Source of the DNA: an uncultured Chloroflexia bacterium
Lineage (GTDB): Bacteria > Chloroflexota > Limnocylindria > Limnocylindrales > CSP1-4
Length of the DNA: 64,000 nucleotides
Direction of reading: 5' to 3'
Assembly: GCA_963728745.1 (NCBI GenBank)
Contig: CAVSKY010000001.1
Location: forward strand, 329,972 to 393,971
Under the pieces are notes generated by a model that did no database searches, had not been told where the DNA came from, and was given only the letters and a program-made list of their open reading frames with translations. Positions within the stretch are counted from its first letter, which is position 1. Every line of letters begins with the position of its first letter. Below, one piece after another: positions 1 to 64,000 of the stretch. The position numbers and the translations under genes were made by a program.

Positions 1-907
1 AGCCTGCGCCCGGTGCTCGCGGCGCTGCGGGCCGGCAAGGTCGTCGCCACAGCCAATAAGGAGACGCTGGTCGCGGGCGGTCATCTCGTGATGCCCGAGG
101 CACGGCGACTCGCCGACGCGGTGGCCGGCACGAGACCCGGCGATCCCTTCGCGGAGTCCGCTGGCCTGGCTCCGTCCGATCGACTCCGAGCATTCGGCGA
201 TCTGGCAGTGCCTGGTCGGGGAGTCGATGGCCGCGGTCGATGGTCTGATCCTGACCGCCTCCGGCGGACCGTTCCTCGACGCCACGCCGGAGCAGCTCGC
301 GACGGTCACCCCGGAGCAGGCGCTGCAGCATCCGACCTGGACGATGGGCGCCAAGATCACCATCGACTCGGCGACGCTCGCCAACAAGGGGCTGGAGGTC
401 ATCGAGGCGCACTGGCTGTACGATGTCGATTACGACGCGATCGAGGTGGTCATCCACCCGCAGAGCGTCGTCCACTCCGCCGTCCGCTTCGTCGACGGCT
501 CCCTCAAGGCCCAGTTGGGCACCCCGGATATGCACCTCCCGATCCAGTACGCCATGACCTACCCCGACCGCCGCCCGTCACCGACCGCGGCCGCCGACCT
601 CGTCGCCACCGGGCGGCTCGACTTCCGGGCGCCCGATGTCGACCAATTCCCGGCGCTGCGGATCGCGCAGCAGGCCGGCAAGGCCGGACCACGGGCGTCG
701 GCGGCACTCATCGCGGCCGATGACGTGGCCGTGGCGCGCTTCCTCGAGGGCACCCTCGATTTCGCCGGGATCCCGCGGTTGCTGGCCGCCGCCGTCGAGC
801 GATACGGGACGGCTGGTGACGGCGAGCCTGACGTCGATGCGCTGGTCGCGCTCGATGCAGAGGTGCGCGCAGCGTTCGCGAGCGGCTCGGTGGGCGGCGC
901 GGCGTGA
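1..907 (+). CDS. dxr: 1-deoxy-D-xylulose 5-phosphate reductoisomerase (Dxr), 5'-partial, with an apparent +1 frame change near nt 105-175
   Basis: Frame 1 reads ...AGKVVATANKETLVAGGHLVMPEARRLADAV. Frame 2 continues ...RPIDSEHSAIWQCLVGE...LTASGGPF...HPTWTMGAKITIDSATLANKGLEVIEAHWL (Dxr motifs). The two segments lie in different frames. Confidence 0.75.
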
Positions 908-2021
908 TCGACCTCCTCCAGACGGTCGTCACGGTCGTCCTGTTCTTCGGCATCCTCGGGACCCTCGTGGTGATCCACGAGCTCGGGCATTTCATCGTCG
1001 CGCGGCTTGCCGGCGTGCGGGTGCTGGAGTTCGGGATCGGCTTCCCGCCACGGGCGAAAGTGCTGCGCTCGAAGGGCGAGACCCTCTACACGCTCAACTG
1101 GCTGCCGATCGGCGGGTTCGTCAAGCTCGAAGGCGAGGACGGCGATAGTCGTGGCGACCCGCGCTCGTTCTCGGCGAAGAGCCTCCCGACACGCCTGTTG
1201 ATCCTCGTCTCTGGCGTCGTGATGAACGTGCTGCTGGCGTTCGCGATCTTCACCGGCATCGTCTGGCTGGCGTCGCCGGTGGTCGGCGTCCGGTTCTTCG
1301 AGGTCCAGCCGGGCTCCCCGGCGGCGACCGCGGGGCTCGAGCCCGGGGACGCGATCGTGGCGGTCGATGGCCAGCGCTACCAGAGCTTCGTCGCTCCCAG
1401 CATCCTCGAAGCGATCCGTGCACGCCCCGGTCAGACGGTCGGATTGACTGTGGTCGGTAGCGACGGGGCGCGCCGGGAGGTGACGGTCACGCTGCGCGAC
1501 CAGGCCGCGATCGATGCTGGTCAGGGCGCGTTGGGGATCAGCGGGCTGGAGAAGCCGTTCGAGGGCTACTTCGACGGGGCGACTACGACCAACGATCTGT
1601 CGACGGCCGTGGGTGTCGGTGTGCAGCAAACGACACAATGGATGGGCCTGATCGTCGGTGGTCTGGCGACGCTGGTCGGCGCGGTAGCGGCAGATCCCAC
1701 CGCCCCGCCACCGGTCGCCGGGCCGATCGGGATCGCCGTGCAGATCGGCGAGGTGTTCCGGAACGCCGGTCCGATCATGACGCTGTATGTCGCCGGCATC
1801 CTGTCGGCCAACCTGGCCGTCGTGAACATCCTGCCGTTCCCGCCACTCGATGGCGGTCGGATGCTGATGATCACGTTGAAGCGGATCTTCGGGAAGCGGA
1901 TCAGTCTTCGCGCAGAACAGCTGACCTACCTTGTCGGCTTCGTGTTCCTGTTCGCGTTCATCATCTGGGTGTCGGGCTTCGACATCATCCGAAGCCTGGG
2001 TGGAGCTCCGCCGCCCTCGCC

Positions 2022-2025
<4 letters not shown>
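904..2025 (+). CDS. rseP: Site-2 protease, M50 family zinc metalloprotease with PDZ domain (RseP/Rip1-like)
   Basis: HELGH zinc motif within N-terminal TM helix, PDZ segment, C-terminal LDGG motif. 4-nt overlap with dxr stop. Conserved dxr-rseP-ispG order. Confidence 0.9.
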
Positions 2026-3248
<1,223 letters not shown>

Positions 3249-3254
3249 TCTCGA

Positions 3255-4742
3255 TCAGGTCCGTCCCTCGGGATCCTCGAGTCCGCCCTCCGCATGCCCA
3301 CTACAGACGAAGGCGTGGGGCGGTGTCGCGGCGTCGATGCGCTCGATGAGCCGCGCGCCGTCACGCCACTCGGCTGCGTCGATCGTGATCTGGACCGCAT
3401 CCGGGCCGTGCAGTCGCCGGGTGTCGCCGTCGTGCACGGCCGCCAGCATGTCCGCGAAGCGGATCGTCAGCCGCTCCGTCGGTGAGAAGCGCAGCGTGAC
3501 AGCGTCCTCGCCGACGACGAGCCGCGCCTTGGGTCCGCGGCCTGGCAGGTGGAACCCGCTCGGTGCGTAGGTGTCGCCGGTCGCCACAGCGGTCGACCAG
3601 TCGGGCACCTGCGTGAGGCGGTCGGGAGCCGGGTTGTCGCCGTTCCCGAAGGCCATGAGCGACTCCAGCGCCGGGCGCATCAGCTCCCGAGCGGCATCCG
3701 GCGTGACTGCCTCGCGCTGACGGATGAAGTCCTCGGGATCGCGGAGTGAATCGCCGAGCAGCACGTCGAACGCGGTCTCGAACACAAAGCCCAGTCGCGC
3801 ATCGTCGTGCTCCCAGCTGCGTCGGACAGCGGTGACCTCGTAGGCAAGCTCCTCGGGTGTCGGTCCGTCGGTCGCGAATTGATCGAGGATCTCCAGCATC
3901 AGGCCCTGGACCCGGCAGGTCTGCCGATCGTCGGCCTCGGTGGTCATCGCGACATGGGCCATGTCGCCGGCGATGCGGTCGTAGTCGAAGTCGACGTCGT
4001 AGACAGCGCCGATGTCGAAGCGAAGGCGTGACCGCATGCGGCGATGGAGGATGTTGGCGACCATGTTCGCCCCAGGCTGCCGCGGCGTCACGTACGTCAG
4101 CGCGACACCAGGCGCGTTCCACTTGACGTAGGCGGGCAGCGTGGTCTCCGCGGCGGACGTGAGAGCGGCCGCCGGGAACCGCTCGCCGTCATGCAGGTTG
4201 AGTCGGATGCCGTCCGGTGGTCCACTGAGCACGAGCACGGCGTTCGAGCGGCCGAAGCGCTCGTCCGCCCACGCCCGCACCAACCCCTCGCCCAGCCACA
4301 GGATCCCGAACTCCTCCTCGGCTGTCGCCCCGGCACCTACACCTCCGAAGCGGTAACCACGAAGCGCATCACCGAGGCCGCGGCTGTTCTCCTCGGCCTC
4401 GCGCCGCAGGATCGATCGCTCGATCAGCAGTCGACTCGTCGGGAGGTTCGCCAACGCGTGCGTCGCGTCGGCGAGGAACGTGCTGACGTCCGCACGTGAT
4501 CCGGTCACCTGGAAGATGGTCCGGAGCGTCTCGACACCGCCGTTGTGCTCGTACTCCTGGACGCCCAGTGGTGCCAGCGCGAGGTGCTCGACGAGATGGG
4601 TGATCCCGTAGCGTGCCGGGGCCTCATCGGCGCGGCCCACGCGGAAGGTCAGTGCGGCGCTGAACGGACCGGGCACGTCCAACCAGTAGGCATCGACGCC
4701 GTCGATCTGGTCATGCTGGATGATGCCGAATGCTGCCGACAC
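3255..4742 (-). CDS. M16 (insulinase/pitrilysin) family metallopeptidase-like protein
   Basis: HxxEH motif (ITHLVEHLA) near the N-terminus in a 495-aa ORF with coding-like GC3. Family assignment from the motif only. Confidence 0.55.
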   Translation of the reverse strand: MSAAFGIIQHDQIDGVDAYWLDVPGPFSAALTFRVGRADEAPARYGITHLVEHLALAPLGVQEYEHNGGVETLRTIFQVTGSRADVSTFLADATHALANLPTSRLLIERSILRREAEENSRGLGDALRGYRFGGVGAGATAEEEFGILWLGEGLVRAWADERFGRSNAVLVLSGPPDGIRLNLHDGERFPAAALTSAAETTLPAYVKWNAPGVALTYVTPRQPGANMVANILHRRMRSRLRFDIGAVYDVDFDYDRIAGDMAHVAMTTEADDRQTCRVQGLMLEILDQFATDGPTPEELAYEVTAVRRSWEHDDARLGFVFETAFDVLLGDSLRDPEDFIRQREAVTPDAARELMRPALESLMAFGNGDNPAPDRLTQVPDWSTAVATGDTYAPSGFHLPGRGPKARLVVGEDAVTLRFSPTERLTIRFADMLAAVHDGDTRRLHGPDAVQITIDAAEWRDGARLIERIDAATPPHAFVCSGHAEGGLEDPEGRT

Positions 4743-4949
4743 GGTGCCTCCCTTCGGATCGGTGCAGGCTAGCAGTCGACCTGCGCGCTCGTCTGGTGAA
4801 GCTCGCCGTCCCGCTCGGCGACCATCGACTCGTCCACGCAGCCGGGTGTATACTCAGCCCAACTGAACGGCCGCTCCGCGACGTGGGTGACCCCCACGTT
4901 TTTTTTCGGACCGGTCGTTGCTTGGCATTCGGCGTGGAAGGAGGCGATC

Positions 4950-6410
4950 GTGAGTCGAGACTTCGTGGGCGCCCTCCTTCAGCTGAACGCAGAGAAGCAG
5001 GTCTCGCGCGAGCAGCTCATCGGGGCGGTGGAGGACGGGATCCAGTCCGCCTACCGGCGCGTGGCCGGCGACGAGGACATCCACGTCCGGATCGACGCCG
5101 AATTGGGTCGCATCCGCGTGTACCGTGCGCGTCTCGTCGTCGAGGAGATCGAGGACGAGCTGACCCAGATCCTCGTCGAGGACGCCCGCAAGTTCGACGC
5201 GAACGCCAAGCCCGGTGATGTGGTCGAGACGGAGCAGCTCGACGGGGACGTCTTCGGGCGCATCGGGGCGCAGACCGCCAAGCAGATCGTCCTGCAGCGC
5301 ATCCGGGAGGTCGAGCGCGACCAGGTCTTCGACCAGTTCGCCAGCCGCGAAGGTGAGCTGATCACCGGCACGGTCAACCGTGTCGAGCCGCGCGCGATCA
5401 TCCTCGACGTCGGCAAGAACACCGAGGCGATCCTCGCAACGACCGAGCAGAGCGCGCTCGAGCACTACCGCATCGGCCAGAACGTGAAGGCGTTCGTCCT
5501 CGAGGTCCGCCGGTCCGTGCGCGGGCCACAGATCTTCGTGAGCCGCACGCACAAGGGCTTCCTGCGCCGGCTGTTCGAGCTCGAGGTGCCGGAGATCCAC
5601 AACGGCACGGTCGAGATCAAGGCCATCGCCCGTGAGGCGGGGAGTCGCTCCAAGGTCGGCGTGTCTTCGCGCCAGGACGGGCTCGATCCGGTCGGTGCGA
5701 CCGTCGGTCAGCGCGGGGCGCGCGTGCAGGCCGTCGTTGCGGAGCTCGCCGGCGAGAAGATCGACGTGATCCCATGGAATGAAGACCCGGCGCTGTTCGT
5801 GGCCAATGCGCTGAGTCCTGCCCAGGTCCTGTCGGTCGATATCGACGAGGAGAAGCGGATCGCCTCGGTGACGGTGCCCGAGCGGATGCTGTCGCTGGCG
5901 ATCGGACGCGAGGGCCAGAACGCCCGATTGGCCGCGCGCCTGACCGGCTGGCGGATCGACATCCGCAGCGACGTGTCGGTAGCGGAGGCAAAGGCCGCCG
6001 CCGAGGCGGACGTCACGCAGCCTGCTGCGGCGGAGGCGTCATCGGCCGCTGCCGGTGCGCTCCCTACTGACGCACCGTCGGACGCCGAGGCGGCGGTCAC
6101 TCCTGGAGAAGGCGCGACGGCCGAGCCGGCGCCGGCGAAGCCCAAGCGGACCACCAAGAAGTCGGCTGCGGCCCCCGCGTCCGAAGCGACCGACGGCGTC
6201 ACCGCCGAGGCACCAACAAAGCCGAAGCGGACCACCAAGAAGGCGGCTACAGCCGCGACGACAGAGGCGGCGGACAGCGTCGCCGCGGAGGCGCCGGCGA
6301 AGCCGAAGCGGGCGACGAAGAAGGCCGCGGCATCGGCACCCGACATGCCTGAAGAGCCAGCTGCCGAGACGACGCCGGCCCAGACGCCGCCCGCCGAGGT
6401 GACGTCGTAG
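4950..6410 (+). CDS. nusA: Transcription termination/antitermination factor NusA with a low-complexity basic C-terminal repeat tail
   Basis: NusA N-terminal domain, S1 and KH regions (e.g. GREGQNARLAARLTGWRIDI). GTG 4950 preceded by GGAAGGAGG RBS. Tail has 3 AEAPaKPKRtTKKaA repeats. Confidence 0.9.
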   Translation: MSRDFVGALLQLNAEKQVSREQLIGAVEDGIQSAYRRVAGDEDIHVRIDAELGRIRVYRARLVVEEIEDELTQILVEDARKFDANAKPGDVVETEQLDGDVFGRIGAQTAKQIVLQRIREVERDQVFDQFASREGELITGTVNRVEPRAIILDVGKNTEAILATTEQSALEHYRIGQNVKAFVLEVRRSVRGPQIFVSRTHKGFLRRLFELEVPEIHNGTVEIKAIAREAGSRSKVGVSSRQDGLDPVGATVGQRGARVQAVVAELAGEKIDVIPWNEDPALFVANALSPAQVLSVDIDEEKRIASVTVPERMLSLAIGREGQNARLAARLTGWRIDIRSDVSVAEAKAAAEADVTQPAAAEASSAAAGALPTDAPSDAEAAVTPGEGATAEPAPAKPKRTTKKSAAAPASEATDGVTAEAPTKPKRTTKKAATAATTEAADSVAAEAPAKPKRATKKAAASAPDMPEEPAAETTPAQTPPAEVTS

Positions 6411-6463
6411 CCGCCCCGGCCCAGCGCTCGGCGAAGGCCGTCGCGCCACGCCACGTCCCGACG

Positions 6464-6739
6464 CGGACATGCGTTGCGTGCCGCACGCCGCGTGCCAAAC
6501 AGGAGCTTCGCCGGATCGTGCGCACGCCGGTCGGCGATGTCACCGTCGACCCGACCGGCCGGCTGGCCGGCCGTGGCGCGTACGTCTGCCCCGATACGGA
6601 CTGCTTGACCATCGCTATCAAGAAGGGCGCCCTGAGTCGGGCGCTGGAGACACCGCTCCCGGCGACGTTCCTCGCGAGCGTCGATCCCGGAGCCACCAAC
6701 ATGCTTACCACCGAAGGAGGGCCCATTGGCCAGGAGTAG
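6464..6739 (+). CDS. ylxR: YlxR/DUF448 family RNA-binding protein (start codon unresolved)
   Basis: RTCVACRTPRAKQELRRIVRTPVGDVTVDPTGRLAGRGAYVCP matches YlxR. The conserved RTCVAC segment lies upstream of the first in-frame GTG (6518) with no canonical start in frame. Confidence 0.7.
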   Translation, partial: RTCVACRTPRAKQELRRIVRTPVGDVTVDPTGRLAGRGAYVCPDTDCLTIAIKKGALSRALETPLPATFLASVDPGATNMLTTEGGPIGQE

Positions 6740-8633
6740 GAGCGGCACCCGCGGCCGGCGCGGACCGCGCAAGCCGCCGCGTCGAGACAACGCGTTCGCC
6801 TCGCAGGTCCAGGTCGTCGATCCGCGTGAGCGGGGAGCGATCGAGCTGCCCGGCACCATCACCGTCAAGGAGCTTGCCGACCTGCTCGCGGTCAACGTCG
6901 CGGACGTCATCCGCGAGCTGATCAAGAGCGGGATCTTCGCGACGATCAACCAGCTGATCGACCGTGACACGGCGTCGCTCGTGGCGTCCGAACTCGGCTA
7001 CGAGGTCGCGGAGACCGTCGCGGCGTCGACGAACGGGACCGGTCCGGAGACCGAGACTGACGGTGCCGCGCCCGAGGCCGCCAAGGAGGTCCTCTTCGAG
7101 GAGGACGATCCGAAGCAGCTCCAGCCGCGCGCCCCGATCGTGACCGTGATGGGCCACGTCGACCACGGCAAGACCAGCCTGCTCGACGCGCTCCGCTCGA
7201 CCGAGGTGGCGGCGGGCGAGCGGGGCGGGATCACCCAGCACATCGGCGCATCCGAGGTCGTCCACGACGACAAGCGGGTCGTCTTCCTCGACACGCCCGG
7301 TCACGAGGCGTTCACGGCGATGCGTGCCCGCGGCGCCCGCGTCACGGACATCGCGATCATCGTGGTCGCGGCCGACGACGGTGTGATGCCCCAGACGCTG
7401 GAGGCCATCAGCCACGCCAAGGCGGCCAAGGTGCCGATCATCATCGCGCTCAACAAGATCGACAAGCCCGACGCCGACCCGACGAGGGTGAAGACCGAGC
7501 TGACCGAAGCCGGCATCGTCATCGAGGAGTACGGCGGCGAGGTGCCGCTCGTCCCCGTGTCTGCCAAGAGCGGTGAGGGGCTGAACGAGCTGATCGAGAT
7601 GGTGCTGCTCGTCAGCGATCTCCAGGAGCTCACGGCGAACCCGGACCGGCCGGCGATCGGCACGATCGTCGAAGCCCAGCTCGACAAGAACCGTGGCGCG
7701 GTCGCGACCGCCCTGGTCCAGACCGGCACGCTCAAGGTCGGCGACATCATCGTCGTCGGCGAGACGTTCGGACGTGTCCGGGCGCTCGAGAACGACCGCG
7801 GCAAGCGCGTCAAGCAGACCGGACCGGCCAGCGCCGTCGTGGTACTCGGCCTGTCCGAGGTGCCGGAGGCCGGCGACATCCTGCGCGTCGTCACGGACGA
7901 CAAGGCCGCCCGGTCGGCTGTCGAGGTGCGCAAGACCGAGGTCGCGAGCAAGGGTGGCGACGGCAGCGGCCGGGCGACGCTCGAGGACCTGTATCGGCAG
8001 ATCCAGGCCGGTCAGGCCAAGGAGCTGCGCATCATCCTCAAGTCCGACGTATCGGGCTCGCTCGGTGCGATCACCCACGCCCTCGAGCAGCTCGATCAGG
8101 ACGAGGTCCGGATCAACGTGCTGCACGAGGCAGCCGGCGACATCACCGACAACGACATCATGCTGGCGGCCGCATCGAACGCGATCGTGGTCGGCTTCAG
8201 CACGTCGATCACCGACACGGCCCGGCGTGCTGCCGAGGCCGAAGGGGTCGACGTCCGCCTGTACGACATCATCTACAAGCTCACCGATGACATCGACGCG
8301 GCGCTCAAGGGCCTGCTCGAGCCGGAGGTGGTCGAAGTCGTCGAGGGTCGCGCCGAGGTGCGCCAGATCATCCGCGTCGGCAAGAACACGGTCATCGCCG
8401 GTTCGTACGTCACCGACGGACGGATCGTGCGCGGTGGCGCCCGCGTCTACCGAGGCGGCAAGGTCATCGTGACCGACCGGATCGAGTCGCTGCGGCGGTT
8501 CCGGGACGACGTTCGCGAAGTGCAGACCAACTACGAGTGCGGCATCGGCCTGGCGTCCTTCACCGATCTGGAAGAGGGCGACGTGATCGAGTGCTTCACG
8601 ACCCAGACGATCAGTCGCGTCGCGACCGCGTGA
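6726..8633 (+). CDS. infB: Translation initiation factor IF-2 (short N-terminus)
   Basis: G-domain [32 protein letters not shown] 6726 follows an AGGAGG-like RBS. 635 aa. Confidence 0.92.
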
Positions 8634-8639
8634 TGCCGG

Positions 8640-9146
8640 GTGAGCCAGCGTACTGACCGCATCGACGAGCTCCTGCGGCAGGAGATCGGCAGCATCGTGA
8701 CACGTGAGGTCGCGGATCCGCGCATCGGGTTCGCGACGATCACGAAGGTCGAGACCACGCCCGACCTGCGCCACGCCAAGGTCTGGGTGAGCGTCATCGG
8801 CCAGCCGAAGGAACGCGCGCTGACCATCTCGGCGCTGAGCCGGGCGATGCCGTTCGTCCGGCGTGAGCTCGGCCGGTCGCTCCGGCTGAAGCGGATCCCG
8901 GACCTCCACGTCGAGCTCGACGACACCGCCGAGCGTGGCACGCGCGTCATGCACCTGCTCGACGAGCTGCGCGAGGGTGTGGCCCGGGACACTGATCAGC
9001 CGCTGGGCGAAACGCTGCCGACGCCGGTCGCCCGCGTCCAGCATGAGGGCGACGCGGACGAGCCACCCTCGGCAGTGATCCCGCCGAAGCCCCGCCGTCG
9101 GCGTGGCGGGCCTTCCGCGCGAACGTCGACTCGCAAGCGTCGATGA
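8640..9146 (+). CDS. rbfA: Ribosome-binding factor A with basic C-terminal extension
   Basis: RIDELLRQEIGSIVTREVADPRIGFATITKVETTPDLRHAKVWVSV matches RbfA. Confidence 0.88.
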   Translation: MSQRTDRIDELLRQEIGSIVTREVADPRIGFATITKVETTPDLRHAKVWVSVIGQPKERALTISALSRAMPFVRRELGRSLRLKRIPDLHVELDDTAERGTRVMHLLDELREGVARDTDQPLGETLPTPVARVQHEGDADEPPSAVIPPKPRRRRGGPSARTSTRKRR

Positions 9147-10162
9147 CGGTCGACCTGGCGGCCGACGTCGCCGCGATCCCGACGGTCGTCGTCGACCGGC
9201 TCAAGGGCGCCAGACGGATCCTCGCGGTGGGCCACGAGAACCCCGACGCGGACACCCTCGGTGCGACGCTGGCCATCGTCCGGATCGGCGAGGCGCTCGG
9301 CGCCACGGTCGATCCCGTCTGCACGGACCCCGTCCCGCCGCTGTACGACTTCCTCGAGGGGATCGACCGCGTTCGCACCGATCCCGATCCGGCCGTTCCG
9401 TACGACCTGCTCGTCGTCTCCGATTGCGCCACCCTGGAGCGGGTCGGCGCCGTCGGCGAACGCCACCGCGAGCTCTTCGATCGGCTCCCGAGGGTCGTCA
9501 TCGATCATCACGCGTCCAACGACGCAGTCGCGGAAGGGGACTGGATCGAGCCTGCCGCCGCGGCGACGTGCGAGATGGTCACGCTCCTCGCGCTGCGGCT
9601 CGGAATCCCGCTGGACATGGCCGACGGCGCGCTGGCGACCGCGCTGATGGCCGGCATCGTGATGGATACCGCAACGTTCGCCCATCCCAACTCGACCCCT
9701 CGGACGCTGGCGGTCTCGGCCGCACTGCTCGAGGCCGGGGCGCCGCTGTCGGACATCTCGCGGCGCCTGTATCGATCCAAGCCGGCCGCCCAGTTGCAAC
9801 TCTTCGGCCGGGTCCTCGATCGTCTGGAGGCGTTGGACGGCGGGCTCGTCGTGGTGTCCACGCTGCTCGACGCCGACCTCTCGGCGACCGGGACGCAACC
9901 GCCCCACGCCGAGGGCATCATCGACCTCCTTGCCCAGGCGGAGGTAGCCGAGGTGGCGATCCTGTTCAAGGAGGCCGGCGAGGCGACACGGATCAGCGTC
10001 CGGACCAAGCCCGGTGGGGTGGACGCGACGGCGCTGACGGGGGTGTTCGGCGGGGGCGGCCATGCGCGCGCCGCCGGTGCGACCGTCCCGCTCGCGTTGG
10101 ACAAGGCTCGCGAGGCGGTGCTGGCAGAAGCGCGGAAGGCGGCCGCGGCCGTCACCCGCTGA
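9143..10162 (+). CDS. nrnA: DHH-family phosphoesterase NrnA (nanoRNase / pAp phosphatase, CnpB-like)
   Basis: DHH motifs (GHENPDADTLG, VIDHH), DHHA1-like C-terminus (GGGHARAAGATV). Conserved position between rbfA and truB. Confidence 0.85.
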   Translation: MTVDLAADVAAIPTVVVDRLKGARRILAVGHENPDADTLGATLAIVRIGEALGATVDPVCTDPVPPLYDFLEGIDRVRTDPDPAVPYDLLVVSDCATLERVGAVGERHRELFDRLPRVVIDHHASNDAVAEGDWIEPAAAATCEMVTLLALRLGIPLDMADGALATALMAGIVMDTATFAHPNSTPRTLAVSAALLEAGAPLSDISRRLYRSKPAAQLQLFGRVLDRLEALDGGLVVVSTLLDADLSATGTQPPHAEGIIDLLAQAEVAEVAILFKEAGEATRISVRTKPGGVDATALTGVFGGGGHARAAGATVPLALDKAREAVLAEARKAAAAVTR

Positions 10163-11136
10163 TGGCTCGGTCCTCGCTCGGGCCAGGCCTCGACGGCATC
10201 CTGGTCGTCGATAAGCCGATCGGGCCGACCTCTCATGACCTCGTCGGGCTGGTGCGGCGCCTGGCCGCGACGAAGCGGGTCGGGCACGGCGGGACGCTCG
10301 ATCCGTTCGCATCCGGTGTCTTGCCGATCTTCCTCGGCCGCGCGACGCGGGTCGTCGAGTTCCACCTCGCCGATCGGAAGGCCTATCGGGCGACCATCTG
10401 CTTCGGCGCCTCGTCGACGACCGACGACCTGGAGGGTGAGATGACGCAGGCCACCGGCGCCGCGCCGAGCCGCGAGGTGATCGAGTCGGCACTACTCGCG
10501 TTCACCGGCACGATCTCGCAGCGGCCGCCCGACTTCTCCGCGATCAAGGTCGGAGGCCGGCGCGCCTATGCGGTCGCGCGCGCTGGCGGCACCGTCGAGC
10601 TGAAGGAGCGCGAGGTGACGATCGAGTCGCTGTCGCTCCTGACGTGGGATGACGGCGAGCCCGACCGGCCGATCGCGATCGTCGACGTCGTCTGCTCGGC
10701 CGGCACATACATCAGGGCGCTCGCCCGCGACCTCGGCGAGCATGTCGGGAGCGCGGCCTACCTCGGGGCGTTGCGGCGGACTGCTGCCGGCCCGTTCACC
10801 GAGGCCGATGCGATCCCGCTCGAGCGCGTGCGGGCGGCCGCGGCGCGCGGCCCGCAGCCGCTGGCCGAGCTGCTTCGACCCATCGACACCGGCCTGGATC
10901 GCTTTCCCAGCGTCGAACTCACGCCGGAGGAGGTCGCGGCAGTGGCGCGCGGGCAGTTCGTACGGCCGGCCGCCGGCGTCCCGGCCGGCCATGAGCACTA
11001 CCGCCTGCAGGGACCGGACGGCGCGCTGGTCGCGATCGCGATCCCGGCCGGGCCGGGCCGGCTTGCGCCGGACAAGGTGCTGGTCGCTGCCGAGACGCTG
11101 GCAGGCGCGACAGCGGGCTCCACGCCGGGCTGTTGA
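10162..11136 (+). CDS. truB: tRNA pseudouridine(55) synthase TruB
   Basis: ILVVDKPIGPTSHDLVGLVRR...GHGGTLDPFASGVLPIFLG catalytic motif. Start ATG overlaps the nrnA stop. Confidence 0.9.
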   Translation: MARSSLGPGLDGILVVDKPIGPTSHDLVGLVRRLAATKRVGHGGTLDPFASGVLPIFLGRATRVVEFHLADRKAYRATICFGASSTTDDLEGEMTQATGAAPSREVIESALLAFTGTISQRPPDFSAIKVGGRRAYAVARAGGTVELKEREVTIESLSLLTWDDGEPDRPIAIVDVVCSAGTYIRALARDLGEHVGSAAYLGALRRTAAGPFTEADAIPLERVRAAAARGPQPLAELLRPIDTGLDRFPSVELTPEEVAAVARGQFVRPAAGVPAGHEHYRLQGPDGALVAIAIPAGPGRLAPDKVLVAAETLAGATAGSTPGC

Positions 11137-11876
11137 TGGAGACAGTCGCCGGCGTCGACGCGCTTCGACCCGAGCATGGTCCGATCTTCGCTGTCGTCGG
11201 CGTGTTCGACGGGTTGCATCGCGGACATGTCTACCTGCTCGATCACCTGGTCCGGGAGGCGCTTGCGCGCGGGGCCCGGCCGTGCGTCATCACGTTCGAC
11301 CATCACCCGGACGAGGTCTTGACCGGATCTGCGCCGCCGCTGCTGCTCCATCCGGACGAACGGCTGGACCGGCTCGCGGCTGCCGGCGTCGACATCACGG
11401 TGGTGCAGCACTTCGACGAGGCCGTGCGGCGGACGACCTATGACGACTTCATCGCAACGATCCGGCGGGGTACGGAGCTCGCCGGTCTGCTGATGACGCC
11501 GGACGCCGCGTTCGGCTTCGAGCGGCGCGGCACGGCGCAAGCGGTCGGGGCGCTGGGGCGAGCGGAGGGCTTCGACGTCGTGGTCATCGAGCCTTTCAGC
11601 CTGGACGGCGCGCCGGTGAGCAGCTCCGAGATCCGCAAGGCGATCGGACGTGGCGATCTGGCGATGGCGCAGCGCCTGTTGGGTCGGCCGGTCGGGCTCC
11701 AGGGCGAGCTCCGGGGCGGCGCGGTGGTCTTCGACTGGCCGATGGCCATGCCACCCGATGGCGACTACCGAGGCCGGGTGGATGGACGACCAGCTGAGGT
11801 CACCGTCCGGGATGGTACGGTCCGACCGGACCAGCCGATGGAGTATGGACCCGTTCGCCTGGAGTTCTTGGCATGA
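11133..11876 (+). CDS. ribF: FAD synthetase (FMN adenylyltransferase) RibF-like, with truncated/degenerate riboflavin-kinase domain
   Basis: N-terminal FADS domain (VGVFDGLHRGHVYLL, SSSEIRKAIGRGD). C-terminal part is about 65 aa instead of about 125 and lacks GxPTAN-type kinase motifs. Confidence 0.8.
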   Translation: MMETVAGVDALRPEHGPIFAVVGVFDGLHRGHVYLLDHLVREALARGARPCVITFDHHPDEVLTGSAPPLLLHPDERLDRLAAAGVDITVVQHFDEAVRRTTYDDFIATIRRGTELAGLLMTPDAAFGFERRGTAQAVGALGRAEGFDVVVIEPFSLDGAPVSSSEIRKAIGRGDLAMAQRLLGRPVGLQGELRGGAVVFDWPMAMPPDGDYRGRVDGRPAEVTVRDGTVRPDQPMEYGPVRLEFLA

Positions 11877-12388
11877 CGGATCGACCCGTGCACCTGGCAC
11901 AGCTCAATGTCGGTCGCCTGCTGGCGCCGCTGGAGTCCGAGACGCTGGCCGGCTTCGTGGCCGCCCTCGAGCCGATCAACGCGCTCGCCGATGGGCATCC
12001 AGGCTTCGTGTGGCGGTTGCAGACCGATGCCGGCGATGCGACGTCGATCAGGCCGACCGACGACAACCTGTTCCTGGTCAACATGAGCGTGTGGTCGTCA
12101 CTCGAGGCGCTGCGGGCCTTCGTGTACACCACCGCCCACGTGCAGATCCTGCGGCAGCGACGCGCGTGGTTCGAGCAGCTGGCGACATCGCACATGGTCC
12201 TGTGGTGGGTGCCGGCGGGCCACATCCCGACGGTCGAGGAAGCGCTCGCGCGGTTGGAGCGGTTGCGACGGGACGGCCCGACGCCTGCCGCGTTCACGTT
12301 CCGGTCGCCGTTCGAGCCTGCGGCGATCGACCCGGGCGCGCCGCTAGTCGATGCCGAGTTCTGCTACCCGGCCCTCGCCGCGTCGTGA
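11873..12388 (+). CDS. DUF3291 domain protein
   Basis: 171-aa ORF, ATGA-coupled to ribF. Similarity call from sequence memory (DUF3291-like). Confidence 0.55.
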   Translation: MTDRPVHLAQLNVGRLLAPLESETLAGFVAALEPINALADGHPGFVWRLQTDAGDATSIRPTDDNLFLVNMSVWSSLEALRAFVYTTAHVQILRQRRAWFEQLATSHMVLWWVPAGHIPTVEEALARLERLRRDGPTPAAFTFRSPFEPAAIDPGAPLVDAEFCYPALAAS

Positions 12389-12401
12389 CCGCGGTTCGCA
12401 G

Positions 12402-12965
12402 CTAGAGGCCGGGCTGCCACAGCGGTTCGGCGACGCCTCGCTCGTGGTTTTCGAAACGCGCCATGACGAACAGTGCGTCTGACAAACGGTTCAGGTAGGG
12501 GAGGACCAGCTCACCGATCGGCTCCGCGTGCGACAGCGTGATCGTCTCGCGCTCTGCCCGGCGGCAGATCGTCCGCGCCAGGTGAAGTTGTGCAGCACCG
12601 GGCGCGCCACCTGGCAACAGGAAGTTCGTCAGCGGCCCGACGACCTCATTGAGCTCATCGATCAGCGTCTCGAGCTTCTCGACGTGATGCGGCTGCACGG
12701 TCGGGATACGTTCGCGCCGGTCGTCGTCACTGGGCCAACACAGATCCGAACCGAGGTCGAACAACTCGTTCTGGATCGTGGCGAGCTCGCTCGTGAGCCG
12801 CTCGCTCAGCCCCAGCGCCAGCGCGACCCCGATGGCCGAGTTCAGCTCGTCGACGGTGCCGTAGGCACGTACCCGGGCGGAGTCTTTGGGAACGCGCCGA
12901 CCGCCACCGAGCCCGGTCATCCCTTCGTCGCCGGTCTTGGTGTAGATCTTGGTCAGCCGCGGCAT
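12402..12965 (-). CDS. ATP:cob(I)alamin adenosyltransferase, PduO-type
   Basis: N-terminal [24 protein letters not shown]... is the hallmark of PduO/MMAB-type adenosyltransferases. Confidence 0.85.
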
Positions 12966-13440
12966 GAACGGAGCATAGCCGCGGTGGCGCTTCTCGCTTA
13001 GTCCTGATGCGACTCGCCCACCCCTGCGGGGCGCGTTTCACGCAGATTCGCTTCGCGTTGAGTCTCCCCGAGACTGAGTAACAAGGGGAGAGGGCGAATC
13101 AGCACAGGTGTAGTCGCCATAGGACTGGGGGTGAAGTTCGCTAGTCCCTCGGCCCGCATCGGCGTCATTCCCTTGCGGCTCATCGATGAGGTGACTTCGG
13201 AATCCTCCGCACCGCCGAGATCGGGCCATTTGCTTGGGGCTCATCCCCCGGCGGGTAGGACGCAAGCGGATCACGACACCCGAGCCCGCCCTAGTCGTCT
13301 CACCGATCGTTCGCAAGGCGATCGGGCCCGGAGCGCCAAGCGGAGGATGGAGCCGATGCAGCCGGCGCGGACCGATGGCGCGTTCGGGGTCGCTCTGCTA
13401 CCATCCGCCGGTCATACAGGAAGGTAGAAGCAAACAGATC

Positions 13441-13725
13441 GTGTCGGAGGAACGAGTGCCGCTCGCGCGGGAACACAAGCAGGAGACCATCACCGGATAC
13501 GCCACCAAAGATGGTGACACCGGGTCGCCGGAGGTCCAGGTCGCGCTCTTGACCGAGCGGATCAAGGACCTGACGGACCATCTCCGACGCTTTCCCAAGG
13601 ACAACCATTCGCGTCGCGGCCTCCTCAAGCTCGTCGGCCAGCGCCGCCGCCTTCTCGCGTACTTGATGAAGAAGGACAGCGCGCGCTACCGGACCGTCAT
13701 CGGACGGCTCGGACTCCGCCGCTAG
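13441..13725 (+). CDS. rpsO: 30S ribosomal protein S15
   Basis: ...[68 protein letters not shown]. Start GTG 13441 (alternative GTG 13456). Confidence 0.9.
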
Positions 13726-13797
13726 GCGTCGCAACCCTGGACCTCGAGCAGACCGCTCGGGGTCCTCGCACACACGCCGCCAGCAGCGAGGCAGGCT

Positions 13798-13813
13798 GAC
13801 CCGCCCGCGGGTC
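13798..13813 (+). promoter_or_regulatory. GC-rich perfect hairpin (GACCCGC..GCGGGTC) in the rpsO-pnp intergenic region. Candidate rpsO terminator or pnp leader processing site.
   Basis: Inverted repeat seen directly in sequence 36-50 nt upstream of the pnp start. By analogy with the E. coli pnp leader hairpin cleaved by RNase III. Confidence 0.35.
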
Positions 13814-13848
13814 GTCTTCTCCTCCACGACCAAGGAGGATCGTTTCCC

Positions 13849-16437
13849 TTGTCTCAGACGTTCGAGACACAGCTTGGTGGTCGCACGCTGACCATCGAAA
13901 CCGGCAAGCTTGCACGGCTCGCCGGCGGTTCCGTCACCGTCCGCTACGGCGACACCATGGTGCTTGGCACCGCCAACCGCTCCGAGCCCCGCCCCGGGCT
14001 CGACTTCTTCCCGCTCACGGTCGATTTCGAAGAGCGCATGTACGCCGCGGGCAAGATCCCGGGCGGCTTCATCAAGCGGGAGGCGCGTCCGTCGGAGAAC
14101 GCGATCCTCGCCGCCCGACAGACGGACCGGCCGATCCGCCCGCTTTTCCCCGAGGGCTACAAGGACGACGTCCAGCTGGTCATCACGGTCCTCTCGACCG
14201 ACCAGGAGAATCTCCCCGACGTCATCGGCACGATCGCCGCGTCGACGGCCCTGACCATCAGCGAGATCCCGTTCAACGGCCCGGTCGCTTCGGTGCGCGT
14301 CGGTCGGATCGGCGGCGAATTCGTCGTCAACCCGACGTTCAGCCAGCTCGCCGAGTCGGAGCTCGATCTGATCGTCGCCGGCACGCGCGACGCCATCATG
14401 ATGGTCGAAGCGGGCGCCAAGCTCCTGCCCGAGGACGTGATGGCCGAGGCCATCCTGTTCGGCCACCGGTCGCTGCAACCCATCGTCGACCTTCAGGAGG
14501 AGATCCAGAAGGCCTTCGGCAAGGCGAAGCGCATCCCGTACCTCGAGCCGACCACGGGTTCCGTGCTGGAGTTCGCCAGCGCGACGGACGAGAAGCGCGA
14601 GCTGGTCGTCCTCGACGTCGAGACGACGGGCACCGATCCCAAGATGTCCGACCTCCTCGAGGTCGCTGCGGTCAAGGTCAAGGGCACCGAGATCGTCGAT
14701 CGCTGGTCGACGTTCGTGAATCCCGGCCGGCCGATCGTCGGCAACCAGATGCACGGCATCACCGACAAAGACGTGCAAGGGGCACCGACCGCGCGCGAAG
14801 CCGCTGATCAGCTGCTCGCGTTCGTGGGCGACGCCAAGATCGTGGGTCACAACGTCGGCTTCGACCTGGCCTTCATCGAAGATGCCAAGGGCGACGGGTT
14901 CAGATTCGAGCCCGGCACGTACCTCGATACGCTGGTCATCGCCCGCGAAGGCTATCCGGGCGCCGAGTCATACAAGCTCGGCGACCTTGCGCGCTTCTTC
15001 GGTGTCGAGCTCAGCCAGGGCCATCGGGCGCTGCCTGACGCCGAGGCCACCGCCAACCTCCTGATCTGGTTCGCCAACGACCTGCCGGGTCGCATCTCGA
15101 CCCTGCGCACGGCGATCGCCGACGGGGTCCGCGCCCAGCGCAACGGTGGCGACACCGCCAGCCTGCTCGAGGCCGCTCGCCGCGACGCGCGGGTGAGCAA
15201 GAACCTGTTCAGCCTCGTCCAGAAGAAGACCGTCCGCCAGCTCGTCCTCGACGAGGGCATCCGCATCGACGGCCGCGGCCTGACGGACATCCGTCCGATC
15301 AGCGTCGAGGTCGGTCTCGTGCCGCGGGCCCATGGTTCCGGTTTGTTCACGCGCGGTGACACCCAGGCCCTGACGGTCGCCACGCTCGGATCGTCCTCGG
15401 ACGTCCAGCGGATCGACACGATCAGCCCGGAGACCGAGAAGCGCTATCTCCACCACTACAACTTCCCGCCGTACAGCACCGGCGAGAACAAGCCGATGCG
15501 TGGACCCAGCCGTCGCGACATCGGTCATGGCCATCTCGCGGAGCGGGCCCTCGTCCCGGTCCTCCCGGACCATGACGAGTTCCCGTACGTCATCCGGCTC
15601 GTGAGCGAGTGCGTGACGTCGAATGGTTCGACCTCGATGGCGTCGACCTGCGGATCGACCCTCGCCCTGATGGACGCCGGCGTGCCGATCAAGGCGCCGG
15701 TCGCCGGCGCCGCGATGGGTCTCATCAGCGAGCCCGACGGCCGCTTCGTCGTCCTCACCGACATCCTGGGCAAGGAGGACTCGATCGGGGACATGGACTT
15801 CAAGGTGACCGGGACGCGGGACGGCGTGACGGCCCTCCAGATGGACATCAAGGTCCAGGGCATCAGCGAGGCGATCATCCGCGATGGACTCAAGCAGGCC
15901 CTCGCGGCTCGGCTCGAGATCCTCGACAAGATGACCGCGGTGCTGCCCGAGGCCCGCGTGGAGATGAGCGACTTCGCGCCGCGCATCATCACGATCAAGA
16001 TCAACCCCGAGAAGATCCGCGACATCATCGGCAAGGGCGGATCGATGATCCGCAAGATCCAGGAAGAGACCCAGACCGAGATCAACGTCGAGGACGACGG
16101 CACCGTGGAGATCGCGGCCGTCTCGGGCGAGAACTCGCGCAAGGCGATCCAATGGATCGAGTCGCTGACTCGCGAGGTCGAGATCGGCGCGCTCTATCTC
16201 GGCAAGGTCACCCGCATCATGGGCTTCGGCGCATTCGTCGAGATCCTGCCCGGCAAGGAGGGCCTCGTCCGGATCGGCGAGCTCGCCGACTACCACGTGC
16301 CCACTGTCGAGGACGTTGTGTCCGTCGGCGATGAGGTGATGGTCGTCGTGACCGAGATCGACCGCCAGGGCCGTGTGAACCTATCGCGCAAGGCCGCGAT
16401 GCAGCGCCACCTGGCCAAGGAGCCGGTCGGGAGCTGA
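13849..16437 (+). CDS. pnp: Polyribonucleotide nucleotidyltransferase (PNPase) with an inserted DnaQ-like DEDDh 3'-5' exonuclease domain (aa ~250-412)
   Basis: RNase PH domain 1, then LVVLDVETTG (Exo I), IVGHNVGFDLAF (Exo II), GHRALPDAEA (Exo III), then RNase PH domain 2, KH (IGKGGSMIRKIQE), S1. TTG start with AAGGAGG RBS. 862 aa versus about 700-740 typical. Confidence 0.9.
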   Translation: MSQTFETQLGGRTLTIETGKLARLAGGSVTVRYGDTMVLGTANRSEPRPGLDFFPLTVDFEERMYAAGKIPGGFIKREARPSENAILAARQTDRPIRPLFPEGYKDDVQLVITVLSTDQENLPDVIGTIAASTALTISEIPFNGPVASVRVGRIGGEFVVNPTFSQLAESELDLIVAGTRDAIMMVEAGAKLLPEDVMAEAILFGHRSLQPIVDLQEEIQKAFGKAKRIPYLEPTTGSVLEFASATDEKRELVVLDVETTGTDPKMSDLLEVAAVKVKGTEIVDRWSTFVNPGRPIVGNQMHGITDKDVQGAPTAREAADQLLAFVGDAKIVGHNVGFDLAFIEDAKGDGFRFEPGTYLDTLVIAREGYPGAESYKLGDLARFFGVELSQGHRALPDAEATANLLIWFANDLPGRISTLRTAIADGVRAQRNGGDTASLLEAARRDARVSKNLFSLVQKKTVRQLVLDEGIRIDGRGLTDIRPISVEVGLVPRAHGSGLFTRGDTQALTVATLGSSSDVQRIDTISPETEKRYLHHYNFPPYSTGENKPMRGPSRRDIGHGHLAERALVPVLPDHDEFPYVIRLVSECVTSNGSTSMASTCGSTLALMDAGVPIKAPVAGAAMGLISEPDGRFVVLTDILGKEDSIGDMDFKVTGTRDGVTALQMDIKVQGISEAIIRDGLKQALAARLEILDKMTAVLPEARVEMSDFAPRIITIKINPEKIRDIIGKGGSMIRKIQEETQTEINVEDDGTVEIAAVSGENSRKAIQWIESLTREVEIGALYLGKVTRIMGFGAFVEILPGKEGLVRIGELADYHVPTVEDVVSVGDEVMVVVTEIDRQGRVNLSRKAAMQRHLAKEPVGS

Positions 16438-16744
16438 CGTTCCCTGCCACCAGACGTTCCGGTCGACCGGTCGGCGCCTTCGGGCCCGGCCGGTCGTCCG
16501 ATTCTGGTCCCGCAGCGCGATATGTGCTCGAATTCCGATGGGGTCGGAAGATCCGCGGCTAGGGCGCCGTAACGGACCCATCCCGCCCCCTTCGGCGCCG
16601 TCCCCCCGCACGGAAGATGCGGCGGTCAGGTCGTTGTGACCCTCGTAGCCCCGATTCTTCCAGTGGGAGCGGAAATGGAGTCAATACGGCCTCGCGGCTT
16701 GAAGCGACCCGGCTGGCCGACGGCGGATCGTGTGTACGCCCGGC

Positions 16745-16918
16745 CGCTCGTGGAACGCCCCATGTTCCGAGCGACCGGCGAGGGACTGTTGCACGGGCGA
16801 GCGGAGGTCGATCAAGGACGTTCCTCGACCGATCGGCACGCCGGACGTGCCGAACGACGGCCGAGTGCCCGAGCGCATTCGCTCAGCCGCCGCTCGGAAC
16901 GCCCCACGTTCCAGCGGC
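16745..16918. repeat. Cluster A of GGAAC-N7-GTTCC hairpin palindromes (two full copies at 16745-16774 and 16888-16918, one half-site at 16816-16824)
   Basis: gctcgTGGAACgccccatGTTCCgagcg and gctcgGAACgccccacGTTCCagcgg, near-identical 30-nt elements each forming an 11-12 bp stem. Confidence 0.6.
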
Positions 16919-17024
16919 ATGGCAATGCGCGATCCGGCGGGTGACCCAGCGCAGCGGTCGGTGTCGATGATGCCCGCTGCTATACTCCCGCCGTGCCCGA
17001 CGTGATCAAGACCACAGCGGAGCC

Positions 17025-18098
17025 ATGCCCTCGGTGACCACCAAGCCCCTCACGGTCGCGGTCGTCGGCGCGACCGGCGTCGTCGGCGGCACCATGATCC
17101 GGATCCTGCTCGAGCGGGAGTTCCCGTTCGGCGAGTTACGGCTGCTCGCGAGCGCCCGGAGCGCCGGCCGCGAACTCGACGTGCAGGGCACCAGATACCC
17201 AGTCAACGAGGCCACGCCCGAGGCATTCGACGGTGTCGACATCGCCCTCTTCTCCGCAGGCGGCGACACCTCCAAGGCCCTCGCCCCGGAAGCCGCCAAG
17301 CGCGGCGCCACGGTCATCGACAACTCCAGCGCCTGGCGCATGGATCCCGCCGTGCCGCTCGTCGTGAGCCAGGTCAACCCGGATGACCTCGAGTGGCACG
17401 AGGGCATCGTCGCGAACCCGAACTGCTCGACCATGCAGCTCGTTCCTGTATTGATGGCACTGCGCGACTCGGTCGGCCTTGCGCGCGTCGTGGTCGACAC
17501 CTACCAGGCCGTCTCCGGGACCGGCGCCAAGGCGATCACGGAGCTCCAGCGCCAGGTCGAGGCGTATGTCGCCGACGAGCCTCTCGAGAAGACCGTGTAC
17601 CCGCACCAGATCGCGTTCAACGCCCTTCCGCAGGTCGATGTCTTCCTCGACAACGGCTACACCAAGGAGGAATGGAAGCTCGTCACGGAGAGCCGGAAGA
17701 TCCTTCACCTCCCGGACTTGCGCATCTCCAGCACGGCCGTTCGTATCCCGGTCTTCGTGGCCCATTCCGAGGCGGTCCATGTTGAGACGACCGACCCGAT
17801 CACCCCGGATCGCGCCCGGACGCTGTTCGCGGCCGTCCCCGGCGTCGTCGTCCGCGACGACCCATCGACCTCGACCTATCCCCTCGCGACCGACGCTGCC
17901 GGGTCGGATGAGGTCTACGTCGGGCGGGTCCGTCAGGACCCGTCGATCGACGGCGGTCGTGGCCTCGCGTTCTGGGTGGTCAGCGACAACCTCCGTAAGG
18001 GAGCCGCCACCAACGCGGTCCAGCTGGCTGAGCTACTGGTCGAGCGCGGGTGGGTCAGGGCCGCCGCGACACGGGACGCGGCCGGATCCCCGGCGTGA
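17025..18098 (+). CDS. asd: Aspartate-semialdehyde dehydrogenase
   Basis: VAVVGATGVVGGTMIRIL..., NPNCSTMQLVPVLMAL active-site Cys region. Confidence 0.9.
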   Translation: MPSVTTKPLTVAVVGATGVVGGTMIRILLEREFPFGELRLLASARSAGRELDVQGTRYPVNEATPEAFDGVDIALFSAGGDTSKALAPEAAKRGATVIDNSSAWRMDPAVPLVVSQVNPDDLEWHEGIVANPNCSTMQLVPVLMALRDSVGLARVVVDTYQAVSGTGAKAITELQRQVEAYVADEPLEKTVYPHQIAFNALPQVDVFLDNGYTKEEWKLVTESRKILHLPDLRISSTAVRIPVFVAHSEAVHVETTDPITPDRARTLFAAVPGVVVRDDPSTSTYPLATDAAGSDEVYVGRVRQDPSIDGGRGLAFWVVSDNLRKGAATNAVQLAELLVERGWVRAAATRDAAGSPA

Positions 18099-18817
18099 CC
18101 GATGCCGAGCGCCGTGCGGCGCTCGAGGCGATCGCGGCCGAGGTCCGCGGCTGCACCCGCTGCCGCCTGCATGCCACGAGGACACGTGCCGTCCCGGGAG
18201 AGGGCGATCCATCCACCGAGGTGGTGTTCGTCGGCGAGGGACCGGGCCAGAACGAGGACCGTGAGGGTCGGCCGTTCGTGGGCCGCGCCGGCGGCCTGCT
18301 GGTGAACCTGCTCGGCTACATCGGCTGGACCCGCGACGACGTCTTCATCACCAATATCGTCAAGTGCCGGCCGCCCGGCAACCGTGATCCGGAGCCCGAC
18401 GAGGTGGCGGCGTGCGCGCCGTACCTGCAGCGGCAGCTCGCGGTCCTGGACCCGGCCGTCGTGGTGACGCTCGGACGCCACTCGATGGGCCGGTTCATGC
18501 CCGGTGCCAGGATCTCGCAGGCCCACGGGACGGTTCGACCCGCCGACCCGGCCACCGGCGCGACCGATGCGACCGTGTTCGCGATGTACCATCCGGCCGC
18601 CGCGCTCCGGACGCCCGCGATCGAGCGCGAGAGCTACGAGGACGTGGCGAGGATCCCGGCGGTCCTCATCGAAGCGCGCGAGCGGCGCGGGGCGAACCGC
18701 CGAGCCGCGCGTGAGGCCGCGGTCGCCGCACTGGACGAAGAAGCTCCAGCCAAGACCCTGGCCGCGATCGGCGCCGCCGAGTCCGAGCCCGACACCGACC
18801 AGCTCACCATCTTCTGA
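18095..18817 (+). CDS. Uracil-DNA glycosylase, family 4 (UdgA-like, Fe-S)
   Basis: CTRCRLHATRTRAVPGEGDP...VVFVGEGPGQNEDREGRPFVGRAG...NIVKCRPPGNRDP, family-4 UDG motifs. GTG 18095 overlaps the asd stop. Confidence 0.85.
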   Translation: MTDAERRAALEAIAAEVRGCTRCRLHATRTRAVPGEGDPSTEVVFVGEGPGQNEDREGRPFVGRAGGLLVNLLGYIGWTRDDVFITNIVKCRPPGNRDPEPDEVAACAPYLQRQLAVLDPAVVVTLGRHSMGRFMPGARISQAHGTVRPADPATGATDATVFAMYHPAAALRTPAIERESYEDVARIPAVLIEARERRGANRRAAREAAVAALDEEAPAKTLAAIGAAESEPDTDQLTIF

Positions 18818-18837
18818 TCAACGCACACAGGAACCAC

Positions 18838-20511
18838 ATGCCCCCTATCAACCCAGACACGCCGCTCCGCATCATCCCGCTCGGCGGGGTGGGGGAGATC
18901 GGCAAGAACATGTACGTGTTCGAGTACGGCGACGACATCGTCGTGATCGACTGCGGGCTCATGTTCCCCGACGAGGAGATGTTCGGCATCGACCTCGTCA
19001 TCCCCGACGTCACCTACCTCAAGGAGAACCGCGACAAGGTCCGCGCGTTCCTGATCACCCACGCCCACGAGGACCACGTCGGCGCGCTGCCGTACGTGCT
19101 GCCGGAGTTCCCCGGCGTGCCGGTCTACGCCAGCACGCTGGCGCGTGGCCTGCTGGGCAACAAGATCAAGGAGCACAAGCTCCATAACAACCCGGTGCTC
19201 GCGCTCGAGCCGGGCGACGAGATCGATGTCGGACCATTCCACGTCATCCCGTTCCGTGTCGGCCATTCCATCCCGGACGCGATGGGGATCGCGCTGCGGA
19301 CACCGGTCGGGACCATCGTGCACACCGGCGACTTCAAGTTCGACCACACCCCGGTCGACGGCAAGCTGTCGGACTTCGCCATCCTCGCGCGGATGGGAGC
19401 CGAGGGCGTCATCTGCCTGCTCTCGGACTCCACGCGGGCAGAGAACCCGGGCTACACGCCGTCGGAGCGGACCGTTGGCGAAGCCTTCCGCGAGATCATG
19501 GAGCCCCTCGACGGCCGTGTGATCGTGGCCACCTTCGCCAGCAACATCGCCCGCATCCAGCAGGTCCTCGACGCTGCGGCCGACATGAAGCGCAGCGTGG
19601 CCGTCATCGGCCGGTCGATGGAGCAGAACTTCCGGATCGCCACCGAGCTCGGGTATCTGACCTACGAGCCATCAGCGATCATCTCGAAGGACCGCATCAA
19701 GGACCACGCCGACGGCCAGCTGGTGATCGCCACGACCGGCGCCCAGGGCGAGCCGATGGCGGGTCTTGCACGCATGGCAAATCGCGACCACCGCTTCGTC
19801 GAGATCCAGCCGGGTGACACCGTGATCGTGAGCGCTAGCCCGATCCCGGGCAACGAGGAGTACGTATCCCGGACCATCGACAACCTGTTCAAGGCCGGTG
19901 CGAACGTGTTCTACCACACGATCAAGCGCGCACACGTGTCGGGGCACGCCAGTCAGGAGGAGCTCAAGCTGATGCTCGGCCTGACGAAGCCGAAGTACTT
20001 CATCCCGATCCACGGCGAGTTCCGGATGCAGGTCCAGCACGGCCGGCTCGCGACCGAGACCGGCGTGGACCCGGCGAACGTCTTCATCATCGAGAACGGC
20101 ACACCGATCGAGTTGTTCGCCGATGGCTCGGCCCGTCGCGGCAGCCCGGTCACGGCGGGCTACGTCTTCGTCGATGGACTGTCGGTCGGCGACGTCGGCG
20201 AGGTCGTGCTGCGCGACCGGCGATCGCTCGCGAACGACGGGATCTTCATGATCGTGGTGACCGTCGACAAGCAGACCGGCTCGGTCATCGGTCGGCCGGA
20301 GATCGTGACGCGCGGGTTCGTCCACATGAATGAGCAGGACCCGCGCCTCGACGAGGCGGTCGAGCGCGTCATCGCCGCGATCGACACACCGGGTGATCAC
20401 ATCAGTGAGATCGGCCTGCTCAAGAGCCAGATCAAGGACAGCCTCTCGACGTTCCTCTACGAACAGACCAAGCGCCGGCCGATGGTCTTCCCGGTCGTGG
20501 TCGAGGTCTGA
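18838..20511 (+). CDS. rnj: Ribonuclease J (metallo-beta-lactamase / beta-CASP)
   Basis: RIIPLGGVGEIGKNMYVFEY...LITHAHEDHVGALPYVL...HVSGHASQEEL. Confidence 0.92.
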   Translation: MPPINPDTPLRIIPLGGVGEIGKNMYVFEYGDDIVVIDCGLMFPDEEMFGIDLVIPDVTYLKENRDKVRAFLITHAHEDHVGALPYVLPEFPGVPVYASTLARGLLGNKIKEHKLHNNPVLALEPGDEIDVGPFHVIPFRVGHSIPDAMGIALRTPVGTIVHTGDFKFDHTPVDGKLSDFAILARMGAEGVICLLSDSTRAENPGYTPSERTVGEAFREIMEPLDGRVIVATFASNIARIQQVLDAAADMKRSVAVIGRSMEQNFRIATELGYLTYEPSAIISKDRIKDHADGQLVIATTGAQGEPMAGLARMANRDHRFVEIQPGDTVIVSASPIPGNEEYVSRTIDNLFKAGANVFYHTIKRAHVSGHASQEELKLMLGLTKPKYFIPIHGEFRMQVQHGRLATETGVDPANVFIIENGTPIELFADGSARRGSPVTAGYVFVDGLSVGDVGEVVLRDRRSLANDGIFMIVVTVDKQTGSVIGRPEIVTRGFVHMNEQDPRLDEAVERVIAAIDTPGDHISEIGLLKSQIKDSLSTFLYEQTKRRPMVFPVVVEV

Positions 20512-20513
20512 GC

Positions 20514-22910
20514 GTGGCCAAGCCCCGTCGCTCCACCAGAGCCCGGCCGGGCCCGAGCCCGCGTCGGCGCATCTCGCGCGACCTCGCGCGGATCTTCACG
20601 CCCGAGGTCGTCCGCTCGATCGTCGGCACGGCGATGATGGCACTCGGCGCGATCACGTTGATCGCGCTGATCCTCCCCGGCCAGGGCGCCCTGACCGACT
20701 GGTGGCGCGACTCGATCGCCCCGTGGTTCGAGACCGGACGCTGGCTGCTGCCGTTCCTGCTGCTCGGCGGTGGCTGGTACGTGGCCGGCGGTCCCGGCCG
20801 GCAGCCAGGCTCCGGCTGGGGGATGACGATCGCCGGCCTGGCGATCGCCTACGTCGCCAGCCTGGGAGCCTTCGAGGTCCTCAAGATCGAGCTGTTCGAC
20901 TTCGAGCGTGGTGGCGGTCGGATCGGGCGGTTCCTCGCCGGGACGCTCGAACCGCTCCTCACCGGCCCCGGCACGTTCGTGCTCCTCGGCGCGATCGCCG
21001 GCCTGGGCCTGATGCTCGCGTTCAATCTCCAGCTGCGGGAGCTGGTGGCACCGATGACCGGGGCGGCCCGCTGGGTCGGCTCGACGACGGCCGACTCCAT
21101 GCGTCGCGTCAACGACGCCCGACCGGTCAAGCCCGCGGCGTCCGCGGCGAACGGCCGGCGAGCCCCAGCGGCGAAGCCTCCGGTCCCCGTGCCCGTCGCG
21201 ACTGGCGACGAGCTGGCGGCCGCGCGGAGCATCCTCGATGAGCCCGCTCCGCGGCTGAACCAGCCCCCGGTCAGCCAGACTGTCTGGACAGGCCCGTTGG
21301 ACGGTGGCACGACCGGTGCCCCGGTGCGTCTATCCAATGGCAACGGCTCGACACGCGTCGCGACCGCGCTGGCCACCGAGCGGCCGACTGCGCAGGAATC
21401 GCTCAACGCCATCGACTGGGTGCTGCCCGGCATCGACCTCCTCGAGCCACGCGCGGCGGGACGTGTCGGCGCCGGCGTCGATCACGAAGCGAACAAGCGG
21501 CGCATCGAAGAGAAGCTGCTCAGCTTCTCGATCCCGGCCAAGGTGGTCGCAGTCAACTCGGGCCCTGTCGTGACCCAGTACGAGGTCCGCCCCGAGCACC
21601 ACGTGAAGGTGTCGCGCATCGAGGCCCTCGCGGATGACCTGGCGATGGCCCTGGCGGCCCGCTCGATCCGGATCGAGGCGCCGATCCCGGGCAAGGACGT
21701 GGTCGGCATCGAGATCCCGAACTCCGTCAGCGAGGTGGTCGGCTTCAAGCCGCTCGTCGACGAGAGCGTGATGCTGGGCTCGACCAGCCCGCTCACGTTC
21801 GCGCTCGGGCGCGACGTGTCGGGCAAGGCGTACGCGGTCGATCTGGCCAAGATGCCGCACCTGCTCATCGCGGGTGCCACGGGGTCGGGCAAGAGCGTGT
21901 GCGTCAACGCGCTCATCACCAGCCTGCTCATGCGGGCGAGGCCGGACGAGGTCCGCCTCATCCTGGTCGATCTCAAACGCGTCGAGCTGGCGCCGTACAA
22001 CGGCCTGCCGCACCTGCTCCAGCACGTCATCGTCGAGCCCGGTGAGGCCAAGGCCGTGCTGAACTGGGCCGTGCGCGAGATGGAGGACCGCTACAAGCTG
22101 CTGGCAGCGCACGGGGTCCGCAACATCGCGGGCTTCAACGCGCGAGCCGACGTGGACGGGAACGGTGACGGCGAGCCGGGCGGGGAGCGCATGCCCTACA
22201 TCGTGCTGATCATCGACGAGCTCGCCGACCTGATCATGCGCGAAGGCCGCAAGGTCGAGGACCCGGTCGTCAAGATCGCCCAGAAGGCGCGCGCAGTGGG
22301 CATCCATCTGGTCCTCGCGACCCAACGCCCATCTGTCAACGTCGTGACCGGCCTGATCAAGGCCAACGTCCCGTCCCGGATCGCCTTCGCGATGGCCTCC
22401 AATGTCGACTCGCGGACCGTGCTGGACGCCCAGGGTGCCGAGGACCTCATCGGCCGCGGCGACATGCTCTATCAGCCGGTCGACCTACCGCGTCCGGTGC
22501 GCATGCAGGGTGTCTTCGTGAGCGACCGTGAGGTCGGCGCAGTGACACAGCACTGGCTCGAACAGACCGGCGACCGGACGTTCTACGACGAGGGCATCCT
22601 CGCCTTCGCCGATCCGGAGGACGGGGGAGGGGCCGAAGGCGGCCAGTTCGCCTGGCTACGCAAGCTCGGCGTCGACGAGATGACGGTCCCAGCCGCGGAG
22701 CTCGTGCACAGCTCACAGCGTGCCAGCACGTCGATGCTGCAGACGAAGCTCAAGCTCGGGTTCGCACGCGCCAGCCGGGTCATGGACGAGCTGGAGCGCT
22801 ACGGCATCATCGGCCCGCAGGATCCGCGCAACCCGGCCACGCCACGGCACATCTACGGACCGGACAACTGGTTCCGTTCGCAGGACGACATCGATGACCC
22901 GGGCGACTGA
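20514..22910 (+). CDS. ftsK: DNA translocase FtsK/SpoIIIE
   Basis: N-terminal TM segments, motor domain PHLLIAGATGSGKSVCVNALITSLL, C-terminal gamma wHTH. Confidence 0.92.
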   Translation: MAKPRRSTRARPGPSPRRRISRDLARIFTPEVVRSIVGTAMMALGAITLIALILPGQGALTDWWRDSIAPWFETGRWLLPFLLLGGGWYVAGGPGRQPGSGWGMTIAGLAIAYVASLGAFEVLKIELFDFERGGGRIGRFLAGTLEPLLTGPGTFVLLGAIAGLGLMLAFNLQLRELVAPMTGAARWVGSTTADSMRRVNDARPVKPAASAANGRRAPAAKPPVPVPVATGDELAAARSILDEPAPRLNQPPVSQTVWTGPLDGGTTGAPVRLSNGNGSTRVATALATERPTAQESLNAIDWVLPGIDLLEPRAAGRVGAGVDHEANKRRIEEKLLSFSIPAKVVAVNSGPVVTQYEVRPEHHVKVSRIEALADDLAMALAARSIRIEAPIPGKDVVGIEIPNSVSEVVGFKPLVDESVMLGSTSPLTFALGRDVSGKAYAVDLAKMPHLLIAGATGSGKSVCVNALITSLLMRARPDEVRLILVDLKRVELAPYNGLPHLLQHVIVEPGEAKAVLNWAVREMEDRYKLLAAHGVRNIAGFNARADVDGNGDGEPGGERMPYIVLIIDELADLIMREGRKVEDPVVKIAQKARAVGIHLVLATQRPSVNVVTGLIKANVPSRIAFAMASNVDSRTVLDAQGAEDLIGRGDMLYQPVDLPRPVRMQGVFVSDREVGAVTQHWLEQTGDRTFYDEGILAFADPEDGGGAEGGQFAWLRKLGVDEMTVPAAELVHSSQRASTSMLQTKLKLGFARASRVMDELERYGIIGPQDPRNPATPRHIYGPDNWFRSQDDIDDPGD

Positions 22911-23042
22911 CGCGAGTAGGGAATCCTACCGACGGGGCCCAGCCGAGGGCCTGCGGTATCCTGTCGCGACAGCGGTCGAACGGGCGGCGCGGGAGCCCGC
23001 CGATCGTGGGGGACGCGAGCGCGAGCAGGACGGGACGGCCTA

Positions 23043-24395
23043 GTGACGACGAGGGATCAGGTCCGACGGGCAGTCGGCACCGAGCGCGAGACCCGGGTTC
23101 CCGCCAGCGAGAGCGCACCCGGCCTGCCCGAGCGCCTGCTCGCTGCCCGCGAACGTAAGGGCGTCGATCTCTATCGGGCCGAGCGGGACACCAAGATCCG
23201 GGCGCGCTATCTCGCGGCGCTCGAACGCGGCGACTATCGCGAGCTGCCCGGCGCTGTCTACACGAAGGGCTTCCTGCGCAATTACGCGCTGTACCTGGGC
23301 CTCGATCCCGACGAGGTACTCCTGCAGTGGCGCCGCGAACGGGGCACCCCGATGGAGCCCCAGGCCGTCATCGCCGTCCCGCGCCCGATCGCCGCGCCGC
23401 GCCGTGGCCTGACGTTCTCACCGAGCCTGATCGTCTTCGCGTTGCTCGTCTCGCTCGTCGTCATCTTCATGGTCTGGCTGGGGTTCCAGCTGCTCCGGTT
23501 CTCGAAACCGCCGACCATCGCCGTCACCGACCCGGCCGTCGCCGTCCTGGAGGTCGAAGAGGACACGACGTCCTATCTGCTCGAGGGCACCACGATCCCG
23601 GGCGGTTCGGTGACCGTCAAGACGGCCGATATCGAGGCACGTGAGACGGCCGACTCCGCCGGGCGCTGGGCGCTCCAGGTCGATCTGCGGCGCGGTGAGA
23701 ACCTGTTCACGATCACGGCCACGGACCCCGCGACCGGCAAGGTCGCCGAGGCCTCGGTCGAGCGCGTCATCACCGTGCCGTTCCGCGTCGTCGAGGCGCC
23801 CACGCTGACCGTGGAGCAACCGGCCGACAGCGCGACGTACGAGAACGGCGCCATCCCCGTCCGTGGCAAGACGACGAACGCGGGCTCGGTCGTGGTGAGC
23901 GCCAAGTACACGGGACCCGCCTCGACCTCGAGCGGCGGCGCGACGCCCGCACCGCCCGCGGAGCCAAAGCCCGTCACCGTCGAGGTCGGTGAGGACGGCA
24001 TGTTCAACGCGCCGTTCGCGCTGACCGCCGGCAAGTGGGCGATCACGGTGACTGCATCCAGCCCCGAGGGCAAGACCACCTCGCTGACCCGCGCGGTCAC
24101 GGTCGCATTCAAGGGCGTCAACCTGGTCGTCTCGATCGAGGGTGGCCGCGCATGGCTGAAGGTCTGGGTCGACGGCAAGCTCGATGCCAAGACAGGCCCC
24201 GCCGGCAAGGTGCTCGGCAACGGCAAGAAGCTGACGTTCACCGGGAAGGAGACGATCGAGGTCCGCACCGGCTCGTCAGGTGTCACGAAGTTCACGTTGA
24301 ACGGCACCTCCCTCGGTGCGCTCGGTCGAAGCGGCATCCCGGAGACCTGGTTGTTCGCACCGCCGGACGAACCCGTGATGACCCAACGCCGCTGA
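23043..24395 (+). CDS. RodZ-like protein: XRE-type HTH, TM anchor, Ig-like repeats and DUF4115 C-terminal domain
   Basis: N-terminal LLAARERKGVDLYRAERDTKIRARYLAALERGDYRELPG, single TM helix, C-terminal AWLKVWVDGKL...TFTGK...IEVRTG block typical of the RodZ C-domain. Confidence 0.7.
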   Translation: MTTRDQVRRAVGTERETRVPASESAPGLPERLLAARERKGVDLYRAERDTKIRARYLAALERGDYRELPGAVYTKGFLRNYALYLGLDPDEVLLQWRRERGTPMEPQAVIAVPRPIAAPRRGLTFSPSLIVFALLVSLVVIFMVWLGFQLLRFSKPPTIAVTDPAVAVLEVEEDTTSYLLEGTTIPGGSVTVKTADIEARETADSAGRWALQVDLRRGENLFTITATDPATGKVAEASVERVITVPFRVVEAPTLTVEQPADSATYENGAIPVRGKTTNAGSVVVSAKYTGPASTSSGGATPAPPAEPKPVTVEVGEDGMFNAPFALTAGKWAITVTASSPEGKTTSLTRAVTVAFKGVNLVVSIEGGRAWLKVWVDGKLDAKTGPAGKVLGNGKKLTFTGKETIEVRTGSSGVTKFTLNGTSLGALGRSGIPETWLFAPPDEPVMTQRR

Positions 24396-24398
24396 CGG

Positions 24399-24908
24399 GT
24401 GCCAGCGTCTGACGAGGAGCTGCTGGAGCTGGCGCGTCGCGTCGGGGTCGTGTGTCGGGACCGGGGCATCCGGATCGGTACGGTTGAGTCATGCACCGGC
24501 GGTCTCGTCGCGCACCTCATCACCGAGGTGCCAGGGTCGAGCGACTACTTCACCGGCGGGTTCGTGACCTACAGCAACGACCTGAAGACCGGGCTCGTCG
24601 ACGTCCCGGGCGACGTGCTTGAAGCGCACGGCGCCGTGTCGGCCCAAGTCGCCCGAGCGATGGCCGACGGTGCGCGACGCCGGCTCGCGGTCGATCTGGC
24701 CGTAGCGGTGACCGGGGTCGCCGGCCCAGACGGCGGGACCGCCGCCAAGCCTGTCGGGCTTACGTACGTCGCCGTCGCCGACGCCGACGGGGATGACGTG
24801 CGCCGCCACGTCTGGGATAGCGATCGGACCGGCAACAAACGACTGAGCGCCGCGGCGGCGCTCGACCTGGTGCTGGCCAGGCTGACCGCTTCCGGCCCCA
24901 CGGCGTGA
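24399..24908 (+). CDS. CinA C-terminal domain protein (nicotinamide-nucleotide amidohydrolase PncC-like)
   Basis: IGTVESCTGGLVAHLITEVPGSSDYFTGGFVTYSNDLKTGLVDV matches the CinA_C family. Confidence 0.85.
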   Translation: MPASDEELLELARRVGVVCRDRGIRIGTVESCTGGLVAHLITEVPGSSDYFTGGFVTYSNDLKTGLVDVPGDVLEAHGAVSAQVARAMADGARRRLAVDLAVAVTGVAGPDGGTAAKPVGLTYVAVADADGDDVRRHVWDSDRTGNKRLSAAAALDLVLARLTASGPTA

Positions 24909-26416
24909 GTCGCGACGCCGCCGCGATCGGCGCCGGTCTCGACCCGGTCCGCGGTGCCCGCCCGATCCGCCGCGGCGAGCGCATCCATGTCGTGGGCGCC
25001 GCTGGCGCTGGCGCAAGCGGAGCGGCGCTGCTGGCCCACGCTGCCGGCGCGGTGATCACCGCGTGCGATAGCGGCGGACCGTCGCCCTACACGGCTGCGC
25101 TCGAGGAGCTGGGTGTCGCTGTCGCCAGCACGCATGACCCGAGTCACGTGACGACGGCACCGGCACCCGACCGCCTGGTGGTCACGAAGGCGCTCACAGC
25201 GGTCGACCCGGACAACGCCGAGCTACGCGCAGCTCGGGACGGCGGCGTCCCGGTCGAACCGTGGCAGCAGGTGATCGCCGACGCCGCCGCGGGACGGACG
25301 CTCGTTGCGGTCGCCGGGACCCATGGCAAGAGCACGACGGCCGGCTGGCTCGTCCATGTCCTCGTGCAGGCCGGTCTCGACCCGTCCGCGTTCGTGGGTG
25401 CGCTGCTGCCTTCCGGCCTCACCGGCGGCACGCCGGCGACTGCGCGCATCGGTCGCGGTGCGCCGTTCGTCGTGGAGGCCGACGAGTACGCCGGCAACTT
25501 CGATGCCTATCGACCGGCCATGGTGGTCCTGACGAGCGCGGAATGGGACCACCCCGACGTGTTCGCGGACGCTTCGGCGGTCGAGGCTGCCTTCCTGCAC
25601 TGGCTTGCGGCCATGCCCGCCGGTGGGACCGTCGTCGCCAACATCGGTGACCCCGGCGTCGCGGCGATCGTCAGCCGCCTCACCGATGGCCTGCTGTCCG
25701 TGCTGCCGGTCAGGATCAGCGAGGAGGGTGGCGCTGTCCCTCGGTCCCTGGTGGGTCGGATCCTCGCGGAGGAACCCGACGGGACGACGCTGGAGCTCTA
25801 CCCGCCGGGCGACACCGATGTGCCGCTCACGGTCCGCCTGCCGACCGCCGGACGCCACAACGCGGCGAACGCGCTCGGCGTCGCGGGGGCGGCGCTGTCG
25901 CTCGGTGTCGCACCGGCGTCGATCGCGCGTGGTCTCGAGACGTTCGCGGGCGTCGGTCGACGGCTCGAGCGCAAGGGCGAGGCCAACGACGTCGTGGTCT
26001 ACGACGATTACGGCCACCACCCCACCGCGATCCGGGCGACGATCGAAGCGGTCCGCCAGCGGGAGCCGGGCCGACGCGTGTGGGCGGTCTACGAGCCGCT
26101 GACGTACCATCGAACGGCCGCGCTGCTTCGTGAGTTCGCCGACGCGCTTGCCACGGCAGACGCAGTGGCGATCGCTGATATCTGGGCCGGCCGCGATCCG
26201 GATACGACGATCGCCTCGTCCAGCGGACTCGCGGCCGCCGTGGCCGAGCGTCGTACTGACATCCCGGTGGAGGCACCGGGCTCGGTCGAGGCGACGGCCG
26301 ACCGACTGGCCGACCAGGTCCGGCCGGGCGATGCTGTCCTCGTCATGGGCGGCGGCCGCAGCTACCTGATCGCGACGGGCCTGCTGCGACGATTGGAGGA
26401 GACGTCTCGACGATGA
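24905..26416 (+). CDS. Mur ligase family protein (MurC / Mpl-like UDP-N-acetylmuramate ligase)
   Basis: IHVVGAAGAGASGAALLA..., VAVAGTHGKSTTAGWL P-loop, DEYAGNF, C-terminal Mur ligase domain. Lies outside a dcw cluster, so an Mpl-like role is possible. Confidence 0.75.
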   Translation: MSRDAAAIGAGLDPVRGARPIRRGERIHVVGAAGAGASGAALLAHAAGAVITACDSGGPSPYTAALEELGVAVASTHDPSHVTTAPAPDRLVVTKALTAVDPDNAELRAARDGGVPVEPWQQVIADAAAGRTLVAVAGTHGKSTTAGWLVHVLVQAGLDPSAFVGALLPSGLTGGTPATARIGRGAPFVVEADEYAGNFDAYRPAMVVLTSAEWDHPDVFADASAVEAAFLHWLAAMPAGGTVVANIGDPGVAAIVSRLTDGLLSVLPVRISEEGGAVPRSLVGRILAEEPDGTTLELYPPGDTDVPLTVRLPTAGRHNAANALGVAGAALSLGVAPASIARGLETFAGVGRRLERKGEANDVVVYDDYGHHPTAIRATIEAVRQREPGRRVWAVYEPLTYHRTAALLREFADALATADAVAIADIWAGRDPDTTIASSSGLAAAVAERRTDIPVEAPGSVEATADRLADQVRPGDAVLVMGGGRSYLIATGLLRRLEETSRR

Positions 26417-26802
26417 ACCTGGACCACGCCGCCGGCGAGGACCTGCTCGAGCGCTATGGCCGTGCGTGGATGGCATTCGACGGCGATGCCTGGACCGACC
26501 TGTTCACGGAGGACGTCGAGTACCGGGAGGATCCATTCGAACCGGCGATCATCGGGCACAATGCGGTGCGCGCGTACCTGCTCGAGGAAGCCGAGCGGCA
26601 GCAGGACGTCGAGTTCACCGTCGAACGCCACTGGGTGGCTGACCCGACGGTGCTGGCCGTGTGGCACGCGAGCTATGTCCAGCGCAGCGATCTGGCGCGG
26701 GTGAGGCTGGCCGGCTTTCTCACGATCGAGGTCGCGGACGATGGGCGGATCGCTCGCTTCCGCGAGTGGTGGCACCGGCGCGAAACGCCGCGCGCTGGGT
26801 AG
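26413..26802 (+). CDS. SnoaL-like / NTF2-fold family protein
   Basis: 129-aa ORF with LERYGRAWMAFDGDAWTDLFTEDVEY pattern typical of SnoaL-like polyketide cyclase fold proteins. Confidence 0.55.
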   Translation: MNLDHAAGEDLLERYGRAWMAFDGDAWTDLFTEDVEYREDPFEPAIIGHNAVRAYLLEEAERQQDVEFTVERHWVADPTVLAVWHASYVQRSDLARVRLAGFLTIEVADDGRIARFREWWHRRETPRAG

Positions 26803-26816
26803 CAGGAGGAGGATGC

Positions 26817-27308
26817 ATGGCGGGTGATGTCTCGTTCGACGTCGTGAGCGACTTCGATGAACAGGAACTACGCAACGCGCTCGACCAGGTCCGCCGGGAG
26901 GTGGGCCAGCGCTACGACTTCAAGGGCGTCACGGTCGACCTGACCCAGACCAAGGATGAACTGGTCCTTGTGACCGACGACGAGCACCGGGCGGCGGCGG
27001 TCAAGGACCTCATCGAGTCCAAGGCGATCCGGCGGAACCTGTCGCTCAAGATCTTCGATTGGGGCAAGGTCGAGCCGGCGGGCGGCAACAAGGTGCGCCA
27101 GCAGATCAAGCTCCGGCGGGGCCTGACCGAGGACATCGCCAAGCGCATCACCAAACTCATCCGGGACGAGCACCCGAAGGTGAAGTCGCAGATCCAGGGC
27201 GACGCCGTGCGCGTATCGGGCAAGAGCAAGGACGAGCTCCAGCGGGTGATGACGCGGCTGCGTGAGCTCGACGAGCCGGTCCCGCTGCAGTTCCAGAACT
27301 ACCGCTAG
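26817..27308 (+). CDS. yajQ: YajQ family (UPF0234) nucleotide / c-di-GMP-binding protein
   Basis: SFDVVSDFDEQELRNALDQVRREVGQRYDFKGV...KIFDWGKVE matches YajQ. Confidence 0.85.
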   Translation: MAGDVSFDVVSDFDEQELRNALDQVRREVGQRYDFKGVTVDLTQTKDELVLVTDDEHRAAAVKDLIESKAIRRNLSLKIFDWGKVEPAGGNKVRQQIKLRRGLTEDIAKRITKLIRDEHPKVKSQIQGDAVRVSGKSKDELQRVMTRLRELDEPVPLQFQNYR

Positions 27309-27349
27309 GACGGGACGTGCTGCCTGGATCTCGGTTTGCGAGGGTCGTC

Positions 27350-27424
27350 ATGATCGCGGTGATCGTCATCATCGTGCTCGGCCTCGTGCTGTCGACGGTC
27401 GCGTACCCGCTCGCATTCGGATGA
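27350..27424 (+). CDS. Putative 24-codon hydrophobic Ile/Val/Leu-rich leader micro-ORF, translationally coupled to the downstream TPP enzyme
   Basis: MIAVIVIIVLGLVLSTVAYPLAFG. GAGGGT RBS 6 nt upstream, high GC3, stop TGA overlaps the ATG of the next gene (ATGA). Confidence 0.45.
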   Translation: MIAVIVIIVLGLVLSTVAYPLAFG

Positions 27425-29214
27425 CGGACGAGGTCACGAGGACGACCGACCCCGAGCTGGAGGACGGTCCGGCGCAGGATGTGCCACCCGAGGCGATCGA
27501 GGACGCGCACGAACCCACGCCGGAGGAGGACGTCGCCCCGACACCCAGTGGGCCGCGCACGGTCGGACGCCTGGTGGCCGACGCGCTGCGCACCGCCGGC
27601 GTCCGGTACGCCTTCACGGTGCCTGGCGAATCGTTCCTGGGCCTGCTCGATGTCCTCGGCGATGCCGGGATCCGGGTCGTCGCCACCCGCCACGAAGGCG
27701 GGGCCGCATTCATGGCCGAGGCGCATGGCAACCTGACCGGTCGACCCGCCGCGTGTCTCGGGACCCGAGCCGTCGGATCGGCGAATCTGGCGATCGGGAT
27801 CCACACCGCGCGGCAGGATTCGACACCGATGTTCGCGTTGGTCGGCCAGGTCGAGCGCGCCCACCGCGGCCACGAGGCCTTCCAGGAGATCGACCAGGTC
27901 GGCACGATCGGCGGGCTCGCCAAGTGGGCGGCCGAAGTGAGCGACCCTGCGGAGGCTCCCGCGGTCCTGCGCGAGGCGATCCGCCAGGCCATGGTCGGTC
28001 GTCCCGGCCCGGTGCTGCTCTCGCTGCCGGAGGATGTGCTCGATCAGGACGTGCCGGACGACGCGCATGTCCCCGCGGAACGACCGGCGTCGGCGCGACC
28101 TTCCGACCGCGACATCGGCACGGTCATCGAGCTGCTCGCCGCTGCGGAGCGGCCCGTCATCCTCGCGGGCGGCGGCGTGCTGCGCGCCCGAACGTCGACC
28201 GACCTGCTGCGCTTCGCCGAGCTCCTGCAGGTGCCGATCATCGCCGCGTGGCGGCGGGCCGATGTCATCTCGAACGACCACCCGCTGTACCTGGGCATGG
28301 CAGGTCTCGCGGCAGCGCCGACGGTCCGGGCGCGACTCGAGCAAGCAGACGCGATGCTCGTCATCGGCTCCCGCCTGAACGAGCCGACCTCCGGGGACGA
28401 CACCATCCCGGCAGCAGGGACGCGCTGGGCGCACGTCGACATCGAGCCCGGCTTGACCGCCGGACCACGCCAGCCCGACCTGACGGTGGCAGCCGACGCG
28501 CGCACATTCCTGCGCGCCGCGAACGAACGCCTCATCGGCAAGGCGGTGCTCGACGCTGCACTCCTCCAGACGCGACAGGCGAACAACGCCTCGGACCGTG
28601 CGGCCTGGGAGCAAGCCTCCACGGTCGATGCCGGTGCCGACGACTGGGACGGCCCGGGCGTGCATCCGGGTCGCGTGATCACGACGCTTCGCCGGGTGCT
28701 GCCCGACGACGCGATCCTGACGACCGATGCCGGCAACTTCGCGGGCTGGGCCGGGCGCGGCTTTCGGTTCCGCCGCCCGGGCACGTTCATCGGGCCGACC
28801 TCCGGCGCCATGGGCTATGCGGTGCCCGCCGCTATCGCAGCCGCGCTGATCCACCGCGATCGCCCGGTGGTCGCCCTGGTGGGTGACGGGGGCATGGCCA
28901 TGACCATGGCCGAGCTCGAGACCGCGACTCGGGAGGGCGCCCGGATCGTCGTCCTCGTCTTCGACAACGAGCGCTACGGGACCATCCGGATGTGGCAGGC
29001 CCGGCGCGGCACGGGCGAGGGCGTGGCCACGGAGCTCGGCAGCGTCGACTTCGCGGCGATCGCCCGCGGCCTCGGTGCACGTGGCGTACGCGTCGAGAAC
29101 GACGCGGATGTCGAGCCCGCCCTTCGCCAGGCACTGGCTGAGGAGCGCTCGACCGTGATCCAGTTGCCGCTCGACCGGGCGTGGGTATCGGTGGACCAGC
29201 CGGCGACGAGCTAG
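27421..29214 (+). CDS. Thiamine-pyrophosphate-dependent enzyme, acetolactate synthase large subunit-like (N-terminal acidic extension)
   Basis: TPP-family N-, central and C-terminal domains (GVRYAFTVPGESF..., GSANLAIGIHTARQDSTPMFALVGQV, GDGGMAMTMAELETA). No ilvN follows. Confidence 0.8.
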   Translation: MTDEVTRTTDPELEDGPAQDVPPEAIEDAHEPTPEEDVAPTPSGPRTVGRLVADALRTAGVRYAFTVPGESFLGLLDVLGDAGIRVVATRHEGGAAFMAEAHGNLTGRPAACLGTRAVGSANLAIGIHTARQDSTPMFALVGQVERAHRGHEAFQEIDQVGTIGGLAKWAAEVSDPAEAPAVLREAIRQAMVGRPGPVLLSLPEDVLDQDVPDDAHVPAERPASARPSDRDIGTVIELLAAAERPVILAGGGVLRARTSTDLLRFAELLQVPIIAAWRRADVISNDHPLYLGMAGLAAAPTVRARLEQADAMLVIGSRLNEPTSGDDTIPAAGTRWAHVDIEPGLTAGPRQPDLTVAADARTFLRAANERLIGKAVLDAALLQTRQANNASDRAAWEQASTVDAGADDWDGPGVHPGRVITTLRRVLPDDAILTTDAGNFAGWAGRGFRFRRPGTFIGPTSGAMGYAVPAAIAAALIHRDRPVVALVGDGGMAMTMAELETATREGARIVVLVFDNERYGTIRMWQARRGTGEGVATELGSVDFAAIARGLGARGVRVENDADVEPALRQALAEERSTVIQLPLDRAWVSVDQPATS

Positions 29215-30086
29215 GGCGCAGCCGCCGGCAGGGTGGGCAACGCCGCCTCCGCGGCCCGGATCGCCGCCCCGATGGTCGTCAGCGCTCCGTGGTGCTCAAC
29301 GGCGAATGTCGCCTCGTGCGGCGCCGCCGCGGCCGCCCGCGCGGCGGCGTACGCCAGCTCACATTCGGCCACGACGGTCGCGACCCGACGCTCGTCGGCT
29401 TGCAACGCAGCGAGCCCCGCGATCGAGCGCAGACCGGCCAGGTTCCGGAGGCCGGTGTCGTATCGTCCCAGCAGAGCGCCCGCCAGCGATCGACGATCGG
29501 CGGCGAGCCCTGCCGCGATCGGCCGGACACACCTGCGCCAGGTAGCGACGGCTCGCCTCGCGGCCGGGTCAGCCGAGATCCGCGCATCGAGCTCGTCGAG
29601 GGCATCCCGCATGGGCGCCAGGAGCCGGTCTCGCAAACCGAAGACCGCATCGGCGGCGATGTCATGACAGCCGCGCGTCCCACCCTGTCCATGGAGCGCC
29701 CGCCGGTACGCGGCTCGCGTGGGCGGATCGGCCCCGTCGGTCGCTGCCACGTTCGCGTCCTCGGTCGTCTTGGCGAGCGGAGCCCCGACCATGGTGGACA
29801 GGCCGAAGCCCCAGCGCCTGGCCCACTCGACCGGCTCGAGGTCCGGATCCGGGAGCTGCGGCGCCGGCTCCGGAACCGCCAGCCAAGGCAGCCCGCGCTC
29901 CTGCATACAGTCGGCCGTCAGGACCGCGACAGCATCCGCTCGGCGACGATCAAGGGTGGGGTCATCGTGGATCCCGAGCGCGGCTTCGACCGTCGTGGGT
30001 CGGTCGCCGGCGCTCGACAGGACGGCGGTCGCCAGACCGACCCCACCCACGAGGCCGAAGAGGATCGCACCGAAGGCGGCCCTCAC
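29211..30086 (-). CDS. Hypothetical membrane-anchored protein (N-terminal TM helix)
   Basis: Start GTG 30086 overlaps the stop of the upstream secreted protein (GTGA). N-terminal AAFGAILFGLVGGVGLATAV helix. Confidence 0.5.
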   Translation of the reverse strand: MRAAFGAILFGLVGGVGLATAVLSSAGDRPTTVEAALGIHDDPTLDRRRADAVAVLTADCMQERGLPWLAVPEPAPQLPDPDLEPVEWARRWGFGLSTMVGAPLAKTTEDANVAATDGADPPTRAAYRRALHGQGGTRGCHDIAADAVFGLRDRLLAPMRDALDELDARISADPAARRAVATWRRCVRPIAAGLAADRRSLAGALLGRYDTGLRNLAGLRSIAGLAALQADERRVATVVAECELAYAAARAAAAAPHEATFAVEHHGALTTIGAAIRAAEAALPTLPAAAP

Positions 30087-30688
30087 GGCAGCCAGAGCAG
30101 CGGCGTGTACAGCATCCCGCCGCGCCACAGGCCGCCCTGGAGGAACGAGCTTTGGCCGACGGCCCGATAGCTCCCGGCGCCGCAGTCGGCGCTGCTGCCC
30201 ATGTCGATGCCTGAAACCCAGCCGAAGGCCGTCGAGGTGTTGTAGCTGTAGCCGCTGTCCCGGCAGGTCGTCCACCCTCCGGCACCGTAGCGCTGGACGA
30301 TGATCCGGCTTCGGAGCTCGCCCGCGGGCTGCGTCACGCGGTCGCGGATCGGCGAGCACGGCCACCGATACGTGCGACCGACCGCGTCGCCGCCGCTACC
30401 GTTGAGCCCGGTGAGACCGACGCTCAGCTGCAGGCAGCCGTAGGTCGAGGAGCGGTAGGGGAAGCCGCTCGCTCCGCGCTGTCCACCAGATAGCAGCACC
30501 CAGCGTGGCCCGCCGTAGACCTCGTCATAGACGCACAGGTACTTCACGCCGCTCGATGGATCCTCCCAGACGGCGCCTGGGACGCACGGCTCGGTGGGTG
30601 CCGGGCCACCCGCGGCGAGCACGCCGACCGGCATGAGCATCGCGCCCAGCAGCAACGCGGCCGCAGACAGCAGGCGAAGGCGGTCCAT
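30083..30688 (-). CDS. Hypothetical secreted Cys-containing protein (signal peptide)
   Basis: MDRLRLLSAAALLLGAMLMPVGVLAAG signal peptide. 201 aa. Confidence 0.55.
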   Translation of the reverse strand: MDRLRLLSAAALLLGAMLMPVGVLAAGGPAPTEPCVPGAVWEDPSSGVKYLCVYDEVYGGPRWVLLSGGQRGASGFPYRSSTYGCLQLSVGLTGLNGSGGDAVGRTYRWPCSPIRDRVTQPAGELRSRIIVQRYGAGGWTTCRDSGYSYNTSTAFGWVSGIDMGSSADCGAGSYRAVGQSSFLQGGLWRGGMLYTPLLWLP

Positions 30689-30865
30689 CGACGATCCTCC
30701 ATCCCCGGCGATCGAGGCGGGATCGTCGTCGGACGGGGACGACCGTAGCGACGCACGCTCATCGGTCCCTTACCCACCGATCTCCGGAGACTCACCTCGC
30801 ACCTAGTTGACACCGCAACTATCAAGCGGATATCGTAGGCTGCGCACTGAAGGAGCCGCACCACC

Positions 30866-31870
30866 ATGCCCGCCGTCATCGTCGAAGACCTGTCCGTCCT
30901 GCCGCGCATCGCTGAACCCGATCCGGCGATCGCCCGCGAGCGGCCGGTCCGCAGCGTCACGAACGCTCCACATGGCTTCGAAGGGGAGGGGTTCCCGGTT
31001 CGGCGCGCCTTCGCCGGGGTCGCACTGGAGGACCTCGATCCCTTCATCCACCTCGATCAGATGGGCGAGGTCGAGTACGCGCCAGGCGAGGCAAAGGGCA
31101 CGCCATGGCATCCGCATCGCGGGTTCGAGACGGTCACCTACATGATCGATGGGATCTTCGAGCACAACGATTCGAACGGTGGCGGCGGCGTGATCACCAA
31201 CGGCGACACCCAATGGATGACGGCCGGCTCGGGAATCCTCCATATCGAGCGCCCGCCCGAGCACCTGGTCGCGAGCGGTGGCCTGTTCCACGGCTTCCAG
31301 CTGTGGGTCAACCTGCCGGCCGATCAGAAATGGGCCGCCCCGCGCTACCAGGACATCCGGGCGAGCGAGGTGTCGCTCCTCTCATCGCCCGATGGCGGCA
31401 CGCTCGTCCGGGTCATCGCCGGCGACATCGCCGGTCACGCCGGTCCGGGCTCCACCTACAGCCCGATGACGCTCGTCCACGCGACGCTCAGCGCCGGCGC
31501 GCGCCTCCGCCTGCCGTGGCGACCTGACTACAACGCACTCGTCTACGTCATGAACGGGCAGGGCACCGTCGGCTCGGAACAGTGGCCGCTCGGGACGGGG
31601 CAGCTCGTGGTATTCGGTCCCGGCGATGCCGTGACCATGGAGGCCGCCGCGCACCAGGAGAGCCGGAGCCCGACGATGGACGTCCTCGTCCTCGGAGGCC
31701 GCCCGATCCGCGAGCCGGTCGCATGGCTCGGCCCATTCGTCATGAATACCCGCGACGAAGTGCTGCAAGCCGTCGCCGACTACCAGGCGGGACGCCTCGG
31801 CAGCATCCCAGCCGTCCACAATACCCCCGCCCACCTGGTCCAGACTACGCCGACGCCGCCCGAGCGCTGA
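30866..31870 (+). CDS. Pirin family (bicupin) protein
   Basis: HPHRGFETVTYMIDGIFEHNDSNG...TQWMTAGSGILHIE, pirin N- and C-terminal cupin motifs. Confidence 0.85.
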   Translation: MPAVIVEDLSVLPRIAEPDPAIARERPVRSVTNAPHGFEGEGFPVRRAFAGVALEDLDPFIHLDQMGEVEYAPGEAKGTPWHPHRGFETVTYMIDGIFEHNDSNGGGGVITNGDTQWMTAGSGILHIERPPEHLVASGGLFHGFQLWVNLPADQKWAAPRYQDIRASEVSLLSSPDGGTLVRVIAGDIAGHAGPGSTYSPMTLVHATLSAGARLRLPWRPDYNALVYVMNGQGTVGSEQWPLGTGQLVVFGPGDAVTMEAAAHQESRSPTMDVLVLGGRPIREPVAWLGPFVMNTRDEVLQAVADYQAGRLGSIPAVHNTPAHLVQTTPTPPER

Positions 31871-31878
31871 GTCCGCGC

Positions 31879-32721
31879 CTAGCCCAGCCCACGGGCGTCG
31901 AGCGCCCGACCCCAATGGAAGACGCGGACGGCGGCGAGCACACCGAACGCGGCAAGGACCAGGACGGACGCGGCCGCGATCGAGGCGTCCAGATCGCCGG
32001 CTCCGAACTCTGCGTACACGACGAGCGGCAGCGTCTGCGTACGACCCTCGATGTTGCCCGCGAACATGATCGTCGCGCCGAATTCGCCGAGTGCGCGCGC
32101 CCAGCTCATCACGAGCCCGGCCGCCAGAGCCGACGCGGCCAGGGGGATCGTCACCGCCCGGAAAACCTCGCGCTCCGAGGCGCCATCGACGCGGGCGGCG
32201 TCCTCGAGGTCACGGTCGACAGCCGCGATGCCGGCACGCGCCGAGCGCACGAAGAAGGGGGCCGATACGAAGGTCTGGGCGAGGATGACGGCCACGGTCG
32301 TGAACGGGATCGTCCAGCCCAGTAGGTCGAGCGGGGCGCCCACCAGCCCGCGCCGCCCGAACACGAGCAGCAGGGCGAGGCCCGCGACCGATGGCGGGAG
32401 CACGATCGGCAGGTCGATCACGATCTCGGCCAGCCGCTTGCCCGGGAAGGAACGGCGCGCCAGGACGAACGCCAGCGGCAGCCCGATGGCGACCGTCAGC
32501 AGGAGCGACACCGTCGTCGTCAGCAGGCTCAGGGCGACGGCGTCGAGGACGGCGGGCGAGACGAGGGAGCGCGCCAGGGAGCCGCCGGCCGCCGCCCGGA
32601 TGACCAGCACGAGGACCGGCAACCCGAGGAAGATCGCGAACACCACAGCCGTCGCGAGGACGGCGCGGCCAGCGATCACCCCGCTGGCGGGACGAGCGTC
32701 AACCGCCGCCGCTGCGTCCAC
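31879..32721 (-). CDS. modB: Molybdate/sulfate-type ABC transporter permease (ModB-like)
   Basis: EAA-like loop and VYAEFGAGDLDAS tail typical of ModB/CysTW permeases. Confidence 0.8.
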   Translation of the reverse strand: MDAAAAVDARPASGVIAGRAVLATAVVFAIFLGLPVLVLVIRAAAGGSLARSLVSPAVLDAVALSLLTTTVSLLLTVAIGLPLAFVLARRSFPGKRLAEIVIDLPIVLPPSVAGLALLLVFGRRGLVGAPLDLLGWTIPFTTVAVILAQTFVSAPFFVRSARAGIAAVDRDLEDAARVDGASEREVFRAVTIPLAASALAAGLVMSWARALGEFGATIMFAGNIEGRTQTLPLVVYAEFGAGDLDASIAAASVLVLAAFGVLAAVRVFHWGRALDARGLG

Positions 32722-33133
32722 CTGCAGGCACCTCCACGATCACGTTCGTGGCCTTGACCACGCAGATCGCCTCGTCCCCGACCGTCAGCCCCAGCTCATC
32801 GACGGCCTCGGCCGTCATCAGGCTGACCAGCCGATGGGGTCCGGCGATCACCTCGACGACCGCCGCGATCTTGTCCTTCTCGACACGCGTCACGATGCCG
32901 CGGAAGCGATTACGGGCGGACTGGGCGACGATGGGCCGGTCGGCCGTCGTCGTGCGGCGTTCCGTCAGCAGGCGGCTGACCTCCTCGATCGCGATGACGC
33001 GCTGACCGCCCTCGGACCGATCGACCCTGATGCGGCCGTCCGCCTCCCACCGCCGGAGCGTATCGACGGACACCTGCAGCATCTCGGCCGCTTGCCCGAC
33101 CCGGAGACCGTTCGGTGAACGCTGGCGTGCCAT
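32699..33133 (-). CDS. MerR/excisionase-type HTH fused to TOBE (Mop, molybdopterin-binding) domain transcriptional regulator
   Basis: LRVGQAAEMLQVSVDTLRRWEADGRIRV HTH plus C-terminal NRFRGIVTRVEKDKIAAVVEV...VVKATNVIV Mop/TOBE domain. 23-nt overlap with modB. Confidence 0.7.
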   Translation of the reverse strand: MARQRSPNGLRVGQAAEMLQVSVDTLRRWEADGRIRVDRSEGGQRVIAIEEVSRLLTERRTTTADRPIVAQSARNRFRGIVTRVEKDKIAAVVEVIAGPHRLVSLMTAEAVDELGLTVGDEAICVVKATNVIVEVPAGGRSGGG

Positions 33134-33258
33134 CGTCGAAGTATGCACGGGCGCTTCCCGGATGCCAAGGCAGTCACGCACGATTTCCTAGGTACGCCGA
33201 TGCGGTCGGTGGCGACGATCGCGCGCCGCTAGAGTGCTCCGATGCGCGACCCCGAAGA

Positions 33259-34446
33259 CCGATGAGCCGCGCCGGGGTCCCGCTGGCCGTCATCGCTGGA
33301 CTGTTCGTGGCCTCGCTCGCGATGCGACCGCAGATCCTCGCGATCGGGCCGCTGCTGCCACTGATCCGCGAGGATCTCGGCCTGTCCGCGGGGATCGCGG
33401 GACTGCTGACCACGATCCCGGTGCTGTGCATGGGGGTGTTCGCGCCGGTCGGACCGCGCCTGGCGGCACGCTTCGGATCGGGCTTGGCCTTCGCGGCCTG
33501 CTTGGTCACGGTCGTCGGCTTCGGGCTCATCCGGTCGGTCGTACCGTCAGTGCCGCTCGTGATGCTGGCGACGCTCGGCATCGGCATCGGGATCGGCAGC
33601 GCCGGTGCGATCCCGTCGATGATCGTGTCGCAGCGGCTGCCGGGACGACCGGCGCTCGGAACGGGCGCCTACGCAGGTGGCATCGTCGCCGGCTCGACCC
33701 TTGCCGCGGGCTTCGCCGTCCCGCTGGCGGGCAGCGATGACTGGCGGCGCGCGTTGCTGATCATCTCGGCAGTCTCGATGCTGTCGGTCGTGACCTGGTT
33801 GGTCCTCGTCGGGATCGGCGGCCGCCCGCCAGCCGGATCGACCGGCGCCCGGCGGCTGCCGTGGAGCGATGCGACAGGTTGGCTGCTCGTGGCCGTCTTC
33901 GGCCTCCAGTCGGTGCTCTTCTACGGCATCGTCTCGTGGCTGCCGAACGCATTCGTCGAGCGCGGCTGGAACCCGACCGATGCGGGAGCGCTGATCGGCG
34001 TCTTCAACGGCGTGGGCCTCGTCACCACCATCGGCGTACCCCTTGTCGCGGACCGGCTCGGGCGGAGACGGCCGCAGCTCCTGGTCTCGTCGGCGGTCGC
34101 CGTGCTCGGCCTCATCGGGATCATCCTCGCGCCCGACCTGGCATTCGCATGGGTAGCGGTGCTCGGCCTCGCCCTCGGCGCCGTGTTCCCGCTCGTGCTG
34201 ACGTTGCCCCTGGACGTCGCCGACGATCCGGCCCGGGTCGGTTCGGTCGCCGCGCTGATGCTGCTCGGGGGATACATCGTGTCATCGGCCGGGCCGGTCA
34301 TCCTGGGGGCCGCTCGGGATCTGACGGGCGACTTCTCGGCCAGCCTCTGGATGCTGGTCGCGCTGGCCGTCGTGCTCGTGCTGTCCTGCCTGCCGCTCTC
34401 GCCGGCCCGGCTACGGCGAGGCATCCAGCGCGAACCCGTGGCGTGA
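33259..34446 (+). CDS. MFS transporter (CynX/NimT-like)
   Basis: 12-TM hydrophobic profile. MSRAGVPLAVIAGLFVASLAMRPQILAIGPLLPLIREDLGLS is typical of the CynX family. Confidence 0.75.
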   Translation, partial: PMSRAGVPLAVIAGLFVASLAMRPQILAIGPLLPLIREDLGLSAGIAGLLTTIPVLCMGVFAPVGPRLAARFGSGLAFAACLVTVVGFGLIRSVVPSVPLVMLATLGIGIGIGSAGAIPSMIVSQRLPGRPALGTGAYAGGIVAGSTLAAGFAVPLAGSDDWRRALLIISAVSMLSVVTWLVLVGIGGRPPAGSTGARRLPWSDATGWLLVAVFGLQSVLFYGIVSWLPNAFVERGWNPTDAGALIGVFNGVGLVTTIGVPLVADRLGRRRPQLLVSSAVAVLGLIGIILAPDLAFAWVAVLGLALGAVFPLVLTLPLDVADDPARVGSVAALMLLGGYIVSSAGPVILGAARDLTGDFSASLWMLVALAVVLVLSCLPLSPARLRRGIQREPVA

Positions 34447-34699
34447 GGCGGTGGTCATTCCCACCACGTGGCTCCGCCCGTCCCCGGGACTTGCAATCCC
34501 TACTCGACTAGTGGACAATGCGCCGGCGATGACGCACCGACACCATCACTGCATGTGTCATACCGCTGCCGAGCAGGGCAGGTGGTGTCGCTAGGCGTGC
34601 GTTGACGTAGGATCCCGCACGCAAGTGCCGCCCCGGACCCCTGCCAAGGCAGGGGTTTCTTGTTGCTCCGACCATTCACGACACGAGGGGACGACCCAC

Positions 34700-36040
34700 A
34701 TGACCGACCGAGCTGACATCCTGACCATCGCCACCAGCGAGCTACGCGACCGCCTCGGCGATCCGTCGCTGACGCTGGTCGACGTTCGGCCGCTCGCCGC
34801 CTACAACGGGTGGCGCCTGAACGGGGAGGCGCGTGGCGGCCACATCCCGGGGGCGTCGGCCTTCCCGATCGACTGGCTGCGGACAGTGGATGAGCCCGAG
34901 ATCGCGAGGCTGCTGGCAGGCAAGGGCGTGGCGCCCGATCAGGACGTCATCGTCTATGGCGCGGGCGTCGAGGACGCTGCGGCCCTGGTCGACAAGCTCA
35001 CCGCGCTCGGTGTCACCGATGCGCGCGTCTATGCCGACGGCTTCGGAGCATGGGCTGCGGATCCGACGCTTCCGATCGACCGACTGCCGCAGTACCAGAA
35101 GCTGGTCCACATCGACTGGCTTCGCCAGGTGCTCGCGGGCCAGCGCCCCGAAGCCGCACCGGAGGGCGACTTCCGGATCTTCCACGTCAACTTCGGCGTT
35201 CCCGAGGAGTACGCGGAAGCACACATCCCGGGCGCGCTCTACCTCGATACCAACACGCTCGAGGATCCGGCCGACTGGAACCGCCGCTCGCCGGAGGTCC
35301 TTGATGCGGCGATCCGCGCCCTGGGCATCACCAAGGACACCACGGTGGTCGTGTACGGCCGTGACACCGAGGGCCAGGCGAACGAGAAGTGGCCGGGTCG
35401 GCGGGCGGGCCAGATCGCGGCGACCCGTGCGCTGATGATCCTCACCTACGCGGGCGTCGAGGACGTGCGGCTGCTCGACGGTGGCTACGACTGGTGGGTG
35501 CGCGACGGCAATCCCGTCGAGACCATCCTGCGCGAGCCCTCGCCGGTCGCAGACTTCGGCGCCGTCATCCCGGTCCGCCCCGAGGTCATCGTCGACATCG
35601 ACGAGGCCAAGCAGATCATCGCCGACCCCGAGGGCGCTGCCCTCGTGAGCGTGCGGACCTGGCGCGAGCACATCGGCGCGGTCAGCGGCTACAACTACAT
35701 CGGCCCGGCGGGGCGGATCCAGGGCGACGTGTGGGGCAACTGCGGCACCGACGCTTACCACATGCAGCACTACCGAAACGTCGACAACTCGATGCGCGCA
35801 TACCCGGAGATCACGGCCAACTGGGTCGAGGCCGGGATCGTGCCGGAGAAATGGGTCGCGTTCTACTGCGGCACCGGATGGCGTGCCAGCGAGACGTGGT
35901 TCTACGCGTTCCTTCAGGACTGGCCGCGCATCGCCGTCTACGACGGTGGCTGGTTCGAGTGGAGCCAGGATCCGGTCAACAACCCGATCGAGGTGGGCGC
36001 TCCGGACGCGGCCGAGCCGCAGGACGTCTACGCGGCGTAG
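34700..36040 (+). CDS. Multi-domain rhodanese (thiosulfate/3-mercaptopyruvate sulfurtransferase-like)
   Basis: Three rhodanese-like modules. Active-site loop FYCGTGWRASE in the last module. ATG 34700 follows a GAGGGG RBS. Confidence 0.8.
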   Translation: MTDRADILTIATSELRDRLGDPSLTLVDVRPLAAYNGWRLNGEARGGHIPGASAFPIDWLRTVDEPEIARLLAGKGVAPDQDVIVYGAGVEDAAALVDKLTALGVTDARVYADGFGAWAADPTLPIDRLPQYQKLVHIDWLRQVLAGQRPEAAPEGDFRIFHVNFGVPEEYAEAHIPGALYLDTNTLEDPADWNRRSPEVLDAAIRALGITKDTTVVVYGRDTEGQANEKWPGRRAGQIAATRALMILTYAGVEDVRLLDGGYDWWVRDGNPVETILREPSPVADFGAVIPVRPEVIVDIDEAKQIIADPEGAALVSVRTWREHIGAVSGYNYIGPAGRIQGDVWGNCGTDAYHMQHYRNVDNSMRAYPEITANWVEAGIVPEKWVAFYCGTGWRASETWFYAFLQDWPRIAVYDGGWFEWSQDPVNNPIEVGAPDAAEPQDVYAA

Positions 36041-36085
36041 CTCTTTCCCTGCACCGAGGCTTCAGCGGGTGCGTACCATCGAGGC

Positions 36086-37192
36086 GTGGCAGCGGACCCG
36101 CTGAGGATCGGCATCGTCGGTTGCGGCGACGTCGCCAGCCGACACTACTTCCCGGCGCTGGCCGAGCTGGCGCCTCGCGTCCGCATTGCGGCGCTGATGG
36201 ACGCCCGCCTCGACGCCGCACAGCGCGCGGCGGCGGCCATCAAAGGCTGGTCGCCGGACGTCGAGCTCTTCTACGATCTGGAAGCCATGCTTGCTGGCGC
36301 CGATCTGGATGCTGTCATCGATCTCGCCCCGGCACCGCACCATGGGGCGGTGAACCAGGCGGTCCTGGACGCCGGGCTCAGCCTCTATTCGGAGAAGCCG
36401 ATCGCGAGCACGGTCGCGGAGGCGGATCGATCGATCGCCACCGCCGCGGAGCACGGGGTCATGTTCCTGTGTGCGCCGGGCGTAGCGGCGACGACGCGCT
36501 TCCAGTGGGTTGCCGACCTCGTCCACTCTGGGCGCTACGGTGCTGCCACATTGGTCGTCGCGCACCACGCCGATCCAGGACCCGCCGCATGGCGCGAGTA
36601 CACGGGTGATCCACGACCGTTCTACCGGCCGGGCGTTGGACCGGTCATCGACCACGGCGTCTACCGGCTGCACGGTATGACGACGCTGCTCGGGCCGGTG
36701 ACGCGGGTGCAGGCGATGGGCGCGATCGGCGTACCGACTCGTGTCGTCCGCGGTGGTCCGCTGACCGGCGAGCGCATCGAAGTGACGACCCCGGACCACG
36801 TGCTCATCAATCTCGAGTTCGCCAGCGGCGCCCTCGGTCAGCTCCTCGCCAGCTTCGGGACAGCGGCCACGCTGGCACCGTGGCTGGAGCTCCACTTCGA
36901 GCGGGGGACCGTGAGCTTCGGGGGCCAGTCACATGACCCGGCAGCGCCAGTCAGCCTCTACATCGACGACGACACGCCAGCAGCCAGCGAGGGCTGGCAC
37001 GACGACGTCGACGTACCGGTCGATGCGCATGGCGTCGTGGAGACCGGCATCCGTCACTTCATCGACTGCCTGGGTGGCGAGACGACGCCCCTGCTGACCG
37101 CCGAGCACGCGCGGCACGTCCTGGACATCATCGAAGGGGCCTACGCCTCCATCGACGACGGCGCGTCGCACACCACGACGACCACGTTCTAA
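36086..37192 (+). CDS. Gfo/Idh/MocA family NAD(P)-dependent oxidoreductase
   Basis: RIGIVGCGDVASRHYFPAL Rossmann N-terminus, EKPIAS motif. Confidence 0.8.
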   Translation: MAADPLRIGIVGCGDVASRHYFPALAELAPRVRIAALMDARLDAAQRAAAAIKGWSPDVELFYDLEAMLAGADLDAVIDLAPAPHHGAVNQAVLDAGLSLYSEKPIASTVAEADRSIATAAEHGVMFLCAPGVAATTRFQWVADLVHSGRYGAATLVVAHHADPGPAAWREYTGDPRPFYRPGVGPVIDHGVYRLHGMTTLLGPVTRVQAMGAIGVPTRVVRGGPLTGERIEVTTPDHVLINLEFASGALGQLLASFGTAATLAPWLELHFERGTVSFGGQSHDPAAPVSLYIDDDTPAASEGWHDDVDVPVDAHGVVETGIRHFIDCLGGETTPLLTAEHARHVLDIIEGAYASIDDGASHTTTTTF

Positions 37193-37196
37193 GGCG

Positions 37197-38432
37197 CTAT
37201 TGCACCTCGCCGTCCAGGAAGAACGTCTCCATCAGTCCCTTGCCCTTGATGTCGACCTGGCCGCGCGACGTCATGACGAACCTGTCGCGGAGCCGGCGTT
37301 CGACCGCCCCGGTCACCTGGATCCGCCCGGGCACGCCTGTTGACTCCATCCGCGACGCCAGGTTGACCGTGTCGCCCCACACGTCGTAGATGAATTTCCT
37401 GGTCCCGATCACACCGGCGACAACGGGCCCTGCGTGCATGCCGATGCGAAACTCGACCCCGAGGCGTCGCGCCACCTCGTTATCGCCGACCTCGGCGGCG
37501 ATGCTGAGGGCGAGCGTCGCCAGACGCTCCAAGTGGTCGGGCTGCCAGATCGGCATCCCGCCCACGATCATGTAGGCGTCGCCGATCGTCTTGACCTTTT
37601 CGAGCCCGCTCGCCGCGACGAGCCTGTCGAACACACTGAAGACGTCGTTGAGCAGCGAGACGAGCTCGGCAGCGTCCATCGTGCTCGACATCCCGGTGAA
37701 CCCGACGATGTCGGCGAACAGCAGCGAGACGTCCTCATGCCGGTCCGCGATCAACGATTCGCCATTGCGAAGTCGGTCGGCGATCGGTTCGGGCAGGATA
37801 TTCAGCAGGAGCTCGATGTTCCTGTCGTTCGCCGCCCTGAGCTCCAGCTGGGCGGTGATGTCGGTGCCATACACGTTGATGAACTCGAATTCGGGAACCT
37901 CCACGGCAAGGAGCGCGAAATGGCGCCCCTGGCTGTTCGCGTGGACGGACCGTCGCTCTCCCTGCCTGGCAACGCCCTGGAGGTCGCTCCGGTAGGGCTG
38001 CGGGAGCAGTAAGCCCACCTTTCCGCCGATCCCGTCGATCAATCCCTGCGCGGCAGGATTCACATAGACGAGCACGCCGTCCATCGAGATGCGGAAGACC
38101 GGGTTCGGGTTCTGATCGGGGAACTTCGTGATCGCCCGTTGGGCGGTCACGTCCGTGCCATACACGTTCGTGAACCCGAGATCCGGAAGCCGAACGGCGA
38201 GCAACTCGAAGGTTCGCGCGCCGACTCGAACGTCGATCGGTCCGTCGGCGCTCTGGACCCGCTCGAACCAGGGTCGCGGGACAGGCTCGTCCACCGTCAG
38301 TTCGAGCGCCTCGAGGAGCGGCTGGCTCGCCGCGTTCGCGTAGATCAGCATCCCGTCGTGGGCGACGCGCATCACCGGGTGCGGATTGGCGCCCGGGAAG
38401 TACTCGGTCCGGGGGTCGGCGCGTGACGGCAT
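37197..38432 (-). CDS. Class III adenylate/guanylate cyclase with two tandem N-terminal PAS-like modules
   Basis: C-terminal cyclase domain (FADIVGFTGMS, KTIGDAYMIVGG, GDTVNLASRMES). Two about 90-aa internal repeats (PNPVMRVAHDGMLIYAN... and PNPVFRISMDGVLVYVN...). Confidence 0.85.
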   Translation of the reverse strand: MPSRADPRTEYFPGANPHPVMRVAHDGMLIYANAASQPLLEALELTVDEPVPRPWFERVQSADGPIDVRVGARTFELLAVRLPDLGFTNVYGTDVTAQRAITKFPDQNPNPVFRISMDGVLVYVNPAAQGLIDGIGGKVGLLLPQPYRSDLQGVARQGERRSVHANSQGRHFALLAVEVPEFEFINVYGTDITAQLELRAANDRNIELLLNILPEPIADRLRNGESLIADRHEDVSLLFADIVGFTGMSSTMDAAELVSLLNDVFSVFDRLVAASGLEKVKTIGDAYMIVGGMPIWQPDHLERLATLALSIAAEVGDNEVARRLGVEFRIGMHAGPVVAGVIGTRKFIYDVWGDTVNLASRMESTGVPGRIQVTGAVERRLRDRFVMTSRGQVDIKGKGLMETFFLDGEVQ

Positions 38433-38475
38433 GCCGCACTCATCCTACGGAACGGGGCAGCCTCGCGGCGGGGAT

Positions 38476-40107
38476 TCAGGTGGCGTCGAGCCGCCAGGCG
38501 TCGACGGGCTCACGCTTGCCCTTGACGCGTACCGGACCGAGCTCGACGCCTCGGCGGTCTGGTTCGAGCGACTCCCACGTCGCGCGGCCGACGACGATCT
38601 GGCCGGGTTCGGCCGCCGCCATGAGCCGTGCGGCGGTGTTGATCGTGTCGCCGATCACCGCGAAGCTGCGGCGCTCGGCCGCACCGACGTCGCCGACCAC
38701 GGCTCGTCCCGTATTGACGCCGACGCGGAAGACCGGCCAGCCCGGATGGCTCGTCGCGAGTGGTCGCGCGGCATCGACGATCGACACTGCGGCGCGGGCA
38801 GCCCGTCGTGCATGGTCAGGCTGGTCGCCAGCCGCGTTGAAGATCGCCATGACGCCATCGCCGGCGAAATGCTCGATGGCGCCGCCAGTTGCATCGATCG
38901 CCGGGACGACGGCGGCCCAGAAGGCGTTCAGCATCGTCAGGACCTCGGTCGGCGGCCGGGTCTCGCTGAACGTCGTGAACCCGGCAAGGTCGGCGAAGAC
39001 GACGCTGACCTCGCGTTCCTCACCGGCCAATGCGGCACCCGTTCCTTCCCGCCGGATGCGTTCCGCGGCGACCGACGGGAGATAGGGCTGGAACGAGGCG
39101 TCCAGCCTGCGCAGCTCGTTGGCTGTGCCGGCCAGCAGCGCGACCTCGTCGGTCGTCGCACCCTCGGACCGCAACTGGGACAGCACGCCGTCGACTGATC
39201 CGCCCTTTGCGTCCGCCTCGGCGACCGCGGTGATGGCCCCGGCATACCAGCGATCGATGCGCGCCAGGGTCTGCTCCAGGTACAGCCCGCCGAAGGCTCC
39301 CGTGAGCGTGCCGCTCCGCCGGTACTCCGCCCGCGCGCCGAGCGCGATCAGCGCGAATGCCGCGAGCAGCAGGACGTGCCACTCCCACCAGCTCAGCCGC
39401 CAGTTGCGGCTCAGGACGACGGCGATCATCGCCTCGGCGAGCAGGATCAGCGCGATCGCGACCGACAACAGGATCGTGCCCCCGCGCTGTCCGTACATGC
39501 GGAACGACCGCCATGCAGCCAAGGCATACAGGGCGACCGCGCCGCCGCCGAGCACCGTCAGCAGGCCGACGCCCTCCTTCGCCGGAGGCGGGCCATCAAG
39601 GGGCGGCAGTTGCGCCAGCGACAGGAATCCCCACAGGGCCATCAGTGTCAGGAGACCGCCCAGCAGCACCGGTCGCAACCTGAGGACCGTTGGCGACCCA
39701 GGCCCCGCGATGGAGCTGACCGACGCGGCCGCGAACAGGGCGGCCAACACGAGCCCCATCGGTGTGGCGATGACGAAGCCGGCGTTCGGCTGCTCGAGCA
39801 GCACGCCGGGTGTCGCGAGCGCGTGCAGTGCGAGGAACCCGGCACTCGACATGAACGCGAGCGAGATCAGCACGAGGCGCGCGTCGCGGAACCGACCGGC
39901 CGCGACATTGGTGACGTAGGCGAGGACGACGTTGACCCCCGCCGTGACCAGCACCAGCCAGAAGTGGCTCGGGTGATGCTCCCATTCGAGGTCGAGATCC
40001 GGCCGGGCGAGCAACAACCCAAGACCGGCGAGCGGGATGACGATCGCCACGACGACCGACCATGGGATCCTGTTCACCCCGGCCCTCGTCCGGACATCCG
40101 TGGACAT
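38476..40107 (-). CDS. Membrane-anchored class III adenylate cyclase (6 TM + cyclase domain)
   Basis: Hydrophobic N-terminal half, cyclase domain FADLAGFTTFSE...IEHFAGDGVMAIFN...IGDTINTAARLM. Start ATG about 40107 chosen by aa counting. Confidence 0.8.
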   Translation of the reverse strand: MSTDVRTRAGVNRIPWSVVVAIVIPLAGLGLLLARPDLDLEWEHHPSHFWLVLVTAGVNVVLAYVTNVAAGRFRDARLVLISLAFMSSAGFLALHALATPGVLLEQPNAGFVIATPMGLVLAALFAAASVSSIAGPGSPTVLRLRPVLLGGLLTLMALWGFLSLAQLPPLDGPPPAKEGVGLLTVLGGGAVALYALAAWRSFRMYGQRGGTILLSVAIALILLAEAMIAVVLSRNWRLSWWEWHVLLLAAFALIALGARAEYRRSGTLTGAFGGLYLEQTLARIDRWYAGAITAVAEADAKGGSVDGVLSQLRSEGATTDEVALLAGTANELRRLDASFQPYLPSVAAERIRREGTGAALAGEEREVSVVFADLAGFTTFSETRPPTEVLTMLNAFWAAVVPAIDATGGAIEHFAGDGVMAIFNAAGDQPDHARRAARAAVSIVDAARPLATSHPGWPVFRVGVNTGRAVVGDVGAAERRSFAVIGDTINTAARLMAAAEPGQIVVGRATWESLEPDRRGVELGPVRVKGKREPVDAWRLDAT

Positions 40108-40222
40108 GTCCGGAGCATACGACCCGACGAACAGCGCAACGTCGTGCGATTGCGATGCGTTCGCAATCGCCGTGGATGGGTCGCTGAGTCGCGCCGACGC
40201 GAGCCTCGCGTAGACCGGTGGC

Positions 40223-40426
40223 ATGACCGACCAGAACGAACCGATCGAGCTGCCGGCACCGAAGGACGATCCAGGCAACCGGGCGACCGACGACCACGTC
40301 GCTGCGCCTGCTCCGCGCGGAACGACGCAGCCCACCGAGGGCCTCGACGAGTCCGTCGCGGACGAGCACTTGCGGTCCCCATCACAGGGCGTTCGACCGG
40401 AAACGCCGCCGCCCGACGAAGGCTAA
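40223..40426 (+). CDS. Possible small acidic, Pro-rich hypothetical protein (67 aa)
   Basis: ATG start, TAA stop, fairly high GC3 but weak RBS. Intergenic between the adenylate cyclase and the AlkZ-like gene. Confidence 0.3.
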   Translation: MTDQNEPIELPAPKDDPGNRATDDHVAAPAPRGTTQPTEGLDESVADEHLRSPSQGVRPETPPPDEG

Positions 40427-40462
40427 GCACCGGTCGACGTACCGCGCTGCCATCATCGGGGC

Positions 40463-41500
40463 GTGACCGTCCCGATCCTCTCGCCACGCGCCCTGAACCG
40501 CGCCCTGCTGGCGCGGCAACTATTGCTGGAGCGTTCGCAGGTGTCCATCCCTGAAGCGGTCGAGCAGGTCGGCGGGTTGCAGACGCAGTACGCGCCGTCC
40601 GGCTATGTCGGGCTGTGGACCCGGCTCGCCGGCTTCGAACGCTATGCGCTGACCCGCGCGCTCGAGGATCGCAGCGTGATCCAGGCGACGCTCCTGCGGA
40701 CCACCATCCACATGGTGTCGCGGCGCGAGTACTGGCCATACGCCCTCGGCGCCCGGGAAGCGCGCCGGGAGCAGTGGCGTCGGACGTGGGCGCGGGCCGT
40801 CGGGGCAGGGGAGGAGGACCTGGAGGCGGCTGCTGACCGGATGCGAGTCGCCCTGGCCGATGGACCACGAACGGTCAAGGAGCTCGGCGATCTGGCGACC
40901 GGCTTCGTCGGGACGCTCGGCCTGTGGGTCGATCTCGTGCGGGTGCCGCCGGCCGGGACGTGGCAGCGGCGCCGTGCGGATCGGCTTGCGCTCGCCGAGG
41001 CCTGGGTGGGCCCGCCCGATTCGACCGAGGCGGAGGGGTTGACGCACATCGTCCGCGCCTACCTGCGGGCGTTCGGGCCGGCCGCGTGGCGCGACATCGC
41101 GTCGTGGTCGGGTATCCCATTACCGGTGCTCAAGACGGCTGCCGAAGGCGTCGAGCTGGTCCGATTCCACGACGACGACGGGCGCGAGCTCATCGATCTG
41201 CCCGACCAGCCGCTACCTGATCCGGATATGCCAGCGCCGGTCAGGTTCCTGCCGCACTGGGACGCCAATCTGCTGGTCCATGCGCGACGGACCGGGCTCC
41301 TGCCCGAGCCGTATCGATCGCGCGTCTTCTCCACGAAGAACCCGTTCTCGGTCGGGACCTATCTCGTCGACGGCAGTGTCGCCGGCGCGTGGTCCCTGCG
41401 CGACGAGCGCATCGAGCTCCAACCGTACGAGGAGCTACGAACGAAGGACCGCCGGGCTGTGGAGGCCGAACGCGAGGCGCTGGAAGCATTCCACGTCTGA
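40463..41500 (+). CDS. Winged-helix DNA-binding domain protein, AlkZ/YcaQ-like (HTH_42, DUF1006) putative DNA glycosylase
   Basis: N-terminal LLLERSQVSIPEAVEQVGGLQTQYAPSGYVGLWTRL carries a Q-x-Q motif at the position of the AlkZ catalytic QxQ. About 345 aa, typical for the family. Confidence 0.65.
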   Translation: MTVPILSPRALNRALLARQLLLERSQVSIPEAVEQVGGLQTQYAPSGYVGLWTRLAGFERYALTRALEDRSVIQATLLRTTIHMVSRREYWPYALGAREARREQWRRTWARAVGAGEEDLEAAADRMRVALADGPRTVKELGDLATGFVGTLGLWVDLVRVPPAGTWQRRRADRLALAEAWVGPPDSTEAEGLTHIVRAYLRAFGPAAWRDIASWSGIPLPVLKTAAEGVELVRFHDDDGRELIDLPDQPLPDPDMPAPVRFLPHWDANLLVHARRTGLLPEPYRSRVFSTKNPFSVGTYLVDGSVAGAWSLRDERIELQPYEELRTKDRRAVEAEREALEAFHV

Positions 41501-41502
41501 GC

Positions 41503-41910
41503 TCAGGGTGGGCTTTCCGGCGCGTCGCCTGCCGGACGCATCACCAGGAATTCCGTGACCTTGATCAGGCCGAGGAAGAACCGGACGGGGAGCGGCATCA
41601 GCCGCCGGCTCGGGTCGTTGACAAGCCGCGGCTCGACGAGGTGGATCGTGCGGCCGAGCGTGAACAGGTCACACTCGCCCGCCGCAAGCACGTTCTTGAC
41701 CCAGTCGACCTGCGACCCGTAGGTCAGCGCGAACACGCGCTCGGACCCGGCGCGGAACACGTTCATCGGCACGCGGTAGACGCGGCCGCTCTTCCGGCCG
41801 CGAACGATCACGATCCCGAACCAGGGCAGGTACCCCACGATGCGCCGGCTCAGCGGATTGACCACCCGGGTCGTGAAGGGACGCAGGAACGTGATGCGTG
41901 TGCGGGTCAT
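41503..41910 (-). CDS. Deazaflavin (F420)-dependent nitroreductase family protein (Ddn-like, DUF385)
   Basis: PWFGIVIVRGRKSGRVYRVPMNVF...VDWVKNVLAAGECDL matches the Ddn/DUF385 family. Confidence 0.75.
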   Translation of the reverse strand: MTRTRITFLRPFTTRVVNPLSRRIVGYLPWFGIVIVRGRKSGRVYRVPMNVFRAGSERVFALTYGSQVDWVKNVLAAGECDLFTLGRTIHLVEPRLVNDPSRRLMPLPVRFFLGLIKVTEFLVMRPAGDAPESPP

Positions 41911-41945
41911 CGGGCGGATCGGTCGGTCGATGCCATACTCGGTTG

Positions 41946-42392
41946 ATGCGGTTCAGGACCACCCTCGACTCGGCGGGCAAGAACGCGGCCGGTTTCCGGG
42001 TCCCGCCGGAGGTCGTGGAGGCGCTCGGCAAGGGTAAGCGCCCACCGGTCGTCGTGACCATCAACGGCTACTCGTACCGCAACACGGTCGCCGTCTACGG
42101 CGATGAGTTCCTGATCGGCGTTGCCCAGGAGCATCGGGCCCCCGCCAGTGTCAAACCCGGCGACGAGATCGAGGTCGACCTGGTGCTCGATACCGCCCCG
42201 CGCGAGGTCGAGCTCCCCGCCGACTTCGCGGCCGCCCTGGACGCGGACGGCGATGCAAAGCGCTTCTTCGAAAGCCTGTCGTACAGCAACAAGCGCCGGT
42301 TCACGCTGTCGATCGAGGATGCCAAGTCCGAGGAGACCCGCAAACGCCGGATCGAGAAGTCGGTGAGCCAGCTCCGTGAGGGACGGACCTAG
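41946..42392 (+). CDS. DUF1905 + YdeI/OmpD-associated (bacteriocin-protection) family protein
   Basis: MRFRTTLDSAGKNAAGFRVPPEVVEALGKGKRPPVVVTINGYSY (DUF1905) and C-terminal FFESLSYSNKRRFTLSIEDAKSEETRKRRIEK (YdeI-like). Confidence 0.6.
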   Translation: MRFRTTLDSAGKNAAGFRVPPEVVEALGKGKRPPVVVTINGYSYRNTVAVYGDEFLIGVAQEHRAPASVKPGDEIEVDLVLDTAPREVELPADFAAALDADGDAKRFFESLSYSNKRRFTLSIEDAKSEETRKRRIEKSVSQLREGRT

Positions 42393-42576
42393 TCAAGGCC
42401 GCGGCCGTCCCTTCTGATTGCTGGCAGGGATCGATCTCCTCGCGAACACGCAAGAAATGCGGCTCAGGAGGCGTGGATCGACGTTACGCATCGCGATCGA
42501 TCGCACTGCGCGATCACTCGGCGACGATACGCCGTTCGCTGCGCGCTTCAGGACGGAATTGATCGCTCCCCGCGAT

Positions 42577-42978
42577 TTAGCTGCCGGTGCCGATGCGAGT
42601 CTCAGCCGAGGCCGATCGCATCATCCACGACTCGCGCGCGAGCACGAGCGCGACCAGCAGGATCAGGAACCCGTTCACGGGGTGGAGTGCCGCGATCGCC
42701 GGGCTGGACGTCTTCATGACGACGAACACCGACTGGAGGATCACGAGACCGAAGATCACGGCAGCCATGATCGCGGCCCGGCGGCCCAAGCCGCCAAGGA
42801 GCCCGAGCACCAGCAGCACGATCGGGAAGATGCTGATCATGTATCCGAAATCCCGATGCGTGATGAAGACGGTCGGCGACTCGAACACGCCGCGGCCAGC
42901 CAGCCAGACTTGGATCACCAGCACTGCCACTAGCAGCCAAGCGATTGCCGCGTGAAGATTGCGCGCGATCGGTCGCAT
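42577..42978 (-). CDS. Small integral membrane protein (4 TM), divergent from padR
   Basis: MRPIARNLHAAIAWLLVAVLVIQVWLAG... hydrophobic helices. Confidence 0.5.
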   Translation of the reverse strand: MRPIARNLHAAIAWLLVAVLVIQVWLAGRGVFESPTVFITHRDFGYMISIFPIVLLVLGLLGGLGRRAAIMAAVIFGLVILQSVFVVMKTSSPAIAALHPVNGFLILLVALVLARESWMMRSASAETRIGTGS

Positions 42979-43031
42979 CGATGCCTCCCAGTGGATCCCC
43001 TTCGAGCGCAGCGTACGGGCGCGGTCGTCGA

Positions 43032-43060
43032 TTGACACTATATCCGTAGTTGATATAGTG
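43032..43060 (+). promoter_or_regulatory. Sigma-70-like promoter (TTGACA-N17-TATAGT) overlapping a CACTATAT-N9-ATATAGTG inverted repeat. Putative PadR operator; padR mRNA probably leaderless.
   Basis: Hexamers and 17-nt spacing read directly. The -10 ends 5 nt before the padR ATG (43066). Perfect 8-bp inverted repeat arms. Confidence 0.5.
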
Positions 43061-43065
43061 CGGTC

Positions 43066-43404
43066 ATGCCGTCGAGCGAAGCACCGCTGCCGACCGCCGC
43101 CATCCACATCCTGGTGGCGATCGGGTCAGCGACGAGACATGGCTACTCGATCATGACCGAGGTCGCGTCGTCGACCTCCGGTGCGGTCAAGCTTGCCCCG
43201 GGCACGCTCTACACCAACATCCAGCGGCTTCTGAACGCCGGCCTGATCGAGGAGGCAGAACCGACAGGGTTCGAACGCAGCGACGGTCCTCGGCGGAGGT
43301 ACTACCGATTGACGATGACCGGTCGCCAGGTCGTCGCGGCTGAGGTCACCCGGATGGAAGGCTTGGTAACTCGCGCACGCCAATGGCTGCAAGAGCCGCC
43401 CTGA
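43066..43404 (+). CDS. padR: PadR family transcriptional regulator
   Basis: ILVAIGSATRHGYSIMTEVASSTSGAVKLAPGTLYTNIQRLLNAGLIE wHTH typical of PadR. Confidence 0.85.
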   Translation: MPSSEAPLPTAAIHILVAIGSATRHGYSIMTEVASSTSGAVKLAPGTLYTNIQRLLNAGLIEEAEPTGFERSDGPRRRYYRLTMTGRQVVAAEVTRMEGLVTRARQWLQEPP

Positions 43405-43994
43405 TGACCGTCCACGAACGCGTGTATCGAGCGCTCCTGCGGAGCTACCCGGCGACCTTCCGCGATCACTATGCCGAGGAGATGGCCCGCCTGTTCGGGG
43501 AGCAGCTGCGCGATGTACGCGCCGTGCATGGCCGTTTCGGGCTCGCTGGTCTTTGGCTGCGCTCGATCGCCGACATCATCGCGACTGCGCCCCGGCACCA
43601 TCTAAGGAGGGAGCGTCCGATGCCAGAGCCGGTCAAAGCCGGGTTGATGTCCGGGACCATGCCGGTTCACAGCAGCCATCGATCGCGCTCGCGATTGATG
43701 CTGGGACTGATGCCGATCTGGCTCCTGCTGTTCCTGTCGATAGCGACCCCAGGTTTCATGGATCCGCTGTTCGCTAACCCTCCCGAACTCGTCGGCCTGC
43801 CGCTCGGTATCTTCGTCATCGTGGGATCGGTCGCACTGACCGTCATGGGTCTGATGCTCCTCCGGCGAACCGAGTCTGACCTGGTGGTCGTCATCACCTT
43901 CCTGCTGTTCACGATCCCGGCGGCCCTTCTCCTGGTGTTGGGTCCTGCGGCGATCCTCCTTGTGATAAACGGGGCAGGCCCGACGATCCCCTGA
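43404..43994 (+). CDS. PadR-associated integral membrane protein
   Basis: Start overlaps the padR stop. N-terminal cytoplasmic segment then 3-4 TM helices. Confidence 0.55.
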   Translation: MTVHERVYRALLRSYPATFRDHYAEEMARLFGEQLRDVRAVHGRFGLAGLWLRSIADIIATAPRHHLRRERPMPEPVKAGLMSGTMPVHSSHRSRSRLMLGLMPIWLLLFLSIATPGFMDPLFANPPELVGLPLGIFVIVGSVALTVMGLMLLRRTESDLVVVITFLLFTIPAALLLVLGPAAILLVINGAGPTIP

Positions 43995-44054
43995 TCTGCG
44001 CCGGGTCGGGACCTGCCTGCATCGCGAACGCCTCGATCCCCGGCGCGGCTAGGA

Positions 44055-44588
44055 TTGGCCGCGATGGAGTTGGTGCCATACGCGGACGAGCACCTGTGGT
44101 TGACGGAGGCGCTCGAGACCGACGACCAGGTCATGGCCGAACTCGGCGGTGCCTGGCCGCGCGACGCGATCCTTGGCATCCACGCGCGAAGGCTCAAGAG
44201 CATCGCCGGCGGGACGTGGCTGTTCACGATCGTGCCCGAACCGGGTTCGGCGCCCGTCGGCTTGATCGGCGTCTTCGACTCGGACCTCGACGGGAGTCCT
44301 ATCAGCGAGGCCTTCTGGTTGATCCTGCCGGCGCACCAGCGCCGCGGCTACGCGAGCGAGGCCCTTCGGATGGTGCTCGAGCGGGCGCAGGCGGATGCTC
44401 GCTGGGGTCCGATCCACGCATTCACGGGAATCACGAATAGCCCATCGAACGCTCTATGCCGCAAGTTCGGCTTCACCCTGATCGCTGAGCGCGAGATCGA
44501 ATACGGCGGGCGGACCCTCCGCTGCAATCACTGGATCCGGGAACCGCTGGTTTCTGACACCTCGCAGACCAGACCCGAAGGGAAGTAG
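44055..44588 (+). CDS. GNAT family N-acetyltransferase
   Basis: AHQRRGYASEALRMVLERA acetyl-CoA binding motif (Q/RxxGxA). Confidence 0.7.
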   Translation: MAAMELVPYADEHLWLTEALETDDQVMAELGGAWPRDAILGIHARRLKSIAGGTWLFTIVPEPGSAPVGLIGVFDSDLDGSPISEAFWLILPAHQRRGYASEALRMVLERAQADARWGPIHAFTGITNSPSNALCRKFGFTLIAEREIEYGGRTLRCNHWIREPLVSDTSQTRPEGK

Positions 44589-44593
44589 GCGGA

Positions 44594-45319
44594 GTGTGGC
44601 GGCGGAAGCGCGGCCGAGGCCTGTTCCGTGACTACGAGCTTCAGGTGATCGATCTGATCCGCTCTGGCCTGGATGCACGTGGCGCCGATCTCCTCGATCG
44701 CCAGATCGGATCCACCGAGTCCGTCCACCGCATGTTCGATGATCAGGATGTCTTGCTCTATCCGAACCGTCGAGGACCTCAGCATCACGACCCCGACATC
44801 GCCTTCCCGAATGTCGCGAAGGAGCTGCGTCTCGCGACGGTCCGACTTGCAGGATCAGAAGGCAATGGCCAAGTAGGGATCCACGTGGTCCACGGGCACA
44901 TATTCGAGCTCGACTTCCGGCCAAGCCCCAAGCGACTCGGGGGACGCTCATCGATCCGCACGACCGGCATCACGCTACATGCGGATCCGATGACCCCGGA
45001 TGACGGTGCCGGCCCACGTCGACTCCTGGCCCAGCTCGATGACCGGACGCGCGCGGAGTACGAAGCCCTCACCGCAGGGAGCCCGGCCGACCCGTTCCTC
45101 AGCGGGCTCGAGGACCTCTACTCGATCCACCTGGAGGACGGTGAGTACCTGCTGCTCGCCCAGCTCCCGGACACGAGCTTCGTCGTCGCTCCCACCGGCC
45201 CGAAGCGTTCCGGCGTGTACCGCTTCTGGCCCGATGGTGAGGCTATCGCGGAGTACGCCAGTATCCGGGCCGCTATCGATGATGCCGATGTCGAACCCAA
45301 CGACGCTAGAGGCGGATGA
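44594..45319 (+). CDS. Hypothetical protein
   Basis: 241-aa ORF with coding-like GC3. No recognisable motif. Confidence 0.45.
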   Translation: MWRRKRGRGLFRDYELQVIDLIRSGLDARGADLLDRQIGSTESVHRMFDDQDVLLYPNRRGPQHHDPDIAFPNVAKELRLATVRLAGSEGNGQVGIHVVHGHIFELDFRPSPKRLGGRSSIRTTGITLHADPMTPDDGAGPRRLLAQLDDRTRAEYEALTAGSPADPFLSGLEDLYSIHLEDGEYLLLAQLPDTSFVVAPTGPKRSGVYRFWPDGEAIAEYASIRAAIDDADVEPNDARGG

Positions 45320-45322
45320 CGG

Positions 45323-45703
45323 ATGGCTCAAGACGCGAACGCATCTGACCAGATCGACGCCATGCTGGCGGCGTTGCCCGACGATCAACGGATAGCGCTC
45401 CAGTCGTTGCGCGAGATGATCGCCGCGGCCGCGCCCGAGGCCGTCGAGGCGATCAGCTACGCCCTCCCGGCGTTCAGATACCGTGGGCGTCCGCTTGTCT
45501 CGTACGGGGCCGCCAAGTCCCATGTGGCGTTCTACTGCATGAGCCCGGGTGCGATGGAGCAGCACAGCGACCTGCTGGCCGGCTACGACACCTCGAAGGG
45601 CACGATCCGCTTCCAGCCGAACAAGCCGCTGCCCGCATCGCTGGTCACGACGCTCGTAAACGCGCGCCTGGCGGAGACGGACGCAGCCGCGAAGCGATCG
45701 TGA
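45323..45703 (+). CDS. DUF1801 (YdhG-like) domain protein
   Basis: LREMIAAAAPEAVEAISYALPAFRYRGRPLVSYGAAKSHVAFY pattern of the DUF1801 family. Confidence 0.65.
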   Translation: MAQDANASDQIDAMLAALPDDQRIALQSLREMIAAAAPEAVEAISYALPAFRYRGRPLVSYGAAKSHVAFYCMSPGAMEQHSDLLAGYDTSKGTIRFQPNKPLPASLVTTLVNARLAETDAAAKRS

Positions 45704-45725
45704 GAGGCGTGCCAGCTCGCCGGCA

Positions 45726-45900
45726 CGTGGAACGTCACGCGTTCCGACCGACGGCTGAGCTGCGCGAAACGAGCGCGAAGCCGGCCATTCCTCGGTCGTT
45801 TGGAACGCGCAGAGTTCCGATCAGCGGCTGAGGAGCAGGATCCCGCCCGCTCCTTCGTCGCTTGGAACGTGGGACGTTCCTGGCGATGTGCACGTTCCGA
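45726..45900. repeat. Cluster B of GGAAC-N7-GTTCC hairpin palindromes (three full copies and one half-site)
   Basis: cacgTGGAACgtcacgcGTTCCgaccg, tttGGAACgcgcagaGTTCCgatc, cttGGAACgtgggacGTTCCtgg, gcacGTTCCgacc. Confidence 0.6.
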
Positions 45901-45950
45901 CCATTCGTGGCATCGTTGCGTCTGCAACGACACGCCGGAGGGACGCCCAC

Positions 45951-46379
45951 ATGACGGACGTCAAGTCATTCGAGGACAAGCTCATCGCCGAGATGCGGGC
46001 GAACGACGGCAAGGTCCTGAGCGGCCCGCTCGCAGGGCATCCGCTCCTGATCATGACGAGCAGAGGAGCCAGGACCGGAGCGCCTCGCCGGGCGATCCTG
46101 ACCTACCACCGCGATGGCGACGACTACATCGTGGCCGGCACCGCGGGCGGCTCCAAGGCCGACCCGGCTTGGTTGCACAACGTCGAGGCCGATCCCGAGG
46201 TGACGATCGAGGTCGACACCCAGCAGTCCGAGGCGACAGCGACCACCATCGTCGAGGGCGCGGAGCGTGATCGCCTCTGGGACGACCACGTCAAGGCCCT
46301 GCCGTGGTTCGCCGACTATCCCGCCCAGACCGGCCGGCTGATTCCGATGATCCGGCTGGCCCGTCAGCGCGCGACCTGA
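45951..46379 (+). CDS. Deazaflavin (F420)-dependent nitroreductase family protein (Ddn-like, DUF385)
   Basis: GHPLLIMTSRGARTGAPRRAILTYHRDGDDYIVAGTAGGSKADPAWLHNVEADPEVTIEV...ERDRLWDDHVKALPWFADY matches Ddn-family conserved blocks. Confidence 0.8.
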   Translation: MTDVKSFEDKLIAEMRANDGKVLSGPLAGHPLLIMTSRGARTGAPRRAILTYHRDGDDYIVAGTAGGSKADPAWLHNVEADPEVTIEVDTQQSEATATTIVEGAERDRLWDDHVKALPWFADYPAQTGRLIPMIRLARQRAT

Positions 46380-46479
46380 CGCCAGGCCGGGGCGGCGCGC
46401 GTTCCCACCGGACGGGAGCTTGCGACCCCATTCGACCGCCGTCGACTAGATCGCCCGCTCCACGAGGAGTGGAGTAGGG

Positions 46480-46514
46480 GCTTGACAAGCGCATGTCCAT
46501 AACCATATGGTTAT
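46480..46514 (+). promoter_or_regulatory. Promoter-like TTGACA-N17-TATGGT with perfect 20-bp palindrome CCATAACCATATGGTTATGG. Putative ArsR/SmtB operator.
   Basis: Palindrome at 46495-46514 read directly. It sits over the -10 region 7 nt upstream of the arsR ATG (46521). Confidence 0.55.
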
Positions 46515-46520
46515 GGAGCG

Positions 46521-46862
46521 ATGCAACACCAACTCGACGCCGTCTTCGGCGCACTCGCCGACCCAACCCGACGCGCGATCCTCGCGCGGCTGGCGGAGGG
46601 GGACGCGAGTGTCTTCGAGCTGACCGCACCGTTCGACGTCTCCCAGCCGGCGATCTCGAAGCACCTCAAGGTGCTCGAGGCCGCCGGGCTCATCTCGCGC
46701 ACGCGGAAGGCCACCGCACGACTCAGCCATCTCGAGGCGGATCCCCTCAAGAAGGCTACCGAGTGGCTCGTCGGCTATCGCGAGTACTGGGAGGAGAGCC
46801 ACGAGCGCCTCGACGCGCTGCTGGCTGCTCTCCAGGTCACCAGCAAGGAAAGGAAGCCATGA
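46521..46862 (+). CDS. arsR: ArsR/SmtB family transcriptional regulator
   Basis: LADPTRRAILARLAEGDASVFELTAPFDVSQPAISKHLKVLEAAGLI HTH. Confidence 0.88.
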   Translation: MQHQLDAVFGALADPTRRAILARLAEGDASVFELTAPFDVSQPAISKHLKVLEAAGLISRTRKATARLSHLEADPLKKATEWLVGYREYWEESHERLDALLAALQVTSKERKP

Positions 46863-47347
46863 TGGCCGCCACACAGATCGATGCTCCAGCCGCCCTTCCA
46901 TTCACAGAGATGACACGCGAGTTCGACGCCCCGCGCGACCTCGTCTTTCGCGCCTGGACCGACCCAGAACTGCTGGTGCAATGGCTGGGCCCGCGCAAGT
47001 ACAAGATGACGATCGAGCGCTGGGAGCCGCGCGACGGCGGCCGCTGGCGCTACGTCCACAGCGACGACGAGGGCAATGCCTACGCCTTCCACGGCGTGTT
47101 CCACGGGGACCAGACCCCTGACGGCATGCTCCAGACCTTCGAGTTCGAGGGTGCTCCAGGTCACGTATCCCTCGAGCGCCTCGTCCTCGAGGAGCACGAC
47201 GGCAAGACGCTCATGCGCAACCACTCCGTGTACCAATCGGTCGAGGCCCGCGACGCCATGATCGCCAGTGGCATGGAGGACGGCGTGAACGATGGCTTCG
47301 ACCGCCTCGACGACCTCCTCACTCGACTCCGCCAACCGGTGGCCTGA
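46860..47347 (+). CDS. SRPBCC superfamily protein (AHSA1 / activator of Hsp90 ATPase homolog-like)
   Basis: Classic ArsR-SRPBCC gene pair. FRAWTDPELLVQWLGP...ERWEPRDGGRWRY motif. Confidence 0.75.
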
Positions 47348-47348
47348 G

Positions 47349-47744
47349 ATGGACTACAAGCTTGAGCTCGTGCCGATCCCGGTCGCCGATGTCGACCGGG
47401 CCAAGGCCTTCTACAGCGAACGGGTCGGCTTCAATGTCGACGTCGACCATCAGCCCAGCGAGGAGTTCAGGATCGTCCAGCTGACGCCACCCGGCTCGGG
47501 CTGCTCGATCATGGTGGGGAAGGGGACGATCAACACGGCACCGGGTTCCGTGCAGGGCCTCCAGCTGGTCGTCGAGGACATCGAGGCGGCGCACGTCGAA
47601 TTGCGTGCTCGCGGTCTCGACATCGGACCGATCCGCCATTTCGAGAATGGCGAATGGTTCGACGGCAAGGGCGGCCGGTGGAATTCGTTCGCGTTCTTCG
47701 ACGACCCCGACGGCAACGGCTGGTCGCTCCAGGAACGCGGCTGA
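47349..47744 (+). CDS. VOC (glyoxalase / bleomycin resistance) family protein
   Basis: MDYKLELVPIPVADVDRAKAFYSERVGFNVD...FFDDPDGNGWSLQE. Confidence 0.75.
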   Translation: MDYKLELVPIPVADVDRAKAFYSERVGFNVDVDHQPSEEFRIVQLTPPGSGCSIMVGKGTINTAPGSVQGLQLVVEDIEAAHVELRARGLDIGPIRHFENGEWFDGKGGRWNSFAFFDDPDGNGWSLQERG

Positions 47745-47750
47745 TCGCGT

Positions 47751-48488
47751 ATGTCGCCAGAAGCGCATACGGCGCACGTGTTCGTCGAGCGGCTGGAGAC
47801 GCTCCGGTCGCCCGACGAGCTCGCGAAGTACGAGCGGTATTTCAAGACTGCGCCTGGCGACTACGCCGAAGGCGACACGTTCATGGGCGTGCGGATGGGC
47901 CAGGTCTTCGAGCTGGCCAAGGAGTTCGCCGACATGGAGCTTGACGAGATCGAGCGCCTCCTCGACGACCCCTACCACGAGGCCCGCGCCGGGGCGATGC
48001 GCGTCATGGCGACGCAAGCCCGCGGTAAACGAGCAACGGACGCGCGTCGCAAGGCGTTGTACGACCTCTACCTACGCCGTCATGACCGGATCGACAACTG
48101 GGATCTGGTCGACCTCGCCGCCTGGGACGTGGTCGGCCGCTGGCTCCTCGACAAGCCTCGCGACGTGCTCGACACGCTGGCAGGATCAGCGAACATGTGG
48201 GAGCGACGGACCGCGATCCTGGCAACGATGGCCTTCATCCGCGAGGGCGACGTGTCGACCACGCTGCATATCGCGGAGATGCTCCTCGGTGATAACCAGG
48301 ATCTCATCCACAAGGCGACGGGCTGGGCGCTTCGCGCCGCCGGTGATCGTGATCCGACGACGGTCCGGGCGTTCCTGGATCAGCATGCCGCGACGATGCC
48401 GCGAACGGCGCTGCGCTACGCCCTGGAGCATTTCGACGACGATGAACGAGCGCACTACATGGGCTCTAGAAAGGCGGCGACACGATGA
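47751..48488 (+). CDS. DNA alkylation repair protein (AlkD/AlkC-like HEAT-repeat glycosylase family)
   Basis: RYFKTAPGDYAEGDTFMGVRMGQVFELAK...NWDLVDLAAWDVVG...WERRTAILATMAFI pattern of the PF08713 family. Confidence 0.7.
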   Translation: MSPEAHTAHVFVERLETLRSPDELAKYERYFKTAPGDYAEGDTFMGVRMGQVFELAKEFADMELDEIERLLDDPYHEARAGAMRVMATQARGKRATDARRKALYDLYLRRHDRIDNWDLVDLAAWDVVGRWLLDKPRDVLDTLAGSANMWERRTAILATMAFIREGDVSTTLHIAEMLLGDNQDLIHKATGWALRAAGDRDPTTVRAFLDQHAATMPRTALRYALEHFDDDERAHYMGSRKAATR

Positions 48489-49009
48489 CCGATCGAGAAC
48501 CTGTCGAGACCAGGAACCTCGACCGCTATGGGAACGAGGCATTGCCGTGGAGCCGTCCGCGTGACCTGCTGGACGACATCGATCCGGCCGAAAACCTGAC
48601 ATGGTTCCTCGGCACGACCGGAACGGATGGGCGGCCGCATGCCGCCGGGGTGGGTGCCACGTGGCATGACGGCGACGTCTACTTCACGAGCGGCGACAGC
48701 ACCCGGAAGTCGCGCAACATCGCCGCCAACCCTGCTGCGTCGATCTCCGTGCGGCTGCCCGGGCTGGACCTGGTGTTCGAAGGCGAGGCGGTGCGCGTCA
48801 CCGACCGGCCGACCCTCGACGCACTGGCCAAGCGCTACAACGACGGCGGTTGGCCGACCACTGTCGACGGCGATGCCCTCACCGCTCCGTTCAGCGCCCC
48901 AAGCGCTGGGCCGCCGCCGTGGCAGCTGTACCGATTGCAGGTCGGCACGATCTACGGGGTCGCCGGTGAGGAACCGCACGGCGCGACGAGGTGGCGTTTC
49001 GGGCGCTGA
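48485..49009 (+). CDS. Pyridoxamine 5'-phosphate oxidase-like FMN/F420-binding split-barrel protein
   Basis: WFLGTTGTDGRPHAAGVGATWHDGDVYFTSGDSTRKSRNIAANP split-barrel signature. Confidence 0.65.
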   Translation: MTDREPVETRNLDRYGNEALPWSRPRDLLDDIDPAENLTWFLGTTGTDGRPHAAGVGATWHDGDVYFTSGDSTRKSRNIAANPAASISVRLPGLDLVFEGEAVRVTDRPTLDALAKRYNDGGWPTTVDGDALTAPFSAPSAGPPPWQLYRLQVGTIYGVAGEEPHGATRWRFGR

Positions 49010-49019
49010 CCGTCGGCGC

Positions 49020-49577
49020 GTGACGAGCGAGGTGCACCGGGTCCGGCAGGTGGCGACAGCCGACCTGACGTCGGCGGAGATCGCCGCGCTCCGCGTGCTG
49101 CTGTGGGCGGCGTTCCCACCGGGGGACGAGGAGGGCTTCACCGAGGAGGACTGGGAGCACGCGCTCGGCGGCATGCATTTCGTGCTCGAAGATGGCGGCG
49201 CGGTCATGGCGCACGCGTCGGTCGTGGAGCGTGAGATCCAGGTCGATGGCCGGCCGCTCCGCACCGGCTACGTCGAGGCCGTCGCCACCGACCCGGCGCA
49301 GCAAGGTCGGGGAATGGGATCGATCGTGATGGGGGCCGTGACCGAGCACATCTCGAACAATTTCGAGTTGGGCGTGCTCGGGACCGGGCGTCATCAGTTC
49401 TACGAACGGCTCGGCTGGTTCACGTGGCGCGGCCCGAGTGCTGTCCGGACGGCATCTGGGCCGGTTCCGACGCCCGACGACGACGGCTTCATCATGGTGC
49501 TACCGACCCGGACCTCGCCCCCGCTGGATCCTGCCTCGCCGATCTCGTGCGAATGGCGCCCGGGTGACGTCTGGTGA
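49020..49577 (+). CDS. Aminoglycoside 2'-N-acetyltransferase AAC(2')-like GNAT
   Basis: TEEDWEHALGGMH...GYVEAVAT...C-terminal CEWRPGDVW closely parallels mycobacterial AAC(2')-I (CDWRAGDVW). Confidence 0.75.
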   Translation: MTSEVHRVRQVATADLTSAEIAALRVLLWAAFPPGDEEGFTEEDWEHALGGMHFVLEDGGAVMAHASVVEREIQVDGRPLRTGYVEAVATDPAQQGRGMGSIVMGAVTEHISNNFELGVLGTGRHQFYERLGWFTWRGPSAVRTASGPVPTPDDDGFIMVLPTRTSPPLDPASPISCEWRPGDVW

Positions 49578-50965
49578 TGCCGGCCGAGGGCCTGCCATCC
49601 AGGAGCGCGACCGAGCTCGCCGTGCTGCTCCGAACGCGCCAGATCTCGTGCGTCGAGCTCGTCACCGCGTGCCTGGAGCGCATTCAGGAGGTGAACCCCA
49701 AGATCAACGCCGTCGTGCGGCTCGCCGAGGACGCTCAAGAGCAGGCTCGGGCAGCAGACAGGGACCTCGCTGCGGGCCGGATCGCCGGTCCGCTCCACGG
49801 CGTGCCGTTCACGATCAAGGACTCGTTCGATACCGCCGGTCTGGTCACGACCGCCGGGACCGTGGGATGGCGCGACCGCGTCCCCGACCGTGACGCGACG
49901 GTCGTCGCCCGCCTGAAGGCGGCCGGCGCGATCCTGCTCGGCAAGACGAACACGCCGGAATTCACCTGGTCCGACGAGACCGACAACGACGTCTATGGCC
50001 GGACATCGAACCCGTTTGACCTCGAGCGCACACCCGGCGGGAGCAGCGGGGGAGCGGCGGCCATCGTGGCGGCCGGCGGCTCGCCGTTCGACGTCGGGAG
50101 CGATACCGGCGACAGCATCCGTCAGCCGGCGCACGTCTGCGGCATCGCCGGCATCAAGCCGACCAGTGGGCGCGTGCCGCGCACCGGGCACTGGCCGTCG
50201 TACCAAGGCCTGTTCCAGTCGTTCACACAGCTCGGGCCGTTGGCGCGCACGGTGGACGACCTCGCGTTGGTCCTGTCGATCATCGCCGGTCCCGACGGCG
50301 AGGATCCGTACGTGGCGCCTGTGTCGCTGGGCGATCCCGATGCTGTCCGCGTGCGTGGCCTCCGCGTCGTGACCTTCGGTGACAACGGCATCCGGACACC
50401 GACCCAGGAGACGGTCGCCGCGGTCGAGGCGGCAGCCCGCGCCCTCGCCGATGAGGGGGCGATCGTGGAGGAACGGTTGCCGCCGAGCCTCGCGGACGCC
50501 TGGGCGGCATGGGACGGGCTGATCCGGGCGGATGGGTTCGCCTGGCTGCGCCGGCTGATCTCGGCCTCCGGCACACAGGGCATGGGCTCGTACGACACCC
50601 GCGGGTGGGTGACCGTCGGGTCTCCGCTGCCGGGCGACGAGCTGACGGCGCTCATCGAGCGAGCGGATGCGATCCGAGGCCGACTCGACGTCTGGATGCG
50701 GGACGTCGACGTCATCGTCTGCCCGGCGATGCCCCAGCCGGCGATCCGTCATGGCAAGAGCACCGCGGAGTGGTTCGGCGACACCTACAGCGACGTTCAC
50801 AACCTGACCGGGTGGCCGGCGGTCGTCGTCCGTGGCGGATCGTCGGCGGAAGGCTTGCCGATCGGCGTCCAGCTCGTCGCCGCCCCCTGGCGGGAAGACA
50901 TCGCCTTGGCTGCGGCCAGGATCGTCGAGGCGAGCTCCGGTGGTTGGCAGCCGCCGCCGATCTGA
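49574..50965 (+). CDS. Amidase signature family enzyme (GatA-like amidase)
   Basis: GGSSGGAAAIVAAG...GSDTGDSIRQPA amidase signature. Confidence 0.85.
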   Translation: MMPAEGLPSRSATELAVLLRTRQISCVELVTACLERIQEVNPKINAVVRLAEDAQEQARAADRDLAAGRIAGPLHGVPFTIKDSFDTAGLVTTAGTVGWRDRVPDRDATVVARLKAAGAILLGKTNTPEFTWSDETDNDVYGRTSNPFDLERTPGGSSGGAAAIVAAGGSPFDVGSDTGDSIRQPAHVCGIAGIKPTSGRVPRTGHWPSYQGLFQSFTQLGPLARTVDDLALVLSIIAGPDGEDPYVAPVSLGDPDAVRVRGLRVVTFGDNGIRTPTQETVAAVEAAARALADEGAIVEERLPPSLADAWAAWDGLIRADGFAWLRRLISASGTQGMGSYDTRGWVTVGSPLPGDELTALIERADAIRGRLDVWMRDVDVIVCPAMPQPAIRHGKSTAEWFGDTYSDVHNLTGWPAVVVRGGSSAEGLPIGVQLVAAPWREDIALAAARIVEASSGGWQPPPI

Positions 50966-50995
50966 CCGAAACAGCCGAGGCGTAGGCTGACCGGC

Positions 50996-51385
50996 GTGTT
51001 CGAAGGACTCGACTACGTGTACATGCCCAGCCGCGACGTGGCCACCGACGTCGCGTATTTCACCGACGTCCTCGGTGGCCGCCTCGTCTTCGCGATCGAT
51101 GGGATGGGCGCCCGCGTGGCGATGGTCGAGCTGACCGAGGGACCGCCGCGGATCCTGCTGGCCGACCATCTCGAGGGTGACCGTCCCGTGCTCGTGTACC
51201 GCGTCGACGACCTGAAACGGGCGAGCGACGAGCTCAGGGCGCGCGGTTGGGACGAAGGGCATGGGCTCGAGATCCCGCAAGGTCCGGTCCGATCATTCGC
51301 CGGTCCCGGCGGTCATCGCCTCGCGATCTACGAGCGCACCAGACCAGGCGTCGAGGCGAGCTTCGAGGGGCGCCGCGACTTCTAG
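50996..51385 (+). CDS. VOC / glyoxalase family protein
   Basis: 129-aa ORF, YVYMPSRDVATDVAYFTDVLGGRLVF N-terminal VOC-like strand. Confidence 0.55.
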   Translation: MFEGLDYVYMPSRDVATDVAYFTDVLGGRLVFAIDGMGARVAMVELTEGPPRILLADHLEGDRPVLVYRVDDLKRASDELRARGWDEGHGLEIPQGPVRSFAGPGGHRLAIYERTRPGVEASFEGRRDF

Positions 51386-52548
51386 GCTGCGTGCCAGCTG
51401 ATCGGCAGCGACCTCGGCTTGCGGAAGACGACGCCGGTCGGTGGCGTCGCGCCGTCGTCTAGTCGCATCCCGGGCCAGCCGTCCAGCGCGGCCTCGAGCG
51501 CGGCATGCGTCTCGAGACGAGCGAGGTGCAGGCCGACGCAGGCGTGCGGGCCCTGGGCGAACGTCAGGTGCGATCGCGCATTCGACCGCGAGATGTCGAA
51601 GGCGTCAGGGTCAGCGAACGTGGCCGGATCCCGATTCGCCCCCGTCAGCGAGACGATGACGAGGTCACCCCTGCGGATGGTGGCCCCGCCGAGCTCGACC
51701 TCGACCGTCGCGTAGCGATCGACCCGCGATGCTGCAGGTTCGAGGCGCAACGATTCCTCGACCGCGTTCGCGATCAGCGATCGATCCGCGAGGACGGCAG
51801 CCAACGCGCCCGGTGTCGAGAGCACGTGCCAGAACAGGGATGTGGTCATGCCTTCGCTGGTCTCGATGCCACCGAACATCATGACCGCTGCGTTCGACAC
51901 GACCTCGGACGGCCGCAGCGTGGCGGTCGCGGCCGCCAGGACACCGGAACCGCGGTCGATCGTCGCGCCGACGTGCCGATCGAGCGCGGCGAATGCCTCC
52001 GGCGCCCTCGGCCCGATCTCGCCACCGGCCGACACGCGATCGACGGCTGCCACGATCTCGTCATACCAGCCGAGCACCACGCTCGGCTCCACATCGAGCA
52101 GCTCGAGCGCTGCGGCGACGACGCGGACAGCCAGTGGGCCCGCCAGGTCGCGGCGGACCTCGGCATGGCCCTGCGGCGCGTGTCCCGCGACGATGCCACG
52201 AGCCTCCGCCTCCACCCGGCCGGCGAACCGCTCCATGACCTCGGGCCGCCGGAACGCTGCAGCGAACGGATCGCGATGGCGGCGATGCTCCTCACCGTCG
52301 AGCGACAGCATGCTCGGGCCGACGACCTGCGCCGTCGAGAAGCGCGGGTCGTCGACCGTGAACCGCTCGGCGTCGCGCATCACCTCGATGCACAGATCGC
52401 GACGACTCACGACCCAGCCATCGAGCGCGGACACCCACGACACGGGTTCCCGTTCCCGCAGCCGGGCCAGCGCCTCGTACGGTGCGACCTCGAGCTCCCG
52501 CAGGGTCAGCGCCGCGCCGAGTGGCGACTGCGACTCTCGCGTGCTCAC
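51382..52548 (-). CDS. Cytochrome P450
   Basis: Heme-binding loop FAQGPHACVGLHLARLE (FxxGxHxCxG). EXXR present. Confidence 0.88.
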   Translation of the reverse strand: MSTRESQSPLGAALTLRELEVAPYEALARLREREPVSWVSALDGWVVSRRDLCIEVMRDAERFTVDDPRFSTAQVVGPSMLSLDGEEHRRHRDPFAAAFRRPEVMERFAGRVEAEARGIVAGHAPQGHAEVRRDLAGPLAVRVVAAALELLDVEPSVVLGWYDEIVAAVDRVSAGGEIGPRAPEAFAALDRHVGATIDRGSGVLAAATATLRPSEVVSNAAVMMFGGIETSEGMTTSLFWHVLSTPGALAAVLADRSLIANAVEESLRLEPAASRVDRYATVEVELGGATIRRGDLVIVSLTGANRDPATFADPDAFDISRSNARSHLTFAQGPHACVGLHLARLETHAALEAALDGWPGMRLDDGATPPTGVVFRKPRSLPISWHAA

Positions 52549-52623
52549 ACGATGACTCTACCGCCACCGCTCGTAGCCCCATCGTCCGCATCCGATATTG
52601 CGAATCTGGCGTACCGTGAGTCG

Positions 52624-53346
52624 ATGCAGTCTGTGCGTGCGCAACGGTTCCTGGGCCTCGCTCTGGCCGGTCTGCTGCTGCTCGCACTGGCGCCGGCGGC
52701 CAGCGCAGCGACGCCCAAGGCGTTCCGCCTCGATCTCGGGGCGCGGTCGGACTACGTGGCGCAGACCAACCTCGTCCAGTGCGTCGGGGCGAGCATGCAG
52801 ATGATGCTCAACATGGTCCGCCCCGGGGCCGATCGCAGCGCGTCGACACAGCTCAAGCTGCAGCAGCTCGCCCGGTCGTGGAGTGGGCCATCACGAACCG
52901 GTCGCCAGCGCCAGGGCGCCAGCGTACGAGGCTGGGCCGCCGGGTTGACGATGATGGGCGGCGGCCCCTACCGCGTCGTCGGGCTGAAGACCATCGGGGA
53001 GGCGATGCTGACCGCGGCCAAGGCGATGCGGACGACCGGGCGCCCGGTCGGCTTGCTCGTGTGGCGCGGACGGCACGCCTGGGTCATGAGCGGCTTCCGG
53101 GCGACACGCGACCCGCTCCTGAAGGGTGCCAAGGTGACGTCGGCCATCGTCGAGGATCCGCTCTATCCGTACGGCGGCTCCACGGTGTGGGGTCCCAGCC
53201 CGAGGCCCGGCGCGACCCTGTCGATCGCCACGCTCGGACGACAGTTCGTGCCTCGTCGTCGGTCCTCGCGCTTCGGCTCGTTGGCCGGCATGTACGTCCT
53301 GGTCCTGCCGTTCGAATTCGACCAGCGCCTCCTTCGCCAGGAATAG
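52624..53346 (+). CDS. Hypothetical secreted protein (signal peptide)
   Basis: MQSVRAQRFLGLALAGLLLLALAPAASAATP signal peptide. Confidence 0.55.
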   Translation: MQSVRAQRFLGLALAGLLLLALAPAASAATPKAFRLDLGARSDYVAQTNLVQCVGASMQMMLNMVRPGADRSASTQLKLQQLARSWSGPSRTGRQRQGASVRGWAAGLTMMGGGPYRVVGLKTIGEAMLTAAKAMRTTGRPVGLLVWRGRHAWVMSGFRATRDPLLKGAKVTSAIVEDPLYPYGGSTVWGPSPRPGATLSIATLGRQFVPRRRSSRFGSLAGMYVLVLPFEFDQRLLRQE

Positions 53347-53351
53347 GCGCA

Positions 53352-53606
53352 GTGGGGTTCCTGCGCCGGATCCTCGGTGGCGGCGAGGCCGCAGCGGTGG
53401 ACGAACCGTCGTTCGAGCCTACCGACCAGGCCGCGCTCGACGCCGAGGAGCGCGCCCGCGACCTCCAGCTACTGCGCGATGAGCAGGCCCGGATGAGCGA
53501 GCTCACGCGTCGCCAGCTGCGCTACGCGGACCACGCCTGGCGTCCTCCTGACCAGGGCGGGGAACGGCGTTCAGGCGACGAGGGCGATCCTAGCGACGTC
53601 GCCTGA
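53352..53606 (+). CDS. Possible small hypothetical protein (84 aa, charged)
   Basis: GTG start 6 nt after the upstream stop. No motif. Confidence 0.3.
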   Translation: MGFLRRILGGGEAAAVDEPSFEPTDQAALDAEERARDLQLLRDEQARMSELTRRQLRYADHAWRPPDQGGERRSGDEGDPSDVA

Positions 53607-53958
53607 CGGGACCGCTCACGCGATCGATGAGCTGCAGGAGCTCATGCGCGGCGAGCTCGATCTCCTTGTGGCGCCATTCCGCGGCGCGGAAATGACAGGC
53701 GATGATGCCCGAGCGATGGATCCGCCGGAAGTCGCCGTACACGAAGGCGTAGCGGGCCTTGGTCGCATCGTTGGCACCCTCGGTTCGCCCCAGATGCCAT
53801 TCCGCGTAGTCGTCCCAGCTGTGCTTCGCGAGGTAGGTATTCTCGTCGTCGGCTGTCGGCTGCGCTTCACCCCAGTCGCTGTCGAGCACGTACTGGCGGG
53901 CACGGATGAGCCGCTCCGCGTGGGCGACCGCCCGGGCATCGACCGTGTACCTGGCCAT
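53590..53958 (-). CDS. Hypothetical protein
   Basis: 122-aa ORF with coding-like GC3. No motif recognised. Confidence 0.45.
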   Translation of the reverse strand: MARYTVDARAVAHAERLIRARQYVLDSDWGEAQPTADDENTYLAKHSWDDYAEWHLGRTEGANDATKARYAFVYGDFRRIHRSGIIACHFRAAEWRHKEIELAAHELLQLIDRVSGPVRRRR

Positions 53959-54001
53959 CGGGATCCAGTATGGGCGCCGATGCCCGTTACCATCTTCGGC
54001 G

Positions 54002-54622
54002 ATGGGTATCGCGCCGCTCCCGAGCTCGATCGCCGGCCTGCCGATCCCGCAGGATCCGGTCTCCGCGGCGACCTGGCGGTGGGCACAGGCGAGTCTGCCC
54101 AGCTACCTGCTGGCCCACTCGGTCCGCTCGTACTGCTGGGGTGCGGAGATCGCTGCCTGGGAGGGGCACACGTTCGACGCGCAGATCCTCTGGACCGCGG
54201 CGCTGTTCCACGATGTCGGCCTGACTCGGATCCCGCGCAACACCATGTGTTTCGAAGTCGAGGGGGCGGAGATCGCGCGCGAGTTCCTGGAGCAGAACGG
54301 CATTACTCCCGACGCAGCCGATCGGGCGGCCATCGCCATCATCCTCCACATGCAGCCGGGCGTGACGCTGTCGGACGGCGTCGAGGCACTCTTGCTCGAT
54401 CGCGCGACTGCGATCGACGTGAGGGGCGTCGACTACGACCTCATCGGCCGCGTCCGTCGCGGCGTGGTCCGCAAGCACCCGCGTGGCGCATTCGACCGAC
54501 ACTTCCTCCGCGCGATCCAGCGTGAGGCCGCTATGCGCCCCACCTGCCAGAGCGCCCGTCTCTTGAACGACGGCGACCTGGCTGGGTCGATGGTGCGCTC
54601 CCCGTGGGCGGTCGGCGCATGA
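54002..54622 (+). CDS. HD domain metal-dependent phosphohydrolase family protein
   Basis: LLAHSVRSYCWGAEIA...AALFHDVGL (H...HD motif). Confidence 0.7.
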   Translation: MGIAPLPSSIAGLPIPQDPVSAATWRWAQASLPSYLLAHSVRSYCWGAEIAAWEGHTFDAQILWTAALFHDVGLTRIPRNTMCFEVEGAEIAREFLEQNGITPDAADRAAIAIILHMQPGVTLSDGVEALLLDRATAIDVRGVDYDLIGRVRRGVVRKHPRGAFDRHFLRAIQREAAMRPTCQSARLLNDGDLAGSMVRSPWAVGA

Positions 54623-55845
54623 CGCGCTACACGGCACCCGGCGCCGTCTTCGAGGAACGCGAGCACAATGTCCCGCTCGATCACGCGCGGCCTGACGCCG
54701 AGCGCATCACCGTCTTCACACGCGAGGTTGCCGCGCCCGACGGCCTCGATCGTCCGTACCTCGTCTTCCTGCAGGGCGGACCGGGCTTCGAGGCGACACG
54801 ACCCACGAGCCCGCCCACCGGTTGGATGAAGCGTGCGCTGCGTGACTACCGGGTGCTGCTGCTCGATCAGCGTGGGACCGGTCGCTCCACGCCGGTCGGT
54901 GCCGACATCCCTGGTGACACGCCAGATGCGCAAGCGGCGTATCTCACCCACTTCCGCGCCGATTCGATCGTGCGCGACTGCGAATCGATCCGCCAGGAGC
55001 TCGGCGTCGATCGCTGGAGCGTGCTCGGCCAGAGCTTCGGCGGTTTCACGTCGATGACCTACCTGTCGATCGCGCCCGAGGGCCTGCGCGAGGCATACCT
55101 CACAGGTGGGCTGTCGCCGATCGGCCGCCCGGTCGATGACGTGTATGGGGCGACATATCGGCGCCTGATCACGCAGAACCACAAGTACTTCGAGCGCTAT
55201 CCGGGCGACCGTGCCCGCGTCGATGACATCGTCCGACGACTGGACGACGAGGACGTCCGGCTGCCGAACGGCGACCGCCTCACCGCACGACGCTTCCGCC
55301 AGCTCGGCATGTGGCTCGGCGATAGCGCGGGGTTCGAGCTGCTGCATCACGTCATCGAGCTGCCGTTCGGCTCGTTGGCGTTCCTGCACGACGCCTGGGC
55401 TGGTCTCAAGTTCGAGCGGAACCCGATCTACGCGACGCTCCATGAGTCGTCGTACGCGGATGGCGTTCCGACGCGCTGGTCGGCGCATCGGCTCTTACCC
55501 GACGAGATCGTCGCCTCGGGCTATCTGACGGCTGAGCATGTCTTTCCCTGGATGTGGGAGGACTACGGCGGGCTGCGCGGACACCAGGCAGCGGCCGACC
55601 TGCTTGCCGACCATCCGTGGCCCGCGCTCTACGACGCCGAGCGCCTGCGGCACAACGAGGTACCCGTCGCGGGGACGATCTATGTCAACGACCTGTATGT
55701 GGAGCGGGACTTCGCCGAGGAGACCGCAGCGACGATCCGGGGGTTGCGCACCTGGCAGACCGACGAGTACGAGCACAACGGCTTGCGCGCGGACGGCGAG
55801 CGGGTCCTGGATCGGCTCATCGATCTCGTGCGGGGGCGTGCGTGA
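54619..55845 (+). CDS. Alpha/beta hydrolase (S33 proline iminopeptidase-like)
   Basis: YLVFLQGGPGFE...LLDQRGTGRST...GQSFGGFTSMTYL (GxSxG nucleophile elbow). Confidence 0.8.
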   Translation: MTRYTAPGAVFEEREHNVPLDHARPDAERITVFTREVAAPDGLDRPYLVFLQGGPGFEATRPTSPPTGWMKRALRDYRVLLLDQRGTGRSTPVGADIPGDTPDAQAAYLTHFRADSIVRDCESIRQELGVDRWSVLGQSFGGFTSMTYLSIAPEGLREAYLTGGLSPIGRPVDDVYGATYRRLITQNHKYFERYPGDRARVDDIVRRLDDEDVRLPNGDRLTARRFRQLGMWLGDSAGFELLHHVIELPFGSLAFLHDAWAGLKFERNPIYATLHESSYADGVPTRWSAHRLLPDEIVASGYLTAEHVFPWMWEDYGGLRGHQAAADLLADHPWPALYDAERLRHNEVPVAGTIYVNDLYVERDFAEETAATIRGLRTWQTDEYEHNGLRADGERVLDRLIDLVRGRA

Positions 55846-56468
55846 TGGCTGCGACCCCGGACAAGGACGACGGTCTCAAGCGGCTCGGCGGCGGCCGCTG
55901 GCAGTCCCGCGACGAGCGCTTCACCATCGAGCCGCAATCGGGGACCTGGGCGGTCGTTGATGCCGAGCAGACAGATGACCTGGGCTTGCCGCTGGTGCGC
56001 GGCCCGTTCAAGAGCCTGACCGCCGCGAAGGCCGCGATCGGCGAGGCGCGGGGCACGGAGGCACCGACATCGTCGCTCAGATCGCGACCGGCGCCGACGG
56101 CCGAGAAACCGACGAAGGCATCCAAGGTCGCAGCGTCGGAACCCGAAGAACCCAAGGAGCCGCGCTGGATGCGCGACCTCGAACCGGCCGATCGACGGCG
56201 GGCCGCTCGGCTCATCGAGCTGCTCACCAAGGCCGACGCGTCCGACGCGGAAGGCATGGCCCGCCGCGACATGGTCGGTGACGTGCCGGCCGTGGCGGGG
56301 TTCGCCGTCGAGCGGGCGATCCGGGGGCTCGGGTCGAAGGCGACGCCGGGCGCGGTCGCCGACCTGCTTGCCGACGGGCGCGACAGCGAGCTCGGGGTGC
56401 GGTGGCGCCTCGTCGATGGCGATGGCCGCCCGATCTCTATCGAGACCGACGCACTCCAGAAGGAGTGA
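55845..56468 (+). CDS. Hypothetical protein
   Basis: ATG overlaps the upstream stop (TGATG). Charged, Ala-rich, no motif. Confidence 0.5.
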   Translation: MAATPDKDDGLKRLGGGRWQSRDERFTIEPQSGTWAVVDAEQTDDLGLPLVRGPFKSLTAAKAAIGEARGTEAPTSSLRSRPAPTAEKPTKASKVAASEPEEPKEPRWMRDLEPADRRRAARLIELLTKADASDAEGMARRDMVGDVPAVAGFAVERAIRGLGSKATPGAVADLLADGRDSELGVRWRLVDGDGRPISIETDALQKE

Positions 56469-56483
56469 CACCCGCTGGCTGCC

Positions 56484-56640
56484 GCTGGAACATGCCGATG
56501 TTCCAAGCGACGAAGGAAGGGGCAGAAGCCACTCGCTCCACCGCTATTTGGAATATCCACACGTTCCAAACGGCCAACGAGGGCATGATTCCTGCCCATT
56601 TCGCCGGTCTCCTTCGCTGATCGGCACATCGGGATGTTCC
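56484..56640. repeat. Cluster C of GGAAC/GTTCC hairpin palindromes (two full copies with 8-nt spacer and one half-site)
   Basis: gcTGGAACatgccgatGTTCCAagc, ttTGGAATatccacacGTTCCAaa, gatGTTCCAaacg. Begins 16 nt after the upstream stop and ends 39 nt before the HTH gene. Confidence 0.6.
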
Positions 56641-56678
56641 AAACGCACATCGGCACCATCTGGCATACCGTGCGACCC

Positions 56679-56936
56679 ATGGACGATCACCTTTCGACCG
56701 AGCACGTCGCCTGGATCCTCGATCGCTCGCCGGAAGCGGTCCGCGACATGATCCGCGACGGCGAGATCGAGGGGGCACGGATTCCCGCTGGCTTCCGGAT
56801 CCCCAAGGCAGAGGCGCTTCGACTCGCCCGCGAGCGGATCGAGGCCGAGGCCGGTCGGAAGATGTCCGATCGTCAGCTGGAGCGCGTGATCGACGAGCTC
56901 ATCGCGACGAACGAGGAGCGCCGCGAGCGCTCCTGA
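56679..56936 (+). CDS. Excisionase/MerR-family helix-turn-helix DNA-binding protein
   Basis: LSTEHVAWILDRSPEAVRDMIRDGEIEGARIPAGFRIPKAEALRL matches the excisionase-family HTH domain. Confidence 0.65.
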   Translation: MDDHLSTEHVAWILDRSPEAVRDMIRDGEIEGARIPAGFRIPKAEALRLARERIEAEAGRKMSDRQLERVIDELIATNEERRERS

Positions 56937-56951
56937 CCGACCGCGCGACGC

Positions 56952-57461
56952 TCACTCCCTGACGAGCGGCCAGAACAGCTCCGTCCGCGATGTCGCCATG
57001 TCCGCGGCGCCGGGAACGTCGACGTACGACTCCCATGCGCCGACGCCGTCGTCGTAGCCAGGCTGCGCGTGGATCCAGTCGTGGAGGGCGTCGTACGTCG
57101 CCGGCAGATCGTCGTAGGAACCGACATGCACGGTGCGCGCGACCGGCCCGCCCGGCAGCTCGGACAGGCCGACCTCGCCCTGCTCTCGCGACGCAAGCGC
57201 CGGCAGGTCGGGCGGTGTCGCAACGGGGAACCCGATCTCGACATCGACGACATCCGGCCCGAACTGGTGATACCGGCCGAACGGCGCGCCACCGATCGCG
57301 CCACCGTTCGCGCCGATCTCCGAGGCGACCAGCGGCATGAATCGGTCGAACGCGGATGCCAGATCGAGCTCCGCCATCGGCTGCTGGATGCGGACCGCAG
57401 CCGTCTGTTGTGGCTCCAGCTCGACGATCTCCGTGTCGGTGAGGGTGCGCGAGTCAGTCAT
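56952..57461 (-). CDS. GyrI-like small-molecule-binding domain protein
   Basis: 169-aa ORF with duplicated beta-alpha-beta pattern typical of GyrI/SbmC effector-binding domains. Assignment tentative. Confidence 0.5.
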   Translation of the reverse strand: MTDSRTLTDTEIVELEPQQTAAVRIQQPMAELDLASAFDRFMPLVASEIGANGGAIGGAPFGRYHQFGPDVVDVEIGFPVATPPDLPALASREQGEVGLSELPGGPVARTVHVGSYDDLPATYDALHDWIHAQPGYDDGVGAWESYVDVPGAADMATSRTELFWPLVRE

Positions 57462-57533
57462 GTCTGCTCCCCATCAGCATGTCGACAAGTATGCCGACGT
57501 CCGCTTCGAGCGGTCGCTGATGGCGAGGCACGC

Positions 57534-58439
57534 TCAGCTCGGCACGTCGCGCCGCGCGACGAGATCCTCGATCAGCGGGATCGTCTCAGGCGGCAGGTGG
57601 CCCGCCGCTGCGAACCGTCGAAGGTGCTCGCCGCTGCGTGCCTCGACTTGCTGCGCCGCGGCGAACCATCGGCGTGCGTCGTCGAGGCGCCCCGCGCGGG
57701 CCGCGAACAGCGATGCCCAGAGCGTCAGCATGTCGTCGTCGGGCGCGAGCTCGTGCGCGCCGTCCATGGCCAGAGCGGCAGCCTCGAGGTCACCGGCCGT
57801 CGACTGCTGCTCGGCGCGATCGAACGCCTCGTACGCTCGCGCGAGTCGTACCAGCCTCGCCAACTCATCGAGCGGCGTGCGGCTGTCCTCGACCCGCAGG
57901 TCGTACCGCGTCGCCCACGCCGGCCCGGTCGCCGGCACGACGAGGATCGCCGCCGACTGGCGCCCACGAACGTCGCCACCCTCGCGCTCGGCCGCGACGA
58001 GCGCGGCCATCAGCCGATCGGCCAGCCCGCCGCCGGTCGACCGATAGGCTTCGGCCATGGCCGGCCACACGGTCGGGCGCTCCATCATGTTGGCCTGGAT
58101 CGACAGCCCGTCTTCGGTCACGTGCCCTGCCGCCTCGACGCAACGTGACCCCGTGTGTGCGGCAGACCGCCCGCGAGCATCGACCATCCCCACCTGGCGG
58201 GTGTCGCTCCCGGGATCGTCCGCGAGGAGCGCTTCGAGCGCGTCGTCCGGCGACGCACCGTCACGCATCCGCGCCAGGCCCAGCGGCCCATAGCTCTCTT
58301 CGGCGAAGGACTGCGTCGCGACCGCGCCGACCCCAGGCTCCGCCCACGGTACGATCGAGCCGACGTTCGGCCAGCGAGTCTGGACGGCCACGCCGAGCTC
58401 CCCGGTGTCGGCGTCGCGGGCGACGATCGAGTACGTCAT
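57534..58439 (-). CDS. DUF1028 (Ntn-hydrolase fold) family protein with C-terminal helical extension
   Basis: N-terminal MTYSIVARDADTGELGVAVQT is the hallmark start of DUF1028 proteins. Confidence 0.65.
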   Translation of the reverse strand: MTYSIVARDADTGELGVAVQTRWPNVGSIVPWAEPGVGAVATQSFAEESYGPLGLARMRDGASPDDALEALLADDPGSDTRQVGMVDARGRSAAHTGSRCVEAAGHVTEDGLSIQANMMERPTVWPAMAEAYRSTGGGLADRLMAALVAAEREGGDVRGRQSAAILVVPATGPAWATRYDLRVEDSRTPLDELARLVRLARAYEAFDRAEQQSTAGDLEAAALAMDGAHELAPDDDMLTLWASLFAARAGRLDDARRWFAAAQQVEARSGEHLRRFAAAGHLPPETIPLIEDLVARRDVPS

Positions 58440-58571
58440 GCTGCCTCCTCCGCTGGCAGCGTACGCCGCCGTTGACCTGCAAGACAGCCGTCACGCGCGA
58501 GCGGGCAGCCCGGACCCGGACGCCACGGTCGACCGCATAGGGTCGCTTCTACTCCCCAGTCGAGGTGCCCC

Positions 58572-58970
58572 ATGTCCGTTCGCCGCTCCGTCCTTGGCCT
58601 CGTGGCTTCCGCCGCCTTCGGGCTGGCCGCGTGCTCCGGAGCCACCGCTTCGCCATCGATCGCGATCCCGTCCGACCTGCCGACCGTTCCGGCGAGCATC
58701 TCCTCGGAGGGGCTCGAAGGCTTCTGCGCCGACTTCGTGAACGAGTTGCAGACCGATTGGCCGAACATCGACGCGACGACCGCCTCAGCGCTCGCCTCCG
58801 TCGTGACCTCGTGGTCCACGAACCCTGAGCTGTCGACCATCTCGGGCGACGTGCAGGCGATCGGCGCCTGGCTGTCGGCAGCAGCGAGCGCGACCAGCGT
58901 GCCGAGCCCGACGGCCGAGGTGCAGACCGCGTTCACCAACATCGAAGCGTTCGCCGAAGCCAACTGCTAG
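58572..58970 (+). CDS. Lipoprotein (lipobox LAAC)
   Basis: MSVRRSVLGLVASAAFGLAACSG signal peptide with lipobox Cys. Confidence 0.6.
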   Translation: MSVRRSVLGLVASAAFGLAACSGATASPSIAIPSDLPTVPASISSEGLEGFCADFVNELQTDWPNIDATTASALASVVTSWSTNPELSTISGDVQAIGAWLSAAASATSVPSPTAEVQTAFTNIEAFAEANC

Positions 58971-58979
58971 GTCGGCCGG

Positions 58980-60635
58980 CTAGGACCTTCCACACTCGTT
59001 GAGGATCGTCGCGACCGCCGTCGAGAGGCGGCGGCGCGCGTCCTCGAGGGTGTCGAGCGGCGCGAGCCCGTGTTCGGTGATCTCGCGCCGCACCGATGCC
59101 ACCACGCGGTCGCGCACGCGCCCCGCCCAGCGCCGGCCGACCCAACCGGCATGGATTCCCAGAGCCCTGGCTAGGACATAGCCGATCAAGATGGACGCGA
59201 TGAGCGCCACGAACGGGATCGGCACAGTCCCGACGACCGGAAGATCGACCGAATCGACCGGCGGGCGCGCGAGGATCCAGACCACGACCCACGCCGCCGA
59301 CACGGCGATGGCGAGGGTCGCCAGCGTCTGGAACAGGCCGAACAGCCACCAGACACGGCTGCTCGGAGCCTCGAGCCGGTCGAGTCCGGCGATCCCTCGA
59401 CCGACCGCACGCTCGAGGCCCGCTCGCAGCTCGCCGGGTTCGAGCGCCGCCGCCAGCTTCGGCCGGACGATCGGAGTCGCATCGGCGAGCGAGCCGCCGA
59501 GGGCGCCACGTAATGCTTCGACGGCGGGCGTGAGCGGCGCTCGCTCCCGCCATCGCGCGAGATAGCCGTTGGGGTCGGCCACCTGCGTCTCACGACCGGA
59601 CAGCTTGTACACGAGCGACGTGAGATGACCCATGGGGCCGGTGCCGCGGGCGCGCGCCTGGGCCCGCGTTGCCGCGACCGCCTGGCGCTGCAGGCCCTCG
59701 AGGTCGATCGATCGGAGGGTGGCACGGATCGCCTCATCGGTGGCCTTCGTCCGTGCTGCTGGATCCAGGAACGGCCGTGCACCACCGGCCGGATCGAGGC
59801 CGGCATCGCGCGCCAGCTGGCGGGCCACATCCAGGACGGTCGCCGCCACGCGCGCCCGCACGACCGCCTTGGCCGCCGCCCCATCCGCGAGCCACGCTCG
59901 GAACTCGTCGAGCTCGGGCTCGGGGACCGCGCTCGTCATGAGGACCGGAACGGCCGGGCGGTCGCTGGCCAGGAGGCGCCGCCCGAGATCGCCCTCCAGA
60001 TCGCGCCGGATGCGTGGTCGATCGTCCGTCGCCAGTCGATCGGCCTTGTTGACGACGACGGCCTGCCGGTCGAGCCGCGGGACCCACGTGCGCAGGAACG
60101 CGTCGTGCAAGACGGCGTCGTGGTACTTCTCGAGGTCGGTCACCCAGGCGACCGCATCGACGCGAGGCAGCAGCGCTTCGACCCGCTCGCGATGCGCTGG
60201 CTCGATCGAATCCATGTCCGGCAGATCCAGGATGGCCACCGACTTCAGGTCTGGCGAGTCATGGTCGCGGATCTCGCGGACGTCGAGCCACTCCAGGAGC
60301 GGTGCCAGGGATGCCACCTCCGCCGCCGGGACCCATGCGATCGGGTCGCTGGTGGTCGGTCGACGCGCCGATGCCGGACTGACGTCGAGACCTGCCAGCG
60401 CGTTGAGCAGGCTGGATTTGCCGACACCCGTCCCGCCCACCAGGGCCAGCACGTAGGCATCCGATGGGAACCCCAGACGACCGGTCGCGTCGGCATGCAC
60501 CGCCCGAGCCCGGTCGGCGGGCACGCCAAGGACACCCGCCGCTTCCGCTGCCTGGACCAGCGTGGCGAGGCATCGCCGCAGCGCATCGCCGGCCTCGTCG
60601 ATCGGCGCAACGGCTGGGGCGGTAGGGGTGGTCAT
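58980..60635 (-). CDS. Dynamin-like GTPase family protein with C-terminal TM anchor (second of a coupled pair)
   Basis: P-loop LVGGTGVGKSSLLNAL, DLPD (G3), NKAD (G4). Hydrophobic C-terminus. Start ATG overlaps the stop of the upstream GTPase (ATGA). Confidence 0.75.
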   Translation of the reverse strand: MTTPTAPAVAPIDEAGDALRRCLATLVQAAEAAGVLGVPADRARAVHADATGRLGFPSDAYVLALVGGTGVGKSSLLNALAGLDVSPASARRPTTSDPIAWVPAAEVASLAPLLEWLDVREIRDHDSPDLKSVAILDLPDMDSIEPAHRERVEALLPRVDAVAWVTDLEKYHDAVLHDAFLRTWVPRLDRQAVVVNKADRLATDDRPRIRRDLEGDLGRRLLASDRPAVPVLMTSAVPEPELDEFRAWLADGAAAKAVVRARVAATVLDVARQLARDAGLDPAGGARPFLDPAARTKATDEAIRATLRSIDLEGLQRQAVAATRAQARARGTGPMGHLTSLVYKLSGRETQVADPNGYLARWRERAPLTPAVEALRGALGGSLADATPIVRPKLAAALEPGELRAGLERAVGRGIAGLDRLEAPSSRVWWLFGLFQTLATLAIAVSAAWVVVWILARPPVDSVDLPVVGTVPIPFVALIASILIGYVLARALGIHAGWVGRRWAGRVRDRVVASVRREITEHGLAPLDTLEDARRRLSTAVATILNECGRS

Positions 60636-62341
60636 CCGGCAGGGCTCGGAAGGCTGCGCACGTCGGCCGCAGAGGTCCGCAGATCGACGGCGAGGTCCGC
60701 CAGCACGCCCGGCGCCGGCAGCAACGCATCGAACCGTGCCCGCTCCTCGTCGAACGTCGCGCTGAGCGCCTCGTCGAGCCGGCGCTTCGCGTCGGCGACA
60801 AGCTCGGCCATGGCAGCCTCGCCGAACAGCGCCGCCAGGAGCTTCTGGTTGAGAAACGCTGTCGCTGCGGCGACGCCCAGCTCCGTGCCGGTGATGCCGC
60901 CCGTGTGGATGAACGTGGCGAGCATCACGCCCGTGCCCATCGCGTTCACGCCGACCGCCGCGCCCCGTGCGAGCAGCCGCTTCGGCCGGCCGTGCGCCTG
61001 GATGTCGGTCACGATCCCCTCGATCCAGGCCTCCAACCTTCCGCTCAGGCGCGCGTCGAAGTCGGGGGAGGGGACCCACAACTCGGGCTGCTCCGCGAGT
61101 GACCGCGCGACTGCCATGGAATCCGACCACGCCGTCGCCGTTCGGCGGGCCGCCTCGGCCGCCTGGAGCCGGGCCACCGCGATCATGTCTTCCGTTGTCG
61201 CGGCCCGGACCTCGGCGACGGGGGCCGTGACGGGCCGGAACACGGCGGCGATCGCCCCACGGATCCGGCCGATCCCCTCCGAGAAGAAGCGCGTGATCTG
61301 ATCGGCGCCGACGAAGTCCTGCCAGTGCCGCAGCGCTTCCTCGCGCAGGAACGTGCCCCGCCCGACCTCCATCCGCAATGACGTCAGCGCTCCCTCGTAC
61401 GCGCGGTCGGCTGCGCGTCGGAGCGCCTCCGTATCGATGGCCTCGTGGTCCGCGTCGTCGGCGATCTGGTCGAGGCTCTCCCCGAGACCGGTGAGCGAGC
61501 CGGTCAACGCCCGCAGCGCCAACTCGATCCGTGCGTCGCGATCGGCACGCAGCCGGGCGATCTCGTCGAGCACCGGGGCGATCGCCATCCGATCGAGGCG
61601 GTCCCCGCTCTCGTCCAGCGCGCCTTCACGCACGGCGATGACCTCCCACGCCGGCCCCTCGGCGGGCGTCTGGACGCTCTCGAGGCCGGCCTCGGACAGG
61701 AGCCGCTGGACATCGGCGACCACGTCGGCCTGATCCGTCGCATCGGCCGGCATCCGGTTCACGATCACCTGGAGCGGGAGGCCCCGCTCGCGGACCCGCT
61801 CGAGGACGGCCCAGGGGACACGGTCCGCGTAGCGGGTCGCCGTGGTGACGAACAGGCACAGGTCGGCCGCCTCGACGAGGCGATCGGCGAGCTCCCGATT
61901 GGCGTGTTCGATCGAGTCGATGTCGGGCGCGTCGACGAGGACGAGTCCGGGCTCGATGTTCGGGTCCTCGACGAAGCGCAGCTGGCCGGGCGGGACCCTC
62001 GCGAAAGCGCCGGTCTGCACGGTGTCGCGGTCGCCCGGATGGAGGAGGACGACGGCGACGCGCGTCGTCGGACGGAGGACGCCGGTCTCGCTGGCCGGCC
62101 AGCCGACGATCGTGTTGAAGACAGTGCTCTTGCCAGCGCCGGTCGGCCCGATCAGCACGACGAGTAGCGGCGCGTCGAGTGCATCGGCTCGGACACGGAC
62201 GTGCCCGGCGAGATGGTCGGCGAGCTGCCTGGCGCGCGCCGCGGCGCCCTCGCCACTCGGTCGCGTCCCGAGACGCCGCGCCGACAACGCCTCCAGGCGG
62301 TCGACCAACGCGCGCAGATCCGGAGGGGCGATCCCACTCAT
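60632..62341 (-). CDS. Dynamin-like GTPase family protein (first of a coupled pair)
   Basis: P-loop LIGPTGAGKSTVFNTIVG, DAPD (G3), NRMPAD (G4-like). The real start (MSGIAPPDL, 62341) lies downstream of the antisense shadow of uvrA. Confidence 0.75.
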   Translation of the reverse strand: MSGIAPPDLRALVDRLEALSARRLGTRPSGEGAAARARQLADHLAGHVRVRADALDAPLLVVLIGPTGAGKSTVFNTIVGWPASETGVLRPTTRVAVVLLHPGDRDTVQTGAFARVPPGQLRFVEDPNIEPGLVLVDAPDIDSIEHANRELADRLVEAADLCLFVTTATRYADRVPWAVLERVRERGLPLQVIVNRMPADATDQADVVADVQRLLSEAGLESVQTPAEGPAWEVIAVREGALDESGDRLDRMAIAPVLDEIARLRADRDARIELALRALTGSLTGLGESLDQIADDADHEAIDTEALRRAADRAYEGALTSLRMEVGRGTFLREEALRHWQDFVGADQITRFFSEGIGRIRGAIAAVFRPVTAPVAEVRAATTEDMIAVARLQAAEAARRTATAWSDSMAVARSLAEQPELWVPSPDFDARLSGRLEAWIEGIVTDIQAHGRPKRLLARGAAVGVNAMGTGVMLATFIHTGGITGTELGVAAATAFLNQKLLAALFGEAAMAELVADAKRRLDEALSATFDEERARFDALLPAPGVLADLAVDLRTSAADVRSLPSPAG

Positions 62342-62482
62342 GCGTGCACCGTAGCCGCAACGTGTGGGCAACGTGTCGTATGAACGCGGACCGCCCCGTC
62401 GCATGTGGGTTGCAGCGATGTCGCATACGGCCCACGCGGCCCGCGCAAGCACGGGTCGGCCCGCCTTCGGTAGCCTTAGGCC

Positions 62483-64000
62483 ATGACCGAGTACATCGAG
62501 CTCCGGGGCGCGCGCGAGAACAACCTCAAGGACATCTCGCTGCGCGTGCCGAAGCGCCAGATCACGATCTTCACAGGCGTATCGGGCTCCGGGAAGTCGT
62601 CCGTCGTGTTCGATACGATCGCCACCGAGGCCCAGCGCCAGCTCTACGAGAACTTCACGTATTTCGTCCGCAACTTCCTGCCGCGCTACCCGCAGCCAGA
62701 GGCGGACGCGATCGAGAACCTGAGCATGGCGATCATCGTCGACCAGAAGCGGCTCGGTGGCGGCTCGCACTCGACGGTCGGGACGATCACCGACATCTTC
62801 ACCCTGCTCCGACTCCTGTTCTCGCGCGTCGGCAAACCACACGTCGGCTACTCGAACGCCTTCTCGTTCAACGACCCGCAGGGCAGGTGCCCGGAGTGCA
62901 ACGGCATCGGCCGCAAGGTCGGCTTCGCCGTAGACGAGTTCATCGACCGCTCGAAGTCGCTCAACGACGGCGCCATCCAGGTCCCGTTCTGGGTCGGCTG
63001 GGAGACCGGCGGCTATGCGGCCTCCGGCTTCTTCGACAACGACAAGAAGCTTGAGGACTACAGCGCCGAGGAGATGGACCTGCTCCTGTACGGCAAGGAC
63101 CGCAAGTACAAGCTCGCGATCGGCGACAAGACGATGAACGCGAGCTACCTGGGCGTCATCGAGAAGCTCGAGCGCTCCTATGTCCGGCGCGACCTCAAGA
63201 CCTATGGCGAGCGGACGCAGAAGAACGTCGCACCGTACCTCCGTGAACGCCCGTGCCCGCTGTGCAAGGGCGCTCGGCTGAGCCAAGCGGCCCTCGGATC
63301 GAAGATCGATGGCCACAACATCGCCGAGCTCGCGTCCATGGAGGTCGGGGACCTGATCGCGATCCTTCGTCTCATGACCGACCCGATCGCCGAGCCGATC
63401 GTCGCGTCGCTCGTCGAGCGGCTGCAGGCGATGGTCGACATCGGGCTCGAATACCTGAGCCTCGACCGCGAGACCGACACGCTTTCCGGCGGCGAGTCAC
63501 AGCGCATCAAGATGGTCAAACACCTGGGCAGCAGCCTGGTCGACGCGATGTACATCCTCGATGAGCCCAGCATCGGGCTCCATCCGCGCGACGTGCACCG
63601 ACTGACCGGGCTCATGCAGCAGCTTCGCGACAAGGGCAACACCGTCATCGTCGTGGAACACGACCCCGATGTGATGCAGGTCGCCGATCACCTCATCGAC
63701 ATGGGTCCGGGCGCCGGTGACGGCGGCGGCGAAGTCGTCTTCGAGGGCGCGTTCGCGGATCTGAAGCACACCGACACGCTCACCGGCCGCTACCTGGACC
63801 GATCGCTGCCGATCAAGGAGCGCGTGCGCACGCCGGCCGACTGGTTGCCGATCCGGAACGCGCGCGAGAACAACCTCAAGGGCGTCGACGTCGACATCCC
63901 GACCGCGGTCCTGACCGTCATCACCGGCGTGGCCGGTTCGGGCAAGAGCTCGCTCATCGACGGCGTATTCCTGCCAATGCATCCCGAGGCGATCGTGATC
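62483..64000 (+). CDS. UvrA-like ABC ATPase, class II paralog lacking the UvrB-binding domain (3'-partial)
   Basis: Walker A GVSGSGKSS at aa about 33. Zinc finger (FSFNDPQGRCPECNGIG) follows the first signature region after only about 100 aa, leaving no room for the UvrB-binding domain. Second Walker A GVAGSGKSS near the window end. Confidence 0.8.
   Translation, partial: MTEYIELRGARENNLKDISLRVPKRQITIFTGVSGSGKSSVVFDTIATEAQRQLYENFTYFVRNFLPRYPQPEADAIENLSMAIIVDQKRLGGGSHSTVGTITDIFTLLRLLFSRVGKPHVGYSNAFSFNDPQGRCPECNGIGRKVGFAVDEFIDRSKSLNDGAIQVPFWVGWETGGYAASGFFDNDKKLEDYSAEEMDLLLYGKDRKYKLAIGDKTMNASYLGVIEKLERSYVRRDLKTYGERTQKNVAPYLRERPCPLCKGARLSQAALGSKIDGHNIAELASMEVGDLIAILRLMTDPIAEPIVASLVERLQAMVDIGLEYLSLDRETDTLSGGESQRIKMVKHLGSSLVDAMYILDEPSIGLHPRDVHRLTGLMQQLRDKGNTVIVVEHDPDVMQVADHLIDMGPGAGDGGGEVVFEGAFADLKHTDTLTGRYLDRSLPIKERVRTPADWLPIRNARENNLKGVDVDIPTAVLTVITGVAGSGKSSLIDGVFLPMHPEAIVI

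Follow-up and report, generated by a model that had tools for sequence, protein, structure and literature searches.

The pnp gene described here lies on the forward strand of the window, i.e., the whole 64-kb stretch of DNA that was analysed, in the gene order truB-rpsO-pnp, which is the usual pnp context, and is followed downstream by asd, RNase J and ftsK. The source is a soil bacterium of the class Limnocylindria (Chloroflexota), whose housekeeping pnp, of the single-copy type, this is; the following features were assigned to the gene and to its 5' flank:

13456–13725, forward strand: rpsO (ribosomal protein S15), directly 5' of pnp (Pfam Ribosomal_S15, E 3e-34)
13739–13765, forward strand: stable hairpin of 11 bp between rpsO and pnp (RNA fold)
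13832–13839, forward strand: Shine-Dalgarno sequence AAGGAGGA, 9 nt 5' of the pnp TTG (read from the sequence)
13849–16437, forward strand: pnp::DEDDh gene, 862 aa plus stop (ORF, Pfam, NCBIfam)
13849–14469, forward strand: first RNase PH-like core, aa 1–207 (Pfam RNase_PH, and RNase_PH_C at aa 144–207)
14476–14598, forward strand: first helix of the helical domain (aa 210–223), linker and short helix (aa 237–247) before the insert (AF2)
14599–15063, forward strand: insert, DnaQ-like DEDDh 3'-5' exonuclease domain, aa 251–405 (Pfam RNase_T)
14614–14631, forward strand: Exo I, DVETTG (D256, E258), in LDVETTG at aa 255–261
14848–14865, forward strand: Exo II, HNVGFD (D339), aa 334–339
15022–15039, forward strand: Exo III, H-x4-D (H392, D397), which supplies the 'h' of DEDDh, in GHRALPDAEA at aa 391–400
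15064–15255, forward strand: rest of the PNPase helical domain, a three-helix bundle, aa 406–469 (AF2)
15289–15948, forward strand: second, catalytic RNase PH-like core with the phosphorolytic site, aa 481–700 (Pfam RNase_PH at aa 481–613)
15988–16161, forward strand: KH domain, aa 714–771 (Pfam KH_1, E 3.7e-11)
16177–16392, forward strand: S1 domain, aa 777–848 (Pfam S1, E 1.3e-17)

The pnp reading frame starts at a TTG codon and runs through 13849–16437 of the window sequence without interruption, and a frameshift splitting pnp, which the first-pass annotation had named as a possible objection, is not seen in this sequence. Translation of the window suggests that rpsO encodes 89 aa from a GTG at about 13456. 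Folding of the rpsO-pnp region (13723–13860) gave a minimum free energy of -59.5 kcal/mol (z = -2.94 relative to shuffled sequences), and the intergenic hairpin may, by analogy with the rpsO-pnp leader of E. coli, represent either the rpsO terminator or a processing site in the pnp leader. An Rfam scan of the whole 64-kb window returned 0 matches, and a scan for sigma-70 promoters and terminators around pnp yielded nothing informative. In addition, an NrnA-like DHH/DHHA1 gene is located 4 kb 5' of pnp, and the genome may therefore already have a nanoRNase.

As predicted from its sequence, the pnp product is a complete PNPase. Pfam recognized two RNase_PH (E 1.5e-52) and two RNase_PH_C domains together with PF00929, KH_1 and S1 in the 862-aa protein, and the PNPase models TIGR03591 (948.6 bits, cut-off 525) and NF008805 (941.4 bits, cut-off 471) both matched in two stretches with the insert between them. 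The first-pass annotation, which had described an 862-aa ORF with both RNase PH cores, KH and S1 intact and had anticipated this set of Pfam domains (PF01138 twice, PF00929, KH and S1), is borne out by these results. An assignment as guanosine pentaphosphate synthetase I/PNPase (TIGR02696) was rejected, since the score of 681.6 bits is below the cut-off of 1106.75. The first core aligns with residues 18–239 of S. epidermidis PNPase (5yjj). In a MAFFT alignment with E. coli PNPase, the E. coli residues that bind phosphate and metal in the second core (R398, R399, S437–439, D486, D492 and K494) correspond to R555, R556, S594, T595, S596, D644, D650 and K652, all of which are invariant among the orthologues, including 238 cluster representatives.

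The inserted segment is, as judged by its profile matches and motifs, a complete DnaQ-like DEDDh domain of the PolC/DinG type, comprising about 180 aa if the lead-in linker is counted. PF00929 (RNase_T/DnaQ-like) matched aa 253–405 over the full length of the profile (positions 1–164 of 164; E 7.7e-27; 95.3 bits versus a cut-off of 24), and the fold is the RNase H-like alpha/beta fold of the DnaQ type. All three DEDDh motifs are found at the places where they had been noticed before, and the span reported for them (14596–15085, aa 250–412) corresponds to the exonuclease domain inside the helical linker. Among 57 full-length genome-derived orthologues and the query, D256, E258, D339, H392 and D397 are invariant; the first four are likewise invariant in the 238 cluster representatives, while D397 is kept in all but one of these. 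By both sequence and structure, the insert comes closest to the PolC proofreader, DinG, epsilon, ExoX, and FAN1-like and GIY-YIG fusions. The closest of these (PolC proofreader, DinG) belong to DNA metabolism, so that RNA cannot be taken for granted as the substrate, and since the best non-PNPase homologues are only 46–49% identical to the insert, no donor lineage can be named. The domain is not DNA polymerase III epsilon (dnaQ) itself, as the scores remained below the cut-offs of TIGR00573 (64.1 versus 71.5), TIGR01406 (78 versus 222.7) and NF004316 (70 versus 196), and the C-terminal, alpha-binding tail of epsilon is absent because the insert runs straight into the PNPase helical bundle. Oligoribonuclease (Orn/REXO2) and RNase T, which are RNA-specific, homodimeric DEDDh families, were ruled out by model cut-offs and PDB searches.

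In the alignment with E. coli PNPase the break occurs after E. coli G227-K228-P229, and the helical domain appears, in the AF2 model, to be retained but interrupted, with one of its helices before and three after the insert. The helices after the insert (aa 394–432, 436–447 and 451–469) were modelled with a pLDDT of 86–96, and the Exo III helix passes without a break into the first bundle helix, the two forming a single helix of aa 394–432. PF03726 (PNPase helical domain) matched only with profile positions 49–80 (aa 445–476; 25.3 bits versus a cut-off of 24.6), and the pairwise alignment of the helices after the insert with the E. coli helical domain was too weak for a one-to-one helix assignment. 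The bundle carries the invariant basic residues R415, R445, R448, K451, K459 and R463. The full-length AF2 model has a mean pLDDT of 64.9, with poor PH cores and a shallow underlying alignment, and its inter-domain geometry is unreliable. In published PNPase structures the helical domain is located opposite S1/KH, next to a side pore leading to the phosphorolytic site; it has been proposed to gate the access of Pi/NDP (PMC6181284), and in human PNPase it touches RNA near the active site (PMC12685370).

The survey of relatives that had been suggested for this insertion indicates that the DEDDh-bearing PNPase is fixed throughout the class Limnocylindria and is not peculiar to the source genome. 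Orthologues of 860–878 aa with PF00929 and the PNPase domains fall into at least 238 protein clusters (independent clusters at 90% identity, from NCBI, ENA, JGI and Logan assemblies). Likewise, when GTDB was scanned with each species represented by one genome, 276 species genomes matched, and the architecture was found in all 80 that were retained; these have 69–95% identity in the junction region, are almost all labelled Limnocylindria/Chloroflexota, and the bearers range from soil bacteria to the freshwater Ca. Limnocylindrus. The latter represents the most divergent orthologue (69% identity overall, 57% in the exonuclease domain), and because its insert occupies the same position, the insertion is ancient. 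A recent horizontal insertion was rejected on account of this shared position and because no step in GC content or skew occurs across the insert at 14.5–15.1 kb. The substitution patterns indicate that both active sites keep all of their catalytic residues under purifying selection throughout the class, with a dN/dS of 0.14 in the insert compared to 0.08–0.11 in the PNPase cores, and a mean identity among orthologues of 84% compared to 91–95%. The two fastest-evolving segments are the one preceding the insert (aa 210–247; dN/dS 0.22) and the three-helix bundle (0.33). In JGI, roughly half of the orthologues carry the name DNA polymerase III epsilon subunit (dnaQ).

Canonical PNPases (E. coli Pnp and S. 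antibioticus GPSI/PNPase; PDB 3cdi, 3gcm, 1e3h, 5yjj) share with the present protein the cores, KH, S1, the catalytic residues, the rpsO-pnp operon and, apparently, the helical linker, and the identity to solved PNPases is 35–39%. However, as had been pointed out before, they contain only a small helical domain at this position, and their linker of about 77 residues contrasts with about 233 residues here, the net gain of roughly 156–180 aa forming a whole DEDDh domain. None of the solved PNPases (chains of up to 784 aa) has a comparable insert, and a Foldseek search of the full-length AF2 model against the PDB returned ordinary PNPases only. In the full-text literature no paper on a PNPase-DEDD/DnaQ fusion or on a Limnocylindria PNPase was found, in agreement with the earlier remark that no characterised PNPase was known to have this architecture, although public databases already contain it without comment. 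DEDDh domains of the PolC and DinG type (PDB 2p1j, 9qpc, 8zef/9ii8) reside in a DNA polymerase or helicase, whereas the host is here an RNA phosphorylase.

A similar arrangement is known from the eukaryotic RNA exosome, in which an RNase PH-like ring (Exo-9) with an S1/KH cap is joined with the hydrolytic Rrp44 opposite the cap and with the DEDD-family Rrp6. The exosome ring is catalytically dead, its nucleases are separate subunits, and Rrp6 is a DEDDy enzyme of the RNase D type. Both systems thus join an RNase PH-type ring and an S1/KH cap with a hydrolytic 3'-5' nuclease, but the ring of the Limnocylindria protein has retained its phosphorolytic site and carries the nuclease, which is of the DEDDh type, as a covalent insertion; the resemblance is convergent and implies no family membership. 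Cooperation of a phosphorolytic with a DEDD hydrolytic 3' exonuclease is also found between non-covalent partners: the Caulobacter degradosome pairs PNPase with RNase D (PMC4245959), and in mitochondria REXO2 clears the leftover nanoRNA of the PNPase-SUV3 degradosome (PMC7261184). For the Limnocylindria protein itself, the earlier label 'degradosome-type' is not supported.

On balance we favour, with somewhat better than even confidence, the reading that the protein is a bifunctional phosphorolytic and hydrolytic 3'-5' exonuclease which most probably acts on RNA. Besides phosphorolysis, the DEDDh site would offer a way of trimming 3' ends that needs no phosphate, cannot be reversed and yields NMPs, and it would work on the nucleic acids that PNPase handles anyway, RNA being the most probable. 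Short oligonucleotide leftovers beyond the reach of the phosphorolytic site would be candidate substrates, as would 3' ends under low phosphate or high NDP, conditions in which phosphorolysis may stall or reverse. Extrapolated from published PNPase structures, the trimer would carry three Mg2+-dependent hydrolytic 3'-5' sites on its 'back' face, opposite S1/KH, and since the Exo III helix extends into the bundle, these sites would be anchored rather firmly. A more far-reaching version, which we consider unlikely, would make the Limnocylindria PNPase a bacterial counterpart, in one polypeptide, of the eukaryotic exosome holoenzyme, with hand-off and switchable decay. RNA caught by S1/KH would then be threaded into the ring, and its 3' end or an oligonucleotide remnant would be passed through the channel or side pore to the DEDDh site on the opposite face. 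The choice of site would be set by phosphate/NDP levels or by substrate length, and such switchable phosphorolytic/hydrolytic decay would possibly be adaptive in soils and lakes that are poor in phosphate.

The reading as a bifunctional RNA exonuclease has to be weighed against the affinities of the insert, whose nearest relatives are enzymes of DNA metabolism, which counts against it. PNPase has in other organisms a part in DNA repair, recombination and R-loop homeostasis, and the insert might accordingly be directed at DNA or RNA:DNA hybrids and not at free RNA, with the PNPase body delivering a PolC/DinG-type exonuclease for DNA 3'-end resection or removal of the RNA strand of R-loops. The DinG of B. 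subtilis prefers ssDNA and cuts free ssRNA only with Mn2+ (PMC12525004); this preference and the NrnA-like gene upstream of pnp were also counted against the favoured reading. However, the host protein keeps all RNA-handling features (KH, S1, the rpsO-pnp operon and an intact phosphorolytic site), comparable DEDDh domains often accept either sugar, and the neighbouring genes asd, RNase J and ftsK offer no repair link. A DNA- or hybrid-directed function is the main alternative, but is considered less probable.

It is far less probable that the insert is folded and conserved but not a nuclease, serving instead in nucleotide or 3'-end binding, as a gate or structural element at the side pore, or as a docking site for a partner. 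The role proposed for the canonical helical domain in regulating Pi/NDP access and the somewhat faster evolution of the insert relative to the cores would fit such a function, but pseudo-nucleases normally lose their metal- and water-activating residues, while here all five are invariant across 238 representatives apart from a single deviation at one position, and the dN/dS of the insert is 0.14. As far as sequence data can show, the chance that the architecture reflects an assembly chimera, or a pnp split by a frameshift into separate genes, is practically negligible. A single pnp frameshift does occur in 5 of the 80 related loci, all of them long-read MFD MAGs, but the five lie at differing positions (aa 236–239, 480–481, 485–486, 635 and 671) and are flanked on either side by 88–99% identity, as expected of indel errors. 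Moreover, the ORF of the window is unbroken, its composition shows no step across the insert, and the identical architecture recurs in hundreds of independent assemblies made with differing technologies.

PNPase is among the best-studied enzymes of RNA decay, and its domain plan is generally regarded as constant between bacteria and mitochondria. Our analysis shows that an entire class of abundant bacteria from soil and freshwater has a predicted hydrolytic 3'-5' exonuclease permanently built into this enzyme, at the very helical domain that is thought to gate the phosphorolytic site. The orthologues receive conflicting names from annotation pipelines, PNPase on the one hand and 'DNA pol III epsilon family exonuclease' on the other. 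If both sites act on RNA, these bacteria would represent a natural experiment in which reversible, energy-conserving phosphorolysis is coupled with irreversible hydrolysis, and would parallel, by convergence, the exosome with its Rrp6/Rrp44; should the insert act on DNA or R-loops instead, the debated role of PNPase in DNA repair would gain a dedicated active site.

The observation of the first-pass annotation, a DEDDh exonuclease domain inside the helical linker of PNPase, was fully confirmed, far beyond chance. A domain search of the pnp product recovered the expected Pfam set, PF00929 included, with both RNase PH cores (RNase_PH twice, E 1.5e-52, and RNase_PH_C twice), KH and S1 present, and the reading frame, which has AAGGAGGA 9 nt upstream of its start codon, is not split by a frameshift:

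13849-16437, + strand: pnp, uninterrupted ORF, 862 aa, TTG start
aa 253-405: RNase_T/DnaQ-like domain PF00929, between the two PH cores (Pfam E 7.7e-27, 95 bits; gathering score 24 bits)
aa 714-771: KH_1 domain (Pfam)
aa 777-848: S1 domain (Pfam)

The PF00929 match is complete (profile positions 1-164 of 164), and the PNPase model TIGR03591 (NCBIfam) matches the whole protein with 948.6 bits (cut-off 525) in two stretches with the insert between them. The segment originally assigned to the exonuclease, 14596-15085, corresponds to aa 250-412, and the three motifs quoted for it could be placed at aa 255-261, 334-339 and 391-400. That canonical PNPases hold only a small linker at this position proved correct as well: query aa 3-224 and 457-851 align to residues 18-239 and 316-709, respectively, of the S. 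epidermidis PNPase 5yjj, and the two-block alignment to solved PNPases thus implies that about 233 query residues replace about 77. In a MAFFT alignment with E. coli PNPase the break comes immediately past G227-K228-P229, where the first helical-domain helix ends; with aa 227-405 deleted in silico, the remaining 683 aa have the canonical length and align with E. coli PNPase from one end to the other. An AF2 model of aa 205-480 (pLDDT 87.2, pTM 0.82), whose elements recur in the full-length model, predicts:

aa 210-223: helix ahead of the insert
aa 237-247: second helix, joined to the first by a linker
after aa 247: exonuclease domain, five-stranded alpha/beta
aa 394-432: single 39-residue helix, starting with Exo III His392/Asp397
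aa 394-432, 436-447, 451-469: three-helix bundle after the insert

In this model the Exo III helix runs on as the first bundle helix, and since this continuous helix joins the nuclease to the bundle on the C-terminal side, the model suggests a fairly fixed orientation between the two. Pfam assigns the last bundle helix to positions 49-80 of PF03726, the PNPase helical domain, so that in the predicted structure the canonical domain is interrupted and not replaced.

Sequence data, as far as they go, exclude an artefactual origin of the fused gene, which we consider next to impossible. Base composition is continuous across the insert, and the insertion was present throughout the relatives surveyed. 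In a search of 5.8 billion proteins the 120 best matches were all at least 90% identical, 855-878 aa long and composed of PF00929 plus PNPase domains; they came from NCBI, ENA and JGI assemblies, the named ones being Candidatus Limnocylindrales or Chloroflexota. Likewise, 276 species genomes were matched when one genome per GTDB species was scanned, and all 80 loci retained from these, nearly all MAGs labelled Limnocylindria or Chloroflexota, encode the junction region (aa 201-480) with 69-95% identity. Five of the 80 loci (L005, L008, L016, L042, L071; match regions about 3401-5985) have one frameshift each in pnp, with 88-99% identity flanking the shift on both sides; all five are long-read MFD MAG assemblies, the positions differ, although two nearly coincide just past the helical bundle (aa 480-481 and 485-486), and the shifts are probably sequencing indels, that is, homopolymer errors. 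Typical Limnocylindria-type fused pnp genes were also found in loci labelled Candidatus Eisenbacteria (L038, DASQFM010000042.1; 83% identity in the junction region) and Candidatus Dormiibacterota (L060, DASQIK010000062.1; 79%), for which mis-binning or mislabelling seems likelier than occurrence of the fusion in other phyla. When the exonuclease domain alone was compared with a 50%-identity representative library, only 44 matches fell below 1e-30, and among those more than 50% identical to the insert all 10 whose domains were checked were PNPase fusions or fragments thereof. The most divergent full-length fusion, the protein match P0129 (cluster name Candidatus Limnocylindrus sp.), has 57% identity in the exonuclease domain and 69% over its whole length. 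Together with the retained loci, P0129 and the domain-checked matches indicate that the fusion is fixed in the whole class, soil Limnocylindrales and freshwater Limnocylindrus alike.

The five DEDDh residues D256, E258, D339, H392 and D397 are invariant in the query and 57 full-length genome-derived orthologues and, bar one D397H, in 238 full-length cluster representatives; the PNPase phosphate/metal-binding residues R555, R556, S594, T595, S596, D644, D650 and K652 are also invariant. The dN/dS values (Nei-Gojobori, window sequence as reference) were 0.137 for the exonuclease domain, 0.109 and 0.076 for the first and second PH cores, 0.101 for KH-S1, 0.22 for the lead-in linker and 0.33 for the post-insert helices. 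Given these values and the invariant catalytic residues, both predicted catalytic centers are kept by selection.

In sequence, the insert matched PolC (2p1j, T. maritima exonuclease domain, E 9e-24; 9qpc, E 2.2e-22), S. aureus DinG (8zef, E 4.6e-19), a DnaQ (8h18, E 3.1e-13), Cas2-DEDDh (8fy9, E 1.3e-10) and E. coli epsilon (1j53, E 7e-10), and no solved chain of Orn, REXO2, RNase T or RNase D at E 1e-3. A further comparison gave figures of 21.5 for PolC, 19.9 for DinG, 19.6 for epsilon, 18.7 for ExoX, 18.1 for ERI1, 17.6 for RNase T and 13.6 for REXO2. Assignment of the insert as dnaQ (epsilon) was rejected (TIGR00573, 64.1 vs. cut-off 71.5; TIGR01406, 78 vs. 222.7). Of the orthologues (P0012-P0120, P0312-P0410), about half bear the JGI name 'DNA polymerase III epsilon subunit family exonuclease', which holds only at the level of the domain; NCBI names the orthologues polyribonucleotide nucleotidyltransferase. 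The closest non-PNPase homologues are small proteins, 46-49% identical, among which no donor lineage was identifiable, followed by PolC, DinG-like, FAN1-HTH/VRR-NUC, GIY-YIG/UVR and BRCT fusions. PolC carries this domain type as an insertion inside its PHP domain, so that insertion as a module has a precedent for this type. Unusual multi-exonuclease architectures also occur among the relatives: the library matches P0128, P0145 and P0146 (1045-1631 aa) have tandem DnaQ-like exonuclease domains, three in P0128 and P0145 and two in P0146, P0128 additionally having GIY-YIG and UVR motifs.

The gene order in the window is nusA, infB, NrnA-like DHH/DHHA1, truB, rpsO, pnp, asd, RNase J and ftsK, a classical translation and RNA-processing cluster in which the position of pnp is that of the housekeeping gene, not of an accessory paralogue:

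4887-6407: nusA
6726-8630: infB
9143-10159, + strand: NrnA-like DHH/DHHA1 gene, between infB and truB; best NCBIfam match NrnA (bifunctional oligoribonuclease/pAp phosphatase), 73.9 bits, well below the equivalog cut-off of 350 bits
about 13456-13725: rpsO, upstream of pnp
13739-13765, + strand: stable 11-bp GC-rich hairpin in the rpsO-pnp spacer, directly after the rpsO stop codon (region fold z = -2.94)
18838-20508, + strand: RNase J (TIGR00649, 606.6 bits)
20514-22907, + strand: ftsK

RNase J and FtsK are encoded two genes downstream of pnp, past asd, and RNase J thus places a second major RNA-decay nuclease in the same neighbourhood. The spacer hairpin, at which Rfam found nothing, is reminiscent of the terminator of rpsO and the processing site in the pnp leader of E. 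coli. The DHH/DHHA1 protein, 4 kb upstream of pnp, is possibly a nanoRNase. In the mechanical ORF 9103-11133 (+ strand, 677 aa) the TruB domains are confined to aa 385-598 and the N-terminal region shares DNA with the DHH gene, read in a different frame; truB must actually begin a long way downstream of 9103. Long overlapping ORFs on both strands, typical high-GC artefacts, occur across the whole window, which also contains:

58980-61130, - strand: 716-aa ORF, weak dynamin-N/GTPase match
60632-63316, - strand: adjacent 894-aa ORF, weak dynamin-N/GTPase match
38476-40335, - strand: 619-aa protein with a C-terminal adenylate/guanylate cyclase catalytic domain (E 4.7e-23); its ~440 N-terminal residues match no Pfam family

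The first two may be a bacterial dynamin-like pair; because their coordinates overlap by ~500 bp, the 716-aa ORF has probably been extended too far at its upstream start.

On balance we favor the reading that the fused PNPase is a bifunctional 3'-5' exonuclease, whose ring would degrade RNA phosphorolytically and whose DEDDh site would add a phosphate-independent, irreversible activity, removing oligonucleotide remnants or taking over 3' ends once phosphorolysis stalls or reverses. The eukaryotic exosome, in which a PH-like ring with an S1/KH cap is joined by the hydrolytic Rrp44 at the face away from the cap and by Rrp6, of DEDD type, is a functional precedent, although with its nucleases as separate proteins. 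The same holds for REXO2, which clears nanoRNA from the mitochondrial PNPase-SUV3 degradosome (PMC7261184), and for RNase D, contained alongside PNPase in the Caulobacter degradosome (PMC4245959). In published structures the PNPase helical domain lies on the torus face opposite S1 and KH and contributes to a pore that offers another way into the phosphorolytic site and is thought to govern phosphate/NDP entry and exit (Nurmohamed et al., 2009, PMC2723993; review PMC6181284); in human PNPase, which releases oligonucleotides, a helical-domain lysine touches RNA near the active site (PMC12685370). By these structures, the Limnocylindria trimer would carry three hydrolytic DEDDh sites on its back face, beside the side pores.

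The main rival, action of the insert on DNA 3' ends or R-loops, is a tentative reading that we rate clearly lower. In its favor, the close relatives of the insert all belong to the DNA-side enzymes. The preferred substrate of B. subtilis DinG is ssDNA; it also degrades RNA in hybrids and needs Mn2+ to cut free ssRNA (PMC12525004). For PNPase itself, a link to recombination and repair has been reported (PMC5379764). The upstream NrnA-like gene (73.9 vs. 350 bits) adds a weak argument that a nanoRNase already exists, although such redundancy is frequent. A purely structural or regulatory insert is improbable in view of the invariant catalytic residues.

Each domain of this PNPase is ordinary; the combination is out of the ordinary. 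Comparison with the PDB by sequence and structure found no comparable insert in solved PNPases, and full-text literature searches turned up no account of a PNPase-DEDD/DnaQ fusion or a Limnocylindria PNPase, in agreement with the first-pass annotation, to which no characterised PNPase of this architecture was known. Since these proteins already have public database entries, under inconsistent names, and no description was found, novelty does not lie in the sequence; the architecture, however, has gone unrecognised and uncharacterised. For RNA-decay specialists, the interest lies in an enzyme plan, usually held invariant, that has been changed across a whole clade and kept in the changed form by selection.

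Follow-up and report, generated by a model that had tools for sequence, protein, structure and literature searches.

The window, by which we mean the whole 64-kb stretch of DNA that was analysed, comes from an uncultured soil Chloroflexota bacterium. It is 69% G+C and about 88% coding by our own GC3-based gene calls, and three of its intergenic spacers carry clusters of the palindromic motif GGAAC-N7/8-GTTCC. Cluster A lies between pnp and asd, cluster B between a DUF1801 gene and a gene for an F420H2-dependent quinone reductase, and cluster C between an unannotated ORF (stop at 56468) and a gene (56679-56936) encoding an HTH_17 protein of 85 residues. Exact matches to GGAAC-N{6,8}-GTTCC begin at 16752, 16896, 45729, 45802, 45864 and 56487, and all have a spacer of seven or eight nucleotides. 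A chance origin of the motif is rejected by the comparison of these six matches with an expectation of 0.13, a count of six being reached by none of 100 dinucleotide-preserving shuffles. Allowing one or two mismatches adds three degenerate units (GGCAC..GTGCC at 16835, GGAAT..GTTCC at 56550 and GGCAC..GTTCC at 56623), all within the same clusters, for a total of nine units, every one of them intergenic. As short (20-40 bp), imperfect, extragenic palindromes present in multiple copies, the units have the general features of REP and REPIN sequences.

An earlier sequence-only reading of this DNA had described two nearly identical elements in cluster A, a recurrence of their core near 45.7 and 56.5 kb and a purely intergenic placement, and had proposed a comparison with chance frequency. 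These observations hold: both elements of cluster A were found where reported, with cores identical at 16 of 17 positions, exact matches recur in both other regions, no copy falls in coding sequence despite the high coding share, and the excess over shuffled sequence is clear. The three half-sites that it also listed are better described otherwise. The one at 16817 (GGACGTTCC) is a linker motif conserved across the family, that at 56630 is the right half of the degenerate third unit of cluster C, and that at 45887 (CACGTTCC) is native flank, which relatives without the element also have in the form CCCGTTC.

Architecture of the composite module

Clusters A, B and C align end to end over 170-190 nt with 69% column identity; by this alignment they represent three copies of a single composite module, non-coding and about 150-190 bp long. 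The module usually contains three dyad-symmetric units, with a range of two to five per array. Each unit has the core TGGAAC-N7/8-GTTCCA, symmetric proximal flanks approximating AAGCGACG(A/G), and symmetric tails on both sides of the core that approximate AAGCGACGGCTGAG or AAGCGACGAAGGA. Unit 3 with its flank is an inverted copy of unit 1, the 32-nt arms being 78-81% complementary; the units themselves are almost symmetric, and their inversion is visible from the flanks only. The same architecture runs throughout an alignment of 16 copies, in which the linker motifs, namely the AAGCGACGGCTGAG-like tails and a (C)GTTC(C) column, are also kept. Clustered palindromic units with conserved linker motifs between them are characteristic of BIMEs, and a small non-coding element (150-190 bp) bounded by terminal inverted repeats (the 32-nt arms) is characteristic of MITEs.

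Module A (16736-16925; neither modules nor units are assigned a strand) is a full three-unit copy in the pnp-asd spacer, with nhmmer E-values of 1.4e-38 for a three-copy profile and 2.3e-26 for the 16-copy profile. Its outer units A1 (16751-16769, TGGAAC-GCCCCAT-GTTCCG) and A3 (16895-16913, CGGAAC-GCCCCAC-GTTCCA) are exact matches, with DNA folds of -9.4 kcal/mol (z=-2.1) and -14.3 kcal/mol (z=-4.2), respectively. Unit A2 (16834-16852, CGGCAC-GCCGGAC-GTGCCG) is a degenerate, two-mismatch match that aligns to unit 2 of modules B and C, and its A>C and T>G changes are symmetric. The A1-A2 spacing is 83 bp and the A2-A3 spacing 61 bp, and the linker motif at 16817-16825 falls on the (C)GTTC(C) column, nearly invariant across the 16 copies, that precedes unit 2.

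Module B (45713-45893; E=4.3e-47 and 5e-36 for the three- and 16-copy profiles) is likewise a full copy, in which units B1 (45728-45746), B2 (45801-45819, 73 bp from B1) and B3 (45863-45881, 62 bp from B2) are all exact matches. B2 folds no better than shuffles (z=+0.48). B3 with its flank is an inverted B1, and the 32-nt arms at 45729-45760 and 45849-45880 are 78% complementary. Module C (56472-56646; E=1.2e-34 and 3.7e-29) is a full copy in which all three units have an eight-nucleotide spacer: C1 (56486-56505, TGGAAC-N8-GTTCCA) is an exact match, C2 (56549-56568, TGGAAT-N8-GTTCCA) lies 63 bp from C1, and C3 (56622-56641, CGGCAC-N8-GTTCCA) lies 73 bp from C2. C3 with its flank is an inverted C1, the 32-nt arms at 56486-56517 and 56610-56641 being 81% complementary.

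Units within single arrays often share loop sequence as well as equal spacing, which suggests local duplication of units or concerted evolution inside arrays. Shared loops include GCCCCAG-type loops at spacings of 60/61 in L066 and two copies of TTCCCGAT at 73/72.5 in L102, and equal spacings are found in L094 (51/51/52), L012 (72/72) and L105 (41/41).

Distribution and insertion polymorphism

At 90% identity, the pnp and asd proteins of the window cluster with sequences that, where named, come from Candidatus Limnocylindrales, phylum Chloroflexota. Profiles built from the window copies retrieved the complete three-unit module from MAGs of at least 10 Chloroflexota species, with E-values down to 1e-39 and carriers labelled uncultured Chloroflexia, Chloroflexota or Limnocylindrales. 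When 185,579 species genomes were scanned for pairs of cores separated by 35-65 nt, at least 117 stretches matched, and most of those listed are unrelated repeats. The module is confined to part of the Chloroflexota, in relatives of Candidatus Limnocylindrales. Viral contigs yielded unrelated repeats only and no module, on which ground a phage origin is rejected.

Synteny of pnp and asd is kept in relatives with 70-89% asd identity. The spacer between the two genes is 588 nt in the window versus mostly 105-190 nt in about 20 syntenic relatives; module A was found in none of these, and no module was found at 80 asd loci totalling 368 kb. The closest relative, L209 (89-95% nucleotide identity), also lacks module A, carries the family elsewhere, and has a cyclase gene in this spacer. 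There the segment corresponding to 16497-16972 of the window is replaced by one of about 900 nt with a guanylate cyclase gene. The stretch just after the pnp stop (16437-16500 in the window, 8985-9055 in L209) contains a GC-rich palindrome, GGTCGACCGGTCGG...CCGGCCGGTCG, and the motif GACGTTCC twice. Overall this stretch aligns at about 95% with L209, where only the first GACGTTCC is intact, and it is native sequence outside module A.

The sites of modules B and C are empty in three syntenic genomes (L199-L201), and the DUF1801-quinone reductase spacer measures 248 nt in the window versus 70 nt without the element in L200 and L201. Site C is also empty in L210 and is occupied by an orthologous copy in L211. 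Between the window's module C and that copy, half-site bases are 19/20 identical versus 57% elsewhere and unit spacings are 63/73 versus 63/72, in flanking DNA that is 79% identical. At two further syntenic MAG loci, L063 and L113, the module lies on opposite sides of the same tRNA-Leu gene, upstream of tig, and the two copies appear to be independent insertions. Given the empty orthologous sites and the placement around tRNA-Leu, the family is a dispersed repeat with insertion polymorphism, as opposed to a conserved operator; the module is gained or lost as a unit and is no conserved cis-regulator of the genes beside it. Such presence/absence polymorphism at orthologous sites is a further property of MITEs.

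No fixed-length target-site duplication was found consistently at five filled/empty junctions. The insertion in L113 (reverse complement, ~3825-4075) has on its two sides an imperfect direct repeat, about 20 nt long (CCAACCCGGACGGTGGTT and CCAGCCGGACGGCGGTT), a sequence that occurs once at the empty L063 site; the other insertions show no such duplication. Pfam scans of the coding-like ORFs of the window and of the neighbours of 17 arrays revealed no RAYT, transposase or recombinase, and no related autonomous IS was found.

Gene context of the arrays

The genes beside the arrays are functionally unrelated, and include asd, tig, ftsZ, rny, obg and genes for an ABC-F ATPase, glycerate kinase, DinB_2, HTH_17, F420H2-dependent quinone reductase and homocysteine methyltransferase, among others. 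Both neighbours are known for 15 arrays: 12 of these have co-directional genes on either side, three fill convergent 3'-3' spacers (L066, L069 and L012) and none is in a divergent spacer. All 15 thus abut at least one gene 3' end, and many arrays begin 4-50 nt past a stop codon or tRNA end. The same 3'-end bias has been reported for REPs (Di Nocera et al. 2013, PMC3733652), and the clustering of arrays after gene 3' ends leaves room for an RNA-level or terminator-targeting role.

Several features of the surrounding genes lie outside the modules. A conserved TATACT -10-like box of asd (16981-16986, + strand) is located downstream of module A; it is present upstream of asd in the window (16976-16998) and in all relatives, and the block GCTG(C/G)TATA(C/A)TC...CGTG.CC is kept in six element-free relatives and in L209. 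A role of the module as a conserved asd regulator is rejected, the box being outside the module and the module missing in all relatives. The same box occurs 9 nt before the tig ATG in two MAGs (L063, ~5640-5660, and L113), a position that suggests a leaderless tig mRNA there. Just upstream of the quinone reductase gene, a perfect inverted repeat, CGTTGC-GTCT-GCAACG (45914-45929), is kept in relatives without module B and may be an operator; an ArsR-family gene lies downstream (46521-46862). The polynucleotide phosphorylase encoded by pnp (862 aa; 13849-16437, + strand) has an unusual architecture, in which the two RNase PH cores are separated by an inserted RNase_T/DEDD exonuclease domain (PF00929, E=7.7e-27, aa 253-405), and members of its 90% cluster are named either PNPase or 'DNA polymerase III epsilon subunit family exonuclease'.

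The location of module C, 33 nt upstream of the HTH_17 gene, bears on an account in which the units are regulon operators, that is, sites evolved in place upstream of co-regulated genes and bound by HTH_17 or another transcription factor. The units are dyad-symmetric and in helical phase, 12 of the arrays precede a gene start by 33-280 nt, and another small MerR-like protein, BldC (68 residues), is reported to bind repeat arrays cooperatively (PMC5859096), all of which would suit such sites. However, operators of a regulon should keep their position upstream of orthologous targets with coherent functions, and neither was seen: the sites are missing from orthologous promoters of close relatives, the conserved asd box is outside the module, the functions of the neighbours are unrelated, three arrays occupy convergent spacers, and homology between copies runs on through the linkers. 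The HTH_17 protein itself is highly conserved, with 73-91% identity among the best 120 of 573 homologues, and is present in genomes whose sampled loci have no arrays. Of five orthologous HTH_17 loci examined, four (L199, L200, L201 and L210) lack the array although the protein is 80-91% identical there. An autoregulatory operator or an HTH_17 regulon is rejected on this basis, and neither binding by this protein, which the earlier reading had put forward for testing, nor a specific tie between the HTH_17 protein and the module family is supported.

The ORF upstream of HTH_17 abuts or overlaps the HTH_17 gene in two of three syntenic genomes; the two overlap in L200 and probably in L201, where the upstream ORF was not called. 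The corresponding ORF of the window, split from HTH_17 by module C, has a different C-terminus and its own stop (56466-56468), and a TGgCATACC box lies 9 nt before the HTH_17 ATG.

Spacing between units

Centre-to-centre spacings between units are quantised, with values of 31.5, 41, 51-52, 60-63, 72-73, 83 and 93 bp, and a linear fit to this ladder gives 10.35 bp per step with an intercept of -0.1 (n = 3-9 turns). For a modest sample of 39 intervals from about 16 loci, in which some intervals within an array may share ancestry, the Rayleigh R is 0.93 at 10.3-10.5 bp and was exceeded by none of 2000 random sets; when only the seven class values are used, none of 5000 random sets reaches the observed value. 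The scan pattern was open to any linker of 35-65 nt, yet within this range the family is limited to lengths of 43-45 and 55-56. Where linkers have the same length, their central parts share just 41-51% identity, while the lengths stay fixed. An unrelated Burkholderiales repeat recovered by the same scan pattern serves as a control and has continuous spacings of 71-78. This abundant palindromic repeat of Burkholderiales MAGs consists of pairs of GGAACGCTTGCGGTTCC / GGAACCGCAAGCGTTCC, 71-78 nt apart, with up to eight per 6.6 kb, and is found at loci L010, L022, L026, L028, L047, L051, L060, L078, L090 and L099.

The locking of spacing to whole helical turns favours recognition of duplex DNA by a protein, and the combination of conserved half-sites, conserved linker length, free linker sequence and integral-turn spacing is the hallmark of protein sites that share a single face of duplex DNA. 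The sequence-only reading had taken the variation of the core spacer between seven and eight nucleotides as an argument for a hairpin over a fixed-geometry operator; this variation is not decisive, and the spacing between units is the stronger geometric signal.

Folding and pairing potential

The main rival to a role as duplex DNA is the classic REP/REPIN model, in which the units would act as single-stranded DNA or RNA hairpins mobilised by a RAYT (an IS200/IS605-like Y1 transposase) encoded elsewhere, and in which hairpins in 3'-UTRs would stabilise or terminate transcripts. Several properties of the family fit this model. The units are palindromic, units 1 and 3 form a REPIN-like inverted pair, and six of the nine units in the window fold as single DNA strands clearly better than shuffles, with stabilities across the nine that range from -14.3 to -1.6 kcal/mol. 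Whole modules, folded as RNA, form long imperfect hairpins that pair unit 1 with unit 3 and beat shuffles with z from -3.6 to -4.5. The location of arrays at gene 3' ends, often within 4-50 nt of a stop or tRNA end and with no confirmed divergent spacer, is also the bias that Di Nocera et al. describe for REPs. For the cores of cluster A, the fold described in the earlier reading is recovered as a single-strand structure of 11-13 pairs with a bulge, enclosing a loop of 5 nt and not of 6-7 nt as had been given.

Tests for maintenance of these hairpins by selection gave a different result. RNAalifold reports apparent covariation at the pair adjoining the core (AU 10, GC 3, CG 1), and among 45 units aligned on their dyads this pair (d=3) is Watson-Crick in 60% versus 33% after global shuffling. 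Shuffling within loci gives 58% versus the observed 60% (p=0.38). Because the observed value does not significantly exceed that of the within-locus shuffle, the signal represents a locus-level preference for A..T or G..C and not compensation, and covariation in support of a hairpin is rejected. The symmetric flanks are paired in only 20-60% of the 45 units, no better than shuffles, and unit-specific compensatory changes of the kind that maintain a REP stem were not found. The remaining three of the nine units fold no better than shuffled sequence despite intact half-sites, and the hairpin interpretation of the earlier reading is not supported. An unpaired GTAG or CGTC tetranucleotide at one end, as found in REPs (PMC3733652), is absent, as is a RAYT in the 64 kb or beside 17 arrays. 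Across the three module regions there are no terminator-like sites with the U-tract of an intrinsic terminator, and the hairpin model provides no reason for quantisation of linkers at about 10.35 nt with zero intercept. Given this balance, we consider the classic hairpin model rather unlikely.

Other identities were also considered. No sigma-70-type promoters were found inside the modules, and the window has no Rfam match at gathering level; a known RNA family, tRNA or tmRNA was not found and is rejected as the identity of the elements. A CRISPR-like array is likewise rejected, the units being palindromic and degenerate, present in two to five per site, and inverted at the third position.

Discussion

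The features observed directly are a repeat family, homology over whole modules, presence or absence at orthologous sites and a ladder of spacings, together with conservation of half-sites and linker length and not of linker sequence. With moderate confidence, we interpret them as a dispersed, insertion-polymorphic BIME/MITE-like module of helically phased dyad sites that most likely serves as a duplex-DNA platform for a dimeric protein. The sequence-only reading had left the choice between a REP/BIME-like family and a regulon operator. The repeat family in BIME-like clusters is upheld by its abundance above chance and its intergenic placement, whereas the operator fails at the empty orthologous sites and the hairpin mechanism attached to the repeat reading finds no support.

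Protein binding, cooperativity and the means by which the module moves are what we infer beyond these observations. The conserved features would be read as duplex DNA, a dimeric protein would bind each dyad, and the bound dimers would touch adjacent ones on a single helix face, through cooperative binding or through wrapping of the DNA. The candidate binder could be the enzyme responsible for spreading the module; alternatively, it could be a nucleoid or topology factor of the host, like those that occupy E. coli BIMEs. Several results weigh against this duplex platform. The core spacer is seven or eight nucleotides long, a variation that a rigid dimer would not tolerate; target-site duplications are not consistent, and neither the window nor the neighbourhood of the arrays contains a transposase, RAYT or recombinase; placement of 15 of 15 arrays at gene 3' ends is the classic pattern of transcribed REP hairpins; and whole modules fold better than shuffles as RNA.

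Beyond the hairpin model discussed above, the arrangement of the units also recalls site-specific recombination. The units would then be core-type sites in which inverted recombinase arms surround a 7-8 bp overlap, and the arrays would form when small circles integrate at pseudo-sites or would be invertible segments bounded by units 1 and 3. Inverted arms around a centre of variable length (7-8 bp) fit this scheme, as does the inversion of units 1 and 3 in several copies including their asymmetric centres (e.g., CAC versus GTG), and empty sites contain half-site-like sequence (GGACGT in L113, CCCGTTC in L200 and L201). Three phased dimer sites also resemble the architecture of resolvase res or accessory sites. 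The scheme draws on resemblance only, however: no recombinase gene is near any array, the assemblies give no evidence of alternative orientations, and the outer units are not visibly hybrid. We regard it as improbable. The regulon operator, already largely refuted by the empty orthologous promoters, is the least credible of these accounts and can be given very little weight.

Bacterial genomes commonly contain small dispersed palindromic repeats, whose function is seldom clear, and the module offers an unusually clean geometric clue. The intervening sequence drifts almost to randomness, whereas the half-sites and the distances between sites stay constant, and these distances are whole turns. 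It is possible, although we advance this more tentatively than the duplex platform itself, that the family represents a previously undescribed kind of dispersed repeat, a portable platform of dyad sites on one helix face that is read on the duplex by a mechanism unlike that of the single-strand hairpin REP/RAYT system. Its partner may be a recombinase or transposase that spreads it, or a nucleoid or topology factor recruited to gene 3' ends. If the duplex platform is correct, a sequence-specific protein should assemble on one face of the DNA, and an insertion of 5 bp between sites should break the assembly where one of 10 bp should not. The module would then offer a way into the study of genome organisation or of mobile DNA in Candidatus Limnocylindria, a class of Chloroflexota represented here by uncultured MAGs and metagenome contigs only. 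If the hairpin reading is right, it adds one more REP-like family.

Comparison with known systems

Closest in appearance are the BIMEs of E. coli and other enterobacteria, which also consist of clustered extragenic palindromic units with semi-conserved linkers, are found mainly downstream of gene 3' ends, where the neighbouring genes are co-directional or convergent, and vary between strains. BIMEs of E. coli are bound as duplex DNA by IHF, DNA gyrase and Pol I. Unlike BIMEs, the module has no GTAG or CGTC tag, RAYT or stem covariation; its modal unit number is three; its units are nearly perfectly symmetric, so that unit orientation is ill-defined; and its spacing is quantised in whole helical turns, for which we know of no report in BIMEs. 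In the literature searched, neither the motif nor repeats in Limnocylindria were reported, nor was a quantisation of REP/BIME arrays in helical turns.

MITEs such as the Correia elements of Neisseria, the enterobacterial ERIC sequences and the SNRs of Deinococcus share with the module a length of about 100-200 bp, the absence of coding sequence, terminal inverted repeats, dispersed intergenic location and polymorphism between relatives. The module differs from them in having neither a consistent target-site duplication nor a parent IS with matching ends (none was found), in containing an internal third copy of its terminal repeat, and in ranging from two to five units.

The GTAG- and CGTC-tagged REPs are short intergenic palindromes as well, and are often arranged in dimers or clusters capable of folding into larger structures (PMC3733652). 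CGTC REPs have stems of 8-9 bp and loops of 4-5 nt (PMC3733652). The GTAG-23 family of Thermomicrobium roseum, which belongs to the only REP superfamily reported for Chloroflexi by Di Nocera et al. 2013, is largely clustered and occupies large blocks at few loci (PMC3733652), whereas the module family is dispersed. In the module the unpaired end tag is absent, and CGTC/GACG occurs symmetrically on both flanks. The family has the descriptive features of BIMEs, REPs and MITEs, and departs from them in the mechanistic features tested, namely the tag, covariation and fixed duplication.

Finally, the res site of Tn3/gamma-delta, with its three resolvase dimer sites, and the plasmid centromere sopC of F resemble the module in grouping several dimer-binding inverted repeats within about 120-500 bp, where helical phase matters for assembly. 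These are single-copy functional sites beside their own recombinase or partition genes; in contrast, the module has no cognate gene nearby, is chromosomal and multi-copy, and varies its spacing by integral turns of the helix.

Follow-up and report, generated by a model that had tools for sequence, protein, structure and literature searches.

A three-hairpin composite repeat, probably REPIN/BIME/MITE-like, upstream of a Ddn-like gene in an uncultured Limnocylindria bacterium

The three hairpins that separate a DUF1801 protein gene from a Ddn-like F420H2-dependent quinone reductase gene in the 64-kb stretch of DNA analysed here (the window) are a single composite element (45728-45881) rather than independent sites. 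We consider it probable that this element belongs to a family of interspersed, non-autonomous palindromic repeats, REPIN/BIME/MITE-like in character, in the chromosome of an uncultured member of the Limnocylindria, and the best reading is that of a selfish-DNA-like repeat with no dedicated role as a switch for the Ddn-like gene. A repeat element is favoured because the sequence belongs to a multi-copy family with sharp ends, inverted hairpin-bearing termini and no coding capacity, and because its copies occupy unrelated intergenic spacers within a narrow lineage and show presence/absence at two orthologous sites.

On reading the sequence, three perfect GGAAC-N7-GTTCC palindromes, each preceded by a T, are found at 45729-45745, 45802-45818 and 45864-45880 (cluster B), with the hairpin sequences TGGAACgtcacgcGTTCC (45728-45745), TGGAACgcgcagaGTTCC (45801-45818) and TGGAACgtgggacGTTCC (45863-45880), while a half-site, CGTTCCGACC, follows on the plus strand at 45893-45902. 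The motif occurs five times in the window, as compared to a mean of 0.08 and a maximum of 1 in 100 dinucleotide-preserving shuffles, and the remaining two matches, at 16752 and 16896, form cluster A. The cluster of three copies and a half-site that an earlier note on this DNA had described is thus real. The same note had assigned clusters A and B to one motif family, which agrees with their common layout: aligned in both orientations, they yield one three-unit consensus (alignment A1). The DUF1801 gene upstream (45323-45703, plus strand; Pfam PF08818, E=1.4e-15) has its stop codon at 45701-45703, and the cluster begins 23-25 nt downstream of it. The Ddn-like gene on the other side (45951-46379, plus strand; Pfam PF04075, E=3.5e-30) starts with an ATG at 45951, 49 nt past the half-site, and has a GGAGG ribosome-binding site in front.

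This copy of the element (copy B, 154 nt) consists of a terminal unit, a central palindrome and an inverted second terminal unit, with hairpin centres spaced by 73 and 62 nt and with 25/33 positions of the terminal units matching when inverted. Terminal unit 1 (45728-45760, plus strand; nhmmer E=1.4e-6), identified by repeat finding and alignment, combines the hairpin GGAACG/CGTTCC (45729-45745) with the interior flank GACCGACGGCTGAGC, while terminal unit 3 (45848-45881, minus strand; E=4.6e-5), recognized as an inverted repeat, combines the hairpin at 45864-45880 with the minus-strand interior flank AAGCGACGAAGGAGC; the 33-nt terminal inverted units read TGGAACG-N6-GTTCCGAnCnnCGGCTGAG. The central unit (45785-45834), whose hairpin at 45802-45818 carries a basal stem extension of CCTCGGTCG and CGGCTGAGG, has profile matches on either strand, with E-values of about 2e-5 to 5e-5. 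Conservation does reach past the stem, as the earlier note had observed: repeat finding returns an oriented 32-nt unit, TGGAACG-N6-GTTCCGAyCrrCGGCTGAG, common to copies 1 and 2 of the hairpin (75% identity). The common 3' flank GTTCCGAyCG given there is exact for copy 1 and fails elsewhere, with copy 2 reading GTTCCGATCA and the half-site GTTCCGACCA. In copy 3, the flank lies on the opposite strand, such that copies 1 and 3 form an inverted pair with 32-nt arms that are 78% complementary. Each terminal unit comprises a hairpin of 5-7 bp, GGAAC(G)/(C)GTTCC, whose loop is free, and, on its inner side, GAnCGrCGGCTGAG; in the unit between the terminal ones, both flanks lengthen the hairpin into a long palindrome.

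Across copies, the element is about 135-165 bp long, and the terminal units, inverted with respect to each other, match at 20-27/33 positions (8 copies). The hairpin centres are spaced by ~73 and ~62 nt in 6/8 copies, in either order, with copy A (83/61) and metagenome contig L104 (62.5/53.5) as the exceptions. The spacing order is reversed in copy C and in contig L090, and thus the element is directional and is found in both orientations. In the unit alignments (A2 and A6), the outer flanks of the terminal units are unrelated among copies as far as the T of TGGAAC, whereas conservation is seen in the inner flanks, and the central units are conserved on both sides, such that the element boundary is sharp at the junction of T and GGAAC. 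The 24 aligned units have stems of 5-8 bp and loops of 3-7 nt, with 5-bp arms that are nearly invariant and loop sequences that vary freely. At the sixth stem position, 11 units have a G-C pair, 5 have A-T and 2 have G.T; the stem is closed by T.G or T-A. When the hairpins were tested for covariation, 90% of cells were paired over the 24 units and the covariation signal was weak compared with shuffles, and hence a folded hairpin and a duplex dyad are not separable by these data. Inside the copies, we find no gene-like ORF, only spurious overlapping ones.

Copy A (163 nt, 16751-16913) lies between pnp and asd and has hairpins at 16752-16768, 16835-16851 and 16896-16912, with a plus unit starting at 16751 and a minus unit ending at 16913. 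Its central palindrome, GGCACgccggacGTGCC (16835-16851), is a diverged GGCAC/GTGCC variant with matching A-to-C and T-to-G changes in both arms. Copy C (156 nt, 56486-56641; hairpins 56487-56504, 56550-56567 and 56623-56640), which was recovered with a unit HMM, has the opposite polarity (63 + 73 nt) and escaped the exact pattern because its hairpin spacers are 8 nt long; its neighbours are a hypothetical gene that ends at 56468 and a small HTH_17 gene with its start near 56679. In total, the 64 kb contain three composite copies, or nine units, all of them intergenic.

Outside the window, the full three-unit block is present in metagenome contigs L090 (117-269), L104 (33-167) and L108 (345-498), each in another context, and contig L085 holds a two-unit relic. 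The metagenome scan, run with a shorter pattern, returned 31 loci, about 27 of which are chance single matches in coding DNA. The exact 22-base pattern had 0 matches among 185,579 species genomes, an 18-base pattern had 0 in viral contigs, distant blastn gave no match to plasmids, and a unit search over ~350 kb from 20 related Limnocylindria loci (L003-L022) was likewise negative. No autonomous parent with the same ends appeared in the exact-pattern scans, which gave short non-coding copies only (3-4 true metagenome matches). Identity between non-orthologous copies is 60-69%, compared with 51% for shuffled sequences. At this low identity, the copies within the genome show no sign of recent bursts, which counts against the repeat reading, as does the size of the census, 64 kb and a handful of contigs.

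In 4/6 copies with examined neighbours (B, C, L090 and that of contig L119), the upstream ORF's stop codon is separated from the element by 18-60 nt, which matches the placement of REPs between co-directional genes, shortly past the stop codon (PMC3733652); the nearest stop codon is 314 nt away from copy A and about 100 nt away from L104. The region directly downstream of the pnp stop (16438-16497) contains two ACGTTCC half-sites (16438-16470) and a GC-rich hairpin, GACCGGTCGGCGCC ttcg GGCCCGGCCGGTC, and relatives have a comparable hairpin after pnp that is terminator-like without a T-run. The two half-sites were considered as element units, but the unit HMM does not match them, and we take them as chance occurrences beside the terminator-like hairpin.

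The site of copy B was compared among lineages by tracing homologues of the Ddn-like protein, which is found in identical form on long ENA metagenome contigs, to the contigs that encode them. The element is present in the window, L001 and L002 (Ddn-like protein 100% identical), in L118 (94%) and in L119 (92%), whereas L114, L115, L116, L117, L123 and L125 (89-91%) have the same downstream ArsR/AHSA1/glyoxalase genes and no element, giving 6 empty versus 3 filled lineages. The intergenic gap is 68-90 nt at the empty sites, measurable in the five contigs with an upstream gene, versus 247 nt in the window; L125 starts inside the spacer and reads through the empty junction. Relative to the empty sites, the extra DNA amounts to 164 nt (45725-45888), lying between ...CGGC and TGCAC... 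in alignments A3 and A5 against L114, L115 and L116 (L117 only in A3) and on direct reading of L123 and L125. The half-site aligns with TGCACnTTCGGCGGATCC-type DNA at the empty sites and is thus native upstream sequence of the Ddn-like gene rather than part of the insert. This removes it from the cluster in which the earlier note had counted it, and for the same reason we rejected the ideas that it is a fourth unit or that a second, truncated element starts there. At its position, the filled lineages have [G/A]TTCC and the empty ones GTTCG, ACTCC, TTTCG, ATCTG or ATACT; a target preference for [G/A]TTCC is unsupported at copies A and C and at the metagenome copies.

Inspection of the ends of 8 copies by eye gave no common abutting direct repeat that would mark a target-site duplication. 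Around insert B, a candidate 5-6 bp direct repeat can be seen (GCACG at 45723-45727 and 45890-45894; GGCACG at 214-218 and 386-390 of L119), which requires the right end to lie 8-9 nt past GTTCC and of which the empty sites have one copy (TGCAC). It is absent at the other element copies and may be due to chance.

A second empty site is found at pnp-asd. The closest species genome by PNPase is L003, a "Candidatus Limnocylindrales" MAG (91% identity), and the PNPase relatives point to Chloroflexota, class Limnocylindria. The pnp-asd synteny is retained in relatives, and copy A is absent from this spacer in L003 and six other relatives, with 152 nt between the genes in L003 versus 587 nt in the window. 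Presence/absence at orthologous sites, as expected of MITEs, is thus observed for both copies A and B. Strains at 99.75-100% identity all carry copies A, B and C, with no presence/absence polymorphism.

For copy B, the aligned loci show that the DNA was inserted, in a sub-lineage, between the upstream gene and a pre-existing promoter-proximal region of the Ddn-like gene. This proximal region (45908-45942, plus strand) comprises GTGGCATCGTTGCGnCTnCAACGA (45908-45930) and the ribosome-binding site GGAGG (45938-45942), forms invariant columns in alignments A3 and A5 at filled and empty loci, and includes an inverted repeat of TCGTTG (45913-45918) and CAACGA (45925-45930) with an N6 spacer. It is likely the actual promoter or operator region of the Ddn-like gene. 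A false lead is removed: the palindromes are not a Ddn/F420-specific regulatory motif, and the conserved inverted repeat is the one at 45913-45930. An ArsR-family regulator is encoded downstream of the Ddn-like gene. At asd, a promoter-like block, CTGnTATACTC...GTGCCC...GAGCCATG (16977-17024; 12680-12735 in L003), lies downstream of copy A and is conserved in all Limnocylindria relatives examined.

Between the window and L119, the element is 84% identical, whereas third codon positions of the gene and the proximal region are each 90% identical, and thus the element overall is not conserved beyond neutrality. The GGAAC/GTTCC arms, in contrast, have 0/30 changes versus 24/124 elsewhere (Fisher one-sided p=0.003). 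Such conservation of the arms in place hints at constraint or gene conversion, which would be unlike a purely decaying selfish relic, and it is the sole observation that favours retained function or concerted evolution. Between the window (45728-45881) and L118 (16-169), the element is 59% identical, no closer than non-orthologous copies, and in L118 each of the hairpins contains a mismatch. The first of them, TGGAACATGACGTGTTAC, is almost the same as a hairpin of the unrelated locus L104, TGGAACATGACGTGTTCC. As third positions of the gene (92-94%), the flanking gene (95.6%) and the flanks (92-96%) remain similar, this copy has been replaced or independently inserted, an indication of turnover, and the comparison suggests that replacement, gene conversion or re-insertion may have occurred at the same position.

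The gene upstream of the element also varies, being DUF1801 in the window, OmdA-like in L119 and a GNAT-DUF1801 fusion at the empty sites; the spot is thus rearrangement-prone. The fusion is one 288-aa ORF beside the Ddn-like gene in relatives (L115:346-1212, L116:1988-2854, L123:190-1056). In the window, GNAT (44055-44588) and DUF1801 (45323-45703) are split, and the 241-aa ORF between them (44594-45319) has no Pfam match.

Several established repeats resemble the element in part. Like the REP, BIME and REPIN sequences of E. coli and Pseudomonas, which are mobilised by RAYT tyrosine transposases, it is built of short, GC-rich, imperfect palindromes with free loops, arranged as inverted units around a spacer; the stems and loops of its units fall within the REP-type range (stem of 5-13 bp, loop of 2-20 nt), and two inverted units around a spacer are able to form one long hairpin, as in a REPIN, with unit 1 pairing with unit 3 in the minimum-free-energy fold of cluster B. 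It is likewise intergenic, located mostly soon past an upstream stop, lineage-restricted and free of a consistent target duplication. It differs in having no conserved GTAG/CGTC tag, in being a three-unit block with a central long palindrome rather than a doublet, in the lack of a RAYT among the 47 window proteins, in its Limnocylindria (Chloroflexota) host and in copies that are only 60-69% identical. GTAG is absent from all 24 units, and GACG, the reverse complement of CGTC, lies 4 nt from the stem in only 10/24 (by eye on A6; consensus CGRCG), and we therefore class the element as a new family of a known kind, outside the GTAG/CGTC REP superfamilies. The GTAG-23 REPs of Thermomicrobium roseum (Chloroflexi; PMC3733652) are also clustered palindromic repeats, from a GC-rich member of the same phylum, but here the motif is TGGAAC-N7-GTTCCR and the copies are scattered blocks of three units.

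With respect to MITEs, the copies are small (135-163 nt), have 33-nt inverted ends and contain no ORF. The closest parallel is with the Correia elements of Neisseria (about 100-155 bp), which have a similar size, terminal inverted repeats, a non-coding and intergenic nature, presence/absence at orthologous sites and the potential for co-transcription. However, Correia elements have a TA target duplication, an IHF site and promoter elements, whereas we observe no consistent duplication and no promoter consensus; the terminal repeats here each form a hairpin of their own, and the sequences are not similar. LexA boxes of the form GAAC-N4-GTTC are found in Gram-positive bacteria and Chloroflexi, and the GAAC/GTTC dyad symmetry is alike, but the spacing here is 7 rather than 4, the dyads are part of a repeated 155-nt block that is unconserved at orthologous promoters, and no SOS gene is adjacent. 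Integron attC, dif/Xer, sigma-54 and ECF promoters and the LexA box were rejected on spacing and consensus and on the lack of conservation of the sites at orthologous loci.

The likeliest of the alternatives, though an unlikely one, is that of a host-used RNA structure: a U-tract-independent terminator or attenuator of DUF1801, a 3'-end stabiliser or a 5'-UTR structure of the Ddn-like gene, which may have been secondarily acquired by the repeat. On both strands, the fold of the intergenic region is much stronger than those of shuffled sequences (z=-3.9 and -3.8), the stems contain G.U-compatible pairs, and both the placement past stop codons described above and the known action of REPs in this manner (PMC3733652) are consistent with such a role. 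Against it, the element is mirror-symmetric, with T.G closing pairs in one terminal unit that become C.A in the inverted partner on the same strand, such that no single transcript strand is favoured, and it occurs in both polarities relative to upstream genes. Rfam gave no match at the gathering threshold for the whole window nor at E<=1 for 45650-45960, and no sigma-70-like promoter or T-run terminator is found in 45600-46050, with the terminator scan covering both strands. Absence from orthologous loci further makes the element dispensable for these genes.

The element does not fit a cis-regulatory RNA of the Ddn-like gene, given its absence at six orthologous loci, its mirror-symmetric structure and the lack of an Rfam match, nor does it fit an intrinsic terminator, as the GC-rich hairpin has no T-run in 45600-46050. 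The two roles that the earlier note had envisaged, hairpins in the 5' UTR of the Ddn-like gene or terminators of the upstream gene, are not supported: the palindromes are one composite insertion that is found at unrelated loci too and is absent at six orthologous Ddn-like loci, with neither a T-run terminator nor a sigma-70-like promoter detected.

Less probable still is a host-maintained DNA structural site, in which selection would retain the triple dyad as the binding site of a nucleoid or topology protein, in the manner of E. coli BIMEs. Those BIMEs bind gyrase, IHF or Pol I. The arms conserved in place between orthologous copies (p=0.003) would fit, as would a three-unit geometry retained despite spacer divergence to 60-69% identity; the L118 copy with its mismatched hairpins, the close relatives that do without the element and the lack of any known binding protein argue otherwise. 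Operators, with a dimeric transcription factor binding three GGAAC-N7-GTTCC dyads to regulate the Ddn-like gene and asd, are very improbable: the arm sequence is conserved far beyond covariation needs (90% of cells paired, weak covariation) and unchanged between orthologous copies (0/30), a 12-bp centre-to-centre dyad would suit a helix-turn-helix dimer, and PadR and ArsR-family regulators are encoded nearby, but the sites are missing at six orthologous Ddn-like loci and upstream of asd in relatives, where other upstream sequence is conserved, they invariably form one fixed block of three units that ends sharply and has conserved flanks outside the dyads, in both polarities and beside unrelated genes, and copy A lies ~70 nt upstream of the conserved asd TATACT block, beside the 3' side of pnp.

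Under the favoured reading of a non-autonomous repeat, copies would be made and placed by a trans-acting enzyme that recognizes the TGGAAC-N7-GTTCCA hairpin ends. Given the hairpin ends and the absence of a consistent target-site duplication, this enzyme would more likely be an HUH/RAYT-type single-strand transposase than a DDE enzyme; some DDE families, too, typically have TG...CA termini. Any effect on neighbouring genes would be incidental, and with read-through from DUF1801, stable RNA hairpins could cause transcriptional pausing or termination or shield the upstream 3' end in a REP-like manner. A more far-reaching proposal, which we put forward as tentative and somewhat doubtful, is that of a tag-less REP superfamily in Limnocylindria, long-lived, vertically inherited and uncatalogued, which would be kept by a single-copy domesticated transposase or a host DNA-binding protein, with arms under purifying selection or gene conversion and with one site repeatedly occupied by different family members. 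No transposase, RAYT or integrase was detected among the 47 window proteins scanned in Pfam, which come from 64 kb of a genome of >1.2 Mb and are housekeeping or accessory (dxr, rseP, nusA, infB, rbfA, rpsO, pnp, asd, ftsK, cinA and others). This result tells against the reading of a non-autonomous repeat, as do the inconsistent target-site duplication, the uniform presence of the copies among near-identical strains and the conserved arms.

These observations record a repeat family in the Limnocylindria, a widespread uncultured class of soil and freshwater, in which, as far as we found, interspersed repeats had not been described. Should there be a cognate enzyme, the family would carry REPIN/RAYT-type biology into a new phylum-level lineage, and with a new end motif. 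Repeats of this kind interrupt short-read assemblies and mark rearrangement-prone spots, and element copies could serve as strain markers. Contigs L090 (1-120), L104 (1-35) and L118 (1-16), all from short reads, begin within 15-120 nt of the element, at or near a copy, which is consistent with assembly breaks at the repeat.

Finally, the PNPase encoded by pnp (13849-16437, plus strand) is 862 aa long and has an RNase_T/DEDD exonuclease domain (PF00929, aa 253-405) between its two RNase PH cores. Full-length matches of ~2580 nt are found in about a dozen MAG loci of Limnocylindria type among L003-L022, with the others ending at contig edges or being shorter, and matches in other phyla span about 2080 nt. 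The domain looks like a lineage-specific insertion in a core RNA-decay enzyme.
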